Below, piece after piece: positions 1 to 64,000 of a stretch of 64,000 nt of DNA. Position numbers and translations under genes: made by a program. The notes below the pieces were generated by a model. The model was given only the letters and a program-made list of their open reading frames with translations, searched no databases and was not told the origin of the DNA. Numbering within the stretch: position 1 is the first letter of the stretch; each line of letters starts with the position of its first letter. The DNA is from an uncultured Actinomycetes bacterium. Lineage in GTDB: Bacteria; Actinomycetota; UBA4738; HRBIN12. The stretch spans positions 403 to 64,402 of the forward strand of contig CAWGFO010000010.1 in the NCBI GenBank assembly GCA_963821925.1, given 5' to 3'.

Positions 1-209
1 GGCCTCGGCGCCTCTCCTCACCTTCCACACTCGCAGCGAGCGAGCGCAGGCAGGGGTGGCGGCGAGGGTGCTGACGGTGAACGGCCTGCCGCTCTTGGCT
101 GACGGAGGCAGCGCGCTGCCGCTCCTCGACGAGGTGCCGGTTCGACTCGTCTTCTCCGAGCCTCTCTATTCCGGCCACCATCGGCCCCGAGAGCGTTCGG
201 CTGATTCAC

Positions 210-2605
210 ATGGCTGACTCGACGCCCGTCGAAGGGCAGATCGCCGCCGAGGGTATTCATCTCACCTTCGATCCGGCGACGACGCTCCGAGCGGGAGACG
301 CCTATCAGCTCGTCCTCACCACAGCGGTGAACGATCTGGGAGGCGAGGCCATCGCCCCGGTTGCCCTCGCTTTCGCGCCACTCCGCATGGCCGCCGCCGA
401 CGCGGGGCTCTACCCGCTGAGCCTGACGATCGAGCCTCTCTGGGACGACGGCGGTCCCCAGCCGGAATCCAAGATGTCACCGATGCCGGTGAACAGCTCA
501 TTCCTGTCGGCCCCCCTCTTGGGCGCCAACATGCTGGGGGTGAAGAGTGGCGGGCTCGAGGCGCTGGTGGGAGACCCGCAATATTCTCGGCACCCGAATT
601 CCCATGGTCATCAGGCGTGGCCAGCGGATCGATTTCACATGCTGCCGATTCGCTTCGCCGGAGTGCTCGAGGCGGGGCTTCAGACCGGGACGATTTATTT
701 CACCATGCTGACCGACGCGTATGGCTCCCTCATGCGAAACCCGCTCCGCGCCGGCGAGCAGGTGCCGGACGACATCGAGTCGCCAGTGTCCGTCGATCTC
801 ACGATGGACGCGGTTGTGACGAGCGAGGACGCGCGCGGGAACGTCATCTCGACGCAGACGGTGATGGGCATTCACCTCTTGGGCTTGTCGACCGTCGACG
901 GCGATCAGCTCGCGATCGAGCAGGTCGGCGCGATGGACTTCAGCACGCTCGGCATCAACGTGGCGCCGGTGAATCTCGCCATGCGGCTCCGCACCGGCTC
1001 GATGCCGGTGGTCGCTCCGCTGTCGGCTCCTGTTCTCCTCTCGTCGTACCCATCTCCGGGCGCGACCGGTGTGCTGCCCGACGCGCCGATGAGCTCAACT
1101 TCTCTGGCCCCATGGACCCGGCGCGCATTCGTGACGGGGTGGAGCTCACGCTGGCGGAGGGCGCGGGCGCGACCGCGACCGTCATTGCGATCACCACCCA
1201 GCTCAGGGGGTCGACCCTCGTCATCAGGTCGCTCCGGCGGCTCGATGACGGCGTCGCGGTGAGGCTCAACTACACCGGGCTCCAGTCGTTGGCCGGTGAG
1301 GCGGTGGCTCAAGGCGCTTTGTCGTACACCACCGCGGTCATGTCTTCGGCCCAGCCGGCACCGCCGATCATCACCGCCATCTCACCTGGAGCGCCGTGTG
1401 CCCTGACCGGGAACGGTGCCGGTCACTGCGCCTCGGGGCTCGCGAGCGATACGAGCTACCAACCCTTCACGCTGCCGAGCAACCGTGACATCCATGTGTC
1501 GTTCAATCAGCCGATGGATCCTGCCTCGCTTAACGTCGGGGCGGCCTGCGGCCAGGGGAGCGTTCGCGTCGAGAGCGTCAACGCGACCGGCCAGTGCACG
1601 GCAGTCGTGGTGGGCACACTCACGAAGAGCGACCGTGAGATCCTCTTCCAGGCCAATCAGCCTTGGACGGTGGGCGGAGCCTACCGGCTCACCCTGGTGG
1701 GCGGCAGCAGCACCAGCTGTGGGGAGGGGAGGATCTGCGGTTCGAAGACGGCCAGCCGCGACACCGACCCCCTCGCAGGGGCCACCTCGAGCCACGCGGG
1801 AGGCCCGGACGTGGCGATCAACTTCACGGGAGCCCCCGCCACCCCAGACAGTTACCAGCCGCTCGAGAGCGAGCCGTTCGCCGACCTGAACGGCAATGGC
1901 TACCTCGACGAGACCGAGCTGAGCAACGAGAAGAACCGGGTCGTCATGGAGTTGGCCGGGTTCGGCGGCGACCTCATCAACGACGCCAGCCTGTTGGGCG
2001 AGGACTGTATGCCCGAGCGGCCGGGCCAGCAGGTGTGCTCCTACGTCCACGCGACCTTGCCTTCCTCGATCGGGAGCCTCTTGGCCACCTGCCCAATCGA
2101 TGCGTCAGGCCAGCCAGCCACCGCCACCAACCCGTGCATCCAGGTGCAGGTCTACCCGAACTCGATTCTCGGGACGTCGATTTCGATGAGCACCACGTCG
2201 TTCGGGACCCTTCGCCTCGACGTGCCGACCGGAATGATGGTGATGCGCCTCCGAGAGATGGGGGGGCCGATCACTGGCTACATCATGCGAATACCAGGGC
2301 TCGACGATCCGCAGTTCGTCATCACCAACAACGTGTACTTCGACAACCCCGACATCTCGATTCAGGTGCCGAACGTCTCGCAGAAGCTGGCGACCGAGGA
2401 TCTCCACAGCAAGGAGCTTGCCGTGACGCTCAAGGGGCCGGTGACCTTCAGGCCCGACGGGAAGTTGGAGGTGGCCTTGAGGAGCACCGCCGATGTGATC
2501 GTCAGGGCGAATCTCACGGCGATCACCTCCACGAAGGGGACCATTGATCTGAAGATTCCCGCAGGAGAGATGCGGATCACCCTCGCCGGGCCGCTCTTGC
2601 GATGA
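210..2605 (+). CDS. Large secreted or cell-surface protein with repeated bacterial Ig-like (Big-type) segments. The reading frame changes near 1085–1095, joining ORF 210..1262 to ORF 617..2605.
   Basis: The frame starting at 210 is protein-like up to about 1085; after that only the frame of 617..2605 is. The 'PMDPA' motif recurs (…NFSGPMDPARI…, …SFNQPMDPASL…). Residues are Thr/Ser/Gly-rich, beta-rich and low in Arg. There is no recognisable catalytic motif. Confidence 0.5.
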
Positions 2606-3504
2606 GGTCCATCATGCGAAGAACCGGGCTCGTCCTCGTCCTCCTCTGTGCCGTGATCAGCCGGGCCGCCTTCGGTCAATCCGGCGACGACAGTGCGGGT
2701 TCCTCGACGGTTGTGCCAACTCCCGCTGCGACGAGCTCGACCCGCGAGTCGGAGCGCGACAGCTGGTTCGGGTTCTCCTTTCGTCTCGGGGGGCTGTTCA
2801 TCCTCCCCACAGGGCGAAGCAAAGAAGTGGAGCTGGCCAACGTGAGCCCGATGGCCCATCTCTCGGGTTTGACCGACGGGCCGATTGCCGGCTCGTGGGC
2901 CGCGATGGGCAGCAACGTGATGGCGGCCGCCACCATCGGCTGGGCTCCTCCGATCCTGAATCGGCAGTTGTCGATCGAGACGATCCTCGCGCTCCCGTTC
3001 ACCCAGAAGTTGTACATGGGAGGGACCCTCGCCACCGCCTCGCTGGCCCCCACCGCCCTTGGCGTGCTGCCGACCGGGGTGCCTGCGCTCGGCTCGGAGC
3101 TTGGGGAGGTGACGGTGTTGCCGCCGGTCGTGACTCTGGTCTACCGGTTCTTCCCCTCGTGGCGAGTTCGACCGTACCTCGGGGCGGGGGCCAGCCTCCT
3201 CGTCGTCATGGGCGCGAGGATCACCAATCCGGCGCTCTCCGAGATTTCTCCGCCGAAGGTCGAGATTCCTCCCAAGCTCGGTTGGGTGGTTCAGGCGGGG
3301 GCCGAGGTTCGCGTATTCGGTTCGTTCTTCGTCACCGGCGACATCAAGTACATCGGAGGGCTCGCGCTCACTGCCAAGGTGACCGACATCTGGGTTCGGC
3401 TGCCGAACCTGCCGCTCTACGGGCCGGTGAAGGTGGGCGACAACGTCGTGAGGGTTTCCGTCAATCCGGTGGTCGTTCAGCTCGGCATCGGGATGAACCT
3501 CTGA
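2602..3504 (+). CDS. Outer-membrane beta-barrel protein (OmpW-like) with an N-terminal signal peptide.
   Basis: MRSIMRRTGLVLVLLCAVISRAAFG|QS signal followed by alternating hydrophobic beta-strand periodicity. Its start overlaps the stop of the upstream gene (2602 vs 2605), which suggests translational coupling. Confidence 0.55.
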   Translation: MRSIMRRTGLVLVLLCAVISRAAFGQSGDDSAGSSTVVPTPAATSSTRESERDSWFGFSFRLGGLFILPTGRSKEVELANVSPMAHLSGLTDGPIAGSWAAMGSNVMAAATIGWAPPILNRQLSIETILALPFTQKLYMGGTLATASLAPTALGVLPTGVPALGSELGEVTVLPPVVTLVYRFFPSWRVRPYLGAGASLLVVMGARITNPALSEISPPKVEIPPKLGWVVQAGAEVRVFGSFFVTGDIKYIGGLALTAKVTDIWVRLPNLPLYGPVKVGDNVVRVSVNPVVVQLGIGMNL

Positions 3505-3609
3505 ACCACCAGCATCAATCTCCTCGCTCCCCCCACACCGAGGAGAACGGGGTCCTCCGGATGGCGAGCGAGGCCGAAGACGACCGCGCACCCTCCCTCA
3601 TTCACTCAC

Positions 3610-4601
3610 TCACCACGTCCGCGACAGGAGGTCGAGCCGATCGAGCTCCTTCGCTGAGAGCTGGAGCCCCATCGCTCCGACATTCTCGTCGGCGTGCTTC
3701 GGCTTGCTCGCGCCTGGAATGGCGACCACCGTATCGCCGTGGAACGCCACCAGCCAGGCGAGGGCGACCTGCGAGGGCGTCGAGCCGTAGGCCCGAGCGA
3801 GGCGCCCAGCTCCTCGACGAGGGGCCGGCTCTTCTCGAGCCCGCGCGAGCGAAACGCCGGCAGCACCTTTCGCGGGCCGCTGATCGAGCTCGGGTCGTCG
3901 TGGAACTTGCCGGTCAACAGGCCCTGCTCGAGAGGGGAGTAGGCGATGATGGTGATGCCAAGCTCCTTCGCTGCGGCGAGCACGCCGTTTCGCTCGATGC
4001 GCCGGTCGAGCAAGTTGTACTTCATCTGGTTCGACGCGAGTGCCAGGCCCTTGGCCGCCAGCGCGGCACAGGCTCTCCGCATGCGTTTCTCGCCGAAGTT
4101 GCTCACCCCGACGGCGCGGGTCTTCTTCTCTGTGACGAGCGCGGCCATGGCTGCCATCTCCGCCTCGACCGACGAGAGACCGAACGGCGCATGCACCTGA
4201 TGCAGGTCGATGGGCCATGGCGAAAGGGCTGCGATTCGGTCGCCGATGGTCGCCTCGATGCTGCTCGCCGTGCGCAGCGCGGGGAACCACTTGGTGGCCA
4301 CGACGAGCTGGCCCGGCGCCCGACCCGCCGCCAGGAGCGCCTTCGACAACGCGCGCTCGGAGCGCCCTTCGCCATAGGCCTCGGCGGTGTCGAACCAGTT
4401 GACGCCGCCAGCGAGTGACGTGGCGATAATCTCGTTCACCGTCGTCTGCGGCAGCGCCGGCCAGAAGCGCCCCGCCAGCCCGGTGCCCTCGGAGAACTGC
4501 CAACACCCGAGGCCGATCGAGGTCACCTCAAGTTCGGTTCTGCCGAGCCGGCGCTTCGTAGGCATGAGCCCCTCTCGGTTGACGAGCTGACGGGTTGACA
4601 A
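3610..4601 (-). CDS. Aldo/keto reductase with a frame change near 3820–3830.
   Basis: N-terminal AKR motifs are in ORF 3606..4601 (GLGCWQF…, …TAEAYG…, …LQQNEIE-like…). The C-terminus (…STPSQVALAWLV…IPGASKPKHADENV…) appears only in the frame of ORF 3610..4506. Confidence 0.7.
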
Positions 4602-4694
4602 ACGCGAAGCAGCCTAGCGTTCGTTTGCCCGACGGTTCTACGGAAATCTTATAAATGATGTTGCAAGGCAAAATCAATAAGCCCAAGCTGCGCC

Positions 4695-5498
4695 ATGGCT
4701 CGAGCACAATGGCGTCGCAGCGCGTTCCTTGTGGTGGTCGCGTCGGCCACCGCCGCCGCCCAGGACGCTTTCGAGATTCAGGTCTACGACGCGCGGACGG
4801 CGGCTCCGGGCCAATCGGTGCCGAGTTCCACCTGAACCACTTCTTCGTCGGGAGCACCAGCTTCGAGGGCCCAGAGCAGCCGACCAATCATGTCACCCAC
4901 CTCACCTTCGAGCCCCACATCGGCCTGGCCGATTGGTGCGAGGCGGGGGCGTACGTCTCCACCGCGGTCCGCGCCAGCGGCACCTTCGACGTCGCGAGCC
5001 TCAAGCTGAGATTCAAAGCCCGGTGGCCTACGCGGCTCTGGGGGCGGCTCGGGCTCGCGCTGAACCAGGAACTGTCGGCCACCCGGCTCGACTACGAGGC
5101 GAGCGGGTTCGCCTGGGAGATTCGCCCTGTCATCGACTTCGAGTGGAGGCGGCTGGTACGTCTCTGCGAACCCCATCGTCTCGGTGCCGTTGGGGGGGCC
5201 CGACAAGGGCAGGCCTGAGCTCGAGCCCTGCGCCAAGGTTGCCATCCGCGCACTCGAGATCCTCTCTGTCGGGGTGGAATACTACGGCGCGCTCGGGCCG
5301 ATCGCCCGTATGGATGCCCCCGCGTCCCAGGTTCACCGGCTGTTCGGCGCGCTCGACTTCGACTGGCGGTCGGGCCGCCGACTGTTCGAGCTCAACCTCG
5401 CTCTGGGTTACGGCCTGTCAGGCGCCGAGCGGTCGATCGCCAAGGCGACTGTGGCGTTCGACGTGGAGCCAGAGCCACCCAGGCCCTCGGGGCAGTGA
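4695..5498 (+). pseudogene. Secreted beta-barrel-like protein read across three frames (at least two frame changes, near 4805 and 5175).
   Basis: Signal peptide MARAQWRRSAFLVVVASATAAAQDAFEIQVYDARTA in one frame (ATG 4695). It continues as …AEFHLNHFFVGSTSFEG…FEWRRLV in the frame of ORF 4655..5218, then as …PLGGPDKGRPELEPCAKV…ATVAFDVE in the frame of ORF 5184..5498. A G7 homopolymer lies at the second switch. Confidence 0.45.
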
Positions 5499-5600
5499 GA
5501 GGCCCAAGTCGACCAGACCGGAGCCGTCACCTGATGACGTCGCGCCACGGTGCTTGGTCCACCACCAGCCCAAAACCGCCTCTCGCGAGCGACCTGGCGC

Positions 5601-7247
5601 TCACGGTTTGCAGGCGAGGGCCGTGGCGCCAGCCACCTCGGCGAGCAGAGCCTGGAAGCGCCGGTGTTTGCTCGAGAACGAGCTCTGGAGCGTGCGGACC
5701 ATCGTCAGGTCGGCTCCGTCGACCGCCAGTCGGCGGCCCAGCGCATAGGTGAGCGTGCGGTCGATCATGCAGGCCTCGGTGCGCGGGTCGGCTTTGAGGA
5801 GCTGCACCAGTCCTGTGGCATTCTGGAAAGGCTTTCCTGCGAAGATTCCCGCGGGGTCGATGGTGGCGCCGTTCTCTTGGGTGCGGAGCCGGGAATCGGC
5901 CCCGTACACCTCGAGGGCGTAGCCGATGGGGTCGAGGACCTGGTGGCAGCCGTTGCAGGCCGCGCTCGCTGTCAGCGCATCGAGGCGCTGGCGAACGGTC
6001 GGCTGATCGGTCGTCGCGTCGGGCACCGGGGGCACGACGACGCCAGCGGGAGGCGCGAGAGGCGCGCACAACATTCGTTCGAGCACGTAGTTGCCGCGCT
6101 TGGGCACGTTCGTCTTGGTCGTCTTGCTGGTGACGACGAGCGGCGCCGACTGGCCGAGCAGGCCGGCTCGGGGATCATTGGGGCTCAACGTCACTCGGGC
6201 CAGCGCATCGCCGCTGGCCGACAGGTTGAGGAAGCCCGCCAAGGTTCCGTTGACGAAGGTGACCGTAGCGTCAATCAGGTCGAGCGCGTCGCGATCTCGG
6301 AGAAGAGGAACTCGTCGAGGTAGGCCCCGATCTGTTGTTGCATGGCCTTCATCACGCCGGTGGTGACGCCGGGAAACAGGGCGGCGTCGAGGGCCACACC
6401 CTCGACGTTGCTCACGTTGAACCACTGCGCCACGAAGCGGCTCTTGAGGCTGGCCGCCCGTGGGTCCGCCAGGAGTCGGGCAACCTGCGCGTCGAGCACG
6501 CTCTTCTGCGCGATGGCCCCCGAGTCGGCTAGGGCGGCCAGCTCGTCGTCGGGCGAGGTGCCCCGACACGAAGTACGACAGGCGCGAGGCCACCGCCCAG
6601 GTCGACGCCGCTTGGGCTTCGGGCACCACCGCCTCGGTGCGGAGCAGGAAGTTGGGGCAGCAGACTGCGCTCAAGGCGAGCTTCGCGGCGCTTTCGAAGT
6701 CGTCGCCCGCGGCGCGGGTAGCGTCGTAGAGCTGAACGAGGCTGGCCAGCTCGTCGCGCGTGACGGGCCTGCGCCAGGCGCGCCGGGCGAACCTCGAGAG
6801 GAGCTCGTTGGCGCACGACGCTTCGGTCACCGCTCCGCCGGGCGTACACGACCTGAGCCGGCTCTGGGCGGGTGGGATCGCCGTACGGGTGGTGTCCCGC
6901 GCCCACGCTGCGTCGATGACCCGAAGGGCGACGTCTCGAGCCCCTGGACCAGGCCGGGGGCGATGGACAGGCTGGGTCGCGTCATTGTCGAAGTGGAGCG
7001 CGCCGATGACGTCGGCGGGGAAGAACCTCGCGGGTTTCAGCTCGTCGTCGACGAGGGAGCCGAGCGTGGCGTCGATGTCTTGAATGTTGAGGCGTGTCAG
7101 CGGCGCGCGCGACAGCTGGCACGCCTCGGCCGGGACGTTGGGGTTGGGATTGGGATGGGGGTCAATCGTCTCGGAGCCGAGGGCCGAGACGATGCCCTCA
7201 CAACCGGAGACGACGAAGAAGAGCACTGAGAGGAGGAGTGGGCGCAT
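5601..7247 (-). pseudogene. DUF1592/DUF1585-type protein (planctomycete-type c-type cytochrome domain family) with at least two frame changes.
   Basis: A CxxCH motif (…ASAACNGCHQVLDPIG…) sits near the C-terminus. The central conserved segment is found only in the alternative frame ORF 6275..6499 (…RFVAQWFNVSNVEGV…). The middle of the long ORF is an Arg-rich nonsense frame. Confidence 0.55.
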
Positions 7248-7253
7248 GGCTTT

Positions 7254-8622
7254 CTAGAGCCCCGAGAGGGAGGTGACGCCGAATTCGCCGAACTTCCCAG
7301 TCACGCCGAAGGCGGAGAGGATCGTCACGAATGCATCGCCGACGTGCTTGTGCTGGCCGTCGATGTGACGGCCTGGGTTGAGGGCGCCTCCGAGTGAGCC
7401 GGCGAGCAGCACGGGCATGTTCATGGAGTCGTGGAGATCTGCGTCGGCGACATCGCTCCCGTAATAGAGCGCCGCCCGCTTGATGAGCGGTGTGCCGTCG
7501 GCGTCGGTCACCTTGGCGGAGCTGGTCGACGAGGTAGGCGAAGATGCCCACCTGCCAGGCGTCGATCACGCCCTTCGCGTGCGTCTTGGCCGCGTCCGTC
7601 CCGTGGTGCGAGGCGTTCCGGGGTGCGAGTAGGCGACGCCGTCGACCTTGAAAGACATCGGGCTCGTGCCTTGGCCCAGCATGTAGGTGGCGGCGCGCGT
7701 GGCGTCGCACTGGAAGCCGCCAACGATGAGGTCGCACATGAGGTTGGCGTACTTGTCTCGGTCCACGGGGATCAGCGAGACCGGTGTGGACCGATCGCAG
7801 CTCGTCGAGATGGAACCGAGTCCGACGAGGCAGTCATCTTGTCCAGTTCCACCTCGATGCGCCGCACGCCCTCGAGGTACTCCTCGACGCGGAGCCGGTC
7901 GTCGGTGCGGAGATCCTCGACTTGAGCGCTGCGGCGTGCCCCTTGACCGCGTCGACCACCCGCCGGCGTCGGGCCGCCTCCTTCAGCACCGCGGAGAGAC
8001 GCCGGCGTCTGTGCTGCCCCCGTTCCCGCTTCCGCCTGAACCGAACAGCCGCTCGAAGGCGACCTGCGGGTGGTAGACGTTGGCCTGCGCCGAGCCCTTG
8101 CTGACCGACACCACGCACTGGGCGCTGTTCGGCCATCTTGCCGGTCCTCCCGGTTGGGGGCCTGGTAGTAGCCCTGGCTGTTGGCGACGAATCCGCGGGG
8201 GCCAATAGTACCCGTTGTTTTCGAGGCCGAGGTTCAGCGTGGCGAGCTTCACGCTCGACTCGCTCAGCCTTCCGATGACCTGATTGATCGAGCTCGCTCC
8301 GTCAAGCCGGGAGGCGGTCAGGAAGACCTTGAGCCCGCCATCGGGGCTGCCCATGTTGTTGTCGTCGCCAGGCTGGAGGTTCGAGATCACGCTCACGTGC
8401 TGGCGAACGGGGGCCAGCGGGGCCAGGGAAAGGGGCAAGTCGAAGGTCGAACCGAAACTGGTCGGTCGCCACAGCGCCGGCACGATGCCGATTGGGTCCG
8501 TACTGCCAGCACGAAGCGGAAGGGCGCGACGACGTCGGCTTGCGCTCTGAGGCATGAGCGAGCTGGAGGAGTGGCAACAAGGCCAATCCTGATCGACGGA
8601 GGAGGGTCCGACGGCTGAGCAT
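7254..8622 (-). pseudogene. Tat-secreted DUF1552-family protein with at least three frame changes.
   Basis: Tat signal MLSRRTLLRRSGLALLPLLQLAHA at 8622. DUF1552-like segments lie in ORFs 7983..8555 (…FERLFG…), 7566..7766 (…DRDKYANLMCDLIVGGFQCDATRA…) and 7254..7511 (…MPVLLAGSLGG…), each in a different frame. Confidence 0.55.
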
Positions 8623-8699
8623 GAGTTCTCCTTTTCCTGTACGTTGCTGCTATGCGGTATGGAGGCACGATCGGCCGGGAAAGGGTCAACGAGTGTTAT

Positions 8700-8790
8700 C
8701 CGTTGTGAACACTCCGTGCGTGTGTGGGTGTGTATATATGTGAATGTGTGTATGTGTGTTGATGTGCATGCGTGTTGATGTGCATGTGGT
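8700..8790. repeat. GT-rich, lower-GC microsatellite-like tract with an imperfect 16-bp tandem duplication (gtgttgatgtgcatg c gtgttgatgtgcatg).
   Basis: Read directly: tgtgtgggtgtgtatatatgtgaatgtgtgtatgtgtgttgatgtgcatgcgtgttgatgtgcatgtgg. Confidence 0.7.
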
Positions 8791-8807
8791 TAGAGGGATT
8801 CTCGGAG

Positions 8808-9940
8808 GTGCTGCGTTCATTCTCGGGTCGTCATCATCGGTGCTGGCGTGGTCGGGCTGGCGATCGCCGACGGGTGTCGCGCAGGACCCGAGAAGTGGTC
8901 GTTCTCGAGAGCGCGGCCCGCACCGGCCAAGCGACGTCATCGCGGAGCTCCCAGGTGCTCCACTCGGGGCTCGACCACCCCAAAGGCTCGCTCAAGGCCC
9001 GGCTCTGTGTGGCGGGCAATCGCGCGCTCCCGAGCTGGTGCGAGATGCACGGCGTGCCCCTCAGGAGGGTCGGCAAGCTCATCGTCGCTACCACCGATCC
9101 CGAGCAGACCGAGCTCGAGGAGCTCCTCCGCCGGGCCGAAGCCAATGGCGTCGAAGGGATCATGGCCCTCGACGGCTCCGATGTCCGATCACTCGAGCCC
9201 TCGGTGTGCGCGGTGGCCGCGCTGTGGGTGCCGTCCACCGGAATTCTCGAGGCTCGTACCCTGGTGGATTCACTGGCTCGCGCGGCGGTCGACCGAGGTG
9301 TCATCGTCGCCCTCCGCCACCACCTGATGTCCCTTGAGCCCGAGCCTGGAGGCTTGGTCGCTCGAGGTGGCGTCGGGGCAGGATTGCTTTCGGCTCCATG
9401 CCCAGTGGGTGATCAACGCGGCGGGGCTCCATGCCGATGCCATCGCGTCCCTCGCCGGCCTCGACGTCGACGCGCTGGGCTACCGCCAACACTGGGTCAA
9501 GGGGCGCTACGTGCGGGTGCGCGGCGGGCGCCAAGTCGCGCACCTGGTCTACCCGCGTGCCTCCGGCGACGTTGTCAGGGCTGGGGGCTCGATCTCACCA
9601 TCGGCCTCGACGGCGACGTGCGGTTGGGTCCCGACGTGGTGCCGCTCGAGACGCGCGTCGAGGACTACGCGGTTGACGAGGGCTGTCTGGCGGCGTTCCA
9701 CGAGGCGGCGCGTCGGTTCATCCCCTCCCTTTCTCTCGACGAGCTGGCGGCCGACACTTCGGGCATCTACTCAAGCTCTCTCGACCCGGAGGGCCGTGGC
9801 GCGACTTCGTCGTGGTCGAGGAGAGCGCCCATGGGTGCCCGGGCTCGTCACCCTGGCTGGCATCGAGTCGCCTGGGCTCACCTGCTCGACCGAGCTGGCG
9901 AAAGAGGTCGATGCCATCGTCTCTCTTCCTGCTTGAGGCT
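8808..9940 (+). pseudogene. FAD-dependent oxidoreductase of the L-2-hydroxyglutarate oxidase / glycerol-3-phosphate dehydrogenase type, with about five frame changes.
   Basis: Rossmann motif VVIIGAGVVGLAIA, followed by …VVVLESAARTGQ…SSQVLHSGL…GSLKARLCV…HGVP…VGKLIVAT… (frame of 8772). …FRLHAQWVINAAGLHADAIA… is in another frame and …LVTLAGIESPGLTCSTELAKEV… in a third. Confidence 0.55.
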
Positions 9941-10155
9941 GTGTCCTCGGCGACGAATCTGGAGCGTGCGCGCACCAGCCTGGAGTGCTATCTATACGTA
10001 ATGAGTGCTGTTTTTGTCGGCCTTATAAGAGATCGTCGCTCGTGCGCACATCACCACTGTTCACGAATGGCCTTTTTGGACTATAAAGCGCCGTCATTTT
10101 TCATCCTCTGACTCTGAGGTTTGGGGTCGGAGCCAGCGAAGCGGAGCGTTCCTCG

Positions 10156-10443
10156 ATGGCGCAGAACCTCGGATTCACGGTCTGGCTGACAGGTATGTTG
10201 GGGGCGGGGAAGTCGACGGTAGCGAACTACGTCGCTGCACGGTTGAGGCAAGTGGGCCGGAACGTCGAGATACTCGACGAGGACGAGCTGGGTGAGGCGC
10301 TCTGGGCGGAGATGGACGGCTCGACCAAGGAGCAGCGGATCGTCATCTCGCGTCGAATGGCCTTCTTGGCCGAGCTTCTCACCCGCAACGGGGCCTGTGT
10401 GATGGTGGCCTGCACCAGCCCGTACAAGAGCCAGCGTGACGAG
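10156..10443 (+). pseudogene. cysC: Adenylylsulfate (APS) kinase, 5' portion only (about 95 of about 190 residues).
   Basis: GFTVWLTGMLGAGKSTVA P-loop, followed by …LDEDELGE… and …ACTSPYKSQRDEA. After about 10443 the frame degenerates and runs into the 3' end of an opposite-strand gene. Confidence 0.6.
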
Positions 10444-10538
10444 GCCAGCAGCACGTCGATCGCGCCGGAGCCGAACACCTGGAACGCGATGAAGGCGCCG
10501 TCAGGCGCCCGGGTGTAACGGGTCTCGGGGACATCCAT
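10443..10538 (-). pseudogene. N-terminal 32-codon fragment of a second alpha/beta-hydrolase–cyclase paralogue.
   Basis: MDVPETRYTRAPDGAFIAFQVFGSGAIDVLL parallels MKLDVQYAWNGDVAIAYQVLGEGPRDLLIV of the upstream gene. Its ATG overlaps the upstream stop (ATGA). Similarity is lost after about 10443. Confidence 0.4.
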
Positions 10539-11872
10539 CACGCGACCACCCTGAAGAGGCGCCAGCGATCGGGGACGCCCTTCAGCTCGTGATCGCCGGC
10601 GTCCTCGAATACGAGGCCCGACCCGGCGGTCAGGTCGCGCACGGTCGAGGACGCGAGGATCTCGTCGGCACCCGCGAGTGCGGCGACGCGGGCGCCGATG
10701 TGTACGGCGATCCCGCCCACGTCGTCCCCGCGCAGCTCGACCTCGCCCGTGTGCACGCCGGCTCGGACACGGAGGTCGAACGGTCGGACCCCGTCCACGA
10801 TCGCCCGGGCGCATCGCACGGCGCGGGCAGGGCCGTCGAACGTCGCGAGCATCCCGTCACCGGTCGGGTTGACGTAGCGGCCGCGGAACCGCTCGACGGC
10901 CTCGTGCGCGATCGAGTCGTGCGCCGTGAGCCGCTCCTTCCAGGCGGCGTCCCCGAGCTGGGCTGCGAGCTCCGTCGAGCCCACGATGTCGGTGAACAGG
11001 ACCGACGTGAGCACGCGATCTGTGGGAACCCGCTGGGTCCTCTGCGTGACGAATGTTTCGACCTCATCCATAAGCGCGGCGCTGTCACCGACCCACGGGG
11101 AGGAATCGATGCCTGCAAGCTCCACGAAGCGAGCATCCGGGATGCCATCGGCGACCTGTCGTCCTTCGTTGATGTCGTTCGCACGGTCGCCCGTGCGATG
11201 CAGAACCAGCGTCGGCACACCGATCACCGGCAGGATGTCGGTCACGTCGGTGTCTCGCTCCACGGCCAGCATCGCGACCGCCGAACTGGGGCTGGCGGAC
11301 AGGCGCGTCCACGTCACGAATCGATCGACCTCATCCGGATCGTCGAGCATCGAGGGGTTCTGCCATCGCATCTGTTTGATCGTCCACGACCGCGTTCCCC
11401 AGCCCGCGCGGGCGCCGTCGAGGAAGGTCTGCCAGGCCTCGGTCCCCCAGTCGGACTCCTCATCCATACCCTTCGTGGCGGCGCTGAACAGGACGAGGGA
11501 GTGCACGCGCTCGGCATGGGTCGCCGCGAACGCGATCGCCGGATAGCTCCCGTCCCACACACCGAAGACGGTGGTCCTGACCGATCCCGCCGCGTCCAGG
11601 ACCGCGAGGATGTCGTCGTTGGTCGTCTCGAGCGGGGGCGCCTCACCCGCGCCGAACCGATCGGACAGCCCGGTGCCACGGCGGTCCATGATGATCAGGC
11701 GCGAGAACGACGCGAGGCGCTCGTAGAACGTGGCGAGCTTCGGCAGCTGCCACGCGTACTCCAGGTTCGACAGATACCCCATCACGATCAGCAGGTCGCG
11801 AGGTCCTTCGCCGAGGACCTGGTAGGCGATCGCCACGTCGCCGTTCCACGCGTACTGCACGTCGAGCTTCAT
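10538..11872 (-). CDS. Alpha/beta-hydrolase domain fused to a class III adenylyl/guanylyl cyclase domain (LipJ-like architecture).
   Basis: N-terminal hydrolase region (…IIMDRRGTGLSD…) and C-terminal cyclase region (…VLFTDIVGSTELAAQLGDAAW…GDGMLATFDGPARAVRCA…GVHTGEVE…). Confidence 0.8.
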   Translation of the reverse strand: MKLDVQYAWNGDVAIAYQVLGEGPRDLLIVMGYLSNLEYAWQLPKLATFYERLASFSRLIIMDRRGTGLSDRFGAGEAPPLETTNDDILAVLDAAGSVRTTVFGVWDGSYPAIAFAATHAERVHSLVLFSAATKGMDEESDWGTEAWQTFLDGARAGWGTRSWTIKQMRWQNPSMLDDPDEVDRFVTWTRLSASPSSAVAMLAVERDTDVTDILPVIGVPTLVLHRTGDRANDINEGRQVADGIPDARFVELAGIDSSPWVGDSAALMDEVETFVTQRTQRVPTDRVLTSVLFTDIVGSTELAAQLGDAAWKERLTAHDSIAHEAVERFRGRYVNPTGDGMLATFDGPARAVRCARAIVDGVRPFDLRVRAGVHTGEVELRGDDVGGIAVHIGARVAALAGADEILASSTVRDLTAGSGLVFEDAGDHELKGVPDRWRLFRVVA

Positions 11873-12047
11873 CGTGTCAGCACCCGGTACGGCGCCAGCC
11901 GTCGGCGACGGCTGGGATATCGACGACCCAGGACTGCCGCACGCAGGGACTCTTCACGTCGCCAGTCTCGTTCGCGCGTGACATGGGGCGCAAGTTGTTG
12001 CCCACAGTGTTGGCTAGCCATCGGCTACGCGTTAGATCACATCTGCT

Positions 12048-12824
12048 TCATGCCTTGGAGCGCAGGATGTCTTCGAGGCGCTTCGCCATCTGTGGACTCG
12101 CCCCTTCGTCCTCGTGCTTGAAGTAGCAGAAGACGTCGGCGCCGCCGGCGAGCGCTGTGCCGATCCGCTCCGCCCACGCCGCGAGCTCGTCGTCCGTGTA
12201 CTCGGTCTTGCGCAGACGGAAGTAGCCGGCGGGGTCCCACGAGATCTCCTCGGGCGTCGGGTCCTTCTCGTCGGTCTGGGCCACGCACCACGCGACGCCC
12301 TGGTCCCGCAGCAGGTCCCGCGCCTCGAGCCAGGAGGCGTGACGGAACTCCATCGCGAACCGCGGGTTCCCGTTCCCGGTCGGGGGGAGGTACCCGACGA
12401 AGCCCTCGATCAGCGCCCGGTCGTAGTGCAGGTTCGGCGGGCACTGGAAGAGCACGCACCCCAACCGGTCGCCCAGGGTCTTCGCGCGCTCCAGGAAGTC
12501 GCGGACGTCGTCGTCGCAATCCTTCAGCCGCCGGGAGTGCGTGATGCGCTGGTTCGCCTTCAGCGTGAAGACGAATCCGGGACGCGCGCGGTCGCGCCAG
12601 GTCGAGAGGGTCTTCTCCGTTGGGAACCGGCGGAACGTGTAGTTGATCTCCACCGACGACAGCTGCGACGAGTAGTAGTCGAGCATGTCGTCCTTCTTGA
12701 GGTCCTCCGGGTAGAAGACGCCGTGGCGCCACTCGTCGTAGGCGAATCCCGACGTCCCCAGGTAGAAGCTGCCGACCATGGCGTGCATCATCGCATGCGT
12801 GCCGTCGCTCGACGTCGCAGGCAT
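12048..12824 (-). CDS. DUF72-family protein (YecE-like).
   Basis: …FYLGTSGFAYDEWRHGVFYP… and …YYSSQLSSVEINYTFRRFP… match the DUF72 signature. Confidence 0.8.
   Translation of the reverse strand: MPATSSDGTHAMMHAMVGSFYLGTSGFAYDEWRHGVFYPEDLKKDDMLDYYSSQLSSVEINYTFRRFPTEKTLSTWRDRARPGFVFTLKANQRITHSRRLKDCDDDVRDFLERAKTLGDRLGCVLFQCPPNLHYDRALIEGFVGYLPPTGNGNPRFAMEFRHASWLEARDLLRDQGVAWCVAQTDEKDPTPEEISWDPAGYFRLRKTEYTDDELAAWAERIGTALAGGADVFCYFKHEDEGASPQMAKRLEDILRSKA
12776..12804. repeat. 29-bp direct repeat copy 1 (ccatggcgtgcatcatCgcatgcgtgccg).
   Basis: Matches 14519..14547 at 28 of 29 positions. It lies inside the 5' coding end of the DUF72 gene (minus strand). Confidence 0.85.
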
Positions 12825-12839
12825 CAGGGTCGCGGGCCG

Positions 12840-13904
12840 CTATGAGCCCGGGCTGCAAGCAGGGATGTCGCTCACGCGGGGCAGTCGCTGGATCCACATC
12901 TCTCCGTCGATGCGGCGCACGAGATAGACCTCGTCGTCGAACGTCAGTGGGTCGACCCACAACTGGAAGAGCCGGCTGTGGTAGCCGGTGAAGACGGCGC
13001 CCGGAGGGAGGACCGTGAGCGGTGTGTACGGCACCGCGCTCCGGTCGGCCCAGGAACCCTGCGGATCCGCGACGTACACGCGTTCGACCTCCGCGCCCGT
13101 CGGCTCCGTCCCGAGTGGGTCGATCAGCTGAAGGATCGTCGGCGGCCATCGCCGACAATCCGGCATCCAGAACGTGGAGAGCGTGGCGGGCGCCAGGGGC
13201 CGGCCGTCAGGGCCGTACCACGGAGTTGGCGGGACGATCGTGCCGCCGGGGCTCGTCGGGCCACCTCTATCGAGGATCCCCGGCGCTACCTCGACGGTTC
13301 CCGGGCCGCAGAAGGCGTCCGGATCCGCGTGGTCATGCGCGCCTCTCGGCGAGGGCGCTCCCAGCTCGTAGGGACGGACCTGGACTTCGCCGTCCGAAGT
13401 GACGCGGCTGGGCACGGGAAACATGCCGGAGGATGCGGGGCCGGTCATGTACTCGCCGTGATCGTCGAACTGGGCTCCGTGCTCCAGCTCCCTGAACCCA
13501 CCGAACGGTCGGCAGTACCGCAGTTTCTCCTCCACCCCGTACGGGGAATGGGGAGACACGGCCGAGAGGGCGTAGGGCTCTCCCCCTTGATCCGCGACGA
13601 CGAAGACCTCCGCCTCCGCGAGGTACACGACTCCCTCCGTCGAAAGGTCGGCGATCGACCCGGCATCGACCCACTCCCCGGCCACCGACGTCGCCGGCGG
13701 TGGCGCGATCGAGCCATCGGAGGCGGGACGACGCGAGGCGAAGGCCGCAACGATGACGGTGACGAAGACCGCAGCGATGGCGATCGCACCGACCTTGCGG
13801 CGACGCGCCACGCGACGCTGCCTGCGGATCTGTCGGTCGAGCGCGTCGGGCACGGCGGGCGCCTGGCGGCTCACCGTTTCGAAGAGTTCCTTCATGTCAG
13901 GCAT
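12840..13904 (-). CDS. Putative anti-sigma factor or membrane protein, with one TM segment after a short cytoplasmic N-terminal segment and a large extracytoplasmic domain.
   Basis: Immediately downstream of an ECF sigma gene with a 10-bp gap. …VGAIAIAAVFVTVIVAAFA… is a TM segment. There is no family-level match. Confidence 0.5.
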   Translation of the reverse strand: MPDMKELFETVSRQAPAVPDALDRQIRRQRRVARRRKVGAIAIAAVFVTVIVAAFASRRPASDGSIAPPPATSVAGEWVDAGSIADLSTEGVVYLAEAEVFVVADQGGEPYALSAVSPHSPYGVEEKLRYCRPFGGFRELEHGAQFDDHGEYMTGPASSGMFPVPSRVTSDGEVQVRPYELGAPSPRGAHDHADPDAFCGPGTVEVAPGILDRGGPTSPGGTIVPPTPWYGPDGRPLAPATLSTFWMPDCRRWPPTILQLIDPLGTEPTGAEVERVYVADPQGSWADRSAVPYTPLTVLPPGAVFTGYHSRLFQLWVDPLTFDDEVYLVRRIDGEMWIQRLPRVSDIPACSPGS

Positions 13905-13913
13905 GCCGACCCC

Positions 13914-14366
13914 TCACATCGTTCTCATCGCGGCCCGCCCCTGCGACGCGAGGACACGGACGGTCGTCGCACGGATGCCGAGGATCGAGCCGGCCTGCGC
14001 CGAGTCGTAGCCGATGATCTCGGTGAGCACGAGCGCGGCGCGCTGGCGCGCCGGGAGCGCCGCGAGCAGGCGACGGACGTCTTCGCGCAGCTCGATCTCG
14101 TCGAACGGATCCCTGGCGTGCACGGTCGGCAGCGCGCGGCGGGTGGCCGCCTTGGCGCGGCGCAGCCGCGTGCGGAAGCCGTTCAGGGCCACGCGGAACA
14201 GGTAGGCGGTCGGGTCGTCGATCCGGTCGATCCGGTCCCACCGTTCCCACAGTTTGACGAAGGCTTCCTGGGCGAGATCCTCGGCCTCGTCGGCGCTCCC
14301 GGTGATGAAGAACAAGGCGCGGTAGAGGAGGTCGTGCTGCTCGAGGAAGAACTCCTCGAAGCTCAT
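13914..14366 (-). CDS. ECF-type RNA polymerase sigma-70 factor.
   Basis: Region 2 (…LYRALFFITGSADEAEDLAQEAFVKLWERW…) and region 4 (…LTEIIGYDSAQAGSILGIRATTVRVLASQGRAAM…). The ORF extends to 14426, but MSFEEFF at 14366 is the more plausible start. Confidence 0.8.
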   Translation of the reverse strand: MSFEEFFLEQHDLLYRALFFITGSADEAEDLAQEAFVKLWERWDRIDRIDDPTAYLFRVALNGFRTRLRRAKAATRRALPTVHARDPFDEIELREDVRRLLAALPARQRAALVLTEIIGYDSAQAGSILGIRATTVRVLASQGRAAMRTM

Positions 14367-14518
14367 CGGCGCCGCTCGCGGGTCCCGTCTCCGGTCCGAC
14401 GCCACGCCTTGCCCTCCGATCACCATGACCCATGGACGCTACGGGGGGTGCGTTCGTTTAGGCCGCCGTCGGATCCGCACAGCTCAAGGGCCGCAGGCGG
14501 ACGCGTGCCTATTGCCCG

Positions 14519-14547
14519 CCATGGCGTGCATCATGGCATGCGTGCCG
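14519..14547. repeat. 29-bp direct repeat copy 2 (ccatggcgtgcatcatGgcatgcgtgccg).
   Basis: Matches 12776..12804. It supplies the start codon and first nine codons (MACIMACVP) of the hydrolase gene. Confidence 0.85.
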
Positions 14548-15210
14548 ACACCCGAGGAACGCCTCACGATCGACGTGCCCGACGCGGGCCTGGTCAGCGG
14601 CGCCTACGCGCGACCCTCCGGGGCCGACCGCACGATCGTGGTCGCGCACGGCGCCGGCGCCGGGATGGACCACCCGTTCATGGTGGGCTTCAGCCGGGCG
14701 ATGAACGAACTCGGCGTGGCCACGCTCCGGTTCAACTTCCCGTACATGGATGCGGGTCGCCGCAGCCCCGACCGCCAGCCGGTCGCGGTCGCGACGTGGC
14801 GTGCGGCGTTCGACGTCGCGGTCGCACGAGCGCCCGGGGGCGAGCCCGTCTGGGCGAGCGGCAAGTCGTTCGGCGGGCGGATGGCCTCCGTCGCGGTGGC
14901 CGAGGGGATGCCGGCCGCCGGGCTCGTGTTCCTCGGGTACCCGCTGCATCCTCCGGGCAAGCCGGAGCGCGTCCGAGACGAACACCTGTACGCGATCGAG
15001 ATCCCGATGCTGTTCCTGCAGGGCACGAAGGACCCGTTCGCCACCCCCGCGGTGCTGGCGCCGGTGATCGAGCGCCTGGGCGCTCGGGCCACGCTGCACG
15101 CGATCGATGGCGGCGGGCACTCGCTCGAGCGGTCCCGCAAGGACGACCCCCGCGAGACGGGCGCCGCGCTCGCGCCGATCGCCGCCGGCTTCATGCGGGA
15201 GGCGCGCTAG
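14521..15210 (+). CDS. Alpha/beta hydrolase (dienelactone-hydrolase-like small hydrolase family).
   Basis: …IVVAHGAGAGMDHPFM…ASGKSFGGRMAS…LQGTKDPFATP…IDGGGHSL matches an alpha/beta-hydrolase topology with a GxSxG-like nucleophile elbow. Confidence 0.7.
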   Translation: MACIMACVPTPEERLTIDVPDAGLVSGAYARPSGADRTIVVAHGAGAGMDHPFMVGFSRAMNELGVATLRFNFPYMDAGRRSPDRQPVAVATWRAAFDVAVARAPGGEPVWASGKSFGGRMASVAVAEGMPAAGLVFLGYPLHPPGKPERVRDEHLYAIEIPMLFLQGTKDPFATPAVLAPVIERLGARATLHAIDGGGHSLERSRKDDPRETGAALAPIAAGFMREAR

Positions 15211-15508
15211 ATGCCGCGGAAGAACCGGCGCAACCCCGAGTTCTTCACGCCGCCCGAGGCGCCCTCGACGCCGTCGAGGGGCGCCGACACGCCCATCTGG
15301 GCCCAGGCGCCCGGCTACGAGGTCCGCGGCGTGGGCGGCCAGAAGGAGTACCGGTGCCCGGGTTGCGACCACATGGTGCGCGCCGGGATCGCGCACCTCG
15401 TGGTGGTGCCCGACCGACGACGTCGACGCCCGCCGCCACTGGCACACCGAGTGCTGGAAGCGCGAGCTCCGCCGCCTCGGGCTCTACCGCGCCCCGACGG
15501 TCGAGTAG
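15211..15508 (+). CDS. Small basic zinc-ribbon protein (Cys-x2-Cys … His/Cys), conserved hypothetical. It has one frame change near 15417.
   Basis: MPRKNRRNPEFF…YRCPGCDHMVRAGIAHLVVVP in the frame of 15211, followed by TDDVDARRHWHTECWKRELRRLGLYRAPTVE* in the +1 frame. Dropping one base in cccgaCcgacgac would restore a single ORF. Confidence 0.5.
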
Positions 15509-15551
15509 ATCGCCGACCCGAACGCAGGAACGTGTCGGCGCGCTGGCTACG

Positions 15552-15734
15552 ATGCCCGACATGGAGCCGTCGACCGTCACCGAGCGCGAGCAGCGCGCCG
15601 ACGCCGCGACCTGCATACCGATCACCGAGTCGAAGCGTCTGCCGTGCGATCTGTGCGGACACCCGATGGAGCCCGAGCACGCCCACTACCGGTGCCCCTC
15701 CTGCCACTACATCCTTCCCTGCTGCGGCTGGTGA
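15552..15734 (+). CDS. 60-aa Cys-rich zinc-ribbon-like protein.
   Basis: MPDMEPSTVTEREQRADAATCIPITESKRLPCDLCGHPMEPEHAHYRCPSCHYILPCCGW carries two CxxC pairs. It is embedded in a 918-aa antisense artefact ORF and its reading frame is only moderately supported. Confidence 0.35.
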   Translation: MPDMEPSTVTEREQRADAATCIPITESKRLPCDLCGHPMEPEHAHYRCPSCHYILPCCGW

Positions 15735-15783
15735 CCGAGCGACCGGTCCCGGGACTGGCGCGGCCTTGCGACGCCGTCATACG

Positions 15784-16197
15784 ATGCCGCGCATGGCGTT
15801 CGAGGCGCGGGCACGCATGTGGGAGGCCGGGGGCCGTTGGTACGCGCGCATCCTCGACGCGCCCGCCTACATCGAGGTGACGGGGATGAGCCGTCACGGG
15901 TGCCTCCAGGAGCTCCGCAAGGTCACGGGCGACGACGTCACGCTCACCGTCGACGTGATCCCCGCGATCGTCGGCGTGGCCGAGGCCGCCGAGATCATGG
16001 GATGGGACAAGCGCCGCGTGATCACCTACATCGACCGCGGGTCGTTCCCCGAGCCGATCACCTCGCTGGCCTCGGGTCGGATCTGGCTCCGCGAGGACGT
16101 CGAGGCGTACGCCGCGGACTGGCGCGTGCGGCACCCCGCGAAGCCACCGACGCCCGTCAGCGAGCCCACCGCGGTCCCCGCGAGGCCGACCGCGTGA
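15784..16197 (+). CDS. HicB-like (UPF0150 fold) N-terminal domain fused to a C-terminal helix-turn-helix DNA-binding domain; antitoxin-like regulator.
   Basis: …MWEAGGRWYARILDAPAYIEVTGMSRHGCLQELRKV… resembles the HicB pattern. …VAEAAEIMGWDKRRVITYIDRGSFPEP…GRIWLREDVEAY is an excisionase/MerR-type HTH. Confidence 0.5.
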   Translation: MPRMAFEARARMWEAGGRWYARILDAPAYIEVTGMSRHGCLQELRKVTGDDVTLTVDVIPAIVGVAEAAEIMGWDKRRVITYIDRGSFPEPITSLASGRIWLREDVEAYAADWRVRHPAKPPTPVSEPTAVPARPTA

Positions 16198-16841
16198 CCC
16201 AGCGCCTCTACCTGATCCGCCACGGCCAGGCCGACTACACCTCTGACGCGCGCCTCCCCACCTCCCGGGGGGTCGCGTTCGACCCGCCGCTCTCGGTCAC
16301 CGGCCGCGAGCAGGCGGCGGCTCTGGCCGAACGGCTCCGACACCTCACGCCTCCCGCCGCCGTCTACTCGTCCACGCTCGCCCGCGCGCGCGAAACGGCC
16401 CACGCCTACGCGGACCCGGCGGGCATCGAGGTCGTCGAGCGGGAGGACCTCTGCGAGTGGTACGGCGGGGGATGGGAGTTCAAGGACTTCTCGCAGATCT
16501 TCGACGAGCATCCCGATGCGCGGCACCTGTTCCGCACCCAGCAGCCGGCATGGCACCTCGCGCCCGAGGCCGAGACCGGCTCCGACTTCGCCGCGCGCGC
16601 CCGGGCCGCGATCGAGGCGGTGCTGGCCGAGCATCGCGAGGGCGACCTCTACCTGTTCGTCCACGGCGGCGTGATCAACGCGTTCCTCGCTCCGATCCTC
16701 GGGATCCACGGCCAGGAGATGTTCTTCCTGCCGGCGAACACCAGCATCAACACCGTGCTGGTCGAGGGCGACGAACGCCGCGCGTGGTTCCTGTCCGACG
16801 ACGCGCACGTGACGAACCCCGAGTGGTTCGAGCACGGCTGA
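16194..16841 (+). CDS. Histidine phosphatase family protein (phosphoglycerate-mutase-like).
   Basis: LYLIRHGQADYT… (RHG catalytic motif) and …TLARARETA…FVHGGVINAF. The GTG start overlaps the upstream stop (GTGA). Confidence 0.8.
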   Translation: MTQRLYLIRHGQADYTSDARLPTSRGVAFDPPLSVTGREQAAALAERLRHLTPPAAVYSSTLARARETAHAYADPAGIEVVEREDLCEWYGGGWEFKDFSQIFDEHPDARHLFRTQQPAWHLAPEAETGSDFAARARAAIEAVLAEHREGDLYLFVHGGVINAFLAPILGIHGQEMFFLPANTSINTVLVEGDERRAWFLSDDAHVTNPEWFEHG

Positions 16842-16929
16842 CCGAGTCGCCGCGGACCCCGTCCGGGACCGCCGGCCCGCATCGCCCCCCTATACTTCCC
16901 GCGCATCCGCCCGACGCGAAAAGGAGGCC

Positions 16930-17313
16930 GTGATGGCCGTCAAGTTCCTCTCACCCGAATGGGCCGCCGCCCTGACGACCGAGCTCAACGCCAACGCGGC
17001 CTTCCATGAGGCATCGGCCGGCCAGCGGGCGAAGATCCAGCAGATCATCACCGGCAGCGACGAGACGCACTACTGGATCACCTTCGACGACGGCACGATC
17101 GACATGGGCGTCGGCGACCTCGAGGCTCCCGACGCGACGATCACGCAGAGCTACGAGACGGCCGTCAAGCTCGCCAAGAGCGAGCTCTCGGCGGTCACCG
17201 CCTTCATGACGGGCAAGATCAAGATCGGCGGCAACATGGGGCTGCTCCTCGGGCTCCAGGGCGCGCTCACGCATCTGCCCGCCGCGATGGAGAAGATCGA
17301 GGTCGAGTACTAG
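16930..17313 (+). CDS. SCP2 sterol-binding domain protein.
   Basis: …FMTGKIKIGGNMGLLLGLQGAL… matches the typical SCP2 C-terminal signature. Confidence 0.75.
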   Translation: MMAVKFLSPEWAAALTTELNANAAFHEASAGQRAKIQQIITGSDETHYWITFDDGTIDMGVGDLEAPDATITQSYETAVKLAKSELSAVTAFMTGKIKIGGNMGLLLGLQGALTHLPAAMEKIEVEY

Positions 17314-17729
17314 GAGGCTTCGCCGAGCGCGATCGTCGCGCTCGCGGTCGCGAGCAGCTTCCCGTCGGCATCCACCACGTCGGCTGCCGCGTGCGCGAGC
17401 GTACGGCCGATCCGCAGCACCCGACCCCGGCCCACGATCCGCCCCGGAGCGCCCGGCCGCAGGTACTGCACGGTCAGCGAGATCGTGACGTGCGTCCGCC
17501 CGGGGGCCAGCTCGGTCCGCACCGCGAGCCCCGCGGCCGTGTCCGCCAGCGTCGCGATCATCCCGCCGTGCAGCGCGCCCTGCAGGTTCAGATGATGCGG
17601 CGCGGCGTCGAGGGCGATCTCGACCGCTCCCGGCGCGGCGTCGAGCACCGACATGCCCGCCCAGCTATGGAACGGCGATCCCTCGAGCCGGGCCCGAAGG
17701 TCCCCCTTCGTATCCTCCCCTTCGGCCAT
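17310..17729 (-). CDS. PaaI-family hot-dog thioesterase.
   Basis: …LQGALHGGMIATLADTAAG…GRGRVLRIGRTLAHAAADVVDADGKLLATASATI…. Confidence 0.8.
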   Translation of the reverse strand: MAEGEDTKGDLRARLEGSPFHSWAGMSVLDAAPGAVEIALDAAPHHLNLQGALHGGMIATLADTAAGLAVRTELAPGRTHVTISLTVQYLRPGAPGRIVGRGRVLRIGRTLAHAAADVVDADGKLLATASATIALGEAS

Positions 17730-17857
17730 CCGTCGTACCTCCCGGTCACGTAGTCTCCCAGTGAGGGCCCCGGCCGTTTGACGGCCCGGGGAACCCCAAG
17801 GACAATCCTGGCGGATCGGATCCCGGTCCCGGGGAATATGAACGGAGGGGAACGCAC

Positions 17858-18970
17858 ATGCCTAAGTGGCTCCGTAGGCTCGCCCTGCCTGTCGTCGCGC
17901 TCGGCCTGGTGGCCGCGGCGTGCAGTAACAACGACAGCAGCAGTACGGCGAGCGGCGCCAGCGGGAGCGCCACCGAAGAGTGCACGTCCGACATCACGGT
18001 CGGCGTGGCGCTCGACGTCGGCGGTCTCGGTGACAACGGGTTCAACGACCTGTCACAGATCGGGCTGCAGAAGGCGATCGACGAGGGCATCATCTGCGAG
18101 AGCAACACGAAGTTCCTCGAGTCGAACGCCGACGGCACGAACCTGGACGAGAACACGCAGTCGCTGGCCGCGGACAACTACGACCTCGTGATCGGGACCG
18201 GGTTCGCGTTCACGCCCGGTATCAACGCGATCGCGCCCGACTATCCGGACACGGACTTCGGGATCATCGACGGGTACGCGACCTGCGGCACGGCGTGCGG
18301 GCTCGACAACGACGCCAAGGACATCCCGAACGTGACCGACCTGGCCTTCCAGGAGGAGCAGGGCTCGTACCTGGTCGGCGTGGCCGCCGGCCTCAAGGCA
18401 CAGGAGCTGAGCTGCGACACCGTCGGGTTCCTCGGCGGCCAGACCGGCCCGCTGATCGCCAAGTTCCAGGCTGGGTACGAGGCCGGCGTGGCCGAGGTTG
18501 CGCCCGAGGTGACCGTGCTCGTCGAGTACATCGGCGACACCACCAAGGCGTTCGACGACGCAACGGCGGGCGAGGCCCTGTCGAAGAAGATGTACGACGA
18601 CGGCGCCTGCATCATCTACCACGCTGCTGGTGACTCGGGGAACGGCCTGTTCAAGGCCGCGGCCGCGATGGAGAAGATCGCGATCGGCGTCGACTCCGAC
18701 CAGCACGAGGTCGTCTCTGCCGACCAAGCGCCGTGGATCATGACCTCCATGATCAAGCGCGTCGACACGGCCGTGTACGACACGATCGCGGCGGTGGCCG
18801 ACGGCACCTTCAAGGGCGGCGGCCAGGTCTTCGGCCTCGCCGAGGACGGTATCTCGTACGCGACGAGCAACCCCGACCTGATGAGCCAGGACATCGTGGA
18901 CCAGGTCGAGGCGTACAAGCAGAAGATCCTCGATGGCACCATCGTGGTTCCGACCGAGCCCGGGAAGTAA
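17858..18970 (+). CDS. BMP-family (PnrA/Med-like) ABC transporter substrate-binding lipoprotein, probably for nucleoside uptake.
   Basis: Signal plus lipobox (…LVAAAC|SNND). BMP signature segments …VALDVGGLGDNGFND… and …VDSDQ…. Confidence 0.85.
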   Translation: MPKWLRRLALPVVALGLVAAACSNNDSSSTASGASGSATEECTSDITVGVALDVGGLGDNGFNDLSQIGLQKAIDEGIICESNTKFLESNADGTNLDENTQSLAADNYDLVIGTGFAFTPGINAIAPDYPDTDFGIIDGYATCGTACGLDNDAKDIPNVTDLAFQEEQGSYLVGVAAGLKAQELSCDTVGFLGGQTGPLIAKFQAGYEAGVAEVAPEVTVLVEYIGDTTKAFDDATAGEALSKKMYDDGACIIYHAAGDSGNGLFKAAAAMEKIAIGVDSDQHEVVSADQAPWIMTSMIKRVDTAVYDTIAAVADGTFKGGGQVFGLAEDGISYATSNPDLMSQDIVDQVEAYKQKILDGTIVVPTEPGK

Positions 18971-18995
18971 CTGAGGGACCGAGGGTATCGACGCC

Positions 18996-20531
18996 GTGAT
19001 GGATGACGGTGCGGGGGCGGGGCGCGTGAGCGCCCCGCCCCTCGTCGTCATGGAGGGCATCACCAAACGGTTCCCCGGCGTCCTCGCGAACGACGACGTC
19101 ACGATCGACCTTCGTCCCGGCGAGGTCCACGCCCTGATCGGTGAGAACGGGGCGGGCAAGTCCACGCTGATGAGGGTCCTCTACGGCCTCTACCCGCCCA
19201 ATGAGGGGCGCATCACGGTCCGGGGCCAGGAGGTGAAGATCGGGTCGCCGCGCGACGCGATCGCCCTCGGGATCGGGATGGTCCATCAGCACTTCGTGCT
19301 GGTCGACCCGTTCACCGTGGCCGAGAACATCATCCTCGGGATGGAGGGTGGCCCGATCCTCGACAAGGAGGGGTCCGAGGCCAAGGTCGCCGAGCTGGCG
19401 GCGTCGTACGGCTTCGTGATCGACCCCTCCGCCGTCGTCGAGGACCTGTCGGTCGGTGAGGAACAACGGGTCGAGATCCTGAAGGCGCTCTACCGGGGCG
19501 TCGAGATCCTGATCCTCGACGAGCCCACGGCGGTGCTCACGCCCGCCGAGGCCAAGGACCTGTTCGAGAACCTCCGGAAGCTGCGCGACGACGGCAAGAC
19601 GATCGTGTTCATCAGCCACAAGCTGGACGAGGTGCTCGCGATCGCCGATCGCATCACGGTCCTTCGGCGCGGCGCCGTGGTGGGCGAGACCACGCCGGCC
19701 GAGACGAACAAGGCCAAGCTCGCCGAGATGATGGTGGGCCGACCCGTCCTCTTCCGTCTGGAGAAGCCCCAGGTCGAGCCGGGCGAGATCGCGTTGAGGG
19801 TGGACGATCTCCACGGAGGGCGTCTCCACGGTCTCTCGCTCGAGGTGCGCCGCGGCGAGATCGTCGGGGTCGCCGGGGTCGAGGGCAACGGCCAGCGCGA
19901 GCTCGCCGACGCGATCATGGGCCTCCGCACGTTGGAGAGCGGCCGTATCGAGCTCGACGGGCGCGACCTGCACGAGCTCACCACCGAGGAGATCCGCAAC
20001 GCCGGTGTGGCGTTCATCCCGGAGGACCGGCAGGACCAGGGCCTCGTCCTCAGCATGACGCTCTGGGAGAACACCGTGATCGGCCGGCACGACGACCCGG
20101 CGTTCTCGGGACGGTTCGGCTTACTGCTGCTCAAGAAGATCAAGGAGCTGGCCCATCGCCTGATCAAGGAGTTCGACATCCGAGCGCGGAGCATCGAGAT
20201 GTCGGCCCGAACCCTCTCGGGCGGTAACCAGCAGAAGCTGATCCTGGCGCGCGAGCTCGAGACCGATCCCGCGCTCCTGCTGGCGGCGCAGCCGACGCGC
20301 GGGCTCGACGTCGGCGCGATCGAGTTCGTCTGGAGCCAGATCCTCGAGCAGAAGGCGGCCGGCCGTGCGGTGCTGTTGATCTCGGCCGAGCTCGACGAGA
20401 TCTACGCCCTCTCGGACCGCATCGTGACCCTCTACGAGGGCCGCATCACGGGGGAGTACCCGCCCGACGCGCCGGCCGAGGACGTCGGCCGGGGCATGCT
20501 CGGCGGGGACACCGTGAAGGAGGCCAGCTGA
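18996..20531 (+). CDS. ABC transporter ATP-binding protein with two nucleotide-binding domains (BMP/ribose-type uptake ATPase).
   Basis: Two Walker A sites (GENGAGKST and, in NBD2, GVEGNGQ) and two signature motifs (LSVGEEQRV, LSGGNQQK). Confidence 0.9.
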   Translation: MMDDGAGAGRVSAPPLVVMEGITKRFPGVLANDDVTIDLRPGEVHALIGENGAGKSTLMRVLYGLYPPNEGRITVRGQEVKIGSPRDAIALGIGMVHQHFVLVDPFTVAENIILGMEGGPILDKEGSEAKVAELAASYGFVIDPSAVVEDLSVGEEQRVEILKALYRGVEILILDEPTAVLTPAEAKDLFENLRKLRDDGKTIVFISHKLDEVLAIADRITVLRRGAVVGETTPAETNKAKLAEMMVGRPVLFRLEKPQVEPGEIALRVDDLHGGRLHGLSLEVRRGEIVGVAGVEGNGQRELADAIMGLRTLESGRIELDGRDLHELTTEEIRNAGVAFIPEDRQDQGLVLSMTLWENTVIGRHDDPAFSGRFGLLLLKKIKELAHRLIKEFDIRARSIEMSARTLSGGNQQKLILARELETDPALLLAAQPTRGLDVGAIEFVWSQILEQKAAGRAVLLISAELDEIYALSDRIVTLYEGRITGEYPPDAPAEDVGRGMLGGDTVKEAS

Positions 20532-21730
20532 TGGCCTCCGCCGGCGCCGCGTTGCCCCAGGTGAAGCGGCGGGAGCGTCCCGAGTGGCTCGAGAACGTCG
20601 GCGGTCAGGTCGCCGCGCTCGTCGGCGCTCTTCTGATCGCGATGGCGGTGGGGTCGATCATCATCGTGCTCTACGGTGAGAGCCCGATCACGGTCTATTC
20701 CGCGATCCTCGAGGGCTCGCTCGGCGACAAGAACGGCTTCGGCTACGTGCTCGCCAACGCCGGCCCGCTCATCTTCTCCGCGCTCGCGGTGGCGGTCTGT
20801 TTCAAGGGCGGCATGTTCAACATCGGCGTGGAGGGGCAGTACATCGTCGCGATGGGGGTGGCGTCGTGGGCGGCGCTCAAGCTCGACTTCATCCCCGGCC
20901 CGCTTCTGATGATCGTGGTGATCCTGTTCGCGATCCTCGGCGGGATGGCCTACGCGTCGATCCCCGCGATCCTCAAGGTCAAGACCGGGGCGCACGAAGT
21001 GGTGACGACGATCATGCTGAACGGCGTCGCCGCGAGCCTCGTCGCCTTCATCATCCGGGGTCCGCTGCGGTACACCGACATCGGCGGCGGGTTCAACGTG
21101 AACCTGCGGACCGACCCGTTCCCCGACAACGCGGCGATCCCCGACCTCGGCCACCTCTTCGGGATCCGCACGAGCGTCCGGCTCTCGTGGGTGCTCCCGA
21201 TGGCGCTCGTCGCTGCGGCGATCGTGTGGTTCATCTTCAAGCGGATGCGGCTCGGCTACGAAGCGCGGGCGGTGGGCGCCTCGCCCGGCTCGGCGCTCGC
21301 CGGCGGGATCTCGATCGGCAAGGTCCAGATCCGGCTGTTCCTGCTCTCCGGGGCGCTGGCCGGCATGATCGGGGTCCAGCAGCTCTTCGCCGACCAGGGG
21401 TTCCTCCCGTCCGGCTACGAAGCCGGCATCGGGTTCCTCGGCATCGGCGTGGCCTTCCTCGGGCAGAACAACCCGGCGGGGATCGTGTTCGCCGCGGTGC
21501 TGTGGGGCGTCCTGGCCCGAGGGGAGACCTCGCTCCAGCTCCAGACCGACGTGCCGCGCGAGTTCGTGATCATCCTGCAGGGGATCTTGATCCTGTCGGT
21601 CGTGGTCACCTACCAGGTCGCACGACGACGGCTGTTCGCGCGGGAGCTGCGCCGCGCCGCGGAGGTCGAGGATCTCGGGGACGCCGCCGCCAGCGCCGAT
21701 GTCGAGGGCCTCGCGAAGGAGGACCGCTGA
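20531..21730 (+). CDS. ABC transporter permease (BMP-system permease 1).
   Basis: Polytopic membrane protein. ATGA overlap with the ATPase stop and TGATG overlap with the next permease. Confidence 0.85.
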   Translation: MASAGAALPQVKRRERPEWLENVGGQVAALVGALLIAMAVGSIIIVLYGESPITVYSAILEGSLGDKNGFGYVLANAGPLIFSALAVAVCFKGGMFNIGVEGQYIVAMGVASWAALKLDFIPGPLLMIVVILFAILGGMAYASIPAILKVKTGAHEVVTTIMLNGVAASLVAFIIRGPLRYTDIGGGFNVNLRTDPFPDNAAIPDLGHLFGIRTSVRLSWVLPMALVAAAIVWFIFKRMRLGYEARAVGASPGSALAGGISIGKVQIRLFLLSGALAGMIGVQQLFADQGFLPSGYEAGIGFLGIGVAFLGQNNPAGIVFAAVLWGVLARGETSLQLQTDVPREFVIILQGILILSVVVTYQVARRRLFARELRRAAEVEDLGDAAASADVEGLAKEDR

Positions 21731-22704
21731 TGTTCGGCGACCTCAGCGCCGCGCTCGGGATCGCGTTCACCTATTTCACGATCATCTACGTGACGGGCCT
21801 GGGTGGGCTGTACAGCGAACGATCGGGCATCGTGAACATCGGCCTCGAAGGCATGATGATCATCGGGACGGTCACCGGGTCGTGGGGGACGTTCTTCTTC
21901 ACGAGCCCGGATCACATGGGCTGGGGGCTGCCGTGGGGCCCGATCATGGGGATCGTGATCGGGATGATCGCGGGGGCGTTGTTCGCCTCGATCCATGCGC
22001 TCGCCACGGTCACCTTCAAGGTCGACCAGATCGTGTCGGGCGTGGTGATCAACCTCGTGGCCGTGGGCCTCGCACGGTTCCTCTCGTCGATCTTCTTCGG
22101 CCAGGCCACGCAGTCGGACTCGGGCCAGCCGCACCTGCACGTGATCGACATCCCGGGGTTATCGAGCCTGCCGCTCGGCCTCGGGCGGGCGTTCACGGGC
22201 TTATCGCCGATGGTGATCGTGGCGTTCCTGCTGGTGTTCCCGGTGACGTACTCCCTCTACAAGACCCGGTGGGGCCTCCGGCTGCGCTCCTGCGGCGAGA
22301 ACCCCGAGGCGGCGCGGGCCCTGGGCGTGCGCGTGGCCCCGCTCCGGTACCAGGGCGTGATGCTCTCGGGCGCGCTCGCCGGGTTCGCGGGGGCGTTCCT
22401 GGCCATCGAGGTCAACCTCAGCTGGAACGAGGGCCAGACGCAGGGCCTCGGGTTCATCGCGCTCGCCGCGCTCATCCTGTCCAACTGGAACCCGAAGCGC
22501 CTGATGCTGGCCGCGATGATCTTCGGCTTCGCACAGGCGATCCCGTACCGGCTCGCCGACGCGCCGATCGTCCGACTGATCCCGCCCGAGTTCGTCCGCA
22601 TGACGCCCTACATCGTCACGATCGTCGTGCTGGCCGGGTTCGTCGGCAAGGTCAGACCCCCGGCGGCCGCGGGCAAGGCGTACGAAGGCGGCGGCGCGCT
22701 CTAG
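21730..22704 (+). CDS. ABC transporter permease (BMP-system permease 2).
   Basis: MFGDLSAALGIAFTYFTIIYVTGLGGLYSERSGIVNIGLEGMM… is a typical branched-chain/nucleoside permease N-terminus. Confidence 0.85.
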   Translation: MFGDLSAALGIAFTYFTIIYVTGLGGLYSERSGIVNIGLEGMMIIGTVTGSWGTFFFTSPDHMGWGLPWGPIMGIVIGMIAGALFASIHALATVTFKVDQIVSGVVINLVAVGLARFLSSIFFGQATQSDSGQPHLHVIDIPGLSSLPLGLGRAFTGLSPMVIVAFLLVFPVTYSLYKTRWGLRLRSCGENPEAARALGVRVAPLRYQGVMLSGALAGFAGAFLAIEVNLSWNEGQTQGLGFIALAALILSNWNPKRLMLAAMIFGFAQAIPYRLADAPIVRLIPPEFVRMTPYIVTIVVLAGFVGKVRPPAAAGKAYEGGGAL

Positions 22705-22707
22705 GGA

Positions 22708-23331
22708 TCAGAAGGTCCCGTGGAGTCGGTCGCCGAAGTCCCCGAGACCCGGCAGGATGAACCCGACCTCGTTCAGCTGGCGGTCCAGCGCGCCCGCGAC
22801 GATCGGCACGTCGGGATGCTCGCGCTCGAGCAGGGCGACCCCCTCGGGGGCCGCCACCACGCAGATGAAGGTGATCGACGTGGGGTTCGCGTTGCGCCGC
22901 ACGTGCGTGATCGCGGCGCTGCCGGATCCGCCCGTCGCGAGCATCGGGTCGACGACCAGGGCACGACGGCCGTCCATCGGCGGCAGCTTCGCGTAATAGT
23001 CGCGGGGCTGCAGGGTGACCTCGTCGCGCTCCAGCCCGAGGTACCCGACGACGGTGTCGGGATACAGGTCGGTGACCGCGTCGAGCAGCCCGAGCCCGGC
23101 GCGGAGCACCGGGATCGCCACGAGCCGTTCCGAGATGCGCCGCGTTTCCATCGGCTCCATCGGTGTGTCGATCGCCACGCTCTCGGTCGCGAGGTCGCGG
23201 GTGGCCTCCATCACGAGGAGCCACCCCAGCCGGCGCGTGAGGGCCCGGAACTCCGCCGGGTCGGTGCCCGCGTTGCGCAGTCGTGAGAGCAGATCGAGGG
23301 CGAGCGGGTGGTCGAGCACCGTGAGCGACAT
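22708..23331 (-). CDS. upp: Uracil phosphoribosyltransferase.
   Basis: MSLTVLDHPLALDLLSRLRN… and …ALVVDPMLATGGSGSAAI… (PRPP-binding motif). Confidence 0.9.
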   Translation of the reverse strand: MSLTVLDHPLALDLLSRLRNAGTDPAEFRALTRRLGWLLVMEATRDLATESVAIDTPMEPMETRRISERLVAIPVLRAGLGLLDAVTDLYPDTVVGYLGLERDEVTLQPRDYYAKLPPMDGRRALVVDPMLATGGSGSAAITHVRRNANPTSITFICVVAAPEGVALLEREHPDVPIVAGALDRQLNEVGFILPGLGDFGDRLHGTF

Positions 23332-23398
23332 CGGCCGGATACTACGCGACCGACGGCGGCGCCCGTCACGCGTCGCGGGGGTCGGGCATGATGGAAAC

Positions 23399-24187
23399 GT
23401 GGAGGCTCGGTGGGTCGTGCTCCTGGTGATCGCGTGGCTGCTGCCGGCCTGCGCTGATCCGGCATCCGACGCGCCGACGACCGTGGGTAGCGTCACCCTC
23501 CTCACGCACGAGGCCACCGGCGACGGCGCCTACATGTCGGCCTTGGGTGGGGGACGGTTGGTGTTGCGCGACGGCTGCGTGGCGATGCGGGCGGAGGGCG
23601 GAGGTCCCGCCACGTTCATCCTGTGGGATGCGGGGTACGGCCTCCGCGAGCGTGAGGGCGTGGTCGAAGTGGTCGACCCTGACGGGGACCTCGTAGCCGC
23701 GATCGGCTCCCCGATCATGCTCGGTGGAGGGTTCGTCGATCTCGAAGTGGCCGACGACCAGGCCGAGGCGCCGATCCCCGAAGGCTGCCGCGACGACGGG
23801 GTCGAGCCATACTTCGTCGCCGCGCCCGACGCCTGGCCGTTCGCCGAGGCCGACGGGATCACGCTGCTCCGCCATCCGGGACAGGAGCTCTCGGGAGATC
23901 AGGCGCTGATCGAGGGCACGCTATCGATCGTGGGCGGCTGCATCGGGCTCGACGTCGACGGACCGTGGCTGGTGTGGCCCGTCGACTACGGGCTCAGCTC
24001 GAACGAGCCGCGTCAGGTCTGGGACGGCCGCCAGAGGGTCGTCGCCGAGCTCGGCGACACGGTCAGACTCGCGGGCGGCATCGGCGCGATGCCCAACCCA
24101 GACGCGATGCCCGGCGGCATCCCCGAGGGCTGCCGAGGAGACGGCGAGTCCTACTGGTACGTGGGCGAGATCGAGGTCGTCTCATGA
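23399..24187 (+). CDS. Lipoprotein of unknown function.
   Basis: GTG start, signal and lipobox (…VVLLVIAWLLPAC|AD). Acidic secreted domain; no family assignment. Confidence 0.5.
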   Translation: MEARWVVLLVIAWLLPACADPASDAPTTVGSVTLLTHEATGDGAYMSALGGGRLVLRDGCVAMRAEGGGPATFILWDAGYGLREREGVVEVVDPDGDLVAAIGSPIMLGGGFVDLEVADDQAEAPIPEGCRDDGVEPYFVAAPDAWPFAEADGITLLRHPGQELSGDQALIEGTLSIVGGCIGLDVDGPWLVWPVDYGLSSNEPRQVWDGRQRVVAELGDTVRLAGGIGAMPNPDAMPGGIPEGCRGDGESYWYVGEIEVVS

Positions 24188-24240
24188 CCCGCGACGGCCG
24201 CTTGCCAGGCCGCCCGGCGGTCTGCCACGATGTGCCGGTC

Positions 24241-24294
24241 ATGCAGCGTTCCTACGGCTTCGGGTTTACCTACGCGGGCATCCGCCCGGCGTAG
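24241..24294 (+). CDS. Candidate 17-codon leader peptide enriched in aromatic residues (MQRSYGFGFTYAGIRPA).
   Basis: Four of 17 codons are Tyr/Phe (tac ttc ttt tac). It sits 97 bp upstream of the DAHP synthase start and is followed by alternative hairpins. No strong Shine-Dalgarno sequence. Confidence 0.3.
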   Translation: MQRSYGFGFTYAGIRPA

Positions 24295-24322
24295 CCGCCT
24301 GCAGCCAGCCAGCAGACAGCGA

Positions 24323-24360
24323 CCCCGGGCGAGACACCCGGGGTTCTTCCTTCCCCGGGG
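24323..24360 (+). promoter_or_regulatory. Three G/C-rich segments that can form mutually exclusive hairpins (1:2 or 2:3) with a U/C-rich run between them. This could be the terminator of the upstream lipoprotein gene or an attenuator of aroG.
   Basis: ccccggg cgagaca cccgggg ttcttccttc ccccggg. Segments 1 and 3 are identical and both are complementary to segment 2. Confidence 0.4.
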
Positions 24361-24390
24361 TCCGTCCGGGCAGGACGGGAGGTTCCACAG

Positions 24391-25410
24391 ATGGTCGTCG
24401 TGATGAGGCAGGACGCGACCGACGCCGACGTCGAGGCGGTCGCCGAGAAGGCGCGGGCCGCCGGCGGCGAGGCGTTCGTCTCGCGCGGGGCCGTGCACAC
24501 GGTGGTCGGGCTGGTCGGCGACACCGAGCGGCTGCGGGCCGTGGACTGGCGCCAGCTCCACGGCGTCGACCACGTGATCCAGATCGGCAAGGCGTACAAG
24601 ATGGTCGCGCGCGACCTGCACCCCGAGCCCACCAGCGTGCTCGTGGGCTCAACCGCGGTGGGGCGCGAGACGTTCACGATCATCGCGGGCCCGTGCGCCG
24701 TCGAGAACGAGGACCAGGCGATGATCGCGTGCAAAGCGGCGGCCCAGGCGGGCGCGACGATCCTGCGTGGCGACGTCTACAAGCCGCGGACCTCCCCGTA
24801 CTCGTTCCAGGGTCTGGGGGAGCGGGGTCTCGAGATCCTGCAGGAGTGCCGACGGGAGACCGGGCTGCCGTTCATCGTCGAGGTCGTCGACATGAGCCAG
24901 GTCGAGCACGTGGCCGAGGTGGCCGACTGCATCCGGATCGGCACGCGGAACGCGCAGAACTTCGAGCTGCTGAAGGAGGTCGGGCTCACGAACAAGCCCG
25001 TGATGCTGAAGCGCGGCCTCGCGATGACGATCGACGAGTGGCTGCAAGCAGCCGAGTACGTCGCGCAGCGCGGGAACTCCGAGATCATCCTGTGCGAGCG
25101 GGGGATCCGGACGTTCGAGCCCTCCACCCGGAACACGCTGGATCTGGCGGGGATGGCGGTGGCCCAGCAGGAATCGCACCTGCCCGTGATCGTGGATCCG
25201 TCGCACGCGGTGGGCAAGCGCAACCTCGTCGGACCGATGGCGCTCGCCGCGGTCGCGGCCGGGGCCGACGCGGTGATGATCGACGTGCACGCCGAGCCCG
25301 AGCAGGCGCTGGTGGACGGTCCTCAGGCGCTCCTGCCGGAGGAGATCGTGGCGCTGGGCGAGCAGATCGCCCGGGTCGCGGAGGCAGTGGGTCGCCCGCT
25401 CAATCGGTGA
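24391..25410 (+). CDS. 3-deoxy-7-phosphoheptulonate (DAHP) synthase, type I-beta, with an N-terminal ferredoxin/ACT-like regulatory domain.
   Basis: …IIAGPCAVENEDQ…GDVYKPRTSPYSFQGLG…RIGTRNAQNF…VDPSHAVGKR… matches the KDSA/DAHP-I-beta catalytic core, preceded by a regulatory extension of about 75 aa. Confidence 0.9.
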   Translation: MVVVMRQDATDADVEAVAEKARAAGGEAFVSRGAVHTVVGLVGDTERLRAVDWRQLHGVDHVIQIGKAYKMVARDLHPEPTSVLVGSTAVGRETFTIIAGPCAVENEDQAMIACKAAAQAGATILRGDVYKPRTSPYSFQGLGERGLEILQECRRETGLPFIVEVVDMSQVEHVAEVADCIRIGTRNAQNFELLKEVGLTNKPVMLKRGLAMTIDEWLQAAEYVAQRGNSEIILCERGIRTFEPSTRNTLDLAGMAVAQQESHLPVIVDPSHAVGKRNLVGPMALAAVAAGADAVMIDVHAEPEQALVDGPQALLPEEIVALGEQIARVAEAVGRPLNR

Positions 25411-25431
25411 GCCATCAGAGCGGGCTCGGCC

Positions 25432-26202
25432 TCAGACGTTCGGCGTCAGCTCGACGATGTCGCACGAGCCGCGCCACCGAGCGAGCGAGTCGCCGGGGGG
25501 TCCCATGCGGCTCCGGCGCCGGTCGACCAGCACCTTCGCGGCCTCTTCCCACTCGGCACCCTCGAGCCGGCGCTGCGCCGCGGTGAACTCGTCCAGAGAC
25601 GTGTCGCGGCCCTTGCGCCGCGTCACCACCACCAGCTCCTGTGCCTCGGGCACGCCCGGCACGGTCTGCTCCTCGGGACCGGGCTCGCGCTGCGACACCA
25701 CGAGGATCTTGCCGTTCTTGTAGGCGAACCACGCCGGCACCGTCCGGCGTCGACCGCCACGGTCGGTGCCGATCCAGATCACGTCGGACTTCTTCAGCCC
25801 GTCCTCGGTGTCCTTGTCGAGCTTGGTCGGCGCGGACTGCACGTACACGGGGAACTCCAGCTCGCCCACGATCTCGCCGTCGAGGATGAACGACGCCACG
25901 TACGTCCCCGTCTCGTCGAAAACGGCGTCCTCGACCGTGTCGACCTCGGTCGTGAGGTCCATCGCGCCGACCATCCGGCGCACCTCCGGACCCCAGCGGA
26001 AGATCGTCCGGCCCGAGGGTCCGATCAGGCGGATCTCCTCGTTCACGAACCCGATGGGCACCTTCCATGCGCGGAAGAGCACGAACGCGAGCGCGGGACC
26101 TGGCTGGCCGACGAGGTAGACACCGTCGGGCGCGGTGTCGCCGTTCGTCTCCCAGACACGCTGGTCGACGACGGCCGCCGCCACGAGCTCTCCGATGCTC
26201 AT
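25432..26202 (-). CDS. Hypothetical protein (256 aa); no family assignment.
   Basis: Long clean ORF with normal codon bias and no recognisable motifs. Confidence 0.55.
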   Translation of the reverse strand: MSIGELVAAAVVDQRVWETNGDTAPDGVYLVGQPGPALAFVLFRAWKVPIGFVNEEIRLIGPSGRTIFRWGPEVRRMVGAMDLTTEVDTVEDAVFDETGTYVASFILDGEIVGELEFPVYVQSAPTKLDKDTEDGLKKSDVIWIGTDRGGRRRTVPAWFAYKNGKILVVSQREPGPEEQTVPGVPEAQELVVVTRRKGRDTSLDEFTAAQRRLEGAEWEEAAKVLVDRRRSRMGPPGDSLARWRGSCDIVELTPNV

Positions 26203-26241
26203 CGGCGGAGAGGATAGCGGACGGCGCGGTCGCAGGCAGTC

Positions 26242-27423
26242 TCAGACGGTGCGGGCGAGCCAGAGCCGAGGCTCGCCGACCTCGGGGAGCGACGGCATCG
26301 CCTCGGCCGACTCCCACATGCGCGACAGCGTGGCCTCGTCGGTGAGCTCGACGACCGTGTCGCAGAACGCCCGTCCTGCCACGTACTGCTCGCGCTTCAT
26401 CTCCACGCCGAGCAGCCGCTCGAACACCGGATCGCCGGCCTCGCCCTCGCGGTAGCGGCGCATCGCCTCCTCGATCTGGCCGTACGAGCCCAGGAGCTCC
26501 GCCCCGAGCGCGTGCATCACGTGGTCGCCGTACCCTTCGGCCGCCGCCATGAACGCCTGGATCCGCGCCAGCTTCAGCCGCTGTTCGTCGTCGAGCTCGG
26601 CGCCGAACAGCCCCTCGTCGGACTCCATCAGGCCCTGCAGCGCCTCGGGGTCGGCGGCGTCCAGCCCCGCGAGCTTCGCCTGCATCCCCTCCACGTCGAT
26701 CGTGAGGGTCGTCAGGAAGTCGTCGAGCAGCTCCCGGAACCGTTCGCGCGCCCACGGGCGCGCGAACTCGAAGCGGTGCGTCACCTCGTGCAGCGCCACC
26801 CACGTCCGGAACTCGGTCGGGTCGAGCGACCAGTCCTTCTCGAACATCGCGATGTTCGGCACCACGAACAACAGGGTGCCCGGCCCACCCCGGGGCACGG
26901 CCACGTCGAACTGCCCCAGCACCCGCTGCGCGAGGAACCCGAGCACCTGTCCCACCTGCGTGCCCATCAGCAGTGGCGAGAGCTGGCCCATGAACCCGGC
27001 CATCTGCTGCATCTCCGGCGGGAGCTGCTCACGGGTGGCCCGGTCCATCGCCTCGCCGATCCGCTGTGCGGCCGGCTCGAGCAGCTCACGGAGGCTCTCC
27101 GCGTTCGCGGTCACCCACTCGGCACGCCGCACCGGGAGGACCTGCGCGACGTCGCCCGGCGCCTCCAGCCCGGTGAACCGCGCCACCTGCAGCTCCGCGA
27201 CGCGGACGGCGTCCTCGAAGACCTGTCGGTCGGCATCGGTGGGCTCGCGGTCGTCGCCCGCCTCCACGGCGCTCGCGATCGCCACCTGGCGGGCGAGCTC
27301 CCAGTTCACCGGGCCGCTCGACGACGACATCACGCGCTGCAGCTCCCGGAACAGCGGAGCGTCCTTGAACTGCTCGGGGTCACCCCCGAACGGGAACCCG
27401 AAGCCGGGTGGCATGCCGCTCAT
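26242..27423 (-). CDS. Zinc-dependent metalloprotease of the DUF2342 / F420-biosynthesis-associated type.
   Basis: HEXXH (…VALHEVTHRFEF…), and the length and architecture typical of the actinobacterial DUF2342 family. Confidence 0.7.
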   Translation of the reverse strand: MSGMPPGFGFPFGGDPEQFKDAPLFRELQRVMSSSSGPVNWELARQVAIASAVEAGDDREPTDADRQVFEDAVRVAELQVARFTGLEAPGDVAQVLPVRRAEWVTANAESLRELLEPAAQRIGEAMDRATREQLPPEMQQMAGFMGQLSPLLMGTQVGQVLGFLAQRVLGQFDVAVPRGGPGTLLFVVPNIAMFEKDWSLDPTEFRTWVALHEVTHRFEFARPWARERFRELLDDFLTTLTIDVEGMQAKLAGLDAADPEALQGLMESDEGLFGAELDDEQRLKLARIQAFMAAAEGYGDHVMHALGAELLGSYGQIEEAMRRYREGEAGDPVFERLLGVEMKREQYVAGRAFCDTVVELTDEATLSRMWESAEAMPSLPEVGEPRLWLARTV

Positions 27424-27463
27424 GGGGTCAATCGTACGACCGCCCCTTCGCTACGATGGCCCC

Positions 27464-27907
27464 GTGACCGACCCAGTCCCCCTCAGCGAGCGCACGCTCG
27501 TCCGGATCACGTCCGAGCCGATCCTCGTCGACGAGGCCCTCACGTTCGTCGCGGATCCCGGCGCGGGCGGCACCGCGGTCTTCATCGGCACGGTGCGGGA
27601 CCACTCGGGCGCCGGCGACGTGACGGGGCTGAGCTACGAAGCCTGGGACGACCTCGCGGTCGAACGCCTCGGCGCGATCTGCGGCGAGATGCACGAGCGA
27701 TGGCCGGTCCGCAAGGTCGCGATCGTGCACCGGACCGGCGACCTCGCCGTGGGGGAGGCGAGCGTCGTGGTCGCCGCCAGCGCCCCGCACCGCGGCGACG
27801 CCTTCGACGCCTGCCGCCACGGGATCGAGCGCCTGAAGGAGGACGTCCCGATCTGGAAGAAGGAGTCCCTCGTCACGGGCGACGCGCATTGGGTGATGGG
27901 CAGCTAG
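27464..27907 (+). CDS. moaE: Molybdopterin synthase catalytic subunit MoaE.
   Basis: …FIGTVRDHSG…LSYEAW…VRKVAIVHRTGDLAVGEASVVVAASAPHRGDAFDACRHGIERLKEDVPIWKKE…. Confidence 0.8.
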   Translation: MTDPVPLSERTLVRITSEPILVDEALTFVADPGAGGTAVFIGTVRDHSGAGDVTGLSYEAWDDLAVERLGAICGEMHERWPVRKVAIVHRTGDLAVGEASVVVAASAPHRGDAFDACRHGIERLKEDVPIWKKESLVTGDAHWVMGS

Positions 27908-28915
27908 ATGGGCCGCGATCTCGCGATCGACCTCGGCACCGCGAACACGCTCGTCTACCGCCAGGGCGAGGGCATCATCTTCGACGAGCCCGCGGTCGTC
28001 GCGATGCACGGCGGCACCGGGGAGGTCCTCGCGATGGGCGAGGAGGCCTGGCAGATGATCGGAGGCGACTCGGGGAGCGTCGTCGCGGTCCGGCCGCTCC
28101 GCGCCGGCACGATGACCGAGTTCGACATCACGCAGCGGATGCTCGAGGTGGTGCTCCGGCGGGTCGGGGTCTCGCGGCTGATGCGGCCCCGCGTGCTCGC
28201 GTGCGTGCCGAGCCTGAGCTCCGAGGTCGAGAAGCGCGCGATCGAGGAGGCGATCCGGTTCGCGGGCGGCCGGCAGGTGACCCTCGTCGAGGAGCCGCTC
28301 GCCGCCGCGATCGGCGCCGGACTGCCCGTGCACGAACCGATCGGGAACCTCGTGGTCGACATCGGCGGCGGCCGCTCGGAGATGGCGGTCGTCTCGATGG
28401 GTGGCGTCGTGAGCGGTCGCTCGGTCACGATCGGCGGTTTCGATCTCGACGCGGCCGTGGCCGAGCACATCCGGACCGAGTACGGGGTGGCGATCGGCGA
28501 GAAGGCCGCCGAGGAGATCAAGATCGCGATCGGCTCGGCCTTCCCGGCGCCCGATCACAAGGCGGCGATCGTGATCGGGCGTGAGCTCGCCGGCGGGAAC
28601 ACCGTGGAGGTGAAGGTCACGGCCGACGAGGTCCGCCAGGCGATGGGCGTGCCGATCACGGGCATCGTCGAGGCGGCCCGGCTCTGCCTCGCGGAGGCGC
28701 CGCCGGAGCTCACGCACGACGTGCTCGAGACCGGCATGTTCCTCACCGGCGGCGGAAGCCTCCTGCGCGGGCTCGACATGCTGCTCGCGCAGGAATGCGA
28801 GGTCCCCGTGCACGCGACGGAGCGGCCGCTCGAAACGGTGGTAGCCGGCGCCGGCTACATGCTCGAACATCTCGCGGACTACCGGTCGGCGTTCCAGCTC
28901 GTGCGCCGGAAATGA
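27908..28915 (+). CDS. mreB: Actin-like rod-shape protein MreB (or an MreB-like paralogue).
   Basis: …LAIDLGTANTLVY…VVDIGGGRSEMAVVSMGGV…DLDAAV…GMFLTGGGSLLRGLD… shows all five actin-fold motifs. Confidence 0.85.
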   Translation: MGRDLAIDLGTANTLVYRQGEGIIFDEPAVVAMHGGTGEVLAMGEEAWQMIGGDSGSVVAVRPLRAGTMTEFDITQRMLEVVLRRVGVSRLMRPRVLACVPSLSSEVEKRAIEEAIRFAGGRQVTLVEEPLAAAIGAGLPVHEPIGNLVVDIGGGRSEMAVVSMGGVVSGRSVTIGGFDLDAAVAEHIRTEYGVAIGEKAAEEIKIAIGSAFPAPDHKAAIVIGRELAGGNTVEVKVTADEVRQAMGVPITGIVEAARLCLAEAPPELTHDVLETGMFLTGGGSLLRGLDMLLAQECEVPVHATERPLETVVAGAGYMLEHLADYRSAFQLVRRK

Positions 28916-28931
28916 CGCCCAGGAGGCACGG

Positions 28932-29816
28932 ATGACGTTCTCGATCGTGGGGTTCGACCCGGACAACGGCGACCTCGGGGTCGCGGTGGCCTCCAAATTC
29001 CCGTGCGTCGGCGCCGTGGTGCCGTGGGCCAAGGCCGGGGTCGGCGCCGTGGCCACGCAGTCGTGGGCGAACACGGCCTTCGGACCGGACGGCCTGGCCC
29101 TGATGCAGGGCGGCGCGACCGCGTCGGACGCGCTCGACGCGCTCCTGCGCGACGACGAGGGCCGCGACGACCGCCAGGTGGGGGTCGTGGATGCGCGCGG
29201 GGGGACCGCGACGTTCTCCGGCGCGACGTGCATGGACTGGGCGGGCGGCACCACGGGCGACGCGAGCGCGGGCTCCTTCGCCGCGCAGGGGAACATCCTC
29301 ACGGGCGCCGACGTGGTCGACGAGCTCGCGCGCGCCTTCGCCGAGACCGACGGGGACCTCTGCGACCGCCTCCTGGCCGCGCTCGAGGCCGGCGACGCCG
29401 CGGGCGGGGATCGGCGCGGCCGCCAGTCCGCCGCGCTGCTCGTCGTGCGCGAGGGTGGAGGCTACGAGGGCCGCAACGACCGTTACATCGACCTGCGCGT
29501 CGACGATCACGCCGACCCGATCAGGGAGCTCCGACGGATCTTCGAGGTGTGGGACGACCAGATGCTGATCCGCAACGACCCGCTGTTGCCCGCGACGCCC
29601 GAGCTGGTCGCCGACGTCCAGCGCCGCCTCGCGGCGCTCGGGCACCTCGCGGGCGAGCCGACGGGCGCCCTCGACGACGGCACGCGCGAGGCGCTCGCGG
29701 GGTGGGCGGGCGGCGTGAACCTCGAGGGACGGCTCCGCGACGACGATCAGTTCTCGCAGGCGCTCGTGCGGGAGCTCCGCGACGTGACGCCCGAGATCGC
29801 CGAGCCTGCCGGCTAA
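28932..29816 (+). CDS. DUF1028-family (Ntn-hydrolase-like) protein with a C-terminal peptidoglycan-binding-like domain.
   Basis: MTFSIVGFDPDNGDLGVAVASKFPCVGAVVPWAKAGVGAVATQSWAN… (DUF1028). C-terminal …LAALGHLAGEPTGALDDGTREALAGWAG… is a PG-binding repeat. Confidence 0.7.
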   Translation: MTFSIVGFDPDNGDLGVAVASKFPCVGAVVPWAKAGVGAVATQSWANTAFGPDGLALMQGGATASDALDALLRDDEGRDDRQVGVVDARGGTATFSGATCMDWAGGTTGDASAGSFAAQGNILTGADVVDELARAFAETDGDLCDRLLAALEAGDAAGGDRRGRQSAALLVVREGGGYEGRNDRYIDLRVDDHADPIRELRRIFEVWDDQMLIRNDPLLPATPELVADVQRRLAALGHLAGEPTGALDDGTREALAGWAGGVNLEGRLRDDDQFSQALVRELRDVTPEIAEPAG

Positions 29817-30175
29817 CCGCTGTTCGCTGCGTCGGTGAGCAGCTTCGTGATGATGTGCCCGGCTTGGTAGAGCACGAAGGCCGCGGTGACCGCGGCGATC
29901 ACGATCGCGATCACCAACCCCATGACGCCGCCGAGTCGGCTCTGCCACGAGCCCCGCGTCGGCACGACCGGGATGTAGGCGGTGCCGGGGGTGGGCGTCG
30001 GGGGCCCACCGGTATCCGCACCGTCGGCGGGCCGGGTCTCGCGACCCTCGTCGGCGTCGTCCTCCACCTGCATCGACGAACCGTCGTTGTCCGCCGCACC
30101 CGCGCCACCTGAGTAGCGCATCGAGGCCCAGTAGACGAGGCCTCCCGCCAGCGCGGCGAGCAGCAGGACGATCAC
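29813..30175 (-). CDS. Small membrane protein with two TM helices flanking an acidic Pro/Thr-rich loop.
   Basis: GTG start (VIVLLLAALAGGLVYW…) and a second TM (…VMGLVIAIVIAAVTAAFVLY…). Confidence 0.45.
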   Translation of the reverse strand: MIVLLLAALAGGLVYWASMRYSGGAGAADNDGSSMQVEDDADEGRETRPADGADTGGPPTPTPGTAYIPVVPTRGSWQSRLGGVMGLVIAIVIAAVTAAFVLYQAGHIITKLLTDAANSG

Positions 30176-30311
30176 GTAGCCCAACGAACAGCACTCCTCT
30201 CGGCTTCCGGAGCCTACCCCGCCTCGATACCCACGGGAACCAAGGCGCCCGCAGGGCTCCGGCTCTGACCACGGCGGAGCTCCACCCTCCCCGTACCATG
30301 GATGCCGTCCC

Positions 30312-31295
30312 GTGAAACGCATCCTGAAGATCGTCGGCGTCGTGCTGGGCCTCGCGCTCGTCTTCGCCGTGGGCTTCGTCCGGCTCCCGTACTACGCGAT
30401 CGGCCCGGGGCCGGCCGACGAGGTGATCCCGCTGATCCGGGTGGGCGGGGGGCAACCGACCTACCCACCGTCGGGCAAGCTGATCATGACGACGGTGTCC
30501 TTCTATCAGGTCACCGCGCTCCAGGCGTTCCGGGCGTGGGCGGACCCGAACCTCGCGCTGGTCGCGGACGAGGTCCTGTATCCGCCGGGGCTCGACCGCG
30601 CCACCGAGGACCAGCGTGCCCGGTCGCAGATGGATCAGAGCAAGATCGACGCCGCGATCGTCGTGCTGACCGAGCTCGAGGGCTACCCCAAGTCGCACGG
30701 TACCGGCGCCCTGATCGAGCAGACGTTCCCCGGTTGTCCGGCCGACGGCGAGCTGTTCTCAGGCGATCTGATCCTCGCGATCGACGGCGAGCGGGTGGAC
30801 GATCGAGCCGAGGCATCGGACCTGATCGGCGGGGTGCCGCCGCACGAGGCGCTCGACTTCCGGGTCCGGGCGGGCGGCGAGACCCACGACGTCGAGGTGG
30901 CCAAGCGCCCGTGCGGCGGGAGCAAGGACCCGCTCGTCGGGGTCTCGCTCGTCGACAACTTCCCGTTCCCGATCGAGATCTCGAGCGGGAACGTCGGCGG
31001 TCCGTCGGCCGGGCTGATGTTCTCGCTCGGTCTGTACGACCTCCTGACCCCGGGCGACCTCACCGCGGGACGCACGATCGCCGGCACGGGCACGATCACG
31101 CCCGACGGTCAGGTCGGTCCGATCGGCGGGATCACCGACAAGGTCGTCGCGGCCGAGCGGGTCGGCGCGACGGTGTTCCTCGTACCGAAGGAGAACATGG
31201 CCGCCCTCGAGGGCGTCGACACGGGCGACATGCGCCTGATCGAGGTGGCGACCTTCGACGACGCGGTGGAGGCCTTGCGCCGGACGGCGTCGTAG
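30312..31295 (+). CDS. PDZ-domain protein with a Lon-protease (S16) C-terminal-like domain (YlbL/SdrC-like).
   Basis: N-terminal TM, a PDZ (…GDLILAIDGERVD…), then …VGGPSAGLMFSLGLYDLLTPGDLTAGRTIAGTGTI… (Lon_C-like, Ser-Lys dyad region). Confidence 0.75.
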   Translation: MKRILKIVGVVLGLALVFAVGFVRLPYYAIGPGPADEVIPLIRVGGGQPTYPPSGKLIMTTVSFYQVTALQAFRAWADPNLALVADEVLYPPGLDRATEDQRARSQMDQSKIDAAIVVLTELEGYPKSHGTGALIEQTFPGCPADGELFSGDLILAIDGERVDDRAEASDLIGGVPPHEALDFRVRAGGETHDVEVAKRPCGGSKDPLVGVSLVDNFPFPIEISSGNVGGPSAGLMFSLGLYDLLTPGDLTAGRTIAGTGTITPDGQVGPIGGITDKVVAAERVGATVFLVPKENMAALEGVDTGDMRLIEVATFDDAVEALRRTAS

Positions 31296-31366
31296 CTCCA
31301 CCCGTGCGTTAGGCTGGCGGCACGGCGCGCTCCCCGCGCCGCTGTCCGAGGAGGGCACCCGAGGGG

Positions 31367-34294
31367 ATGGCGAGCGTGAGCATGCGGATCCCGCGTCAGC
31401 GACGCTGGCCGGCGATCCTGATCGCGGTCCTGGTGATCCTCGCCGTGCTGTTCACGGTGGCGTCGCAGTTCTACATCGACCTCCTCTGGTACCGCGAGGT
31501 CGACCTGGGATCGGTGTTCTGGACGACCTTGCGCAGCAAGGTTCTGCTCGGGCTCGCGTTCGCGATCGTGTTCTTCCTGCTGCTCTACGTGAACCTCGTG
31601 ATCGTCCGGCGCATGAAGCCCGAGACCCGGATCCTCACCCCCGACCAGGAGATCGTCGAACGGATCCGCCAGCAGTTCGAGCCGATGCTGCGGTGGTTGC
31701 TCCCGCTCGGGTGCGCGCTGCTCGCGCTCTTCGTCGGGATCGGCGTGTCCCGGCAGTGGCAGACGTTCCTGCTCTGGAGGAGCAGCTCCGGCATCGACTT
31801 CGGGAACCCCGAGCCGCTCTTCGGGCGTGACCCGTCGTTCTACGTGTTCTCGCTCCCGTGGCTGAAGTTCGTGCAGGGGTGGCTCTTCTCGACCCTCGTG
31901 GCCGTGACCTTCCTCGTGGGGCTCGCGCACTTCCTCTGGGGCGGGATCCGCCCGCAGGCGCCGCTGCTCGCGGACAAGGTGATGCCGGCCGCCCGCGCCC
32001 ACCTCTCGGTGCTGCTCGGGCTGATCATGCTGGTGAAGGCCTGGGGCTACTACCTCGGGCGGTTCGACCTCCTGGAGTCCACGCGCGGGGTGGTGCAGGG
32101 CGCGTCCTATACGGACGTGAACGCGCAGCTGCCCGCGCTGAACTTCCTCGCGATCGTGGCCGTGATCTGCGCGATCCTGTTCTTCGTCAACATCCGGCTG
32201 CGGATATGGGCGCTGCCGATCATCGCGGTGCTGCTGCTCGCGATCGTCTCGGTCCTCCTGGGCACCGCGTACCCGGCCTTCGTCCAGCGCTTCCGCGTCG
32301 CCCCGCAGGAGTATCAGCGCGAGCTGCCCTACATCGAGGACAACATCGCGGGCACGCGCCGGGCGTTCGGTCTCGATACCGATCGACGTCGAGAACCGTC
32401 CGGTCGACCCGCTCCTGACGGCGCGCGACATCAAGGACAACCCGACCACGATCCAGAACATCCGCTTGTGGCGTCAAGGCATCCTGAAGGAGAACTTCCA
32501 GTCGTCGCAGCGGATCCGTGAGTACTACGAGTTCAAGGACGTCGACGTCGACCGGTACACGCTCGCGAACGGTGACCGGCGCGTGCTGATGCTGTCGGGT
32601 CGCGAAGTGACCCAGACGGGGATCCCCGAACAGGCGCAGACGTGGCAGAACACGCATCTCGTCTACACGCACGGGTTCGGGGCGGTGGCCGCGCAGGTGA
32701 ACCAGGCGACGACGGAGGGCGCGCCGGTCTTGACCGTCCGCGACATCCCACCCGTGGGCGAGCCGGTCGCCGAGCAGCCACGCATCTACTACGGCGAGGT
32801 CCAGGACGTGCCGTTCGTGATCACGAATACCAAGACGTCCGAGCTCGACTACGAGGGCGCGCCCACGACCGAGCAGTACGTCTACGAGGGCACCGGGGGC
32901 ATCCCGATGGGCAACGTCCTCCAGCGCGCGCTCTTCGCCTGGCGGTTCCGCGACGTGAACCTGTTGATCTCGGGTCAGCTCGACGCGAACAGCCGGATCA
33001 TGCTCTACCGCGACATCCAGACGCGGGCGACGAAGGCCGTGCCGTTCCTGACGTTCGACTCCGACCCGTACCTCGCGATCGTGGACGGGAAGCCCGTCTG
33101 GATCTGGGATGCCTACACCTCGACGAACCAGTACCCGTACTCGGAGTCGGTGAACCTCGCCGACGCCACCGACGGGCTGCTGCCGAGCTCGACCGGCGAC
33201 GTGAACTACATCAGGAACTCGGTGAAGGTGGTGGTGGACGCCTACAGCGGCACCCTGACGTACTACGCGGACGACGGCCCCGACGGCGACCCGATCGTGC
33301 GCGCGTGGGCGGCCGCGTTCCCGGGGCTGTTCACCTCGATCGACGAGGCCCCGCAGGACCTGCGCGAGCACTTCCGCTACCCCGAGAACCTCTTCCAGAC
33401 GCAGGCCACGCAGTTCGCGAACTACCACGTCACCGACACGCAGGTCTTCTACCAGAAGCAGGACTTCTGGCAGATCCCGGAGGACCCGACGACCGCGCAG
33501 GAGGCCGCCGACGGCGCGCCGTCGCCAACCTCAGGATCCGCCCCTACTACCTGTTGCTGAAGGCGCCGGGCGACACCACGGAGCGATTCCAGCTGGTGCT
33601 GCCGCTCGTGCCGCAGGGCCGGCCGAACCTGGTGTCGTGGATCGCCGCGGACTCCGACCCGGAGAACTACGGGCAGACGGTGGCCTTCACGTTCCCGTCG
33701 GGGGCCAACGTCGAAGGGCCCGCGCAGATCTTCTCCCGGATCAACCAGAACCCGCAGTTCTCCGCCGAGCGGTCACTGCTCGACCAGGGCGGGTCCACGG
33801 TGCAGTTCGGGGATCTGCTGGTGATCCCACTGAACGATGCGTTCCTGTGGGTCCAGCCCGTGTACGTGCGCTCGGCACAGACGCAGGCGGTGCCCGAGCT
33901 CAAGCGGGTCGTCGTCGTGAACGGCACGACCGTGGGCGTCGGGAACACGCTGGCGGACGCCTTGGCCGCCTCGGTGGAGGGACAGGTGCCCGACGGCGGC
34001 GGAGGAGGGGGCGGCGAACCGATCGGTACGGTCAGCCAGCAGGTCGCGGCGCTCCTCGACGAAGCGCTCCGGCACTTCACGCTCGCCGACGCGGCGCTGA
34101 AGGCCGGCGACCTCGCGACGTACCAGGACGAGCTCTCGCAGGCGCAGGATCTCGTGACGCAGGCGAACGACCTCGCCAAGCAGGAAGCCGGCGCGACCGC
34201 GTCTCCGACCGCGACGGCGACCGCATCCGCGTCGGCCCCGCGAGCCCGTAGGCGATCAGTCGACCGGGCAGGCGGAAGTCGAGGTCCGCGGTGA
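31367..34294 (+). CDS. UPF0182-family large membrane protein with two frame changes (about 32380 and about 33525).
   Basis: N-terminal polytopic region, then the conserved …IDVENRPVDPLLTARDIKDNPTTIQNIRLW… and …NLRIRPYYLLLKAPGDTTERFQLVLPLVP…FTFPSG… segments. These lie in three different frames: ORFs 31367.., 32466.. and 32642... Confidence 0.7.
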
Positions 34295-35817
34295 TGTCGG
34301 CGACGTCCATCTGTGCCTTCTGGAGCCGACCGCTGTAGTCCCAGTTCATCGACTGCCACCGCGTGAACTGGTCGAGCACCCACATCCCGGACTGGCGCGA
34401 GCCGTTGCCGCTCTTGCCGTTGCCGCCGAAGGGGAGGTGCGCCTCGGCGCCGCTCGTCGAGTTGTTCACGCTCACCATCCCGGCGCTGATCCGCTCGCGG
34501 AACCGGAACGCGTGGAGCGGGTTCGTCGTGTAGATCGACGACGAGAGCCCGTAGCCGTGGCCGTTCGCGAGCGCGATCGCCTCGTCGAAGTCGTCGAAGC
34601 GCGCGACGCCGACGATCGGGCCGAACGTCTCCGTGCGGTAGAGGTCGTCGTCGGCCGTCACGCCGTCGACGATCGTCGGGTGGTAGTAGAGCCCGGTCCC
34701 CGGGTCGCCGACGAAGCCGTCCCGCGGGTCGTCGACGGTGATCCGGCCGGTGCCGGTCGAGCCGTGCAGCGTGTGGTGCGGGCGGACGAGCTCGAGCCAG
34801 TCCTCGAACCGATCGCAGAAGCGCCGGCTGATCATCGGTCCGTACAGCACGTCCTGGGTCGGATCGCCGATCGCGGCCCCGCGGGTGGCCGCATCGAACC
34901 GGGCCACGAAGTCGTCGTGCACGCTCGCGTGGACGATGGCGGTGCCGAGCGACGTGCACCGCTGCCCGGCCGTCCCGAACCCGCTGAAGAGGGCGCCCTC
35001 GACGGCCAGGTCGAGGTCGGCGTCGGGCATCACCACGAGCGGGTTCTTCCCGCCGAGCTCGAGGCAGGCCGTCTGGAGGTGCCGGCCGGTGAGCTCGCCG
35101 ATCCGGCGGCCCACCTCGGTCGAGCCCGTGAAGCCGACCTTGTCGACGAGCCGCTCGTCGAGCGCGCGCTCGAGTCCCTCGAACGTCGCGGGCCCGTCGG
35201 CGAGCACCATGTTCACGACGCCCTCCGGGAAGCCGGCGTGGAGCAGCAGTTGCGTGAAGGCCTCGGCGGTGGCCGGCGTGTACTCCGCGGGCTTCCAGAC
35301 CACGGCGTTGCCGCAGAGCAACGCGGGGACCAGGTACCAGGAGGGGACCGCGACCGGGAAGTTCCCGGCCGTGACGATCGTGGCGACGCCCACCGGTACG
35401 CGGAACGTGAAGAGCTGTTTGTCCGGCATCTCGCTCGGGACGGTCTGGCCGTAGAGCCGGCGTCCCTCGCCCAGGAAGAAGTTGCAGGTGTCGACGACCT
35501 CCTGCACCTCGCCGCGCGACTCGCGTATCGGCTTGCCGATCTCGCGCGTGATCAGGGCCGAGAGCGCCTCGAAGTTGTCCTCCACGAGGCGACCGAACTG
35601 CTGGATCGCGCGGCCGCGCACCGGCGCCGGGAACGGCCGCCCACCCGGGCTGCGCCGCGCGCGCCGTGCGCGCCGCCTCGACGAGCGTGCCGGCATCGCC
35701 GACGAGGGCCTCGGCGACGGTCTGCGAGAGGTCGGCGGGGTTCGAGACGGTCAGGTGGCCGCCGGGCGCGTCGGTGCGCGCACGGCCGCCGATCATGGAA
35801 GCGACGGTTCGGGTCAT
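34250..35817 (-). CDS. Aldehyde dehydrogenase family protein (succinate-semialdehyde/aldehyde DH-like), with a frame change near 35630. The 3' end is approximate.
   Basis: …FTGSTEVGRRIGE…LELGGKNPLVV…EGALFSGFGTAGQRCTS… and …PFGGNGKSGNG…. The N-terminal 60 codons are in the frame of 33667..35817 and the rest in the frame of 34077..35696. Confidence 0.75.
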
Positions 35818-35856
35818 GCGGGCGATGGTACGCGAGCGGGGAGGGCGGACGCAGGC

Positions 35857-36264
35857 TCAGCCGCAGCCGGTCTTCGCGAAGGTCAGGGTCATCGCGCCCG
35901 GTCCAGGCAACGGGACCGATATCGGTCGCGAGGTGTCCGGTACGAAGGACCCGATATCGACGAACCTCGTCGCCGGGCCGTGATCCGCCGTGACGGTGAT
36001 CCGGCCGGTCGCTCGGTCGCACGATCCCGTGTACGTGACGACCGCCGTCAGGCTGTTGCCCTCGCGGCGGACCTTCATCACCTTGAACGCGTGCGGGGCG
36101 AAGAGGGTAGCCCCGGAGTCGGTCATGACGGCCCCGCTCCGTGCGGGCGTCGGTGATCGGTCGATCGAGCGCGGTGGCTCGTGCGCGTTGCCTCCGGTGC
36201 ACGATGCCAGCCCGAAGCCCAGGGCGACGAGGATGATGAGCACGAACGGCGATCGACGCGTCAT
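35857..36264 (-). CDS. Small lipoprotein (135 aa).
   Basis: MTRRSPFVLIILVALGFGLASC|TGG signal and lipobox. Confidence 0.5.
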   Translation of the reverse strand: MTRRSPFVLIILVALGFGLASCTGGNAHEPPRSIDRSPTPARSGAVMTDSGATLFAPHAFKVMKVRREGNSLTAVVTYTGSCDRATGRITVTADHGPATRFVDIGSFVPDTSRPISVPLPGPGAMTLTFAKTGCG

Positions 36265-36390
36265 CGGGCTGCCTCGCATCGGGCGCATCGTCGCACGCGG
36301 GCTACCTGATCGCTGGAACGCGGTGGGATGGCGTCGCTCCGCCGGTCGTCCGTACGCTGGGTGCCGACGACCGAGACGGAAGGAGGCCGA

Positions 36391-37182
36391 GTGCCGCCAC
36401 TGGATCGCATCTCGGTGATGCGGCGGCTCGCGGAGGCCGGGTGCGTCGCCCCGGACGCTGAAGCGGACGAGCTGACCCGTGCCGCCGGGGGCGACCCCGA
36501 TGTGCTCGAGGATCTGGTAGCTCGGCGCACCGTCGGTGAGCCGATCGCCTGGCTGACGGGCGGGGTCACGTTCGGCGGCGTCCGACTCTCCGTCGCACCC
36601 GGTGTATACGTGCCGCGACCCCAGACCGAGCCACTCGCGCGCCGAGCGGCGTCGCTCCTCTCTCCGCTGGGTGTGGCCGTGGATCTCTGTACGGGGGCAG
36701 GAGCGATCGCGGCCGTGCTGACCGCGGTCGTGCCGGGCGCCACCGTGCTCGCGACCGAGCTCGACCCGGTCGCGGTTCGATGTGCCCGCGCGAACGGCGT
36801 CGAGGTGTTCGAGGGGTATCTCGACGACCCGCTCCCGGCGGAGGTCGAGCACCGCGTCGACGTGCTGACGGCCGTGGTGCCGTACGTGCCGACAGACGCG
36901 ATCCGCCTGCTCCCGCGCGACGTCCGGGTGTTCGAGCCACGGCTCGCGCTGGACGGCGGTGCCGACGGAACGGACCTGTTGGCGGAGGTCGTGCGGAGAG
37001 GTCCGCGTTGGCTGCGTCCAGGTGGGTGGCTGTTGCTGGAGCTGGGCGGTGACCAGGCCGCACCGATCGGACGCCTGCTCGACCGGTTCGGCTTCGAGGA
37101 TGTCGACCTCATGGTGGACGAGGACGACGACCCTCGCGCGATCTGCTCCCGGCTCGGCGCGGCGCGCCGACCGCCTCGGTGA
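36391..37182 (+). CDS. HemK/PrmC-like class I SAM-dependent methyltransferase (putative protein N5-glutamine MTase).
   Basis: …GEPIAWLTGGVTFGGVRLSV…VPRPQTE…VDLCTGAGAIA… and an NPPY-like region …VVPYVPT…. Confidence 0.7.
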   Translation: MPPLDRISVMRRLAEAGCVAPDAEADELTRAAGGDPDVLEDLVARRTVGEPIAWLTGGVTFGGVRLSVAPGVYVPRPQTEPLARRAASLLSPLGVAVDLCTGAGAIAAVLTAVVPGATVLATELDPVAVRCARANGVEVFEGYLDDPLPAEVEHRVDVLTAVVPYVPTDAIRLLPRDVRVFEPRLALDGGADGTDLLAEVVRRGPRWLRPGGWLLLELGGDQAAPIGRLLDRFGFEDVDLMVDEDDDPRAICSRLGAARRPPR

Positions 37183-37189
37183 CGTCGAG

Positions 37190-37903
37190 CTACGGCGTCA
37201 GGTCGGCGCAGAGGACCTCGATCGGCACGGACACGTTGGTGCCGGGGGACGGGAACAGCGTGAACGTGAACTGCAGATCCCAGGGACGCGCGAGCGGACT
37301 CGTGACCCCCGAGCGCGTGTGCATCAGCTGTCCCTGGAGGTAGAAGGTCTCCGAACCCATCGGACCGATCGCGCGGTCGTTCTTGTCGCACGAGAGCACG
37401 ACCGTCGTGGACGTCGGTGAGGTGCCCGAGGGGCTGTCATAGGTGAGGAACCCTGTGCGCGAGTAGAAGCGAAGGACCCCAGGAGCCCCCGGATCGCCCT
37501 TCGGCCCACGCTCGCCCTGGATCCCCTGGTCGCCCTTCGGCCCACGCTCGCCTTGGAGCCCTTGCTCGCCCCCCGGTCCACGGTCGCCCTGCAGTCCCTG
37601 CTCACCCTGCGGCCCGTGCTCACCCTGCGGCCCGCGCTCACCCTGCGGTCCCTGCTCCCCCTGCGGCCCTTGGGGACCCTGAGGCCCGACCGGCCCGGTC
37701 TCGTTCCACTGGACCAGCACGCTTCCCCCGGTGCAGGTCGGGGTCTCGTTCACCGACAGGGTGCCGAGGATCACCTTCCCGTTCTTCGCGCAGGCGGCGA
37801 AGAGGTCGCCGTCGGTGCCCGCCCAGGCGAACCCCCCGGCGACGAACGAGGCCGTGATGGCTGATGAGGCGAGGCCGATCGCGATGGCCCGGCGGACTGT
37901 CAT
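37190..37903 (-). CDS. Secreted collagen-like triple-helix repeat protein.
   Basis: Signal peptide [28 protein letters not shown]. About 25 uninterrupted Gly-X-Y triplets ([73 protein letters not shown]). Non-repetitive C-terminal domain of about 95 aa. Confidence 0.75.
37478..37699. repeat. Coding (GXY)n collagen-triplet repeat region, with 9-bp periodicity at the nucleotide level.
   Basis: Repeated ctgcggcccgtgctcaccctgcggcccgcgctcaccctgcggtccctgctc-type units on the plus strand. Confidence 0.8.
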
Positions 37904-38076
37904 GGAACCCTCCTCGGGGAAGTGTTTCGGTTGGCGTCGTACCCACAGAGAATCGGCAGATAGCGGTAGGTTCCTGCAGCGACCTCCGGCCAGTTCGTGG
38001 GTCGGCCGAGTGACCGAGCACCGCGGGGGCGAGGGGGAGGCCGTTCCCATCGCTCGGGCGTTTGCTAGCATCGTCG

Positions 38077-38150
38077 TGCGGGGTGGAGCAGTCCGGTAGC
38101 TCGCTGGGCTCATAACCCAGAGGTCACAGGTTCAAATCCTGTCCCCGCGA
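38077..38150 (+). tRNA. tRNA-Met (anticodon CAT) with initiator features. No genomically encoded CCA.
   Basis: Cloverleaf read directly: acceptor tgcgggg/ccccgcg, D-stem gagc/gctc (A11:U24), anticodon stem ctggg/cccag with three consecutive G:C pairs next to the loop ctCATaa, T-arm acagg-ttcaaat-cctgt, discriminator A. Closely resembles actinobacterial tRNA-fMet. Confidence 0.85.
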
Positions 38151-38356
38151 CGAAGGAACGCGCAGAAGGGGTCTCGGGGAACCGGGGCCCCTTCGGCGTT
38201 CGGCCCGGAGAGGAGCGAGCGAGGGCGTGCGCTTCGCCGCCCAACGGACGAAGCCCGGCGTCCTGCTTCGGCTCCGCGCCGAGGATCCTCGCGTGTGGGA
38301 CCTGTCCGGGATCCTCCCGTCGTAGGCCTCGGCGCCCCACCCGTTAGACTCGCGCC

Positions 38357-39709
38357 ATGCGCCGCTTCCCCCGAGCTCTCGCATCCCTCGTCGCGCTGGC
38401 CACGGCGCTCGCCCTCGCCCCGTCGCTCCCGGCCTCGGCGGCCCCGACGATGCGGAATCCCGGCGACCCCCACTACGGGACCGAACTCTCGACGGGTGGC
38501 CAAGGGCACGTGTGGCTCGGCACCCACCGCATCGCCTTCACGAACCTGGAGCCCGGCCCGCTGGCCACGATCTATCTTCGGCTGTGGTCGAACGGCGTGC
38601 TCGGGTGCGCGGCGGGCTCGATCCTGATCTCGAACCTGCAGGGCGGGACGATCTCCGCCACGACTCAGCGCTGCACGGCGGTCGAGATCACGCTCGACGC
38701 GCCGCTCGCGCCGGGAGCGCGGACCTCGATCTCGATGGACCTGCGGATCGAGGTGCCGGCGGAGAACGATCGGTTCGGTTTCCACAAGGGTCTGGCGCTG
38801 ATCGGCACCGCCCTGCCGACGCTCGCGATCCACGACGACGGCGGCTGGCACCTCGACCCGTTCGCCGACCTGGGGGAGAGCTTCTATTCGATCGTCGGTT
38901 CGTACCGGGTGACCCTGGAGACGCCGCGAGCGCTCGACACGCCGACCACCGGCGTCCTGGTCGACCGTCAGGGCGCAGGTCCCGGCCGCGAGTCGCGCAC
39001 GTACGCGGCCCGTGATGTGCGCGACTTCGCGTGGGCCGCGGCCCGCCTGACGACCATCACCGCGCGCTCGGGCGCCACCCGCGTCGTGGTCTCGTATCAG
39101 CCGGACGCCGTCACGCGCCGCAGGGCCGAGGCGCGCCTCCGCGATGCGGTCGACTCGATGGACACGTTCTCGGCGGCGTTCGGGACGTACCCGTACCGCG
39201 AGATGGATGTCGTCCTCGCGGGGTTCGCGTCGTTCGGCGGGATGGAGTACCCGACGGTGATCTTCACGAACCCGGCTCGGCTCACCGTCTCGCACGAGCT
39301 CGCGCACCAGTGGTGGTACGGGATCGTGGGCGACGACGAGTACACCGAGCCCTGGCTGGACGAGTCGTTCGCGACCTGGTCGCAGTACCTGCCCTTCGGC
39401 CCCTGGCGCGCCTGCAAGAGGTACACGTTCCCCGGCTCGGGAGCGCGGATCACGAACGACATGGGGTACTGGGGCGCGCACCCCGGCGAGTACGGCACGA
39501 TCTACGGTGGGGGCGGCTGTCTGCTCGCGAACCTCGCACACCGCTTCGGCCTGCATCGCTTCACCGCGATCCTCCGTTCCCATGCGCGCGCACACTGGCT
39601 GGGGGTCGCCCGTACCGCGGGATTCAAGGCCCGGATCGAGGCGGCGGCCGCGAAGCGTCTGCCCGATCTCGACATGGCCGCGTATTGGTCGACCTGGCGC
39701 GTGGACTGA
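38357..39709 (+). CDS. Secreted M1-family-like zinc metallopeptidase (gluzincin, aminopeptidase-N-like core).
   Basis: Signal peptide, HEXXH plus E (…VSHELAHQWWYG…WLDESFATW…) and a GxMEN-like …FGGMEYPTVIF…. Confidence 0.75.
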   Translation: MRRFPRALASLVALATALALAPSLPASAAPTMRNPGDPHYGTELSTGGQGHVWLGTHRIAFTNLEPGPLATIYLRLWSNGVLGCAAGSILISNLQGGTISATTQRCTAVEITLDAPLAPGARTSISMDLRIEVPAENDRFGFHKGLALIGTALPTLAIHDDGGWHLDPFADLGESFYSIVGSYRVTLETPRALDTPTTGVLVDRQGAGPGRESRTYAARDVRDFAWAAARLTTITARSGATRVVVSYQPDAVTRRRAEARLRDAVDSMDTFSAAFGTYPYREMDVVLAGFASFGGMEYPTVIFTNPARLTVSHELAHQWWYGIVGDDEYTEPWLDESFATWSQYLPFGPWRACKRYTFPGSGARITNDMGYWGAHPGEYGTIYGGGGCLLANLAHRFGLHRFTAILRSHARAHWLGVARTAGFKARIEAAAAKRLPDLDMAAYWSTWRVD

Positions 39710-39765
39710 CCGGCGCCGCGCCGGACTAGAATCGGCAACGCCGACCACCGAAGGAGAGAGACCCC

Positions 39766-40188
39766 GTGTCGACCAAGGAAGTCGTGACACGCCTGGCGAA
39801 GGTGCCGCTGTTCTCGGGCTGCAGCCAGAAGGACCTGCAGACGATCGCGCGGGTGGTCAAGGACATCGATCACGAGGATGGAACCGTGATCGCGCGCGAA
39901 GGCGAGCCCGGGATCGGTCTGTTCGTGATCGCCGACGGGACGGCCGAGGTCACGATCGGCGGCTCGAAGAAGGCCTCCCTCGGCCCCGGCGACTTCTTCG
40001 GCGAGATCGCGCTCCTCGACGGCGGGCCCCGTACGGCGACGGTGACGGCCACGAGCGACGTGAAGCTCCTGGGCCTCACCGAGTGGGTGTTCCGCGGGTT
40101 GATGCAGGAGCATCCGACGATCGCGGTGAAGACCCTGCAGGCGATGGCGGGCCGCCTCCGCAACGCCACGAAGAGCGCCACCTCCTAG
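39766..40188 (+). CDS. Stand-alone cyclic-nucleotide-binding (CNB) domain protein.
   Basis: …GEPGIGLFVIADGTAEVT…PGDFFGEIALLDGGPRTATVTA… is a canonical CNB phosphate-binding cassette. Confidence 0.8.
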   Translation: MSTKEVVTRLAKVPLFSGCSQKDLQTIARVVKDIDHEDGTVIAREGEPGIGLFVIADGTAEVTIGGSKKASLGPGDFFGEIALLDGGPRTATVTATSDVKLLGLTEWVFRGLMQEHPTIAVKTLQAMAGRLRNATKSATS

Positions 40189-40225
40189 CGCGCGCAACGT
40201 TTCGCCCGAAACGGGGGACGATGTC

Positions 40226-41195
40226 GTGATGCATGCCGCCCCCGAGCCCGACGCGCACGCACGCGACCTCGCCGAGCGGCGGGCCGACGCCCGAGCCGCG
40301 AAGGACTTCGCCACGGCCGACGCGCTCCGCGACGAGCTCGCCGCCGAGGGCTGGACGGTCGTGGATGAGCCGGAGGGCTGGCATCTCGAGCCCCTGGCAC
40401 CCGTCGAGCCGGATCGGCCCGGGCCGCTCGCCGCAGGCGAGGTTCCCTCGATCCTCGATCAGCCCGCCACCGCGGACGTGTCGGCCCACTGGGTCTGCGA
40501 GGGATGGCCCGATGACATCGCCCGCGCGGTGGCCTCCTTCCGGGCGAACGCGGGGTCGCGCGACGTCCGGTACGTCGTCGCCGACGTCACGGACCAGCCC
40601 GACGGGGCCTTCGGCGACGGACGTCGAGGTGCTGCGGCTCGAGGCCGGCACCGGCTGGGGCGCGGCCAGGAACGCGGGCCTCAAGCGCACGGCAGGCCGG
40701 CTCGCGTTCGTGCTGGACGGCTCGATCGAGGCGGCCGGCGACGTCTTCGGTCCGCTCGAGGCGGCGCTCGACGATCCGACCGCCGGCATCGTGGGGCCGT
40801 TCGGCATCGTCACGCAGGACCTGCGTCAGTTCGACGAGCAGCCGGCGCCGGGACCGTGCGACGCCGTCGAGGGGTACTTCATGGCGTTACGTCGGGACAC
40901 GCTGGTGGCGGCGGGGCTCTTCGACGAGAAGTTCAAGTGGTACCGGACCGCCGACATCGAGTTCTCGTTCCGCGTGAAGGACCTCGGGCTGGCCGCGCGC
41001 GTCGTGGAGGTGCCCGTGATCAAGCACGAGCACCGGATGTGGTTCGAGACGGACCCGGCCACGCGGGCGAAGTGGTCGAAGCGGAACTACTACCGGTTCC
41101 TGGACCGGTGGCGCGACCGCTGGGATCTGGTGCTGGATCCGCATCCCCCGGAGCGGCACGACCACGGGCCGGACCACGACCACGACACACCGTGA
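40226..41195 (+). CDS. Family-2 glycosyltransferase with an N-terminal extension of about 50 aa resembling the C-terminal tail of cysteinyl-tRNA synthetase. One frame change near 40620.
   Basis: N-terminal …ARDLAERRADARAAKDFATADALRDELAAEGWTVVDEPEGW… (CysS C-terminal pattern) in ORF 40226... GT2 core …LEAGTGWGAARNAGL…FVLDGS…EGYFMALRRD… in the frame of ORF 40233... Confidence 0.6.
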
Positions 41196-41219
41196 ACCGC
41201 GGGCCCCGGCCCGCCGCTG

Positions 41220-43262
41220 TCAGTCGACGGTCGGGAGCGGCGGCGCCGGCGGCAGGGTGATCCGCGACGGCGTCTCGCGTGAGGTCTGCGGCTTGGGTGG
41301 CTCGGGGTGTTTCGCCACGGCCGCCGCGACGCGGCGTTCCTCGGCCTCCTCCTGCTGACGGACGACCTCGGCGGGGTCGGGGATCGCCTTCGCGCCCGAC
41401 GCGTACGCCAGGAGGTCGGCGCCGTCGATCGTCTCGGTCACGAGCAGGAGCTTCGACAGGCGATCGAGCAGGTCGCGGTGCTCCAACAGGAGCCGCTGGG
41501 CGTGGTCGTGCGCCTCGCCCAGGAGCCGCGAGACCTCCTCGTCGATCTTCTCGGCGGTGGCGCCGGAGATGCGCGGCCCGCCACCGAAGAACGCGTTCGG
41601 GTCGTCGTGTCCGAGGGAGAGCGGCCCGACCTTCTCGCTCATGCCGTACTCGGCGACCATCGCGCGCGCGATCTGCGTCGCCTTCTCGAGATCGTTCTGG
41701 GCGCCCGTGGAGATCTCGCTGAACACGACCTCCTCGGCGACGCGGCCGCCCATAGCGAACGCGAGCATGTCGTTCAGTTCGGGCTCGGTGGCGAGGTAGC
41801 GGTCCTCGAGCGGCCGGGTCATCGTCAGGCCGAGCGCCGCCGTGCCGCGCGGGATGATCGTGATCCGGTGCACGGGGTCGAGGTTCTCGCAGTAGTGCGC
41901 GACCAGCGCATGGCCCATCTCGTGGAACGCGACCCGGGTCTTCTCCTTCTCGCTCATCACCCGCGACTTGCGCTCGAGTCCCATCGACGCACGGTCGATC
42001 GCCTCCTCGAGCTCGTCCTCGGAGACGGAGTTCTTCTCGCGGCGCGCGGCGAGGAGTGCCGCCTCGTTCACGACGTTCTCGAGGTCGGCGCCGGTGAAGC
42101 CCGGCGTGCGCGCCGCGATCGTGTGCAGGTCGACGTCGGTGCCGAGCGCCACACCGCGGGCGTGCACGCGCAGGATCTCCTCGCGACCCTTCAGGTCGGG
42201 GCGGTCCACGACGACCTGTCGGTCGAAGCGCCCGGGCCGCACGAGGGCGGGGTCGAGCACGTCGGGCCGGTTCGTCGCGGCCATGATGATCACGCCCTTG
42301 CTGGCGTCGAAGCCGTCCATCTCGACCAGCAGCTGGTTCAGCGTTTGCTCGCGCTCGTCGTGCGCACCGAACCCCGCGCCGCTCACGCCGGCGCGTCCCT
42401 TGCCGATCGTGTCGATCTCATCCAGGAAGACCAGCGCCGGCGCCTTCTCCTTGGCCTGTTGGAACAGCTCGCGGACACGCGCGGCGCCCAAGCCCACGAA
42501 CATCTCGACGAATTCCGAGCCGCTCATGAAGAAGAAGGGGACGTTCGCCTCACCAGCGACCGCGCGCGCGAGCAGGGTCTTGCCGCACCCGGGGGGCCCC
42601 AGCAGCAGCACGCCCTTGGGGATGCGCCCGCCGAGGCGCTGGTACTTCTTCGGGTTCGAGAGGAACTCGACGATCTCGCGGAGCTCGTCCTTGGCCTCGT
42701 CCACACCGGCGACGTCGGCGAAGGTGGTCTTCATCTCCTTGCGGTCGTAGATCTTGACCTTGTTCTTGCCCATGTTCAGCGGGCCGGCGCCCGCGGCGCC
42801 CACGCGGCGGAACACGAACCAGTAGACGAGCCCCATGATCAGCACGAAGGGCAGGATGTTCAGGATCAGCTGCAGGAAGACGCTCGGCTGCTGGAACTCG
42901 TAGTTCACGTTGTTCGTGTCGAGGAACTCCGTGAACGCCTGGTCCACCTGGAAGTTGGTGGACAGGGTGGCCGAGAACTTCTGGTCCTCCCCCTGATCGT
43001 TCACGAGAGTGCCCGAGATCGTCGTGTCAGAGATCGAGACCGTGGTGTTCTCGGCGATCTTGCCGTCCTGGACCGTCGTCACGAACTCGGAGTAGGAGAT
43101 CGACTCGGTGTTCGCGCTCGTGAGCCAGCCGTTGAACAGGAACAGGCCGACCAGGAGCAGCGGGACGATGAGCCAGGGCATCAGGCGGGAACGAGGCATG
43201 TTCGGGCCGCCGCCGCCGTTGTCGCCGCCGCCGCGCCGTCCGAGGGGATCGTTATCGGGCAT
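41220..43262 (-). CDS. ftsH: ATP-dependent zinc metalloprotease FtsH.
   Basis: Two N-terminal TM segments, AAA+ domain ([13 protein letters not shown]… Walker A, DEID Walker B, SRH) and HEXXH (…AFHEMGHAL…). Confidence 0.95.
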
Positions 43263-43380
43263 GTCACCAATCTTCCCACCCCTTCCCCCGTATGACAGGA
43301 CCGGCGCGCCATCGCGACGGAACGTTCACACGGGGCCGCCCGAGGCGAACCGTTCGCGCAACCCCCCGTATCGTGGGCGG

Positions 43381-44904
43381 GTGGACGTCGATCGGCGCGT
43401 CGCGGCGAGGGCCGCCTCCCTGTGGGGCCTCGCGGTCGGCGTGGCCGCAACGGGAGTGGTCGCGTCGCTCTGGTCGAGGTTCCCGTTCCCGCCCATCCAG
43501 GTCGCCGAGCGCGTGGCGAACCTCACGCCCGGCGGGGTGGCGACGTTCTTCATCGACCTGCTCCATCACCTGGCGCTTCCGCTCGTGGTGCTCCTCGTGG
43601 GTGCCGGGCTGGTGGCGATCACGCTCGGTCTGGCGGGCCTGTTGCCACGGCTCGCGGAGCGGATCGGCGCCGTCGCGGCCGGCCTGGTGCTCTCGCTCCC
43701 CGCGTACCTCGCGGCGCTCGCCGCGTTCGACCCGTCCTCGGTGACGACCGGACGCTCCGCGTATGCCCTCGCGCTGGCAGGGTGCGCCGCCGCCGGGGGG
43801 GTCGCGGCAGGGCTCGCGTACGCGCAGCTGATCCGGCCGCCCTCGGGCACGCCCGCGGCGCGACCCGACGACCCGTCCCGGCGGGTCCTGCTCCGCGCCG
43901 GTGTCGTGGGTGGGCTCGGCGTCGCCGTCGGGTGGCTCGATCTCGGGCGCGCGCTCTTCGTGGGCGGCGGCGACCCCCATCGCCCGCTCGACGTCGCGAC
44001 GGTCGCGCGGTCGGCCGGGCCGGCGCGCCCGGCGCCGGCGTTCGCGGTGCCGGGGCTGGCCCCTCTGGTCACACCGATCGACGACTTCTACACGGTCGAC
44101 GAAGAGATCGTGGATCCGTCCGTCGATGCGGGCGCGTGGCGGCTCCGGGTCGATGGGGCGATCGACACGCCCTTCGAGCTCACTTACGACGAGCTGCTGG
44201 CTCTTCCGCAGACCGAGCAGCACGCCACGCTCGAATGCATCTCGAACCCGGTGGGCGGCGACCTGATCTCGACGGCCACGTGGACCGGCGTCCCGGTGGC
44301 GGCGCTGCTCGAGCGAGCGGGCGTGCGCGCGGGGGCGGTCGAAGTGGTCTTCCGCGCGATCGGCGGGTACAGCGACTCGCTGCCGATCGCGGACGCATCG
44401 CGTCCCGTGACGATCGTCGCGGTCGGCATGAACGGCCTCGCGCTCCCTCGCGCGCACGGCTACCCTGCCCGGCTGCTCGCCCCCGGGTACTTCGGCATGA
44501 AGCAGCCCAAGTGGCTCGAGCACCTCGAGGTCGTGACGACGCCCTACCAGGGGTACTGGGAGCAGCGCGGGTGGGTGAAGGCGGCCGTCGTGCGCACGAT
44601 GTCGCGGGTCGACGGGTACGGCGAGGTGGGCGGAGGCACGTTCGTGGCCGGGGTCGCGTTCGCGGGGGACCGCGGGATCTCGCGCGTCGAGGTGTCGCTC
44701 GACGACGGCGCGACCTGGGCAGACGCCGAGCTCGAACGGCCGCTCTCGGGTCTCACCTGGCGGCGGTGGCGCCTGCCGTTCGACCCCGGCACGGACCCGG
44801 TGGTCGTCGTGCGGGCCACCGATGGCGAGGGCGTCGTGCAACCCGCGGAGCCCATGGACCCCCACCCGAGCGGAGCGACCGGGCTCGACCGCGTTACGCT
44901 GTAA
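43381..44904 (+). CDS. Membrane-anchored molybdopterin-dependent oxidoreductase (sulfite-oxidase fold, YedY/MsrP-like).
   Basis: N-terminal polytopic region, then …[27 protein letters not shown]…[21 protein letters not shown]… (Mo-cofactor domain) and a C-terminal Ig-like dimerisation domain. Confidence 0.75.
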
Positions 44905-44908
44905 GTCC

Positions 44909-45493
44909 ATGGCCCAGACCACCGCAGCCGACGACCAGGCCCTTCGCGACCGCTTCGAGCGCGACGTGCTGCCCTTGCTGCCGAGCCTCTACGGCGCGGC
45001 GATGCGGCTCACGCGCAACCCGAGCGACGCCGAGGACCTCGTGCAGGAGACCTACCTCCGCGCGTTCCGTGGCTTCGGCGGGTTCACGGAGGGCACGAAC
45101 CTCAAGGCGTGGCTCTACAGGATCCTCACGAACCAGTTCATCAACACGTACCGCAAGAAGCAGCGGGAGCCGCAGATCGTCGAGGGGCCCGACGACCTCG
45201 ACGAGTGGTACCTGTACGACAAGCTGGGCGGACGGAGCGTCGAGGCCTCGGCCGAGACCGAGGTGCTCGACCAGATCCCCGACGCCGACGTGAAGGCCGC
45301 CCTGGAGTCGCTCTCGGAGAACTTCCGCATCCCGGTCCTGCTCGCCGACGTGGAGGGGTTCAGCTACAAGGAGATCGCCGAGATCATGGAGACGCCGATC
45401 GGCACCGTCATGTCGCGCCTGCATCGGGGAAGGAAAGCCCTCGAGAAGGCGTTGTGGGAGACAGCCCGAGCGCGAGGATTGGTCGATGAGTGA
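44909..45493 (+). CDS. sigH: ECF sigma factor of the SigH/SigR type.
   Basis: Region 2 …[17 protein letters not shown]… and region 4 …[35 protein letters not shown]…. It is immediately followed by a ZAS anti-sigma gene that it overlaps. Confidence 0.8.
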
Positions 45494-45737
45494 CTGTGGC
45501 GTGAACTGCGAGGAAGCGCTCAAAGAGATCGAGCGGTTCCTCGACGGTGAGCTCGACCCGAACGTGCAGGGCGAGATCTCGCACCACCTCTCCGACTGTC
45601 ACCCGTGCATGCAGCGTGTGGAGTTCCGTCGGTCGCTGAAGATCATGATCTCGTCGAAGTGCGTCGGCGACGCCGTGCCGGCCGATCTCGGCGAGAGGAT
45701 CCGCGGGCTGATCCGTGAGCACGACGCCCCGGCCTGA
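45486..45737 (+). CDS. rshA: Zinc-associated anti-sigma (ZAS) factor, redox-sensing, RshA/RsrA-like.
   Basis: [23 protein letters not shown]…[14 protein letters not shown]… carries the HxxxCxxC ZAS motif. Confidence 0.8.
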
Positions 45738-45783
45738 CGAGCCGGGTGCAACACGGGGCCGGCTGCGTCAGACTGTTGCGATC

Positions 45784-46494
45784 ATGGATCTCGGAACGGT
45801 ACTGGGCATCTGGGCGCATCCCGACGACGACATCTACCTGAGCGCCGGCCTGATGGCGATGAACGTCGGCCTCGGTAACCGCGTGGTCGACGTCACCGCC
45901 ACGCGCGGCGAGGGCGGGTCGATGGACGAGGAACGGTGGCCGCCCGAGACGATGGCGGACGTCCGGAGCGTCGAGCTGATGCAGAGCCTCGAGGTCCTCG
46001 GGGTGAGCGAGCATCGCTTCCTCGAGGGTCCCGTCGACATCGACATGGACACGCCGCTGGATGAGTCCGGCGCGGCGCAGGTGATCGAGATCATGGCTGA
46101 GGTGCAGCCCGACACCGTGCTGACGTTCGGCCCCGACGGGATGACCGGCCACGTCGGGCACATGAGCGTCTCGCGGTGGGCGACCGAGGCCTTCCATGCG
46201 GTCGCCAAGCCCGGGGCCCAGCTGCACTACGCGACGATGACGCCCTGGTACGTGGAGGAGTTCGCCGAGATCTTCGAACCGCTGAACATCTTCCGGCCGG
46301 GGACCCCGCCCGTGACGCCGCCGGACCAGCTCTCGATCGACCTCGCGCTCCAGTCGGATCTGCTCGAGCGCAAGTGGTCGTCGATCATGCAGCACATCAG
46401 CCAGGTCCAGTACATCTTCGACGCGGTCGGCGAGGACATCTTCAAGCAGGAGATGTCGCACGAGTGGTTCCGCCTCGCCGCGGTGAAAGCATGA
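45784..46494 (+). CDS. PIG-L/LmbE-family N-acetylglucosaminyl deacetylase.
   Basis: …LGIWAHPDDDIYLSAGL… (HPDDE-type metal site) and …FGPDGMTGHVGH…. A start at 45715 is also possible. Confidence 0.75.
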   Translation: MDLGTVLGIWAHPDDDIYLSAGLMAMNVGLGNRVVDVTATRGEGGSMDEERWPPETMADVRSVELMQSLEVLGVSEHRFLEGPVDIDMDTPLDESGAAQVIEIMAEVQPDTVLTFGPDGMTGHVGHMSVSRWATEAFHAVAKPGAQLHYATMTPWYVEEFAEIFEPLNIFRPGTPPVTPPDQLSIDLALQSDLLERKWSSIMQHISQVQYIFDAVGEDIFKQEMSHEWFRLAAVKA

Positions 46495-46498
46495 TCTC

Positions 46499-48019
46499 GT
46501 GAGCTCCGTGGAACCCCCCGGGGCGGTCCGCGACCTCGACTGGGATCCCAAGCGAGCTCGGGCGTTCACGGACGGCGCCGCCGACATCTGGCAGGAGCTC
46601 CTCGAGCGGCTGCCCGATCAGCGGGTATCCCGGCACTGGACGGCCGCGCAGGTGCGCGAAGCCGTCACGATGCCCGTGCCGGACGAGCCGATGGGCGACG
46701 GGGCGCTCCTCGCGTACCTGCGCGACGTCGTGTTCGAGTGGTCCGCCTACCTCGGGCACCCCCGGTTCATGGCGTACGTGTCCGGCGCCGGCACCCTGCC
46801 CGGCGTCGCGGCGGACCTGCTGGCCTCGGGCGTGAACCAGAACGTCGGCGGCTGGATGCTCTCGCCCTCGATCACCGAGATCGAACAGCACCTGTGCCGG
46901 TGGTTCGCGCAGGACATGTTCGGGCTGCCCGAGGGCTCGGGCGGCGAGATCACGTCGGGGGGCGCGATGGCCAACTTCATCGCGCTGAAGACCGCGCGCG
47001 ACCACCGCGCCGGCTGGGACGTGCGGAGCGACGGGGTCGGGGCCGGTCCACCGCTCGCGCTCTATCTGTCGACCGAGACCCATGTCGTCAGCGACCGGGC
47101 GGCCGACATGCTCGGCATCGGCGCCGCGAACGTGCGGCACATCCCCGTCGAGGGTTATCGGATGCGCGTCGACGATCTCCGCGCGAAGATCGCCGCCGAC
47201 CGCGAGGCGGGGCTCCGGCCGTTCGCGGTGGTGGGCACCGCGGGAACGGTCTCGACCGGCGTGGTGGACCCCCTCGACGAGCTCGCCGACGTCTGCGCCG
47301 AAGAGGGGCTCTGGTTCCACGTCGACGGTGCGTACGGTGGGCCGGCGGTCCTCGCCGAGGATCTGCGGCCGCTGTTCTCGGGGATCGAGCGTGCCGACTC
47401 GATCGCGTTCGACCCGCACAAGTGGCTCTACACACCGCACTCGGGTGGGTGCGTGCTGGTGCGGGATTTCGACCACCTCCGCGACTCGTTCGACGCCTAC
47501 GCGAGTTACACGGTGCAAGACAAGGACGCCACCGGCCACGGGATCGACTTCGGGCGTCACGGGCCGCTCTTCAGCCGCAGCGCCTGGGCCCTGAAGGTCT
47601 GGGTGTCCCTCCTGGCGCACGGACGGGCCGCCTACGCCCGCCGGATCTCGCACGACGCGGCGCTCGCGCGGTACCTGGGTGCCAGGGTCGGGGAGCGTCC
47701 GGACTTCGAGCTGATCGTCCCGGTGGGGCTCTCGATCACGTGCTTCCGCTACGTGCCGCCGGGGCTGCCCGCGGACGATGCGTCCGCCGAGCGCCGCGAG
47801 GCCTACCTCTCGGAGTTGAACCAGCGGATCATGACCGAGGTGCAGCTGGACGGGCGGGTCTTCTTCTCGAACGCGATCCTCGACGACCGGTTCGTGCTGC
47901 GGACCTGCGTCGTGAACTTCCGCACCGAGGCCGAGGACATGGACGCCGTGCTGAACGTGGCGGCCGAGATCGGGGCCGCCTACGACGAAGAGCACCGTCC
48001 GTCGGAGCTCCGCGGATGA
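46499..48019 (+). CDS. Pyridoxal-phosphate-dependent group II (aromatic-L-amino-acid-type) decarboxylase.
   Basis: …GGAMANFIALKTARD…, and …SIAFDPHKWLYTPHSGGCVLVRD… (PLP-lysine region). Confidence 0.85.
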   Translation: MSSVEPPGAVRDLDWDPKRARAFTDGAADIWQELLERLPDQRVSRHWTAAQVREAVTMPVPDEPMGDGALLAYLRDVVFEWSAYLGHPRFMAYVSGAGTLPGVAADLLASGVNQNVGGWMLSPSITEIEQHLCRWFAQDMFGLPEGSGGEITSGGAMANFIALKTARDHRAGWDVRSDGVGAGPPLALYLSTETHVVSDRAADMLGIGAANVRHIPVEGYRMRVDDLRAKIAADREAGLRPFAVVGTAGTVSTGVVDPLDELADVCAEEGLWFHVDGAYGGPAVLAEDLRPLFSGIERADSIAFDPHKWLYTPHSGGCVLVRDFDHLRDSFDAYASYTVQDKDATGHGIDFGRHGPLFSRSAWALKVWVSLLAHGRAAYARRISHDAALARYLGARVGERPDFELIVPVGLSITCFRYVPPGLPADDASAERREAYLSELNQRIMTEVQLDGRVFFSNAILDDRFVLRTCVVNFRTEAEDMDAVLNVAAEIGAAYDEEHRPSELRG

Positions 48020-48744
48020 CCCGCGCGTTCGCCCTGCTCGGGTCGGGTGAGTTCGATCCGTGGACGTCGTCGATCGACCGCTGGCTCCTGGGCCGCGACG
48101 GCGCGCGCATCGGGCCGGTGCTGATCCTGCCGACCGCGTCGGCGGCCGAGGGCGATGACGTGTTCGACATGTGGGCCCGCAAGGGCCTCGACCATTACGA
48201 CCGGCACGCGATCGACGCCCGGGTCCTGCCCTTGAAGACGCGCGACGATGCCCACCGCGACGACCTCATGGTCGCCCTCGAGGATGCATCGGTCGCCTTC
48301 TTCAGCGGTGGAAACCCCGCGTACCTCTCCGCGGTGCTCGACGGGACGCCGTTCTGGCGTGCGCTGCTGGCGGCGATGGACGACGGGCTCGCGTACGCCG
48401 GGTGCAGCGCCGGCGTGGCCTGCCTGGGCGACATCGCCCCCGACAGCGCGCGCGAGGAGTTCGACGAGACCTTCTGGCAACCCGGGCTGAAGCTCTTCCC
48501 CGGCTTCTGGTTCGGGCCGCACTGGGATGCGCTCGACGGGTTCGCCCCGGGGCTCACGGACTTCATCGTCTCGGAGGTCCCCCCCGGCGCGACGCTCGTC
48601 GGGATCGACGAGAACACGGCGCTCGTCGGCGACGGCCGCCGCTGGGACATCGTCGGCGTGGGCGGCGCCCACATCCTCACCGACGGCGACTGGGCGCATC
48701 ACGAGCCCGGTGCCTCGCTCGATCTGGCGCTCTCCACGGCGTAG
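48016..48744 (+). CDS. Peptidase S51 / class-I glutamine-amidotransferase-like protein (peptidase E / cyanophycinase fold).
   Basis: …ILPTASAAEGDD…FFSGGNPAYL…YAGCSAGVACLGD…. ATGA overlap with the decarboxylase. Confidence 0.7.
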   Translation: MTRAFALLGSGEFDPWTSSIDRWLLGRDGARIGPVLILPTASAAEGDDVFDMWARKGLDHYDRHAIDARVLPLKTRDDAHRDDLMVALEDASVAFFSGGNPAYLSAVLDGTPFWRALLAAMDDGLAYAGCSAGVACLGDIAPDSAREEFDETFWQPGLKLFPGFWFGPHWDALDGFAPGLTDFIVSEVPPGATLVGIDENTALVGDGRRWDIVGVGGAHILTDGDWAHHEPGASLDLALSTA

Positions 48745-48800
48745 CACTTGGGTCCGTCCGCGTGGCGTGAGGTTGGGCGCCACCGGGGCCCGCCGGTAGG

Positions 48801-49472
48801 GTGTCGGCCATGCCGACCACGCCCGCCCTCACGCGCGAGTCACCGATCGAGGACCGTGCCCCGCAGATCATCAAGGCCCTCACGAAGGCGTATCCCGATG
48901 CGCACGTTGCGCTGAATTTCACGAACCCGCTCGAGTGCCTGATCGCCACGATGCTCTCGGCGCAGTGCACCGACGAGCGCGTGAACATGGTCACGAAGGA
49001 CCTGTTCGTGAAGTACCGGACCCCCCAGGACTACCTGGCGGTGCCCGAGGACGAGCTGAAAGAGGACATCCGTTCCACGGGGTTCTTCAACCAGAAGGCA
49101 CGTGCGATCCGCGGCGCCTGCACGCGGATCGTCGAGGCGTACGACGGCGAGGTCCCGGGCACGATGGAGGAGCTGATCACGCTCCCCGGGGTGGCGCGCA
49201 AGACGGCCAACATCGTCACCGGCAACAGCTTCGGCCGCGTCGAGGGCATCGCGGTCGACACCCACGTGCGACGACTGGCCAACCGGCTCGGGTTCAGCGA
49301 CGAGTCCGACACCGACAAGATCGAGCAGGACCTGATGCGGCTGATCCCGAAGCGGCGCTGGTTCGGGTTCAGCTACGTGTTGATCGACCACGGCCGGGCG
49401 ATCTGCCAGGCGAAGAAGCCCCGGTGCGACGAGTGCCCGGTGGAGCGGCTGTGCCCCTCGAGCCGGCTCTGA
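48801..49472 (+). CDS. nth: Endonuclease III (DNA glycosylase/AP lyase).
   Basis: HhH-GPD region …LITLPGVARKTANIV…, catalytic Lys/Asp context, and a C-terminal [4Fe-4S] cluster CQAKKPRCDECPVERLCP. Confidence 0.9.
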   Translation: MSAMPTTPALTRESPIEDRAPQIIKALTKAYPDAHVALNFTNPLECLIATMLSAQCTDERVNMVTKDLFVKYRTPQDYLAVPEDELKEDIRSTGFFNQKARAIRGACTRIVEAYDGEVPGTMEELITLPGVARKTANIVTGNSFGRVEGIAVDTHVRRLANRLGFSDESDTDKIEQDLMRLIPKRRWFGFSYVLIDHGRAICQAKKPRCDECPVERLCPSSRL

Positions 49473-49473
49473 G

Positions 49474-49821
49474 TCAGCCGACCGCGCCCACGAGCTCGCC
49501 ACGATCGGCCTCGGCGGCCACCCGATCGTCACGCGACGCGGCGATCGCGGCGGCTCGGCGTCGCGCCCGGCGGATCACGCGACGCTCCTCTTCGTCGAGG
49601 CCGCCCCAGACCCCGGCGTCCTGGCACGAGTCGAGGGCCCACGCGAGGCAGGCCTCGATCACGGGACACTGGCGGCAGACGGCCTTCGCGCGCGCGGTCT
49701 GCTCGATCGCGGGGCCGCTGCTCCCGACCGGGAAGAAGAGCTCGGGGTCCTCGCCGATGCACCGAGCTCGCTCGATCCAGGCGGACTCGCGCGGATCTCT
49801 TCTGAACTTGGGTTCAATCAT
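49474..49821 (-). CDS. whiB: WhiB-family (Wbl) transcriptional regulator.
   Basis: Four Cys (…RARCIGEDPELFFP…AVCRQCPVIEACLAWALD…), a GVWGG turn and an Arg-rich tail. Confidence 0.85.
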   Translation of the reverse strand: MIEPKFRRDPRESAWIERARCIGEDPELFFPVGSSGPAIEQTARAKAVCRQCPVIEACLAWALDSCQDAGVWGGLDEEERRVIRRARRRAAAIAASRDDRVAAEADRGELVGAVG

Positions 49822-49874
49822 CGATCACCGTTTGACGCGTGCGGATACGATCGGGGAGTGTGGGGGCGAGCGTA

Positions 49875-50654
49875 GTGTCTGAACGGTCGTTCAGTCAAGC
49901 GCGCCCGATCGTCGTGGCCCATCGGGGCGCCCCGCTGATCGAACCCGAGAACACGATCCCGTCCTTCGAGGCCGCCGTCGCGGCCGGTGTCGACGCCGTG
50001 GAGTTCGACGTTCGGCTGTCGGCCGACGGGCTGCCCGTGATCCTGCACGACGCCACCCTGGACCGGACGACCGACGGGCACGGCCTCGCGCGCGACCTCA
50101 CGGTCGCCGAGCTCGCACGGATCACGATCCCGAGAGGCGACGGGAGCCCGACGAGCGTGCCGACGCTGGAGGAGGCGCTCAGGAGGCTCTCGGGGCGTGT
50201 CGGCGTCGACATCGAGCTCAAGCAGCTCCCGGGCGAGCCGGACTTCGACCCGGACGTGGATCGGCTCGTCGAGGCGACCCTGCGCACGATCGACGCGGTG
50301 GCCTTCGTCGGGCCGGTGCTGCTCACCAGCTTCAACCCCTTCGCGATCGACGCGGCCCGGCGCCTCGGCCCTGACGTCCCGGTCGGGCTTCTGACCGACC
50401 CGTCGGTGGAAGTGGGCGTCGCCCTGGCGTTCGCCGGTGAGCACGCGTACGACTGGATGCTGCCGCCCGTCCCACGGATCGTCGAGGCGGGGGAGCGGAT
50501 GGTCGCGCGTGCCCACGACGCGGGGCTCCGGGTGGGGACCTGGAACACCCAGAACCCGGACGAGGCCCGCACGCTGATGGGCTGGGGGCTCGACGCGATC
50601 GCCACGAACGACCCGGCCGCGATCGTCGCCGCCCGCGCCGCGTGGGACGGCTGA
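49875..50654 (+). CDS. Glycerophosphodiester phosphodiesterase. An alternative ATG start lies at 49839.
   Basis: …IVVAHRGAP…ENTIPSFEAAV…VEFDVRLSADGLPVILHD… (GDPD catalytic His/Arg motifs). Confidence 0.8.
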   Translation: MSERSFSQARPIVVAHRGAPLIEPENTIPSFEAAVAAGVDAVEFDVRLSADGLPVILHDATLDRTTDGHGLARDLTVAELARITIPRGDGSPTSVPTLEEALRRLSGRVGVDIELKQLPGEPDFDPDVDRLVEATLRTIDAVAFVGPVLLTSFNPFAIDAARRLGPDVPVGLLTDPSVEVGVALAFAGEHAYDWMLPPVPRIVEAGERMVARAHDAGLRVGTWNTQNPDEARTLMGWGLDAIATNDPAAIVAARAAWDG

Positions 50655-51052
50655 TGTTCCGCCGTCGCCGGTTGCCGCCCGAGCTCGAGCCGGTGCGGGA
50701 CGCGTTCGACGCCGTGCTCACGGAGGTGGAGCCCGCCAAGGCGGCGCTCGCCGACTGCATGCCGACGACCCGGCTGCCGGGTCGCCCGCTGCCGGACGCG
50801 CTGGCCGAGTACGAGGACCACCTCGAGCGCGCTCGGGCGTTGATGCCGGGCTGGGGTCACCCGGAGCTCGAGACGGAGTGGCTCGCCTGCGACACGGGGT
50901 TGGTCGATGCGCTCGCGCTCGCACGCCGGCTCCGTGAGGAGGCTCCCCAGCTCGGCGGGTTCGAGGGCTTGCTCGGCGCCGTGGAGTCGCTGATGGATCC
51001 GCTCGATCCCTTCGAGGCTGCGGCCGAACGGTTCCGGGCCCTCCGCACGTGA
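50654..51052 (+). CDS. Hypothetical protein (132 aa).
   Basis: ORF whose ATG overlaps the GDPD stop. No motifs. Confidence 0.4.
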   Translation: MFRRRRLPPELEPVRDAFDAVLTEVEPAKAALADCMPTTRLPGRPLPDALAEYEDHLERARALMPGWGHPELETEWLACDTGLVDALALARRLREEAPQLGGFEGLLGAVESLMDPLDPFEAAAERFRALRT

Positions 51053-51124
51053 CGTCCTCCCGGTGGCGGCGACGGCTCCGCGCCACGTTCCTCCCCGCGG
51101 TCGGTTCCCGGTAGGCTCCCGCCC

Positions 51125-51811
51125 ATGTCGGGGATCGATCGGGTCGACCCGGGCCTGCCGGTCGGGCCCGTCGTGGAGGGCGTCGCCGCGCGGCCCCCTG
51201 GGCCCGAGCCGCTCGCCGGACGCTGGGTGTCTCTGGCGACGCCGTCGTCGGCCCTCGCCGATGCGTTGTACCCCGCCACCCACGGTTCGCCCGAGGCGGA
51301 GGCGGTCTGGACCTACATGCCGTACGGGCCGTTCCCCGACGAGGCCGCGATGGCCGGCTGGCTCGACGGCCTCGCCGGGTCCGCGGATCCTCGGTTCTTC
51401 GCGGTGACCCTCGGCGGCGCCGCCGTCGGGGTCGTCAGCTACCTGAACGCCGTGCTGAGCGACCGTCGGATCGAGATCGGCCATATCTGGTACGTGCCCG
51501 CGGCGCAGCGCACGCGTGCGAACACCGAGGTCGCGTACCTCCTCCTGCGGCGGGCGTTCGAGGAGCTCGGGTACCGGCGTGTGGAATGGAAGTGCGACGC
51601 CTTGAACGCGCGCTCGCGCTCGGCCGCCGATCGGCTCGGCTTCACCTTCGAGGGGATCTTCCGGCAGCACATGATCGTGAAGGGTCGCAACCGCGATACC
51701 GCGTGGTTCTCGATGCTCGACGCGGAATGGCCGCGGGTCCGCCGCGCGATGGAGGCCTGGTTCGAGGCCGAGCCCGGCACCGTGTCGCTCCGCACGCTCG
51801 CCGCCGGCTGA
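51125..51811 (+). CDS. GNAT-family N-acetyltransferase (RimJ/RimL-like).
   Basis: …IEIGHIWYVPAAQRTRANTEVAYLLLRRAFEELGYRRVEWKCDALNARSRSAADRLGFTFEG…. Confidence 0.75.
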   Translation: MSGIDRVDPGLPVGPVVEGVAARPPGPEPLAGRWVSLATPSSALADALYPATHGSPEAEAVWTYMPYGPFPDEAAMAGWLDGLAGSADPRFFAVTLGGAAVGVVSYLNAVLSDRRIEIGHIWYVPAAQRTRANTEVAYLLLRRAFEELGYRRVEWKCDALNARSRSAADRLGFTFEGIFRQHMIVKGRNRDTAWFSMLDAEWPRVRRAMEAWFEAEPGTVSLRTLAAG

Positions 51812-51853
51812 CCCGGGCCGTTCTGGGGCGCGGCGCTCCGCGCCGGCCTCGGT

Positions 51854-53491
51854 ATGGTTGCCGCCATGTCGGTCGTCACCCTGATCGGGGTCGAGAAGTC
51901 GTACGGAACGTGGCCCGTGTTGCGGGGCGCCGACCTCGAGGTGCCCGCCGACGGCCGGCTCGGGATCGTGGGGCCGAACGGCGCGGGCAAGTCGACGATC
52001 CTGAAGATCATCGAGGGACGCGAGGACGTGACGGCGGGCGAGGTCGTCCGGCGCAAGGGCCTCGTCACCGCCTACCTCGAACAGAACCCCGAAGGGGACG
52101 AGCGCACGCCGGAGCAGGCCGTCCTGGCGGCGCGCCCGGACGTCGCCGAGCTCGACGCCGCGATGCGCGCCGTCGAGGCCGAGCTGGCGCGCCCCGAGGT
52201 CGTGGCGGACCTCGACCGGATGACCCGGGTGCTCGCCCGGCAGCAGGACCTGCTCGACCGCTGGGTGGCGGCGGGCGGCGCCGGTCTCGCGGGGGAGGCC
52301 CGGAGCCTCCTCGCATCGCTCGGGCTCGCCGGGGACGATCTCGAGCGGCCGACCCGACTGCTCTCGGGCGGCCAGCGCAAGCTCGTGGCGCTGGCCTCGT
52401 GCCTGATCCGCCAGCCCGACCTGCTGCTGCTCGACGAGCCCGAGACCCATCTCGACGCGGGCCGACGCGAGCTGCTCGAGGACCTGATCGCGGATTTCCC
52501 GGGCGCCGTCGTCAGCGTCTCGCACGACCGGTACCTGCTCGACGACACCGTGACGAAGATCGCGGAGCTGGACGGCGGCATGATCGCGATGTGGCCGGGT
52601 AACTACTCCGCGTACGCGGTGGCGAAGGAGATCGCGCTCCACCGGCAGCAGCAGCTCTACGTCACCCAGCAGAAGGAGATCGCGCGCCTCGAGGAGGCGA
52701 TCCGGCGCTTCAAGGACTGGGCGGACCGCGTGGTCAACGAGCGCCACATCAAGCAGGCGCGCAACAAGCAGCGCCAGATCGACCGGATGGACAAGATCGA
52801 GCGGCCGGTCTTCGAGCGCCGGAAGATGGCCCTCGAGATGCGGGCGACCCAGCGCGGTGGCAACAAGATCATCGAGCTCCGCGACGTGACGGTCGCGTTC
52901 GATGACGACCCCGTGCTGCTCGACGCGTCCGTCGCGATCTACCGCGGCGAGCGGGTCGGGGTGATCGGCGCCAACGGCGCGGGCAAGTCCGTGCTCGGGC
53001 GGGTGCTCGCCGGCACGATCGAGCCGACCTCCGGAACGCGCTGGGCGGGACCGGCCGTGGTGTTCGGCTACCTCGCGCAGGGGCACAGCGACCAGCCGCC
53101 GGACCAGACGCCGATCCAGATCCTCCGCGCCGCCAAGGCGATGTACGAGGAGGACGCCGTGTCGCTGCTCGGGCGGTTCCTCTTCCGGTACGACCAGATG
53201 CGCCTCCCGGTGGGGTCGCTCTCGGGCGGCGAACGCACGCGGCTCGACCTGTGCCTGCTGATGCTCTCGGGCGCGAACTGCCTGCTGCTGGACGAACCCA
53301 CGAACCACCTCGACATCGATTCGATGGAGGCACTCGAGTCCGCCCTCGAGGCGTTCGACGGGACCGTGATCGTGATCTCACACGACCGGTACCTCCTGGA
53401 TCGGATCCCCGACCGGATCGTCGAGGTGCGCGACGGTGGGCTCGAGATCTCCGTCGGCGGCTACGACGACTGGGCGGTCGCCCGCCGATGA
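51854..53491 (+). CDS. ABC-F family ATPase: two ABC cassettes joined by a charged linker, with no TM domain.
   Basis: GPNGAGKST and GANGAGKS Walker A motifs. LSGGQRKLV and LSGGERTRL signature motifs. Linker …QQQLYVTQQKEIARLEEAIRRFKDW…. Confidence 0.85.
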   Translation: MVAAMSVVTLIGVEKSYGTWPVLRGADLEVPADGRLGIVGPNGAGKSTILKIIEGREDVTAGEVVRRKGLVTAYLEQNPEGDERTPEQAVLAARPDVAELDAAMRAVEAELARPEVVADLDRMTRVLARQQDLLDRWVAAGGAGLAGEARSLLASLGLAGDDLERPTRLLSGGQRKLVALASCLIRQPDLLLLDEPETHLDAGRRELLEDLIADFPGAVVSVSHDRYLLDDTVTKIAELDGGMIAMWPGNYSAYAVAKEIALHRQQQLYVTQQKEIARLEEAIRRFKDWADRVVNERHIKQARNKQRQIDRMDKIERPVFERRKMALEMRATQRGGNKIIELRDVTVAFDDDPVLLDASVAIYRGERVGVIGANGAGKSVLGRVLAGTIEPTSGTRWAGPAVVFGYLAQGHSDQPPDQTPIQILRAAKAMYEEDAVSLLGRFLFRYDQMRLPVGSLSGGERTRLDLCLLMLSGANCLLLDEPTNHLDIDSMEALESALEAFDGTVIVISHDRYLLDRIPDRIVEVRDGGLEISVGGYDDWAVARR

Positions 53492-54171
53492 ACGCCTCGG
53501 AACTGGCGCACATCGAGGCCGAGATCGTGGCCTGTCGTGCGTGCCCTCGGCTGGTCGAGTGGCGGGAACGCGTCGGGCGCGAGAAGGTCGCGCGCTTCGC
53601 CGACCAGACCTACTGGGCCCGGCCGGTGCCCGGGTTCGGCGACCCCGACGCCCGCGTCGTGGTGCTCGGGCTCGCGCCTGCGGCGCACGGCGGGAACCGC
53701 ACCGGCCGCGTGTTCACGGGCGACCGGTCCGGTGACTTCCTCTACGCCTCGCTCCACCGGACGGGGTTCGCGAACCAACCGGAGAGCGTCGCGCCGGACG
53801 ACGGCCTGCGGCTCACCGGTGCGTTCGTCACGGCCGTGAACCGCTGTGCCCCGCCCGGGAACAAGCCCACGCCGGCCGAGCGCGACGCCTGCCTTCCGTA
53901 CTTGGAGCGCGAGCTCGCGGCGCTGGCAGCGCTGCGGGTGATCGTCGCCCTGGGCGGTTACGGGTGGGACGGGGCGCTCCGGGCGATGACCGGGCTCGGC
54001 CACACCGTGCGGCCGAAGCCGCGGTTCGGGCACGGCGCCGAGGCCGCGGTCGGGACCGTGACGCTCCTCGGCTGCTACCACCCGAGCCAGCAGAACACGT
54101 TCACCGGGACGCTCACCGCCCCGATGATCGACGACGTGCTGACCCGGGCCAGGGCGCTCGCCGGTCTTTGA
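53488..54171 (+). CDS. Uracil-DNA glycosylase superfamily, family 5 (UdgB-like).
   Basis: …CRACPRL… and GLAPAAHGGNRTGRVFTGD (family-5 GLAPA variant of motif A), followed by …HPSQQN…. Confidence 0.8.
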   Translation: MNASELAHIEAEIVACRACPRLVEWRERVGREKVARFADQTYWARPVPGFGDPDARVVVLGLAPAAHGGNRTGRVFTGDRSGDFLYASLHRTGFANQPESVAPDDGLRLTGAFVTAVNRCAPPGNKPTPAERDACLPYLERELAALAALRVIVALGGYGWDGALRAMTGLGHTVRPKPRFGHGAEAAVGTVTLLGCYHPSQQNTFTGTLTAPMIDDVLTRARALAGL

Positions 54172-54226
54172 CCCTCCTCGGTCGCACGACTAGCGTGGCC
54201 CTCCCGAGCCCGAGGAGGTCCTACCC

Positions 54227-54809
54227 GTGCGCAGATCCTGGTCGGTAGCCGTGCTGGCGATCGTCGTGGTGGTGCTGACGAGCGGCGCCGCGATCGGCCT
54301 GCCCAGGGGAGGCGCCTGCACGATCACGGGCACCCCGGGCCCCGACGTGCTGCGGGGGACGACCGGGCGCGACGTGATCTGCGGCCTCGGCGGCGACGAC
54401 GAGCTCCGCGGCCTCGGCGGCAACGACGAGCTCCGCGCGGGGGCGGGCAACGACTTCCTGAGCGGCGGCATCGGCGAGGATCGTGCTCCTCGGCGGCGAC
54501 GGGCGCGACACCCTGATCGGCAACGGCGGCGACGACCGGATGTTCGGCAACGCGGGCTCCGACGACGGGGTGGGCATGGGCGGCAGCGACTACCTGAACG
54601 GCGGGCCTGGGCCCGACTCGACGCTCGACGGCGGGGCCTCGGGCCGGGACACCGTGAACGGCGGGCTCGGCAACGACCACTGCATCGCCACGACCGACGG
54701 CGTCGGCAACGACACGGCGATCGGCGGGCCGGGCACCGATACCGGCTTCACGGACCCGGGCGACGCCCGCCAGGGTCTCGAGCGCGAGGAGCCCTGCTTC
54801 GCCGAGTAG
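54227..54809 (+). CDS. Secreted hemolysin-type calcium-binding (RTX-like GGxGxD) repeat protein, with a frame change near 54480.
   Basis: Signal or TM segment ([24 protein letters not shown]). Tandem nonapeptide-like repeats …[33 protein letters not shown]… continue in another frame: …[64 protein letters not shown]…. Confidence 0.6.
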
Positions 54810-54854
54810 CCCCGCGGGAATACCTCGTCGGCGCCGGCGCTTATCCTGAGTCGC

Positions 54855-56837
54855 ATGGGCCGACACCGCAGCTTCTTCGCCGTGCGCCCGGAGGAGGAGG
54901 ACCAGCGGCCGATCGACCGCGCCACCGTCCGACGGGTGATCGACACCTTCCGCCCGTACAAGGCCAAGGTGACGATCGTCGCGGTCCTGATCATCGTCAC
55001 GTCCGCCCTCGGCGTCGTGAACCCGATGCTGATCTCGAAGGTCTTCAACAACGCGCTCTTCGGCGACCCGTCGGGATCGGATAACTGCGGTGGTGCGACG
55101 TGCCCGAACCTGCCGCTCCTGTACTTCTACGTCGCGCTGATGATCGCGGTGCCGATCGTCACGAGCGCGATCGGGATCGGCCAGACCTACATGGCGAACC
55201 TCGTGGGCCTGCGCGTGATGCAGGACCTGCGCAACGCTCTCTACTCCCACCTGCAGTTCATGCCGCTGCGGTTCTTCACGACGACCCGGACCGGCGAGAT
55301 CCAGTCGCGCATCGCGAACGACGTCGGCGGCGTGCAGTCGGTCGTCACCGACACGGCCTCGAGCGTGCTCGCGAACATCGTCACGATCATCAGCACGCTG
55401 GCGGTGATGATCTGGCTCTCGGTCCCGCTCACCCTCCTGTCGCTGGCGCTGATGCCGCTCTTCCTCTGGCTGACCGTGAAGGTGGGCCGGGCGCGGCGCG
55501 ACGTCGCCACGAGCACCCAGCGCACCCTCGCCGACCTCTCGGCGATCACCGAGGAGACGCTCAGCGTGAGCGGGATCCTGCTCTCGAAGTCGTTCGGGCG
55601 ACAGCGTCACGAGATCGGGCGGTACCAGGAGGAGAACGAGCGCCTGACCGGCCTCCAGATCCGCCAGACGATGATCGGTCGCTCCTTCTTCGCGGTCGTG
55701 GGGACGTTCTTCTCGATCACCCCGGCGCTGGTGTACCTGGTGGCCGGCTGGCAGATGAGCAAGAACGGCTTCAACAGCGTGAACGCCGGCGACATCGTCG
55801 CCTTCACCACGCTCCAGTCGCGGCTCTTCTTCCCGATCGGCTCGATGCTGCAGGTCTCGACCGACGTCCACGCGTCGTTCGCGCTCTTCGATCGGATCTT
55901 CGAGTACCTCGACATGGAGCACGAGATCGAGGACAAGCCCGGCGCGGTCGTCGCCCGGCACGATGCGATCCGCGGGAAGGTCGTCCTCGATCACGTGCGG
56001 TTCCGCTACGAGACGCCGCCCGAGGCGGTGGAGGTGTCGTCGGCCGACCTCGCGCTCGCGAACGAGGCGCCGCGCGAATGGACCCTGGACGACGTGTCGT
56101 TCGAGATCCAGCCCGGACAGCTGGCTGCGCTCGTCGGACCGAGCGGCGCCGGCAAGACCACGGTCACGTACCTGGTGCCGCGGCTCTACGACGTGCAGCG
56201 AGGCAGGGTGCTGATCGACGACGTGGACGTCCGCGAGTATCAGCTGGAGTCGCTGGGCGACATCATCGGGGTGGTGACGCAGGAGACCTACCTGTTCCAC
56301 ACCACGATCAGGCGCAACCTGATGTACGGGCGGCCGGGGGCGACCCAGGAGGAGATGGAGGCCGCCGCTCGTGCCGCGAACATCCACGACCGGATCGCCG
56401 AGCTCCCCGAGGGCTACGACACGATCGTGGGGGAGCGCGGGTACAAGCTCTCGGGCGGGGAGAAGCAGCGCCTCGCGATCGCGCGCGTGGTCCTGAAGGA
56501 TCCGCGGATCCTGATCCTGGACGAGGCGACGTCATCGCTCGACACGACGTCGGAGCGGCTCGTCCAGTCCGCGCTCGAGCCGTTGATGGAGGGGCGCACG
56601 ACGATCGCGATCGCGCACCGCCTGTCGACGATCCTGAAGGCCGACGTGATCTTCGTGATCGACCGCGGCACGGTCGCCGAGCGGGGGACCCACGATGAGC
56701 TCCTCGCCCGCGGGGGCCTGTACGCCAGGCTCTACGAGCAGCAGTTCCGCGGCGGGTTGATCGAGGCCGAGTTCGAGGACGGGGTGCTGCTCGCCTCGGG
56801 CGAGGTCGTGCCCGCCGTCGACGACACCGTCGCCTGA
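54855..56837 (+). CDS. ABC exporter, fused TMD-NBD (MsbA/type I exporter architecture).
   Basis: Six-TM N-terminal domain and a C-terminal NBD ([34 protein letters not shown]). Confidence 0.9.
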
Positions 56838-56840
56838 GGC

Positions 56841-57338
56841 CTAGAGCTCGATCCGGTAGGTCAGCAGCACGAAGCCGTCGGGGAACACGCGGTCGTCGAG
56901 GCGTCGGAACCCCATCGCCTCGTACATCTGCTGCGCGGTCCTCATCCGTTCCGTCGTATGGAGCGTCACGAACGTCTTGCGGTGCTCGCGCGCGAGCTCG
57001 AAGCACCGATCGAAGAGGGCCCGCGCGATCCCACGTCGGCGGGCGAGCGGGTCGACCCCCACCATGCGGACATGGGCCTCGTCGGGATGCAGCGTGGGGT
57101 CGTCCTCGGGCTCGACCCGGTCGAAGAGCTCGAGCGTGGCACTCCCCAGGATCTGCCCCTCCTCCACCGCCACGAGGATCGTCGTGCGGTCCGCCCGGCC
57201 CTCGACGTCGGCGATATGCGTCAGGTACGCGCGCCAGTCGTCGTCGCCGTCGCGCACGAACTCGCGGTAGGCGTCGGCGGTCACGCGGCCCGCCTCGGCG
57301 AACTCGCCGGGCGTCGCCTCGCGGACCTCGATCGTCAC
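56841..57338 (-). CDS. GNAT-family acetyltransferase.
   Basis: …VGVDPLARRRGIARALFDRCFELAREH… (acetyl-CoA binding R/Q-x-x-G-x-G/A). Confidence 0.75.
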   Translation of the reverse strand: MTIEVREATPGEFAEAGRVTADAYREFVRDGDDDWRAYLTHIADVEGRADRTTILVAVEEGQILGSATLELFDRVEPEDDPTLHPDEAHVRMVGVDPLARRRGIARALFDRCFELAREHRKTFVTLHTTERMRTAQQMYEAMGFRRLDDRVFPDGFVLLTYRIEL

Positions 57339-58162
57339 GCCACGTTCACCCCGACGAGGCTCCCGATCAGGTACGTCACTGCGGCCGCCCCGCCGCCGAT
57401 CGCGAGCATGCGCAGCCCCGAGATCAGCGCCGACCGCCCGGTCAGGCGCGACGTCAGGGCGCCCACCGTGGCGAGCGCGATCGCCGTGAGCGTGGCCGAG
57501 ATCAGCACGCCGGTCGTACCGCCGACGAACAGGAACGGGATCAGCGGGATGATCGCGCCGACCGCGAACATCCCGAACGACGACGCGGCCGCGCCGACCG
57601 GCGAGCCGAGCCCCTCCTGCGGATCGATACCGAGCTCCTCGCGGGCATGGGTCTCGAGGGCCACTTCCGGGTCCTTCATGACCTCCTCGGCGACCTGGCG
57701 CGCGAGCTCGTCCGACAGGCCCTTGCGCCGGTAGATCTGCGTCAGCTCGGCGGTCTCCTCGGCGAGATCCTCGGCGCCCAGCTCGTGCGCCTCGAGGTGC
57801 AGCATGCGCTCGAGGACCTCCCGCTGGATCCGCATCGAGATGTATTCGCCCGCGGCCATCGAGAACGCGCCCGCCAGGAGGCCCGAGATGCCGGCCAGCA
57901 GGATCACGCTGCGCGACTGGTCGGCGCCCGCGAACCCCATGATCAGCGCGGCGTTCGACACGAGGCCATCGTTCACCCCGAAGATCGCCGCGCGGAGCGT
58001 GCCGGTCTTGCCGGTCCCGGACATCTGCTCGCCGTCGATCGGGCCCGGGTGGGGAAGGAGCTTGCCGGGACGGGTGCGCCGGAGGCGTCGCCGCGCCTCT
58101 TGGAGCTCCGGCAACTGCTCCTTCGTGCGGAGGTCCTCGGGCGTCGGGCCGGTCTCGCTCAT
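57335..58162 (-). CDS. VIT1/CCC1-family (DUF125) membrane transporter, a putative iron/manganese transporter.
   Basis: …AAIFGVNDGLVSNAALIMG…MAAGEYIS… and C-terminal TM helices. Confidence 0.75.
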   Translation of the reverse strand: MSETGPTPEDLRTKEQLPELQEARRRLRRTRPGKLLPHPGPIDGEQMSGTGKTGTLRAAIFGVNDGLVSNAALIMGFAGADQSRSVILLAGISGLLAGAFSMAAGEYISMRIQREVLERMLHLEAHELGAEDLAEETAELTQIYRRKGLSDELARQVAEEVMKDPEVALETHAREELGIDPQEGLGSPVGAAASSFGMFAVGAIIPLIPFLFVGGTTGVLISATLTAIALATVGALTSRLTGRSALISGLRMLAIGGGAAAVTYLIGSLVGVNVA

Positions 58163-58230
58163 GTCACGAGGATATCCCCGGGGGCGGGCGACGGACGTCG
58201 TGGACGCCGGTCAGCCGGATTGACCATCGC

Positions 58231-58683
58231 GTGCCCGCGCGGGAGCATGCGGGCATGGCGACGCAACCCGACCTCGGGCGACTCTTGTTGGAGGCCCAGC
58301 GCGCGCTCGCCGGAGAGCTCGCATTCGCCCTCGAGGAGCGCGGCTACCCCGACCTGCGGCCGGGCCACGCGGCGGTCTTCCTGCACATCGACCGGCGCAG
58401 CGGCTCGCGTCTCTCCGAGCTCGCGGTACGGGCCCGCGTGACCAAGCAGTCGATGATGCTCACGGTCGACGAGCTGGAGGCGCGCGGCTACGTGCGCCGG
58501 GCGCCCGACCGCGACGATGCCCGTGCCAAGCTGGTCCGTCTCACCACGCGGGGTCGCACGGCCGCGGCCGAATGCCGGCGGGCGGTCCAGGCCGTCGAGA
58601 CCCGCGCACGCCGCCAGCTCGGGGATCGTGCGTACGCGCAGCTCCGCGACGGGCTGGAGGAGCTGGGCGCCGCCGAGGAGTGA
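58231..58683 (+). CDS. MarR-family transcriptional regulator.
   Basis: Winged HTH …GSRLSELAVRARVTKQSMMLTVDELEARGYVRRAPDRDDARAKLVRLTTRG…. Confidence 0.8.
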   Translation: MPAREHAGMATQPDLGRLLLEAQRALAGELAFALEERGYPDLRPGHAAVFLHIDRRSGSRLSELAVRARVTKQSMMLTVDELEARGYVRRAPDRDDARAKLVRLTTRGRTAAAECRRAVQAVETRARRQLGDRAYAQLRDGLEELGAAEE

Positions 58684-58715
58684 TCCGTCGCGGCGCGGGG
58701 CAGTAGCATCGAGGC

Positions 58716-59207
58716 ATGCGTGAGGAAGCCACAGGCAAGACCGGTCTGCCCAGCGAGACGCGCAACAAGCCGGAACGCCCGCGTGACCTGCTGGGCCGGC
58801 CCCTCGCCTGGGGCGCCGAGAACGAGCTCGTGCTCGAGGACTACGACGCGCTCGGGATCGAGGAGAATCACGAGCTCGCCCGCGCGCACGTGCGGTCCGG
58901 CCGCTACTTCCCGGCGCACGAGGCCTGGGAGACGGCCTGGAAGCAGGCGCGCGACACGGGCGATGCCGAGTTCTTCAAGGGCCTCTCACAGATGGGAGCG
59001 GGCTATGTCCATCTCCTCCGCGGGAACGCCCACGGCGCCGTCACCCTCCTGCGCCGCGCGTCCGGGCGGGTGGGCGCGTATCCGGACGGGCACCGTGGCA
59101 TCCCCACGGTCGCCCTCCACGACCGGCTCGAGGCCGACGCGGCCGCCGTCGGCGCGGGCGACCTGGTGCCCGGCGAGGACGTGACCTTCGACCCGCCACC
59201 GGTCTAG
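58716..59207 (+). CDS. DUF309 domain protein.
   Basis: …FPAHEAWETAWK…FFKGLSQMGAGYVHLLRGN… matches the DUF309 pattern. Confidence 0.65.
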   Translation: MREEATGKTGLPSETRNKPERPRDLLGRPLAWGAENELVLEDYDALGIEENHELARAHVRSGRYFPAHEAWETAWKQARDTGDAEFFKGLSQMGAGYVHLLRGNAHGAVTLLRRASGRVGAYPDGHRGIPTVALHDRLEADAAAVGAGDLVPGEDVTFDPPPV

Positions 59208-59285
59208 CCGCGCGGCGCACGCGCCGTGTAGCCTTTGCCCCCAAGGCGGACCGGCGCCCGCGCCGGATCGGACGAGGAGTCGACG

Positions 59286-60002
59286 ATGGGCCAGGTCGTG
59301 AGCGAGGTCGAGTGGAAGGGCCGTACCGGCCCGTTCACCCTGGCGCTGCGCCCCGGCGTCTTCAGCCCGACGAGCACCAGCAAGACCCTCGCCGACGCGC
59401 TCGAGATCGGTCCCGACGACACCGTGATCGACGTGGGCTGCGGGAGCGGCGTGCTCGCCTTCGTGGCCGCGCGACTCGGCGCGAAGAAGGTGTACGGCTG
59501 CGATCTCTCGGGGCCGGCCGTCGAGACCGCGAGGGAGAACGCCGTACGGCTCGGTCTCGACGACGTCTGTGAGTTCCGGCAGGGCGACCTGCTCGATCCG
59601 ATGCGCGATGTCCGCGCGACCGTGCTGATCGGTGACGTCTCGGGGATCCCCGACGAGCTGGCGGCCGTCACGGGCTGGTTCGACCGGATCCCGGCCGGCG
59701 GCCCGACCGGCGCGGAGCTGCCGAGCAAGCTGCTCGGCTCGATCGGGGAGACGCTCGCTCCCGGCGGCCGCCTCTACCTGCCGACGGGATCGCTCCAGGA
59801 CGAGGCGCGGGTCCTCGCCACCGCGCGCGAGATCTTCGGCGAGAACATGGAGCCCGTACTCGATCGGGAGTTCCCGCTGCCGGACCTCGTGGCGAAGGCC
59901 GCGACGACGGCCCGCATGATGAAGGACGGGCTCCTGAACCTCCGCAAGCGCGGCAGCCGCCTCCTGTGGCACCTCCAGATCTGGCGCTGCGTCCAGGGCT
60001 GA
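59286..60002 (+). CDS. Class I SAM-dependent methyltransferase (small MTase domain).
   Basis: …VIDVGCGSGVLA… motif I and …VLIGDVSGIP…. Confidence 0.7.
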   Translation: MGQVVSEVEWKGRTGPFTLALRPGVFSPTSTSKTLADALEIGPDDTVIDVGCGSGVLAFVAARLGAKKVYGCDLSGPAVETARENAVRLGLDDVCEFRQGDLLDPMRDVRATVLIGDVSGIPDELAAVTGWFDRIPAGGPTGAELPSKLLGSIGETLAPGGRLYLPTGSLQDEARVLATAREIFGENMEPVLDREFPLPDLVAKAATTARMMKDGLLNLRKRGSRLLWHLQIWRCVQG

Positions 60003-60022
60003 AGGGCCGCCGAGCTCCGCGT

Positions 60023-60394
60023 TTAGTGCTTGCTCTCGCGCACGAAGCCGACGAGCGCCCACCCGAGCAGCGCGACGCCCGCGGGCAGGAGGATCAACCC
60101 GTACACGATCGCCGCGCCGGTCAGCACGATCCCGAGCACGATGAACACCGGCCACCCGGTGGCCTCCGGGAACTCGCCGAGCTCCTGGCCGGCGGCGTCG
60201 GCCGGCGCGCCCTCGGGATCGTCGTCGGGGAGGGACGTGCGCGTGCTCCCGGCGTGGGTGGCCCACCCCGCCACGATCAGGGGCATCACGCCCGCCACCA
60301 CGAGGAGCACGGTGCCCGTCCACTCGTAGGTGATCGTCCAGTACACGGCGCCCAGCCCGACGAAGAAGACCGCGAGCGCCCAGAAGTAGCGCAT
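60023..60394 (-). CDS. ctaF: Cytochrome c oxidase subunit IV, actinobacterial CtaF type.
   Basis: 123-aa four-helix membrane protein (MRYFWALAVFFVGLGAVYW…) located 8 bp downstream of ctaD. Confidence 0.65.
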   Translation of the reverse strand: MRYFWALAVFFVGLGAVYWTITYEWTGTVLLVVAGVMPLIVAGWATHAGSTRTSLPDDDPEGAPADAAGQELGEFPEATGWPVFIVLGIVLTGAAIVYGLILLPAGVALLGWALVGFVRESKH

Positions 60395-60402
60395 CGCGAT
60401 CC

Positions 60403-62043
60403 TCACGGTTCGAGCTCCGGATGGTGCAGGTCGAAAGCCGGCCGCGCCGAGCGGATCCGCGGCACGGCCGTGAAGTTGTGCTCGGGCGGCGGCGAGGTCG
60501 TCGCCCATTCGAGCGACGAGCCGCCCCACGGGTCGTCCCCGGCGGGGATCCGATGCCGGCGCGAGATCCACAGGTCCACCAGGAACACGAGCACGGCCAC
60601 CGTCATCACGCCCGCACCGATCGTCGAAACGAGGTTCGGCGTGTCGAACCCGAGTCCCGTCGCGTAGTCGACGATCCGGCGAGGCATCCCGCGGAGCCCC
60701 ACCACGAACTGCGGCCAGAACGTCAGGTTGAACCCGAAGAACAGCAGGTAGAAGACCCACCGGCCGAGCGACTCGCGGAGCATCGCGCCGGTCATCTTCG
60801 GGTACCAGAAGTAGATCGCGGCGAAGATCCCGAACACCGCGCCACCCATCATCGTGTAGTGGAAGTGGGAGACCAGGAAATAGGAGTCGGCGACCTGGAA
60901 GTCGATCGGGGCGCTCGCGAGGAGGACCCCCGTCACGCCGCCGATCAGGAAGTTCAGGAGGAACCCGATCGTGAACAGCATCGGCGTCGCGAGCCGGATC
61001 TTGCCGCCCCACATCGTGCCGATCCAGTTGAAGAACTTCACGCCCGTCGGCACGGCGATCGTGAACGTCATCGCGCTGAAGAACGGGTTGTCGACGACGC
61101 CGGTCGTGAACATGTGGTGGGCCCACACGCCGACCGAAAGTGCGCCGATCGCGAGCGTCGCGAGGACGAATCCGAGGTAGCCGAAGAGGGGCTTGCGCGC
61201 GAAGACCGGGATGATCTCGGTGATCACGCCGAAGAACGGCAGGATCAGGATGTAGACCTCCGGGTGCCCCAGGAACCAGAACAGGTGCTGGTAGATCACG
61301 GGATCGCCCCCGCCCAAGGGGTCGAACGCGTGCCCGCCGACCCGTCGGTCCACGAGCAGCAGCCCGAAGGCGGCCACCGCGGGCGGGAACGCGACGAGCC
61401 CGAGGATCGACGTCACGACCATGTTCCAGGTGAAGATCGGGACGCGCCACATCGTCATGCCGGGCGCCCGCATCAGGAACACCGTCGTGAGGATGTTGAT
61501 GCCGGTCAGGAGCGTCGCCATCGCGACGAGCGCCAGCCCGAGGATCCATAGGTCGGTCGCGATCGAGGGCGAGAGGCGCGCCTCCGACAGCGGCGGGTAC
61601 GCGGTCCAGCCCGTCGCGGTGCCACCGCCGGCCGCGGCGAACCCGGACAGCAGCACGAGCAGCCCGCCGCCCGCGAAGCACCAGTACGACAGCGCGTTCA
61701 GCCGGGGGAACGCCATGTCGGGCGCGCCGATCTGCAGCGGGATCAGGTAGTTGCCCAGGCCGGCCCCGAACGGCGCCACGAACAGGAAGATCATCAGCGT
61801 CCCGTGGATCGTGAACGTGGTGTTGTAGGCCTCGTTCGAGAGCAGCTGTCGGCCGGGCTCCGCGAGCTCGGTGCGGAGCAGGTCCGCGAGCGCGCCGCCG
61901 ATCAGGAAGAACGCGAACGCCGTGACGCAGTACATGATCCCGATGTGCTTGTGGTTCGTGGTCGTGAGCCACGAGACCGGGCCGGGGCGGTGCGGCTCCG
62001 CGGGGGCGGGTGCCGCGGCCGGACGGTCGACGGTGGTGCTCAC
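60403..62043 (-). CDS. ctaD: Cytochrome c oxidase (aa3) subunit I.
   Basis: …WLTTTNHKHIGIMY… and …HHMF…HFHYTMMGG…. His ligands of heme a/a3 and CuB are all present. Confidence 0.95.
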   Translation of the reverse strand: MSTTVDRPAAAPAPAEPHRPGPVSWLTTTNHKHIGIMYCVTAFAFFLIGGALADLLRTELAEPGRQLLSNEAYNTTFTIHGTLMIFLFVAPFGAGLGNYLIPLQIGAPDMAFPRLNALSYWCFAGGGLLVLLSGFAAAGGGTATGWTAYPPLSEARLSPSIATDLWILGLALVAMATLLTGINILTTVFLMRAPGMTMWRVPIFTWNMVVTSILGLVAFPPAVAAFGLLLVDRRVGGHAFDPLGGGDPVIYQHLFWFLGHPEVYILILPFFGVITEIIPVFARKPLFGYLGFVLATLAIGALSVGVWAHHMFTTGVVDNPFFSAMTFTIAVPTGVKFFNWIGTMWGGKIRLATPMLFTIGFLLNFLIGGVTGVLLASAPIDFQVADSYFLVSHFHYTMMGGAVFGIFAAIYFWYPKMTGAMLRESLGRWVFYLLFFGFNLTFWPQFVVGLRGMPRRIVDYATGLGFDTPNLVSTIGAGVMTVAVLVFLVDLWISRRHRIPAGDDPWGGSSLEWATTSPPPEHNFTAVPRIRSARPAFDLHHPELEP

Positions 62044-62801
62044 GTCGCCACCACCTCACTGCGGCGTTCGGCGAGCCAGCTATCGAACGCGTCGGGCTCC
62101 ATCACGGTCACGCGGAACGTCATGTACGCGTGGTTCAGCCCGCAGAACTCCGCGCAGACGCCTTGGTACGTCCCGGTGTCGGTGGGCGTGACATCGAACC
62201 GGTTCACGTGCCCGGGGATCGCGTCGCGCTTGAACAGGAAGTCGGGGACCCAGAAGGCGTGGATCACGTCGTCGGAGGTCAGCACGACACGTACCGTCTC
62301 GCCGCGGGGGAGCGCGATCTCGGGACCGGTGACGTTCTCGCCGGTCGGATCGCTCACGACCGTCACCTCCTGCCCGTCGTAGGAGAAGCGCCAGCCCCAC
62401 GCGAACGCCTCGGCGCGCAGCGTCACGGCGGGGTCGGGCGCCAGGTCGCCCACCCGCTCCTCGGTGCGGAACGACATCGAGAACAACGCGATCACGATCA
62501 CGACCGGGATCGCCGTGTACACGATCTCGAGCGGCACGTGGCCGTGGAACTGGCGCCCGAGCGCCTCGTCGTCGTCGGAGGGCCGGCGCCGGTACCGGAG
62601 CAGCGACCAGCCGATCAACCCGTACACGATCGCGCCCACCACGATCCCGGCGATCATGAAGACCTGCCAGAGGTCGAAGATGTCGCGCCCCTGCTCGCTC
62701 GCGCCGCGTGGCATCCCGAACGAGGACGAGCACGCGGAGAGGGTGGCGGTCGCGCCCGCGACGACGAGGGCGATCGCGGATCGGGCGACGAGCCGTCTCA
62801 C
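62040..62801 (-). CDS. ctaC: Cytochrome c oxidase subunit II (lipoprotein-anchored).
   Basis: Signal and lipobox (…TLSAC|SS), two TM segments, and the CuA site …HAFWVPDF…CAEFCGLNHAYM…. The GTG start overlaps the qcrB stop and the stop overlaps the ctaD start. Confidence 0.9.
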   Translation of the reverse strand: MRRLVARSAIALVVAGATATLSACSSSFGMPRGASEQGRDIFDLWQVFMIAGIVVGAIVYGLIGWSLLRYRRRPSDDDEALGRQFHGHVPLEIVYTAIPVVIVIALFSMSFRTEERVGDLAPDPAVTLRAEAFAWGWRFSYDGQEVTVVSDPTGENVTGPEIALPRGETVRVVLTSDDVIHAFWVPDFLFKRDAIPGHVNRFDVTPTDTGTYQGVCAEFCGLNHAYMTFRVTVMEPDAFDSWLAERRSEVVAT

Positions 62802-64000
62802 GGCGCCTCCTCCCGCTCCGGCGGCGCGACGTGCGTGGCCTCGAACCCGCCGTCGGCCGCGCGTCGGAGCGCCACCCGTGGCGGATCCTCGATCGGCCGC
62901 GCGTCGCGGCGGGCCAGGTCGCGGCAGATCCAGAACGTGAGCAGCCCCACCACGACGGGCAGCACGAACAGGAGCACGAGCAGCACCGAGTTCAGCGTGT
63001 CGACCTCGATCTGCAGGAACTTCGCGAGCACGTCGTTCGAGCCCGCGAGCATCAACACGATGAACATCGTGATGCCGGCCGCGCCCACCCCGCTGCGGAC
63101 CGGCGCCTCCCTGGGCCGCTGGGCGTAGTGGTGTGTGGCCGTGTCCCGCCGGACGCGCGCCTCGGCGAAGGGCCACAGCGCGAGCGCGGTGAAGATGATG
63201 CCGGGCACGACCACGGCGGGCAGGAAGAGCTCGCCGACCGTGCGACCGAACAGCGTGAACTCCCAGTTCGGCCAGAGGCGGAGCAGTCCTTCGAGCCACC
63301 CGACGTAGAAGTCGGGCTGGGCCGGCGCGGGCGCCGTGTAGGTCACGAACGGCCCGTAGAGCCATACCGGGTTGATCTGGGCCAGGCCGCCCAGCATCGC
63401 GATCACGGCGAAGGTCATGAACGCCACGCCGATCCCCTTCAGCGCGAATCGCGGCCACACCGGGATGCCCCTCACGGTGTCCTCGGTGGTCCCGGGTCCG
63501 CGGAACTGCGTGTGCGTCTGGTGCCAGACCAGCGCGAGGTGGGCCCCGAGGAGCGATAGCAGCAGCAGCGGGATCAGCAGGATGTGCATCACGAACAGGC
63601 GCGGCAGCAGCTCGGGGGAGGGGAACTCCCCGCCGAACAGCAGGAAGGCGAGCCAGGTGCCCACGAGCGGGATCGAGAGCACCGCCGAGTAGATGATCCG
63701 CAGGCCGGTCCCCGAGAGCAGGTCGTCGGGCAGCGAGTACCCCGAGAACCCCGCCGCGATCCCGCCGATCAGGAGGCCGACCCCGATCAGCCAGCTGATC
63801 TCGCGCGGCTTGCGGAACGCCCCCGTGAAGAACACGCGGACCACGTGCGCCACCACCGACGCCATGAAGATCAGCGCGGCCCAGTGGTGGGTCTGGCGCA
63901 TCACGAGACCCGCCCGCACCTCGAACGACAGCCGGAGCACCGACCCGTACGCCTGCGACACGGTCTGGCCGTGCATCGGCGCGTACGGCCCGAGGTAGAC
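62798..64000 (-). CDS. qcrB: Cytochrome bc1 complex cytochrome b subunit; 3' part only, with the N-terminus beyond the window edge.
   Basis: …HWAALIFMASVVAHVVRVFFTGAFRKPREISW… and …SAVLSIPLVGTWLAFLLFGGEFP…. The ORF is still open at 64000. Confidence 0.85.
   Translation of the reverse strand, partial: VYLGPYAPMHGQTVSQAYGSVLRLSFEVRAGLVMRQTHHWAALIFMASVVAHVVRVFFTGAFRKPREISWLIGVGLLIGGIAAGFSGYSLPDDLLSGTGLRIIYSAVLSIPLVGTWLAFLLFGGEFPSPELLPRLFVMHILLIPLLLLSLLGAHLALVWHQTHTQFRGPGTTEDTVRGIPVWPRFALKGIGVAFMTFAVIAMLGGLAQINPVWLYGPFVTYTAPAPAQPDFYVGWLEGLLRLWPNWEFTLFGRTVGELFLPAVVVPGIIFTALALWPFAEARVRRDTATHHYAQRPREAPVRSGVGAAGITMFIVLMLAGSNDVLAKFLQIEVDTLNSVLLVLLFVLPVVVGLLTFWICRDLARRDARPIEDPPRVALRRAADGGFEATHVAPPEREEAP

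Follow-up and report, generated by a model that had tools for sequence, protein, structure and literature searches.

Inter-genome chimeric contigs are known from long-read metagenomes, and chimeric reads, which make up at least 1% of nanopore reads, are a recognised cause of such misassembly (PMC7967992). The locus described here resembles these contigs in many respects: each arm has a phylum and a composition of its own, the consensus quality changes in a step at the joint, the arms continue differently in other assemblies, the joint is blunt, genes are cut at arbitrary positions and the foreign arm is about one read long. It differs from them in that the same joint also occurs in a second contig with a clean Myxococcota side, another strain background and an 11-bp deletion, which would not be predicted from a random chimeric read. 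Scars of horizontal gene transfer that were left by end-joining without a mobile element represent another comparable system. With these the locus shares the presence of both uninterrupted parental alleles in the same habitats, a precise breakpoint whose two sides hardly differ from the parents and thereby suggest that the event is recent, and a joint that is common to two diverged backgrounds and shows a small secondary deletion. In contrast to such scars, only one end of the transferred piece is found here, and the right arm itself, at 53.5 kb, has much too great a length and too 'core' a content for the transferred piece. Finally, genomic islands based on ICEs, prophages or transposons also show an abrupt taxonomic and compositional change at one coordinate; however, no integrase, transposase or relaxase among the left-arm genes scanned in Pfam, no repeat signature and no close plasmid match accompany the present joint. 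In kind, the event is ordinary, namely a mis-joined metagenome contig and/or a gene-transfer scar.

In the window, i.e. the whole stretch of 64,000 nucleotides that was analysed and that forms part of a public 378,723-bp MAG contig, the first-pass annotation had placed an abrupt junction cutting two unrelated genes at about 10,443. Alignments with parental contigs confirm this junction and locate it to the base between 10,445 and 10,446. An uninterrupted Myxococcota contig (L017) aligns up to window position 10445 and then continues into the 3' half of the kinase gene, and four likewise uninterrupted actinobacterial contigs (L002, L005, L006 and L007) align down to position 10446 and then continue into the second cyclase gene. 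The end points of these homologies define a blunt junction of two parental sequences (10445..10446); the breakpoint and both uninterrupted parents are thus observed directly. Comparison of the window with these parents revealed neither filler bases nor microhomology at 10,445/10,446. The search for an ONT adapter at the joint was negative, and only short, chance-level matches were obtained when the joint was inspected for direct repeats, target duplications (TSD), inverted repeats and palindromes. Pfam scans of left-arm genes gave no integrase, transposase or relaxase, no mobile-element gene is situated at the joint, and a plasmid collection gave no close match but only distant cyclase-domain matches at 67-71%. 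An exact 35-mer across the joint is absent from the GTDB species representatives and the JGI metagenomes, and a gapped pattern covering both joint variants, that of the window and that of the second contig (joint k-mers GTGACGAGGCCAGCAGCACG and CCAGCGTGAGCACGTCG), is absent from the JGI metagenomes. The sequence that follows the joint in L017 is nowhere matched within the 53.5 kb of the right arm, which is hence not a short insert. A second boundary at which the recipient genome resumes was not found in the window, and the second contig ends 1.5 kb past the joint. Its foreign part therefore sits 1.5 kb from a contig end, and that of the window 10.4 kb from a contig end, provided that the window was taken from the very start of its contig.

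Both genes that are cut at the joint exist in uninterrupted versions in close relatives. On the plus strand, the 5' part of an APS-kinase gene (10156..10445) comprises codons 1-97 of 221, the last one lacking its third base, which bears out the earlier reading of a kinase cut at about half its length. The ORF starting at 10156 matches the Pfam APS_kinase profile only at positions 2-94 of 152, and in its intact relatives of 221 aa (P0288-P0292) the match extends over profile positions 2-151. P0288 agrees with the window kinase in all of its first 97 residues (100% identity). In L017, the kinase runs on past the joint with ...RDEARRLIQRYVEVYVDCP, and the 3' half continues in the uninterrupted gene as ...RRLIQRYVEVYVDCP. 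The intact 221-aa kinases surfaced via the cluster of a chimeric ORF. This 120-aa ORF (10156..10518, plus strand; public protein P0287) consists of kinase residues 1-97 followed by the antisense of the cyclase fragment. On the minus strand, direct reading and colinearity with L002, L005, L006 and L007 identify the first 31 codons of a second hydrolase-cyclase gene, cyc2 (10446..10538), which translates from 10538 to 10446 as MDVPETRYTRAPDGAFIAFQVFGSGAIDVLL. The truncated N-terminal fragment had been recognised before with a count of 32 codons; the actual number is 31 of the 443 that are found in the intact cyc2 of L006. The ATG of cyc2 overlaps by 1 nt with the stop codon of cyc1 (10538..11872, minus strand), an intact gene for a 444-aa protein with an alpha/beta-hydrolase and a class III cyclase domain (Pfam Hydrolase_4, Abhydrolase_1 and Guanylate_cyc) whose counterpart P0014, on the 176-kb contig L002, shows 99% identity.

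The segment left of the joint (1..10445) aligns to the second contig and to L017; it is derived from Myxococcota and has roughly single-read quality with about 1.1% private errors. It begins within a gene for a Big_5 (Ig-like) surface protein (2..2602, plus strand; tblastn with P0134-P0136), which is present from about residue 164 of about 1,018 in frames 2, 3 and 2 and whose matches are named Myxococcota, Myxococcales or Kofleriaceae. It is followed by a 300-aa ORF for an OmpW-family outer-membrane beta-barrel protein (2602..3504, plus strand; Pfam OmpW, E = 1.9e-10), 67% identical to the OmpW of the second contig; the Big_5-OmpW pair is also kept on the 1.45-Mb contig L011 and on L012. An aldo/keto reductase gene with a shifted C-terminal frame (3606..4601, minus strand; Pfam Aldo_ket_red, E = 4.6e-37) is missing in L017, where the alignment has a gap over 3530-4660. 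Next to it, a conserved hypothetical protein (4695..5495, plus strand) is frame-split in the window and has 267 aa in the second contig by comparison; the public protein P0209 is a fragment of this gene that was called on the window itself. A gene for a PSCyt3/PSD5/PSD2 (DUF1588/DUF1595/DUF1585) protein, assigned by Pfam (5601..7247, minus strand), is broken into four segments in frames -3, -1, -3 and -1, and the adjacent gene encodes an HXXSHH (DUF1552) protein in at least three frames (7468..8585, minus strand). The two genes are syntenic in Archangiaceae MAGs at 56-59%, and the closest genomes for the HXXSHH protein are Archangium and Archangiaceae MAGs (59%). A frameshifted FAD-dependent oxidoreductase gene of the DAO family (8734..9950, plus strand; Pfam DAO, tblastn with P0196) is intact in L017 with 397 aa. 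All in all, the left-arm genes are ordinary chromosomal genes of Myxococcota with synteny in other Myxococcota contigs. The Gram-negative-like character with outer-membrane signatures that had been noted for this side is borne out and can be specified as Myxococcota by alignments, homologue names and composition; judged from such sequence comparisons, the left 10.4 kb are chromosomal DNA of a soil Myxococcota.

The right arm (10446..64000) is a clean actinobacterial chromosome segment, as indicated by L002, L013 and the cluster names. Between window and L002, 0-2% mismatches and almost no indels were counted over 10446-18000, with 0 indels over 10446-12000, and 11996-31724 is 97.8% identical to the 797-kb contig L013. 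Over 21 kb or more, the arm is thus colinear and almost identical with genuine actinobacterial contigs. It harbours WhiB (49474-49824), UPF0182 and Rv1322-family proteins, and its protein clusters (90% identity) are named Actinomycetota bacterium, all in agreement with the initial assignment of this side; bases 10,446-64,000 are the chromosome of an abundant soil actinobacterium. In this actinobacterial lineage, the cyclase cluster forms a hot spot of rearrangement. The comparisons that had been proposed as checks gave the same picture. The left half finds its matches in Myxococcota and the right half in Actinomycetota. The tetranucleotide frequencies, compared with non-overlapping references, correlate for the left arm at r = 0.97 with Myxococcota and at 0.91-0.94 with actinobacterial sequence, and for the right arm at 0.975-0.985 with actinobacterial and at 0.90-0.93 with Myxococcota sequence. 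The GC content also differs in the expected direction and on average (0.665 versus 0.704); however, the step is modest, and several 1-kb bins on the right are near 0.66 rather than above 70%. GC3 is 0.83 on the left versus 0.91 on the right.

The joint is not unique to this contig. The 35,314-bp contig_169405 of ERZ25039545 (L001) is colinear with window positions 322-11960 across the joint, and shows a clean Myxococcota consensus to its left. The observation of the same joint in a second public contig is direct, and since it recurs there, a one-off sequencing accident is probably not its source as far as can be judged from the two sequences. The joint of contig_169405 lacks 11 bp (window 10440-10450), of which about 5 nt match the Myxococcota parent and about 5-6 nt the actinobacterial parent. 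Because the missing bases belong to both parents, this variant derives from a joint of the window type. The two contigs differ by about 20% in the Big_5/OmpW region and by less than 1% in 3850-10445, and in the 150 bp after the joint contig_169405 carries alleles of the L007 type and the window those of the L002 type. Its tail past the joint is a patchwork of at least four cyclase allele types. An interpretation of this tail as one noisy read of an L003-like gene was rejected, because the block-wise comparison resolved near-perfect blocks of different alleles. The patchwork fits a contig that runs into a repeat common to several actinobacterial strains. We infer that the two joint-bearing contigs come from different samples, because a shared read set with well-covered Myxococcota reads should have polished the left arm of the window. 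The project assignment of the ERZ contigs was deduced from contig naming and accession range.

An asymmetric distribution of errors between the two arms is likewise observed directly. The left segment had been described as frameshift-riddled, and every left-hand gene indeed needs two to four reading frames; long coding-like ORFs cover 33% of the left arm versus 89% of the right arm. Over the 5.8 kb from 4660 to 10445, 27 indels and 37 substitutions are private to the window, compared with 2 and 5 in contig_169405, hence the latter is a well-covered consensus and the left arm of the window is close to single-read quality. The indels of the window are single-base events at about 1 per 200 bp, with insertions about as frequent as deletions and a frequency near that of substitutions. 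An origin from homopolymer errors was rejected, since no concentration in homopolymers of three or more bases was observed; generic low-coverage read error is preferred. The noise stops at the joint, with private errors of 11 per kb on the left versus about 0 indels per kb on the right, values that serve as a proxy for read depth only. The description as frameshift-riddled is therefore true but gene decay is not its cause: the left-arm frameshifts are due to sequencing noise and not to pseudogenes. An old foreign island in decay, in which the left-arm genes would be pseudogenes and the frameshifts real mutations, could account for the split reading frames and for the lower GC3, yet it is very improbable. 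Of the 29 indels in 4660-10445, 27 are private to the window and lacking in the near-identical copy on contig_169405, their balanced single-base spectrum is that of errors rather than of mutations, the composition is that of present-day Myxococcota (r = 0.97) with no amelioration, and the retained half of the kinase has the very protein sequence of an intact relative (100% identity). Single-read noise would also fit a purely technical chimera, that is, one nanopore read in which about 10.4 kb of Myxococcota and at least 1.5 kb of actinobacterial DNA were ligated during library preparation, and which the assembler placed terminally in each of the two partner contigs. Polishing artefacts would then account for the missing 11 bp, for the differing alleles and for the patchwork of the tail, and the joint would never have existed in any cell. 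The blunt joint with arbitrary gene cuts and no microhomology or filler, the noise that ends at the joint, and the mirror-like arrangement of the contigs all agree with such an origin; as the tail of contig_169405 ends at window position 11960, a read of about 12 kb could span 1-11960. Moreover, chimeric reads are a known source of misassembly (PMC7967992) and a priori far commoner than inter-phylum transfer. Nevertheless, this explanation appears somewhat unlikely. It needs one read set, in which the clean reads of contig_169405 should have polished the identical 6.6-kb block of the window that is still 1.1% wrong; a repeat-graph assembler normally collapses a 99% identical 6.6-kb block instead of keeping two copies; and good Myxococcota coverage should have led the consensus into the kinase 3' half as in L017 and not into one read. 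Furthermore, the left contexts of the two contigs are about 20% different, and a polishing error would not typically take the form of an 11-bp deletion with bases lost from both parents.

If the joint did exist in a cell, the window might be taken as faithful. In this case, an actinobacterial minority strain would carry a piece of Myxococcota chromosome of at least 10.4 kb, perhaps at least 34 kb, at cyc2 codon 31, and the left arm would be noisy only because most co-occurring strains have no insert. The long colinearity of the right arm with bona fide actinobacterial contigs (at least 21 kb), the rearrangement-prone cyclase cluster, the recurrence of the joint in a second contig and the left-only noise, which is compatible with a rare strain amid abundant relatives, are in line with this explanation. 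However, it would imply that a monoderm recently received housekeeping and outer-membrane genes from another phylum, in an unusually large transfer in which no mobile-element genes take part, and the assembler would have had to follow a weakly supported link in both samples. It also leaves unexplained why the clean 35-kb Myxococcota contig enters the joint and not the intact kinase, the difference of about 20% in the left context would be expected between Myxococcota strains but not of a single insert, and four other contigs of the lineage have no insert. Thus, it is unlikely that the window represents such a strain, and a little less likely still that homology-free end-joining has brought tens of kilobases of Myxococcota chromosome, genes for outer-membrane proteins among them, into a living actinobacterial strain that occurs as a variant in two soils. 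Foreign DNA inserted into an actinobacterial genome, the picture implied by the first-pass annotation, is hence the less parsimonious direction. Its open alternative between an assembly chimera and a real foreign insertion or deletion scar is answered in part: the single-read error density on the left next to the clean right side, and the different continuation of the arms elsewhere, argue for a chimera at the contig level, but the same joint in contig_169405 argues against a simple one-off chimera.

Myxobacteria are predators that live among such actinobacterial prey. We tentatively prefer, with a probability of roughly 40%, a combination of both processes, in which a Myxococcota sub-lineage truly took up actinobacterial DNA and one read from it was added at the end of an abundant actinobacterial contig; both the mis-join and the direction of transfer are here inferred. 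In the biological step, an actinobacterial piece would have been joined into the APS-kinase gene of the sub-lineage by blunt, homology-free end-joining, starting within cyc2 codon 31 and running onward into cyc1. Contig_169405 would show that sub-lineage, with a clean consensus through the joint, shortened by 11 bp, and breaking up in the cyclase repeat. The joint is not fixed in the Myxococcota lineage, because kinases with identical first 97 residues are intact in other data sets and L017 is uninterrupted. In the technical step, the Myxococcota variant would have been very rare in the sample of the window, giving one or very few reads with the joint. Via the captured piece, such a read may have overlapped the abundant actinobacterial genome and been appended at one end of the 378,723-bp contig, and the 10.4-kb Myxococcota overhang would have been left unpolished, giving rise to the frameshifts. 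Nanopore assemblies with this style of contig naming were made with metaFlye and one round of Medaka (PMC12313526), and horizontal gene transfer is held to have enlarged myxobacterial genomes (PMC4880591). Besides the kinases that are intact elsewhere and the uninterrupted L017, some observations count against the capture. Exactly such a blunt, microhomology-free joint with arbitrarily cut genes would also result from a ligation chimera (PMC7967992), and the foreign part is at, or possibly at, a contig end in both contigs. Furthermore, the other end of the supposed captured piece was found neither in the window nor in contig_169405, and the junction sequence is absent from the GTDB species representatives and the JGI metagenomes.

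For the use of public data, the finding means that a 378,723-bp MAG contig in NCBI and ENA holds about 10.4 kb of another phylum. Junk proteins are annotated on it, among them the 120-aa chimeric kinase ORF P0287 and the fragments P0204 and P0209, which can mislead pangenome and HGT analyses as well as searches for 'outer-membrane genes in Actinobacteria'. If the recurrence in a second sample is true, the locus would show, at base resolution, a very recent joint between the DNA of two phyla, that of a predatory Myxococcota lineage and that of a co-occurring actinobacterium, with both parental alleles still segregating. It would then be a useful natural example of homology-free DNA capture rather than a new kind of system. 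Under the preferred reading of a capture followed by a mis-join, the DNA of actinobacterial prey would have been caught freshly integrated in the genome of a predatory Myxococcota.

The window is composed of DNA from two different phyla, as the first-pass annotation had proposed, with homologues from Myxococcota to the left (1-10,445) and protein clusters from Actinomycetota to the right (10,446-64,000). In the left arm, the HXXSHH/PSCyt gene pair has matches of 56-61% in MAGs of Archangium and Archangiaceae, where the two genes are likewise adjacent, the Big_5 homologues carry the names Myxococcota, Myxococcales or Kofleriaceae, and the Big_5-OmpW pair was found again on two contigs, one of 1.45 Mb and the other with neighbours typical of myxobacteria. 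The right arm encodes WhiB, UPF0182, Rv1322-family, MreB and FtsH proteins, and 90%-identity clusters carry the name Actinomycetota bacterium. The tetranucleotide comparison proposed in the annotation placed the left arm with Myxococcota and the right arm with Actinomycetota (0.97 and 0.98 with non-overlapping references of the own phylum versus 0.90-0.94 with the other). The GC content of the left side is lower, as claimed, but the step is small (0.665 versus 0.704) and several right-hand bins go down to about 0.66; the difference in GC3 is larger (0.83 versus 0.91). Two local deviations in composition were also seen. An imperfect (GT)n / TGTGTGTA microsatellite at 8,716-8,788 in the HXXSHH-DAO intergenic region has a local GC of about 0.52 and a GC skew of about +0.4, and the stretch 60,001-64,000, with genes including a cytochrome-b-like ORF on the minus strand, shows an AT skew of +0.13 to +0.25, which is unusually high compared with the remaining window.

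The two genes truncated head-on that had been reported at 9,950-10,560 are present in the sequence as described. Of the 152 positions of the Pfam APS_kinase profile, the plus-strand ORF that begins at 10,156 covers only 2-94. Cluster look-up found an intact 221-aa kinase encoded by five further contigs; one of these kinases, P0288, is identical to the window kinase in residues 1-97 and spans the whole profile. On the minus strand, the fragment of the second hydrolase-cyclase gene, cyc2 (10,538 down to 10,446; MDVPETRYTRAPDGAFIAFQVFGSGAIDVLL), resembles the N-terminus of its intact 444-aa neighbour cyc1 (10,538-11,872, minus strand). The cyc2 ATG and the cyc1 TGA stop overlap by one base (ATGA, 10,536-10,540). 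The same overlap occurs in the actinobacterial contig L006, where cyc2 is intact with 443 aa, and this arrangement suggests that the tandem cyclase genes may be translationally coupled.

Uninterrupted versions of both sides were obtained from public assemblies. The kinase half as query led to protein P0001 on ERZ25039545 contig_169405 (L001, 35,314 bp), the 444-aa cyclase to close relatives on large contigs of other assemblies whose ERZ accession numbers lie nearby, and cluster look-up of L001 proteins to the Myxococcota contig ERZ25039503 contig_76140 (L017). All four actinobacterial contigs colinear with the right side (L002, L005, L006, L007) stop aligning at 10,446 and run on into the remainder of the second hydrolase-cyclase. 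L017 aligns at 95.6% over 1-3,530 and at 93.7% over 4,660-10,445; the alignment ends at 10,445, beyond which L017 carries the 3' half of the kinase (...RDEARRLIQRYVEVYVDCP...). At the breakpoint the Myxococcota parent reads ...GACGAGGC followed by GCGGCGG, the actinobacterial parent ...CCGGCAT followed by CAGCAGC, and the window ...GACGAGGC followed by CAGCAGC; the joint is therefore blunt, without filler or microhomology. Neither a nanopore adapter nor, beyond chance, a repeat, duplication or palindrome was found at the joint, and the left-arm gene tables hold no mobile-element genes.

None of the left-hand genes can be read in a single frame (two to four are required), and the share covered by long coding-like ORFs is 33% in the left arm versus 89% in the right arm. 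The description of the left segment as frameshift-riddled is hence correct for the broken frames, the cause of which is sequencing noise. When the window, L001 and L017 were compared with one another over 4,660-10,445, 27 indels and 37 substitutions (about 1.1%) proved private to the window, whereas L001 had two private indels, one being the junction deletion, and five private substitutions. The left-arm indels each affect a single base, comprise insertions and deletions in balanced numbers and show no link to homopolymers. To the right of the joint, the window and L002 align without any indel over 10,446-12,000 and with hardly any as far as 18 kb. The asymmetry in private errors therefore indicates that the left arm is of about single-read quality and the right arm a deep consensus. 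A pseudogene reading of the left arm was rejected, since nearly all of the indels are private to the window and missing from L001.

The same joint occurs on L001, which is colinear with window 322-11,960, at 78-85% identity in 1-3,500 (Big_5/OmpW), above 99% in about 3,850-10,590 and low again past 10,590. L001 lacks 11 bp (10,440-10,450), some of which match the Myxococcota parent and some the actinobacterial parent; because of this, its joint derives from a window-type joint. In the 150 bp past the joint, L001 carries L007-type alleles and the window L002-type alleles. Further on, L001 10,440-11,776 (window 10,600-11,960) is built of blocks from four or more cyclase allele types, with approximate limits read from 60-column bins: an indel-rich block of unidentified type (10,600-10,960), a window/L002-type block (10,960-11,140), a block 93-100%, mostly 98-100%, identical to the actinobacterial-lineage locus L003 (11,140-11,800) and a window-type block (11,850-11,960). 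Some blocks are 98-100% identical to alleles from other samples. This tail resembles a cyclase repeat, common to several strains, that was collapsed into a blended consensus, rather than one molecule, and should not be taken as a real gene.

The first-pass annotation had left the choice between a chimera and a real scar. A purely technical origin from a one-off chimeric read accounts very well for the window taken alone: such reads are common (PMC7967992), the quality step coincides exactly with the blunt joint, and the foreign arm is unpolished and has roughly the length of one read. However, L001 carries the same joint, shorter by 11 bp, and is hard to account for in this way. It represents a clean Myxococcota consensus and yet crosses the joint rather than entering the intact kinase, its left background differs from that of the window, and the 11-bp deletion is secondary. 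Moreover, with one read set the L001 reads should have polished the identical 6.6-kb block of the window, which is still 1.1% wrong. We regard the technical origin as unlikely. Because L001 does not fit it easily, the two contigs probably stem from different samples and the joint from real DNA (probability about 0.6 for both real-joint readings combined).

Regarding direction, capture in Myxococcota combined with a mis-join is the simplest account, held tentatively and at somewhat less than even odds. Actinobacterial DNA would have been captured by a Myxococcota sub-lineage, which L001 would naturally represent; a single joint-bearing read from the sample of the window may have overlapped the abundant actinobacterial genome via the captured piece and been appended to the actinobacterial contig, which needs one weakly supported assembler link. 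The reverse reading, in which an actinobacterium carries at least 10-34 kb of Myxococcota DNA as an island, would take two such links as well as a transfer of unusual size, and is more doubtful still than the chimeric read; that the left arm is a decaying island is hardly credible. The remaining probability is assigned to no particular reading. Since the 53.5 kb to the right of the joint show no return to Myxococcota sequence, the right arm cannot itself be the insert.

An aldo/keto reductase gene (3,606-4,601, minus strand) is present in the window and L001 and absent from L017, which has an alignment gap over 3,530-4,660 at its position 5,865-5,981 (approximately); this is a strain-level gene indel beside the Big_5-OmpW pair. 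The three Myxococcota contigs (the one with the window, L001 and L017) are mutually mosaic: the window Big_5/OmpW region is 95.6% identical to L017 and only 78-85% to L001, and 3,850-10,445 is above 99% identical to L001 and 94% to L017. The pattern suggests recombination or a hypervariable surface-protein locus. Comparison of L002, L003, L005, L006, L007 and L013 revealed that, within the actinobacterial lineage, the tandem hydrolase-cyclase cluster beside DUF72 (10,446-11,960) is a hot spot of rearrangement. Five or more hydrolase-cyclase paralogues lie within 10 kb in L002, a different gene adjoins DUF72 on the 797-kb contig L013, and the closest cyc1 relative in L003 has a chemotaxis context.

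The feature resembles an inter-genome assembly chimera in most respects, except for the uniqueness of the joint. With an illegitimate-recombination transfer scar it shares the existence of both parents, and the joint recurs on a second assembled contig with a secondary change, but no second boundary was found; it does not pass as a mobile-element island. Whichever reading holds, it is a known kind of event. The proteins P0204, P0209 and P0287 and several proteins of the right arm all belong to the record of a single binned MAG contig of 378,723 bp (NCBI and ENA), the names and accession range of the contigs being consistent with the metaFlye and Medaka pipeline of PMC12313526. In this record, protein annotations have been given to artefacts of the noisy left arm, namely the chimeric 120-aa kinase ORF P0287 (10,156-10,518, plus strand) and the gene fragments P0204 and P0209 (5,604-6,242, minus strand, and 5,184-5,495, plus strand). 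The scientific value of the joint depends on read-level checks; for now, it serves mainly to flag this public MAG contig.

Follow-up and report, generated by a model that had tools for sequence, protein, structure and literature searches.

The 29-bp direct repeats that bracket an ECF sigma factor gene and its putative anti-sigma partner in this DNA are probably copies of one short two-way promoter, together with the start codons of both neighbouring genes. They arose as a target duplication of about 43 bp around an insert of 1.7 kb. The sigma/anti-sigma pair itself seems likely to have been inserted between two head-to-head genes, encoding a DUF72 protein and a hydrolase, and to have duplicated in the process the promoter that these genes had shared.

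The sequence CCATGGCGTGCATCAT[C/G]GCATGCGTGCCG occurs on the plus strand at 12776-12804 (copy 1, CCATGGCGTGCATCATCGCATGCGTGCCG, the DUF72-proximal copy of the putative promoter core) and again at 14519-14547 (copy 2, CCATGGCGTGCATCATGGCATGCGTGCCG, hydrolase-proximal), and the two are identical at 28 of 29 positions. They differ only at 12792, where the minus-strand hexamer of copy 1 (described below) has its first base. In the window, that is, the whole 64-kb stretch of DNA that was analysed, the 29-mer has just these two matches, even when three mismatches are allowed, and the 19-nt core of the repeat returns the same two. The chance expectation is 0 in 100 dinucleotide shuffles. The first-pass annotation had described near-perfect 29-bp repeats at both coordinates, which bracket the sigma gene and its partner exactly, along with the upstream region of the pair, and on these points it was right. 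It had also considered that the 29-mer might be a generic repeat found at many loci, or that occupied relatives might lack it. One copy per locus is present in 17 Actinomycetota MAG loci, and the repeat is kept in all occupied relatives. Scanned against 185,579 species genomes, TGCSATGATGCACGCCRTG had 68 single matches; 17 of them are the orthologous hydrolase/DUF72 locus in those MAGs, and the rest are single and spread over unrelated phyla. With two copies in the window and scattered single matches elsewhere, a generic dispersed repeat is rejected. A structured RNA or hairpin is rejected as well, as folds of either strand of either copy resemble those of shuffled sequences (z -0.47 to +0.90); an Rfam search of 12000-15300 at E<=1 gave no match.

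The origin of the repeat, which had been left unclear, is found in the comparison with relatives. Similarity between the copies reaches past 29 bp, as revealed by BLAST against the empty-site locus L005. Positions 4226-4268 of that locus (43 bp) align to window positions 12812-12770 and also to 14555-14513, which defines a 43-bp duplicated target at 12770-12812 (copy 1) and 14513-14555 (copy 2). The second of these includes a relic DUF72 start, ATGGCGGGCA, on the minus strand. In the window the outer 6 and 8 nt of the target have diverged (4/6 and 5/8), and they are better preserved in L084 and L001. In L084, the sister assembly, the central 35 bp of the two copies match at 34/35, and copy 2 carries the first 10 nt of DUF72 as a relic. 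In the window, this duplicated DUF72 start opens a putatively leaderless mini-ORF of 12 codons, MAGNRHASACGP*, at 14484-14522 on the minus strand; over its first 10 nt it is identical to the 5' end of DUF72 in L001, L004 and L005. The hydrolase start plus 8 nt is found, conversely, beside the DUF72-proximal copy. Since the sigma arrangement is seen at the site in four independent assemblies (the window, L084, L001 and L155), it is not an assembly artefact. L084 corresponds to ERZ25039597, L001 to ERZ27256842 and L155 to JGI 3300033550.

The inserted segment (12813-14512, about 1.7 kb) comprises an ECF sigma gene, a gene for a membrane partner and their own upstream region, all on the minus strand, and its GC content of 69.8% equals that of the window. 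The sigma factor (13914-14426, minus) has Sigma70_r2 (PF04542) and r4_2 (PF08281) domains and scores 66.9 bits with TIGR02937 against a cut-off of 42.9. As in ECF sigma factors generally, only sigma-70 regions 2 and 4 are present, in a protein of the size range of about 170-200 aa. The nearest subfamily is SigE-fam_strep, below its cut-off. In the product of the partner ORF (12840-13904, minus; 354 aa), a single hydrophobic helix at about residues 38-57 separates a short cytoplasmic N-terminus from a conserved extracytoplasmic domain. The protein has no Pfam or NCBIfam match, and hence no recognisable anti-sigma domain of the ASD, zf-HC2 or RskA type. Only 5 homologues were found in a large protein database, and an AF2 model built from 6 sequences had a pLDDT of 38 and was unusable. 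Gene order, the short cytoplasmic N-terminus and the single hydrophobic helix suggest that the partner is a putative anti-sigma factor. A candidate promoter of the module itself (GGCCTAAAC-N17-CGTCC) lies at 14434-14464 on the minus strand, 7 nt upstream of the sigma ATG (14426). L084 and L085 share this block, but the more distant L086 does not. The 60 nt that separate the partner gene from DUF72 behind it contain no predicted terminator.

The nearest homologues of the module, in L085 and L086, both lie in other contexts. The L085 module matches window positions 14439-12879 at 76% nucleotide identity in an unrelated setting. No second copy of the module and no paralogues of the genes that flank it in L085 were found in the window, and the partner protein has no plasmid match. 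The insert carries the sigma gene and the partner ORF only; no transposase and no integrase or recombinase was detected in it or in the neighbouring genes, and no Ku in the window. Terminal inverted repeats were not found in the insert either, the best inverted end match being 11 of 13 aligned positions with two gaps.

Sites without the module are directly observed in many relatives. In about 90 of roughly 100 related loci, DUF72 and Abhydrolase_11 stand back to back with one copy of the sequence. Among 80 metagenome and 17 MAG loci with 67-96% identity in DUF72, the hydrolase abuts DUF72 divergently in almost every case. The empty site that the first-pass annotation had proposed to look for is thus present, also in relatives as close as 94-95% in DUF72 identity. 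In L005 (94%) the single copy reads ...CCTCGGGCGTCGGCACGCATGCCATGATGCACGCCATGGCGGGCAGCTTC..., and in the P0002 context (95%) the hydrolase and DUF72 gene calls overlap by 14 nt. The sigma module occupies the site in only four assemblies, which fall in one clade with 98-100% bootstrap support.

The two flanking genes lie outside the repeat copies. The DUF72 gene (PF01904; YecE-like) would extend over 12048-12779 on the minus strand from an ATG at 12779-12777 (MVGSFYLGTSG..., 243 aa), and the Abhydrolase_11 hydrolase over 14542-15210 on the plus strand from a GTG at 14542-14544 (V/M-PTPEERL..., 222 aa). Gene callers start the hydrolase at the ATG at 14521. In a comparison of about 100 loci, the conserved starts fall on the inner edges of the repeat: for DUF72 the ATG at M16 of the long ORF, and for the hydrolase the GTG at V of MACIMACV. 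The in-frame ATGs upstream of the DUF72 start are probably unused; L079 and the L014 type have their upstream ATG in another frame. The repeat is probably noncoding for the most part, with the peptides THAMMHAM and MACIMAC as probable by-products of the CATGATG core. The earlier description of the repeats as 5' codons of two different genes is accordingly kept in part: they do reach into the starts of both genes, but a mainly coding nature disagrees with starts at the inner edges in about 100 loci.

We infer that the repeat core holds symmetric -10 elements on opposite strands, CATGAT and CATCAT. In copy 1, the sequence and the conservation pattern point to overlapping hexamers at 12786-12792, CATCAT on the plus strand (12786-12791) and GATGAT on the minus strand (12792-12787). 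In copy 2 they would occupy 14529-14535, as CATCAT on the plus strand (14529-14534) and CATGAT on the minus strand (14535-14530). In this copy, A2 of each hexamer pairs with T6 of the opposite one, and the same holds in most relatives. The predicted starts (DUF72 ATG, hydrolase GTG) lie one on each side of the -10 core, at a distance of 7 nt, with a spacing of 20 bp from one start codon (14522) to the other (14542). The roughly 20 nt shared between them would be a putative bidirectional promoter for two leaderless mRNAs. Across the relatives, 99/101 DUF72 loci and 86/91 hydrolase loci have the pattern xAxxxT followed after 6-8 nt by an in-frame ATG or GTG; the two remaining frames give 1 and 6 for DUF72 and 2 and 16 for the hydrolase. 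These counts overstate independence because the loci are phylogenetically related. The hexamers vary among CATGAT, CATCAT, TAGAAT, AAGAAT and CAGAAT with A2 and T6 constant, and TAGAAT-type hexamers take over the motif in distant relatives. Sequence inspection revealed no Shine-Dalgarno-like sequence at the predicted starts. A simple sigma-70 consensus promoter and terminator scan of 12600-14700 returned nothing; such a scan needs a -35 element and is uninformative for promoters with a -10 only. The core is flanked by palindromic arms (GCGTGC-N6-GCACGC), up to 13 bp long in the L014 type, which could form a regulator binding site, instead of or besides a promoter.

Comparable elements have been described. 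In published bidirectional promoters, positions 2 and 6 of the opposite -10 elements pair, and in actinobacteria the transcription start sites of such promoters are 18-19 bp apart (Warman et al., bioRxiv 10.1101/2020.01.31.928960). In M. tuberculosis, which is rich in leaderless transcripts, a TANNNT element lies 7-12 bp upstream of transcription start sites, and closely juxtaposed divergent promoters have been called common (Cortes et al. 2013, PMC3898074). CATGAT departs from this canonical TANNNT hexamer.

A likely sequence of events can be proposed. In the ancestor, the hydrolase and DUF72 genes would have stood head to head in the arrangement ...GTG(hydrolase)<-7 nt<-[CATCAT/CATGAT]->7 nt->ATG(DUF72)... 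The lineages of the window, L084 and L001/L155 would descend from an ancestor in which a 1.7-kb segment then entered this region and duplicated about 43 bp of the target. Because a target of this length was duplicated, each flanking gene would have been left with a whole promoter and a start codon. Copy 1 would now serve DUF72 and copy 2 the hydrolase, while the outward-facing half of copy 2 would point into the sigma operon, giving the relic ORF of 12 codons. DUF72 might also be co-transcribed with the module. Most simply, the insertion would have been a single event, by staggered ends or a template switch, and selection may have let survive only those insertions that spared both promoters. 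A change from empty to occupied is suggested by the confinement of the module, at this site, to four assemblies of one clade, and by its nearest homologues lying in other contexts.

The reverse polarity is possible, though on the doubtful side. An ancestor common to the window, L084, L001, L004 and L005 would already have carried the sigma module. The empty state (L005, P0002) and the APH phosphotransferase cassette of L004 would be later, produced either by allelic replacement or by recombination between the promoter copies that deleted the module precisely; an earlier insertion is compatible with this history. Bootstrapping of the DUF72 tree unites the occupied lineages in only 25% of replicates, and L001 with L004 and L005 in 58%. 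Third-position divergence is larger between the window and L001 (0.255) than between the window and L005 (0.184). Since the occupied lineages are not monophyletic in this tree, later precise loss or recombinational spread must be allowed. Deletion mediated by the repeat, which the first-pass annotation had suggested, is plausible at this locus: direct repeats of 29-43 bp are long enough for RecA-dependent or slippage deletion, and a relative with an APH remnant at the site (L067) shows that cargo there does get deleted. The tree, on the other hand, has 719 sites with conflicting patterns (12 sites uniting L001 and L004 against 11 uniting L004 and L005), which fit recombination and not a clean history. 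The locus is mosaic among relatives, and the DUF72 tree need not reflect the history of the insert. A clean excision would leave no scar to test, and rooting of the five-member clade (window, L084, L001, L004, L005) is compatible with an ancestral as well as a secondary empty site.

Insertion next to a duplicated promoter has occurred at this site more than once. Among very close relatives, the spot is empty in some, while others have a phosphotransferase or either of two ECF sigma modules there. An APH phosphotransferase cassette with a promoter copy on each side is present in L004, L027, L068, L111 and L116. L121 contains a sigma/TolB-like/lipoprotein cluster with an exact 29-bp repeat, an ECF sigma cluster unrelated to that of the window, and a small ORF in L056 and L082 is probably a further cargo bracketed by promoter copies. 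The length of the duplication differs per event: about 43 bp for the sigma module, 29 bp in L121 and about 21-23 bp for the APH cassette in L004. In L111, recombination breakpoints lie at the two copies. A replacement of the APH cassette by the sigma module was rejected for the window, as 200-475 of 500 shuffles matched the APH 5' and 3' ends as well as the ends of the insert did. For L121, where the insert resembles the APH 3' end weakly in position (13/500 shuffles), such a replacement is possible.

An unlikely extension of these observations is that the palindromic promoter core could be a cassette platform for leaderless genes, at which a host function would insert, exchange and delete modules while regenerating the flanking promoter copies. 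Candidates for it would be a recombinase that has gone unrecognised, or a process in which DNA breaks at the two opposed open complexes and is then repaired by fill-in and end-joining. If true, this would explain the varied cargo at one 20-bp site, the breakpoints at the copies and the orientation of the cargo, which always places a gene behind a promoter copy.

A still less probable explanation takes the repeat for an att-, dif- or attC-like recombination site and the cassettes for modules moved by a site-specific recombinase encoded elsewhere. The geometry is dif-like, with inner arms GCRTGC and GCACGC around CATGAT and a total length of about 28-29 bp. At least three cargoes, and probably four, sit at one place, each between copies, and the L111 breakpoints fall on both of them. 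In Acinetobacter, modules without a recombinase of their own are flanked by 28-bp Xer sites (PMC6449649). However, the sigma duplication covers 43 bp and takes in coding bases of both neighbours, a stretch that would stay single after a crossover inside a fixed site, and the boundaries vary by event. No recombinase gene was found in the insert or among the neighbouring genes. The position of the motif relative to the start codons suits a promoter, and so does the presence of TAGAAT-type hexamers in its place in distant relatives. Ordinary homologous recombination between diverged alleles would be expected to put breakpoints at the most conserved 20-30 nt. Hardly credible, and as an origin effectively refuted, is a reading in which one transcription factor co-regulates DUF72 and the hydrolase through two independent operators that are alike by function. 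The palindromic character would suit it, as would the strong conservation of both copies in every occupied lineage and ahead of both genes at loci where these stand apart. But the identity covers non-functional relics (the first 10 nt of DUF72; the hydrolase start plus 8 nt), the single copy of empty-site relatives aligns to both, and convergence to 34/35 identity is not credible. An operator function on top of the promoter function is possible.

The insertion with promoter duplication is of wider interest. Head-to-head leaderless genes have no free intergenic DNA, and therefore an insertion between them should destroy the expression signals of at least one gene. The locus suggests a route by which new genes can enter such a compact spot, namely duplication of the whole 29-43-bp control unit. 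With this unit doubled, both neighbours would keep promoter and start codon, and the newcomer would lie behind a spare promoter copy. The promoter copies are the most conserved short stretches of the region; they coincide with recombination breakpoints and could mediate later loss. The locus thereby offers a concrete and testable case of the gain of a regulatory module. For two widely annotated gene families it also leads to likely corrections of the start codon in this lineage, and it provides a short, natural, putative bidirectional leaderless promoter as a possible tool for high-GC Actinomycetota.

Several known systems resemble parts of this arrangement. The symmetric bidirectional promoters of Warman et al. 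show the same overlap of opposite -10 elements with positions 2 and 6 paired and divergent starts about 18-20 bp apart. They differ from the present locus, in which both products are apparently leaderless and the control region and both start codons fit in 29 bp; its hexamers are CATGAT/CATCAT and not TATAAT-like, and promoter activity is predicted from sequence. Actinobacterial leaderless genes (PMC3898074) share the A2/T6 -10-like element 6-8 nt before an ATG or GTG, the lack of a Shine-Dalgarno sequence and the acceptance of GTG starts. At this locus, in contrast, the starts are predicted from sequence, and the host belongs to an uncultured Actinomycetota lineage.

The dif/pdif (Xer) modules (PMC6449649) are likewise small, without mobility genes and bracketed by sites of about 28 bp. 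The sequence of the locus is unlike either dif or attC, and its copies are in direct orientation and reproduce the target, including flanking coding bases. Integrons are known for cassettes without mobility genes at a recurrent insertion point beside a resident promoter, with cargo that differs by strain. In contrast to both integrons and Xer modules, no integrase is found at the locus and the boundaries vary. The geometry of 6-bp inverted arms around a 6-bp centre is compatible with Xer and integron sites, and a recombinase encoded outside the locus is possible; yet the duplication exceeds such a site and varies in extent.

Chromosomal hotspots or 'islets' are places of gene gain and loss between conserved core genes. 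The locus shares with them conserved flanks (hydrolase, DUF72), content that varies among close relatives and mosaic alleles. Here, however, the target is a single promoter of about 20 bp and not an intergenic region or tRNA gene, and a second promoter copy accompanies every cargo. Target-site duplications of transposable elements and casposons involve the same single-copy empty target and the same direct repeat on both sides of the insert, and CRISPR spacer integration the same partly palindromic duplicated unit of about 30 bp. Known elements duplicate a fixed 2-15 bp, whereas the duplications at this locus span 21-43 bp and have no fixed length; 43 bp is far longer than the target duplications of known transposons. 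Unlike in transposons, casposons and CRISPR, the insert shows no signature of a mobile element with defined ends: it has no transposase, casposase, Cas1 or terminal inverted repeats, and its cargo is an ordinary regulatory gene pair. The finding is a variant of target-site duplication at an insertion hotspot.

The 29-bp sequence CCATGGCGTGCATCAT[C/G]GCATGCGTGCCG occurs twice in the window, at 12776-12804 and 14519-14547. A search allowing up to three mismatches recovered exactly these two matches in the 64 kb, as did a search with the 19-nt core of the repeat, and 100 shuffled sequences contained none. The first-pass annotation of a repeat pair flanking the sigma pair is thus confirmed, and its gene layout agrees with the gene and family assignments. 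The DUF72 gene lies to the left of the copies on the minus strand, the 354-aa partner ORF (12840-13904) and the ECF sigma gene (13914-14426) lie between them, also on the minus strand, and the Abhydrolase_11 hydrolase gene lies to the right on the plus strand. Within the 29-mer, a 12-nt unit is imperfectly repeated in tandem, ATGGCGTGCATC / ATGGCATGCGTG, translated as MACI/MACV (14521-14544 and 12778-12801), apparently as a by-product of its pseudo-palindromic core GC[A/G]TGC-CATGAT-GCACGC. In relatives of the L014 type, the inverted arms measure 13 bp and include both start codons. Elsewhere in the window, a collagen-like G-X-Y repeat ORF on the minus strand (about 37400-37700) underlies 36-nt tandem repeats at 37487-37648.

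The protein search returned thousands of DUF72 relatives, many with an N-terminus MMHAM..., encoded by the repeat's own bases. One of them, P0022, is an over-long DUF72 call running antisense through a hydrolase; at P0002 (95% identity), the divergent hydrolase and DUF72 calls overlap by 14 nt. The hydrolase adjoins DUF72 likewise in two related loci, L003 (82%) and L002 (79%), by tblastn in nearly all of 80 more loci from a metagenome scan (67-95% identity), and in 17 loci from named Actinomycetota MAGs. The look for an empty site proposed earlier was therefore positive. In the empty locus L005, whose DUF72 is 94% identical to that of the window, BLAST aligned window 12812-12050 to L005 4226-4988 and window 15293-14513 to L005 3489-4268, so that 43 bp of L005 (4226-4268) match both flanks. 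The occupied arrangement is also present in L084, L001, and L155. In L084, a 797-kb contig with 94.5% nucleotide identity to the window over 3.3 kb, the central 35 bp of the copies, CGGCACGCATGC[C/G]ATGATGCACGCCATGGCGGGCA, are identical at 34 of 35 positions. Its hydrolase-side copy ends in ATGGCGGGCA, the first 10 nt of DUF72 in L001, L004, and L005, and its DUF72-side copy starts with the hydrolase GTGCCG and a diverged TCGCCCGA. The double match, together with copy ends carrying bases of the neighboring genes, establishes that some 43 bp of target were duplicated to flank a 1.7-kb insert (about 12813-14512).

All loci were aligned over the stretch that precedes the conserved FYLGTSG motif. 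A block TGC-CATGAT-GCA, with CATCAT in some loci, is conserved upstream of DUF72, and the conserved DUF72 sequence starts with ATG or GTG 6-8 nt past it; more distant relatives have TAGAAT, AAGAAT, or CAGAAT at the hexamer position. On the opposite strand, CATCAT or equivalents precede the hydrolase start by 6-8 nt. Among these loci, which are related and hence non-independent samples, the pattern xAxxxT-N(6-8)-[AG]TG is in frame in 99 of 101 for DUF72 (1 and 6 in the other two frames) and in 86 of 91 for the hydrolase (2 and 16). Despite this kinship, we argue that the pattern is real, given the frame controls and the turnover of the hexamer, in which A2 and T6 are invariant and the remaining positions vary. 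The start cannot be the ATG inside the core in L079 or the L014 type, because that ATG is in a different frame from the gene. No Shine-Dalgarno-like sequence precedes either the DUF72 or the hydrolase start. The conserved block has the probable signature of -10-only promoters giving leaderless mRNAs. In Actinobacteria, where the leaderless arrangement is common, the TANNNT element precedes TSSs by 7-12 bp, and one in four M. tuberculosis genes is leaderless (PMC3898074). The putative -10 hexamers of the window are at 14529-14535 and 12786-12792, the predicted hydrolase GTG start at 14542-14544, and the predicted DUF72 ATG start at 12779-12777; the 29-mer would reach from start codon to start codon. 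The initial reading of the repeat as 5' codons of the two genes is replaced by that of a duplicated putative promoter with its start codons.

The sigma protein contains regions 2 and 4 and scores above the cut-off of the ECF superfamily model. In the partner protein, a short N-terminal segment is followed by one hydrophobic helix and a C-terminal domain that is strongly conserved. The partner had no family match, its AF2 model, at a pLDDT of 38, was not usable, and only 5 homologues were found among 5.8 billion proteins. The family carries a nearly invariant extracytoplasmic block, PYALSAVSPHSP..YCRPFGGFRE.EHGAQFDDHGEYMTGPASSGM. The gene order suggests that the partner is an anti-sigma factor. 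Two homologues lie at the hydrolase/DUF72 site (P0121 in L084, 92%; P0122 in L155, 90%). Those of L085 (69%) and L086 (56%) lie in unrelated contexts, the L085 module showing 76% nucleotide identity over window 14439-12879; the module thus occurs in other places and is an addition at this one. The block GGCCTAAAC-N17-CGTCC, 7 nt before the sigma ATG, is common to the window, L084, and L085 and absent from L086; it is a candidate for an ECF-type promoter belonging to the module itself. The insert has the GC content of the window, no inverted ends were found on it, and no terminator was predicted between the partner gene and DUF72.

The putative hydrolase/DUF72 promoter has been struck by insertions more than once. 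An APH-family phosphotransferase gene begins at its hydrolase-side start codon in L004 (1951-2914), L027 (806-1793), L068 (708-1692, frameshifted), L111 (6267-7241), and L116, and a 78-bp remnant is left in L067 (1636-1714). This cassette has a promoter copy on either side, with the repeat GCACGC[A/G]TGCCATGATGCACG in L004. Its L004 and L027 versions (70% amino acid identity) have diverged about as far as the flanking genes have, and it is therefore old. In L121, from the MAG uncultured Actinomycetes bacterium MFD09964.bin.2.63, the cargo is a 2.5-kb cluster in the opposite orientation (300-3000), enclosed by a 29-bp direct repeat without mismatches, CGGGTGTCGGCACGCGTGCCATGATGCAC. The cluster encodes another, unrelated ECF sigma factor (51% identical to that of the window), a membrane protein with a TolB-like PD40 propeller, and a putative lipoprotein of 256 aa. 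In L056 (244-625) and L082 (1383-1764), a 380-bp insert between hydrolase and DUF72 holds a 108-aa ORF with a hydrophobic N-terminus and no family match, and a CATGATG core lies ahead of each gene. In all these cases, the start of every gene is still preceded by a -10 core at a distance of 5-8 nt. A second variable spot lies beside the same locus: in L084 (9861-13880), DUF72 is separated from the hydrolase-cyclase gene by two additional genes, one for a 383-aa protein and one for an AAA_16 protein of 428 aa, both absent from window 11873-12047. Compared with L004 and L027, L111 5597-7962 is a mosaic of three parts. The hydrolase shares 84% identity with the L027 type but 58% with the window type, DUF72 is close to the window type (95-96%), APH falls in between, and the switches in identity coincide with the two promoter copies. 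Between diverged alleles, no uninterrupted stretch of identity is longer than the conserved core, and ordinary homologous recombination is thus expected to resolve there.

The sigma-occupied state is found in one small clade only (98-100% bootstrap), against about 90 other loci without the module, which makes the insertion derived overall. Within the clade, the rooting is ambiguous, with occupied lineages monophyletic in 25% of bootstraps and L001 grouped with the empty/APH pair in 58%. Secondary precise loss via the repeats, the deletion idea of the first-pass annotation, or spread of haplotypes by recombination may have occurred there. As for the insertion itself, the duplication runs into the coding sequence of both neighboring genes, and its extent varies by event (about 21-23, 29, and 43 bp). 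Both observations speak against crossing over inside a fixed site of the att or dif kind and favor insertion by copying of the target. The locus does not qualify as a transposon insertion, having no recognizable element and no fixed duplication length. Copying of the target could reflect a staggered break with fill-in around DNA captured there, or a replication template switch with return upstream of the departure point; selection would then purge insertions that do not leave both promoters intact. Relatives encode Ku near the hydrolase/DUF72 locus, and no Ku gene is present in the 64-kb window.

Compared with the target-site duplications of transposons, the one described here comes without a recognizable mobile element, and its length is unusual and variable. 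The opposed hexamers overlap, A2/T6 of one being paired with T6/A2 of the other. The same pairing characterizes symmetric bidirectional promoters, whose actinobacterial TSSs are 18-19 bp apart (Warman et al., bioRxiv 10.1101/2020.01.31.928960), and the overlapping -10 geometry is common to them and to the promoter predicted here from sequence. The locus combines a target-site duplication, a hotspot of gene gain, and a putative bidirectional promoter with the symmetry that Warman et al. described.

What the first reader, a model, noticed from the sequence alone, without database searches (positions are those of the whole stretch)
15211..16197. Compact block of three small genes: a Zn-ribbon protein, a 60-aa CxxC…CxxC protein and a HicB-like–HTH fusion, translationally coupled to a histidine phosphatase
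None of the three has an established function. The third combines a HicB-type antitoxin fold with an excisionase/MerR-type HTH, an architecture typical of toxin–antitoxin or phage-defence regulators, yet no HicA-like toxin is present. The only candidate partner is the Cys-rich mini-protein. The block sits just downstream of the repeat-bracketed sigma/anti-sigma module and is in operonic contact (GTGA overlap) with a histidine phosphatase. This could be a non-canonical TA-like or signalling cassette.
Basis: inference. Interest (0 to 1): 0.5.

Follow-up and report, generated by a model that had tools for sequence, protein, structure and literature searches.

The report
Conserved small-gene neighbourhood, not toxin–antitoxin
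The three small genes are real and keep their order across an uncultured group of Actinomycetota, but they are separate, vertically inherited units built around a very conserved DNA-binding protein that is translationally coupled to a phosphatase, so this is not a toxin–antitoxin or defence cassette.

Summary
The genes exist, with corrections. Gene 1 (15211-15508) belongs to the Rv1322 family of CCHC zinc proteins. In this assembly it is broken by one extra C (15409-15411). Gene 2 (15561-15734, 57 aa) is a real zinc-ribbon mini-protein under purifying selection, present in only 43 of 73 related genomes. Gene 3 (15793-16197) models as a βββαβ domain with a HicB-like fold plus a MerR/excisionase-type winged helix. 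No HicB sequence profile matches it.

Gene order is conserved in about 80 species-level genomes, all uncultured Actinomycetota by lineage. The block splits into three units:
- α/β-hydrolase→gene 1, stop and start overlapping or abutting in 57 of 74 junctions.
- Gene 2, with its own leaderless-type promoter.
- Gene 3→histidine phosphatase, with an RTGA overlap in 73 of 84 junctions.

Gene 3 has a conserved leaderless-type promoter. It carries a locus-specific palindrome, GACRNYGTC(ATAC).

Evidence against a toxin–antitoxin reading:
- There is no HicA.
- There are no full-length relatives on plasmids or viral contigs.
- No defence-model hit is meaningful (two matches at E about 1e-3, both on the winged helix).
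- Base composition is native.
- Gene 3 is as conserved as any gene in the neighbourhood (median 74%).

The most likely reading is that gene 3 is a self-regulated transcription factor controlling its coupled phosphatase. Interest is modest.

The parts
14425..15210 (+). Alpha/beta-hydrolase (Pfam Abhydrolase_11), the upstream partner of gene 1. Its true start is probably ATG 14522.
   Evidence: Pfam 166 bits. Its stop overlaps or abuts the start of the Rv1322-family gene in 57 of 74 distinct junctions. Relatives are 222-227 aa. A 43-nt repeat covers 14513-14555.
15211..15508 (+). Gene 1: Rv1322-family (PF27609) CCHC zinc protein, 98 aa when intact. It is frameshifted in this assembly.
15409..15411 (+). 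CCC run carrying one extra base, the site of the frameshift in gene 1.
   Evidence: Alignment with L006 shows GTGCCCGACC in the window against GTG-CCGACC. L006 encodes an intact 98-aa PF27609 protein.
15548..15553 (+). TACGAT, a -10-like hexamer 7 nt before the gene 2 start codon (leaderless-type promoter).
   Evidence: All 31 distinct gene 2 upstream regions listed show a TANNNT-like hexamer 7 nt before the ATG/GTG that opens M-E/D.
15561..15734 (+). Gene 2: 57-aa zinc-ribbon mini-protein (alternative start 15552, 60 aa). Its C-terminal 35 residues are nearly invariant: ESKRLPCDxCGxPMEPEHAHYRCPxCxYILPCCGW.
   Evidence: 127 homologues. Invariant residues are listed. Variable columns by codon position are 13/9/32, and codon differences are 436 synonymous against 155 non-synonymous. 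Present in 43 of 73 related genome loci, always between gene 1 and gene 3.
15770..15782 (.). GACGCCGTCATAC: a conserved locus-specific element whose first 9 bases form the palindrome GACRNYGTC. It abuts and overlaps the -10 of gene 3. Candidate operator.
   Evidence: It occurs once in the window. The full 13-mer is in 55 of 83 distinct upstream regions and nowhere else in 759 kb of related loci. The palindrome is in 63 of 82 regions, against 0.045 expected per 110-bp window.
15780..15785 (+). TACGAT, a -10-like hexamer 7 nt before the gene 3 start codon (leaderless-type promoter).
   Evidence: A TANNNT hexamer ends 6-9 nt before the start codon in 77 of 82 distinct upstream regions (0.006 expected). 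A Shine-Dalgarno-like core is present in only 1 of 82.
15793..16197 (+). Gene 3: 134-aa DNA-binding protein (alternative start 15784, 137 aa). In the 137-aa numbering used here, residues about 6-58 form a βββαβ domain with a HicB-like fold and residues about 62-116 a MerR/excisionase-type winged helix-turn-helix.
16194..16841 (+). Histidine phosphatase (His_Phos_1, PGAM/CobC-like), translationally coupled to gene 3 by a GTGA overlap.
   Evidence: Pfam 147 bits. NCBIfam hits are all below their cut-offs, so the substrate is unassigned. The RTGA overlap is conserved in 73 of 84 distinct junctions.
16930..17313 (+). SCP2-domain protein, the conserved downstream neighbour and possibly part of the same transcript.
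   Evidence: Pfam SCP2 50.6 bits. It follows the phosphatase in essentially all related loci and lies near the gene 3 homologue even in the distant locus L088.

Best explanation
The block is a stretch of vertically inherited core chromosome of an uncultured Actinomycetota lineage. It holds three separate expression units, not one cassette.

**Unit A.** An alpha/beta-hydrolase is translationally coupled to an Rv1322-family CCHC zinc protein (gene 1). Gene 1 is probably a nucleic-acid-binding zinc finger. The frameshift here is most likely a homopolymer error of the assembly.

**Unit B.** A facultative 57-aa zinc-ribbon mini-protein (gene 2) is expressed from its own leaderless-type promoter. 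It is one of several occupants of a variable gap.

**Unit C.** A leaderless-type operon opens with gene 3 and is translationally coupled to a PGAM-type histidine phosphatase, probably continuing into the SCP2 gene.

**Proposed mechanism (inferred, not shown).** Gene 3 is a transcription factor. It binds the palindrome-containing element GACRNYGTCATAC that abuts its own -10 hexamer, and so sets its own level and that of the coupled phosphatase. The N-terminal domain with a HicB-like fold would serve for dimerisation or for binding a ligand or partner.

**Shown:** gene reality, folds, synteny, coupling, the promoter-like elements and the motif.
**Inferred:** DNA binding at the motif, autoregulation, and the role of the N-domain.
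For: - **Synteny.** The order DUF72(-) / hydrolase / Rv1322 / [gene 2] / gene 3 / His phosphatase / SCP2 / thioesterase(-) / Bmp is kept in essentially all 80 genome loci.
- **Coupling.** Gene 3 and the phosphatase share an RTGA overlap in 73 of 84 junctions. The hydrolase stop and the gene 1 start overlap or abut in 57 of 74.
- **Own promoters.** TANNNT ends 6-9 nt before the gene 3 start in 77 of 82 regions (0.006 expected), and 1 of 82 has a Shine-Dalgarno-like core. Gene 2 shows the same arrangement.
- **Operator candidate.** The 13-mer is found only here: 55 of 83 upstream regions, 0 elsewhere in 759 kb, and once in the window. The palindrome is in 63 of 82 regions against 0.045 expected. 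It persists although the -10 hexamer sits at two different distances from it.
- **Core-gene behaviour.**
  - Gene 3 has median identity 74%, against 50% for the phosphatase and 51% for the thioesterase.
  - G+C is native at 0.70-0.75.
  - No relatives are found in viral contigs.
  - Only the winged-helix domain has relatives on plasmids.
- **Units are separable.** Unrelated genes are inserted between gene 1 and gene 3 in several lineages.
Against: - No experiment or transcript data supports any of this. The promoter and the leaderless start rest on conserved sequence only. The generic sigma-70 scan finds nothing, as expected for TANNNT-only actinobacterial promoters.
- Nothing shows that gene 3, rather than another factor, binds the motif.
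  - A 9-bp palindrome is short for a MerR-type dimer.
  - 19 of 82 upstream regions lack it.
- In four loci (L035, L049, L074 and L076) gene 3 follows gene 2 within about 20 nt, without the intergenic promoter. Co-transcription of genes 2 and 3 therefore occurs in some lineages.
- In the distant locus L088 the gene 3 homologue is not followed by a phosphatase, so that pairing is lineage-specific.
- Conserved order within one lineage may partly reflect shared ancestry and not function.
Confidence: 0.6

Rival explanations
1. Non-canonical toxin–antitoxin or defence cassette. Gene 3 would be a HicB-type antitoxin that neutralises the Cys-rich mini-protein or the zinc-ribbon protein in place of HicA.
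For: - Gene 2 is small, often lies 40-60 nt upstream of gene 3, and abuts it in four loci.
- PADLOC gives marginal hits (E about 1e-3), on the winged helix only.
Against: - Gene 2 is absent from 30 of 73 genomes that keep gene 3.
- Gene 2 and gene 1 sometimes stay apart from gene 3 across inserted genes.
- There is no HicA and no HicB sequence signal.
- Gene 3 sits at one fixed locus and is more conserved than its enzyme neighbours.
- It is absent from viral contigs, and no full-length copy is on plasmids.
- Composition is native.
- The gene order would be 'toxin' first under a separate promoter, with gene 3 coupled to a phosphatase instead.
Confidence: 0.04
2. Signalling or partner-switch module. 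The HicB-like domain of gene 3 would sense either a phosphorylated metabolite handled by the coupled phosphatase, phosphorylation reversed by that phosphatase, or the redox or zinc state of the 7-Cys mini-protein. That signal would gate DNA binding.
For: - The RTGA coupling of gene 3 to the phosphatase is strongly conserved, in 73 of 84 junctions.
- The N-domain has invariant polar residues E31, T33 and C40, with S36 nearly invariant, at the β3–α1 junction.
- Gene 2 has 6 invariant and 1 nearly invariant Cys, including a C-terminal CC.
- PGAM-type enzymes include protein and phosphohistidine phosphatases such as SixA (established knowledge). SixA is only a weak hit here (22.7 bits against a cut-off of 74.5).
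Against: - No kinase or sensor is conserved in the neighbourhood.
- The phosphatase evolves much faster than gene 3 (50% against 74%), with no sign of co-evolution.
- The phosphatase is absent next to the distant homologue.
- Gene 2 is dispensable in 41% of genomes.
- No complex prediction could be run.
Confidence: 0.15
3. Nucleic-acid maintenance neighbourhood. Gene 1 would be a PARP-type zinc finger that recognises DNA nicks or ends, working with gene 3 as an architectural DNA-binding protein of the BldC or excisionase kind, not as a classical regulator.
For: - The C-x2-C…H-x2-C ligand set is invariant.
- hhalign places the ligands in register with PARP-1.
- Rv1322 lies next to nucS (Rv1321) in M. 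tuberculosis (own knowledge). It is also listed among NucS network partners in 10.1101/2025.06.19.660520.
- BldC-like and excisionase-like folds match gene 3.
Against: - hhalign probabilities are 0.4-2%.
- No zf-PARP Pfam hit appears for any of 38 members.
- Genes 1 and 3 are separable units.
- No repair gene is conserved in the neighbourhood.
Confidence: 0.12
4. Gene 3 is the excisionase (recombination directionality factor) of an integrated element, and the small genes are cargo.
For: - HTH_17/AlpA-type similarity: JGI names some homologues 'AlpA'.
Against: - No integrase, attachment-site repeats or tRNA lies at the locus. The only tRNA is at 38077.
- The chromosomal context is identical in 80 species-level genomes.
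- Composition is native.
- The family is absent from viral contigs.
Confidence: 0.02

Closest known systems
HicB antitoxins of HicAB type II toxin–antitoxin systems (e.g. E. coli HicB; HicB-like structures 3k6q and TTHA1013/1wv8)
   Different: - No HicA partner is present.
- No sequence-profile similarity is found.
- The DNA-binding domain is a MerR/excisionase-type winged helix, not a ribbon-helix-helix or Xre type.
- The gene is at a fixed chromosomal position, highly conserved and not seen on mobile elements.
- It is coupled to a phosphatase gene.
Minimal MerR-like / excisionase-type DNA-binding proteins (Pfam HTH_17; BldC of Streptomyces; AlpA/Xis excisionases; TipAN)
   Different: - HTH_17 scores stay below the gathering threshold (17.9 against 27 bits).
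- The winged helix is C-terminal to an extra domain.
- There is no MerR coiled-coil or effector domain.
- There is no recombinase context.
Rv1322 family (Pfam PF27609), uncharacterised actinobacterial zinc proteins sometimes labelled 'ATP/GTP-binding protein'
   Same: Homologues of gene 1, up to 97% identical to the repaired protein, all carry the precomputed PF27609 assignment.
   Different: - The window copy is frameshifted.
- The family itself has no known function.
- The resemblance to PARP-type zinc fingers is only at the level of fold and ligand pattern.
Small stand-alone zinc-ribbon proteins (C-terminal ribbon of DUF3090/TIGR03847; archaeal COG2888/PRK14890/HVO_2753-type ribosome-associated zinc fingers)
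   Same: Gene 2 has the pattern CxxCG…P.EHA.H..CPxCG. Weak matches are TIGR03847 (best E 2e-4, 16 of 33 members), PRK14890 (E 0.013, 15 of 33) and PDB 6skf_Az (E 0.26).
   Different: - All matches are far below the family cut-offs.
- Gene 2 has an invariant C-terminal LPCCGW tail and an extra conserved Cys that these families are not known to share.
- Its range is limited to this Actinomycetota lineage.
PGAM/CobC-like histidine phosphatases (Pfam His_Phos_1)
   Same: The downstream gene is a clear member (147 bits, with the N-terminal RHG motif 'LIRHGQ').
   Different: No equivalog-level assignment is possible. The best NCBIfam hit, alpha-ribazole phosphatase, scores 92.7 against a cut-off of 162.9 bits. 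The substrate is unknown.

Membership tests
HicB antitoxin family | N-terminal βββαβ (partial RNase-H-like) HicB fold | tested here: met
   [not shown]
HicB antitoxin family | Significant sequence-profile match to HicB families | tested here: not met
   No HicB-type Pfam family at E<=1 for 44 members or 10 distant homologues. No NCBIfam hit. hhalign against E. coli HicB gives probability 0.3%.
HicB antitoxin family | Adjacent hicA toxin gene | tested here: not met
   Neighbours in the window and the related loci are the Rv1322-family gene, gene 2, the histidine phosphatase or lineage-specific inserts. Alternative ORFs have no Pfam hit.
HicB antitoxin family | C-terminal ribbon-helix-helix or Xre-type HTH DNA-binding domain | tested here: not met
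   The C-domain is a MerR/excisionase-type winged helix.
Type II toxin–antitoxin modules in general | Obligate two-gene pairing of toxin and antitoxin | tested here: not met
   Gene 2 is present in 43 of 73 loci that keep gene 3. When genes are inserted it stays sometimes with gene 1 and sometimes with gene 3.
Type II toxin–antitoxin modules in general | Patchy, mobile or multi-copy distribution with fast evolution | tested here: not met
   Same chromosomal context in 80 genome loci. Median identity 74%. None in viral contigs and no full-length copy on plasmids. Composition is native. Copy number per complete genome could not be counted.
Type II toxin–antitoxin modules in general | Toxicity of one partner, neutralised by the other | not testable with these tools
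   This needs expression experiments.
MerR family transcription regulators | Winged helix-turn-helix of MerR type | tested here: met
   [not shown]
MerR family transcription regulators | N-terminal position of the HTH, followed by a coiled-coil dimerisation helix and a C-terminal effector domain | tested here: not met
   The HTH is C-terminal (residues about 62-116). After helix 103-116 only a low-confidence tail follows.
MerR family transcription regulators | Operator palindrome inside an overlong (19-20 bp) -35/-10 spacer | tested here: inconclusive
   A conserved palindrome lies just upstream of, or overlapping, the -10. Where a TTGCGC-type -35 can be read, the spacer is about 18 nt (reading). 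The palindrome is only 9 bp.
Excisionase / HTH_17 (AlpA, Xis) | Pfam HTH_17 match at the gathering score | tested here: not met
   17.9 bits against a cut-off of 27 for the window protein. 43 of 44 members hit at E<=1, best 3.6e-5. One homologue carries a precomputed PF12728 assignment.
Excisionase / HTH_17 (AlpA, Xis) | Association with an integrase and attachment sites | tested here: not met
   No integrase in the conserved neighbourhood. No tRNA nearby.
Rv1322 family (PF27609) | Profile match to PF27609 | tested here: inconclusive
   The local Pfam copy gave no hit, so the model is apparently not in it. The precomputed annotation lists PF27609 for all 120 homologues, including one 97% identical to the repaired protein, and for the syntenic genes.
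Rv1322 family (PF27609) | Intact reading frame | tested here: not met
   A one-base insertion sits in the C run at 15409-15411 relative to L006. Sequencing error and real mutation cannot be told apart.
PARP-type zinc finger (zf-PARP) | C-x2-C…H-x2-C zinc ligands on the zf-PARP fold | tested here: inconclusive
   [not shown]
Histidine phosphatase superfamily, branch 1 | Pfam His_Phos_1 match and N-terminal RHG motif | tested here: met
   147.1 bits against a cut-off of 21.7. 'LYLIRHGQ' lies at the N-terminus.

The most novel reading that the evidence does not exclude
Gene 3 is a domesticated antitoxin. A HicB-fold domain has lost its toxin, been fused to a MerR/excisionase-type winged helix and been fixed as a core, leaderless, self-regulated transcription factor of a whole uncultured Actinomycetota lineage. 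Its HicB-like domain would now read a cellular signal: a phospho-metabolite or phosphorylation state set by the translationally coupled histidine phosphatase, or the zinc or redox state of the 7-Cys mini-protein. If so, the pair formed by gene 3 and the phosphatase would be a previously undescribed kind of one-operon sensor and effector circuit.
Probability: 0.12. Interest if true: 0.55.

Novelty: new variant of a known kind. Interest (0 to 1): 0.3.

Why it matters
As a toxin–antitoxin or defence candidate it does not hold up, so it should not be carried forward as one.

What remains is useful at a modest level:
- **A family definition for gene 3.** It is a HicB-like fold plus a MerR/excisionase winged helix, covering hundreds of sequences, none of which has a family assignment beyond an occasional HTH_17 hit. 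It comes with a predicted promoter, a candidate operator and a conserved translational partner. That makes it a directly testable regulator in a lineage with no cultured member among the genomes found.
- **Small proteins that are easily missed.** The 57-aa zinc-ribbon gene was left uncalled in one of the two related assemblies inspected that contain it (L003; it is called in L006).
- **An annotation trap.** A single homopolymer indel in high-G+C sequence creates a spurious 328-aa ORF that swallows three real genes. Similar chimeric ORFs are already in public protein databases.
- **A lead on Rv1322.** The PARP-type zinc-finger resemblance gives a first structural hypothesis for a protein family that M. 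tuberculosis also carries.

Tried and rejected
**Sequence and profile searches that found nothing useful**
- Pfam and NCBIfam scans of the single proteins gave only sub-threshold generic zinc-ribbon and HTH_17 hits.
- PDB sequence searches with profiles found nothing for gene 3. For genes 1 and 2 they returned only eukaryotic C2H2 or generic zinc-ribbon matches, driven by the CPxC knuckle.
- PADLOC gave two marginal hits, both on the winged helix.
- hhalign of the gene 3 family against E. coli HicB gave probability 0.3%. I did not build a full HicB profile, because the low diversity of the query (Neff 1.7) made a positive result unlikely.
- hhalign of the gene 1 family against PARP-1 zinc fingers gave the right register but probability of only 0.4-2%.

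**Searches for mobility, RNA elements or promoters**
- Viral contigs: none.
- Plasmids: only the winged-helix domain has relatives, in hypothetical proteins of Bacillus, Peribacillus and Streptomyces whose contexts were uninformative.
- Rfam on the whole window: one tRNA, far from the block.
- The generic sigma-70 promoter and terminator scan found nothing. I rejected it as uninformative for this organism type.

**Tools or records that were unavailable**
- The exact-protein look-up of the window's own gene 3 product was not on record.

**Literature**
- 'Rv1322' gave one incidental mention.
- 'PARP-like zinc finger' with bacteria, and HicB with orphan and excisionase, gave nothing relevant.

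**Ideas considered and rejected**
- Programmed frameshifting in gene 1. The shift is absent in close and distant relatives.
- Gene 2 as a RiPP precursor. It has no conserved modifying enzyme next to it. A radical SAM gene appears only in L088, where no gene 2-like gene was called.
Full report
**1. What is in the sequence**

The region has about 70-75% G+C, so mechanical ORFs abound on all frames. Three coding regions on the + strand are supported by homologues.

*Gene 1* starts at 15211 (MPRKNRRNPEFF…).
- After codon 67 the homologous reading continues one frame over, to TAG at 15506-15508. The two tblastn segments are 15211-15411 and 15410-15505.
- A Logan contig (L006) whose gene 3 is 97% identical has GTG-CCGACC where the window has GTGCCCGACC. 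It encodes an intact 98-aa protein.
- More distant relatives are also intact, at 96 aa.
- So the window carries a one-base insertion in a C run (15409-15411).
- As a side effect the frame of 15211 stays open to 16197. This gives a 328-aa ORF whose limits are exactly the coordinates of the finding.
- Similar chimeric ORFs, such as P0245 (348 aa) and P0316 (545 aa), exist in the public protein collection. This suggests that such indels are common in assemblies of this lineage. Whether the window's indel is an error or a mutation cannot be decided here.

*Gene 2* ends at 15734.
- Its first ATG (15552) is out of frame in L006 because of an extra A. The second ATG (15561) opens the conserved M-E… start.

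*Gene 3* ends at 16197 in a GTGA overlap with the GTG start of the next gene.
- Alignment of 44 homologues places the start at 15793 rather than 15784.

**2. Are they real genes?**

- *Gene 3* has 843 homologues at E<=1e-3.
- *Gene 1* has 134 homologues.
- *Gene 2* has 127 homologues.
  - Its last 35 codons exist in 47 distinct DNA versions.
  - Variable columns by codon position are 13, 9 and 32.
  - Codon differences to the window are 436 synonymous against 155 non-synonymous. That is clear purifying selection.
  - Its C-terminal half, ESKRLPCDxCGxPMEPEHAHYRCPxCxYILPCCGW, is almost invariant, while the N-terminal 15-25 residues vary freely.
  - Gene callers missed it in one related assembly. 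It is visible in L003 at 5311-5480 but was not called.

**3. What the proteins are**

*Gene 1*
- Every listed homologue carries the precomputed Pfam assignment PF27609 'Rv1322'.
- The local Pfam copy gives no hit, so it apparently lacks that model.
- Invariant residues include C49, C52, H78 and C81, plus W30, R74, R75, H76, W77 and W82.
The probability is negligible at 0.4-2%.
- This is a lead, not an assignment.
- Rv1322 lies next to nucS (Rv1321) in M. tuberculosis (my own knowledge). It appears once in the searchable literature, as an uncharacterised network partner of NucS.

*Gene 2*
- It gives only weak generic zinc-ribbon matches:
  - Pfam C1_2, E 2e-4, below threshold.
  - TIGR03847/DUF3090 C-terminal ribbon, best E 2e-4, in 16 of 33 members.
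  - PRK14890, E 0.013.
  - PDB 6skf_Az, E 0.26.

*Gene 3*
- The AlphaFold2 model (pLDDT 84, pTM 0.62) has β6-15, β18-23, β31-34, α37-48 and β52-58. These are followed by α65-72, α76-84, β93-95, β98-102 and α103-116.
- Foldseek agrees for the winged helix.
- At the sequence level only HTH_17 is detected, below its threshold. No HicB family appears for 44 members or for 10 distant two-domain homologues.
- hhalign against E. coli HicB is negative.
- 'HicB-type fold plus excisionase/MerR-type HTH' is therefore right as a description of the fold. Homology to HicB is not demonstrated.

*Downstream gene*
- It is a clear His_Phos_1 member with no equivalog-level assignment.

**4. Context in other genomes**

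- A scan of one genome per species found at least 172 stretches that encode a relative. The best 80 loci are all metagenome-assembled genomes of uncultured Actinomycetota or Actinomycetes. Two bins are labelled Alphaproteobacteria and Planctomycetaceae, which are probably binning errors.
- tblastn of the window's proteins shows the same order almost everywhere: DUF72(-), alpha/beta-hydrolase, Rv1322, [gene 2], gene 3, His phosphatase, SCP2, 4HBT thioesterase(-), Bmp lipoprotein.
- Median identity to the window:

| Gene | Median identity to the window |
|---|---|
| Gene 3 | 74% |
| DUF72 | 73% |
| Gene 2 | 72% |
| Rv1322 (gene 1) | 68% |
| SCP2 | 66% |
| Hydrolase | 62% |
| Bmp | 60% |
| Thioesterase | 51% |
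| Phosphatase | 50% |

- Gene 2 is present in 43 of the 73 loci that cover the region.
- The gap between Rv1322 and gene 3 is a hot spot for lineage-specific inserts:
  - a cNMP-binding protein;
  - a 1079-aa protein whose N-terminal sequence looks like an adenylate/guanylate cyclase;
  - an ORF that looks like an OmpR-type response regulator;
  - a 407-aa ORF that looks like a membrane protease with TPR-like repeats;
  - an ORF that looks like a GNAT acetyltransferase;
  - a glyoxalase-like ORF.

  Only the cNMP-binding assignment comes from Pfam. The others are my reading of the ORF translations.
- In a more distant lineage, L088, the gene 3 homologue still lies near Abhydrolase_11, Rv1322 and SCP2. 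There it is preceded by a radical SAM gene and followed by a T2SSE-type ATPase, with no phosphatase.
- The profile search of 1.84 billion representatives found 1575 hits. Beyond roughly the first thirty, they match only the winged-helix part.

**5. Expression architecture**

- The stop of gene 3 overlaps the start of the phosphatase by 4 nt (RTGA) in 73 of 84 distinct junctions.
- The hydrolase stop overlaps the Rv1322 start by 1 nt (TGATG) in 51 junctions and abuts it in 6, out of 74.
- Upstream of gene 3, a TANNNT hexamer ends 6-9 nt before the start codon in 77 of 82 distinct regions, against 0.006 expected. Only one region has a Shine-Dalgarno-like core.
- The same holds for gene 2, with the hexamer 7 nt before the start.
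- In actinobacteria this geometry is typical of leaderless mRNAs (established knowledge from mycobacterial transcription-start maps). I infer that genes 2 and 3 each have their own promoter and are translated without a leader.
- Next to or overlapping the -10 of gene 3 lies GACRNYGTCATAC (window 15770-15782).
  - It occurs once in the 64-kb window.
  - It is in 55 of 83 distinct upstream regions and never elsewhere in 759 kb of related loci.
  - Its 9-bp palindromic core is in 63 of 82 regions, against 0.045 expected.
  - The central base varies freely. In one locus both half-sites changed together (GACACTGTC).
  - The element is kept although the -10 hexamer sits at two different distances from it in different sub-lineages.
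  - This is what one expects of a protein-binding site and not of a mere promoter element.

**6. Interpretation**

The data describe two translationally coupled pairs, hydrolase→Rv1322 and gene 3→phosphatase, flanking a variable gap. The commonest occupant of that gap is the zinc-ribbon mini-protein.

Gene 3 behaves like a core regulator.
- It sits at one fixed locus.
- It is among the slowest-evolving genes of the neighbourhood.
- Its composition is native.
- It is absent from viral contigs, and no full-length copy is on plasmids.

The simplest mechanism is that it binds the palindromic element at its own promoter and so controls itself and the coupled phosphatase. Its N-domain would serve dimerisation or sensing. 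That step is inference.

The toxin–antitoxin reading fails on partner obligateness, distribution, rate of evolution, gene order and sequence signal. I give it about 4%. A signalling relationship between gene 3 and the phosphatase or the Cys-rich protein remains possible, at about 15%. A nucleic-acid role for gene 1 is a separate lead, at about 12%.

**7. Novelty and score**

- Nothing here is a new kind of system.
- Gene 3 is a new variant of a small winged-helix regulator, with an unusual N-terminal domain and no family assignment.
- Gene 2 is an unassigned mini-protein family.
- Gene 1 belongs to a named but uncharacterised family.
- Interest is modest (0.3). It lies mainly in the well-defined, testable regulator–operator–phosphatase unit and in the annotation lessons.

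Noticed in passing
window 12770-12812 and 14513-14555: A 43-nt direct repeat (86% identical, 1743 nt apart) brackets the sigma/anti-sigma pair at 12840-14426(-). In relatives the DUF72 and alpha/beta-hydrolase genes lie back to back, with their 5' ends adjacent or overlapping. The insertion therefore seems to have duplicated that shared 5' stretch, and the hydrolase probably starts at ATG 14522 rather than 14425.
   Followed up: partly
window 15409-15411; also proteins P0245 and P0316: A single extra C in a homopolymer run turns three real genes into one spurious 328-aa ORF (15211-16197). Public protein collections already hold similar chimeric read-through ORFs from related assemblies.
   Followed up: partly
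L003 5490-5912, L022, L049, L036/L053, L020, L046, L088 3836-4870: The gap between the Rv1322-family gene and gene 3 is a hot spot for lineage-specific insertions. The cNMP-binding protein (L003) and the radical SAM enzyme (L088) are Pfam assignments. The other inserts are named from my reading of the ORF translations: a large cyclase-like protein, an OmpR-type response regulator, a membrane protease/TPR-like protein, a GNAT and a glyoxalase-like protein.
   Followed up: partly
[not shown]
   Followed up: partly
window 15561-15734 (gene 2): Gene 2 has weak similarity to the C-terminal zinc ribbon of DUF3090/TIGR03847. From my own knowledge, those genes sit next to a histidine phosphatase of the MSMEG_4193 family in other Actinobacteria. 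It is also weakly similar to archaeal ribosome-associated COG2888 zinc-ribbon proteins. The invariant C-terminal LPCCGW tail is unexplained.
   Followed up: partly
L010 (CAVUII010000003.1) and L011 (JBLMXP010000116.1): Two genome bins labelled Alphaproteobacteria and Planctomycetaceae carry this neighbourhood, which is otherwise found only in Actinomycetota. L011 keeps most of the gene order. L010 covers only gene 3 and the genes downstream. Their gene 3 copies are 82-92% identical to the window's. These contigs are probably mis-binned.
   Followed up: no
window 15520-15553 and related loci: The region upstream of gene 2 carries a conserved GTGACGTCGG or GTGTCGGCG element about 20 nt before its -10 hexamer. 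Its GACG half-site resembles that of the gene 3 palindrome, so the two promoters might share a regulator.
   Followed up: no
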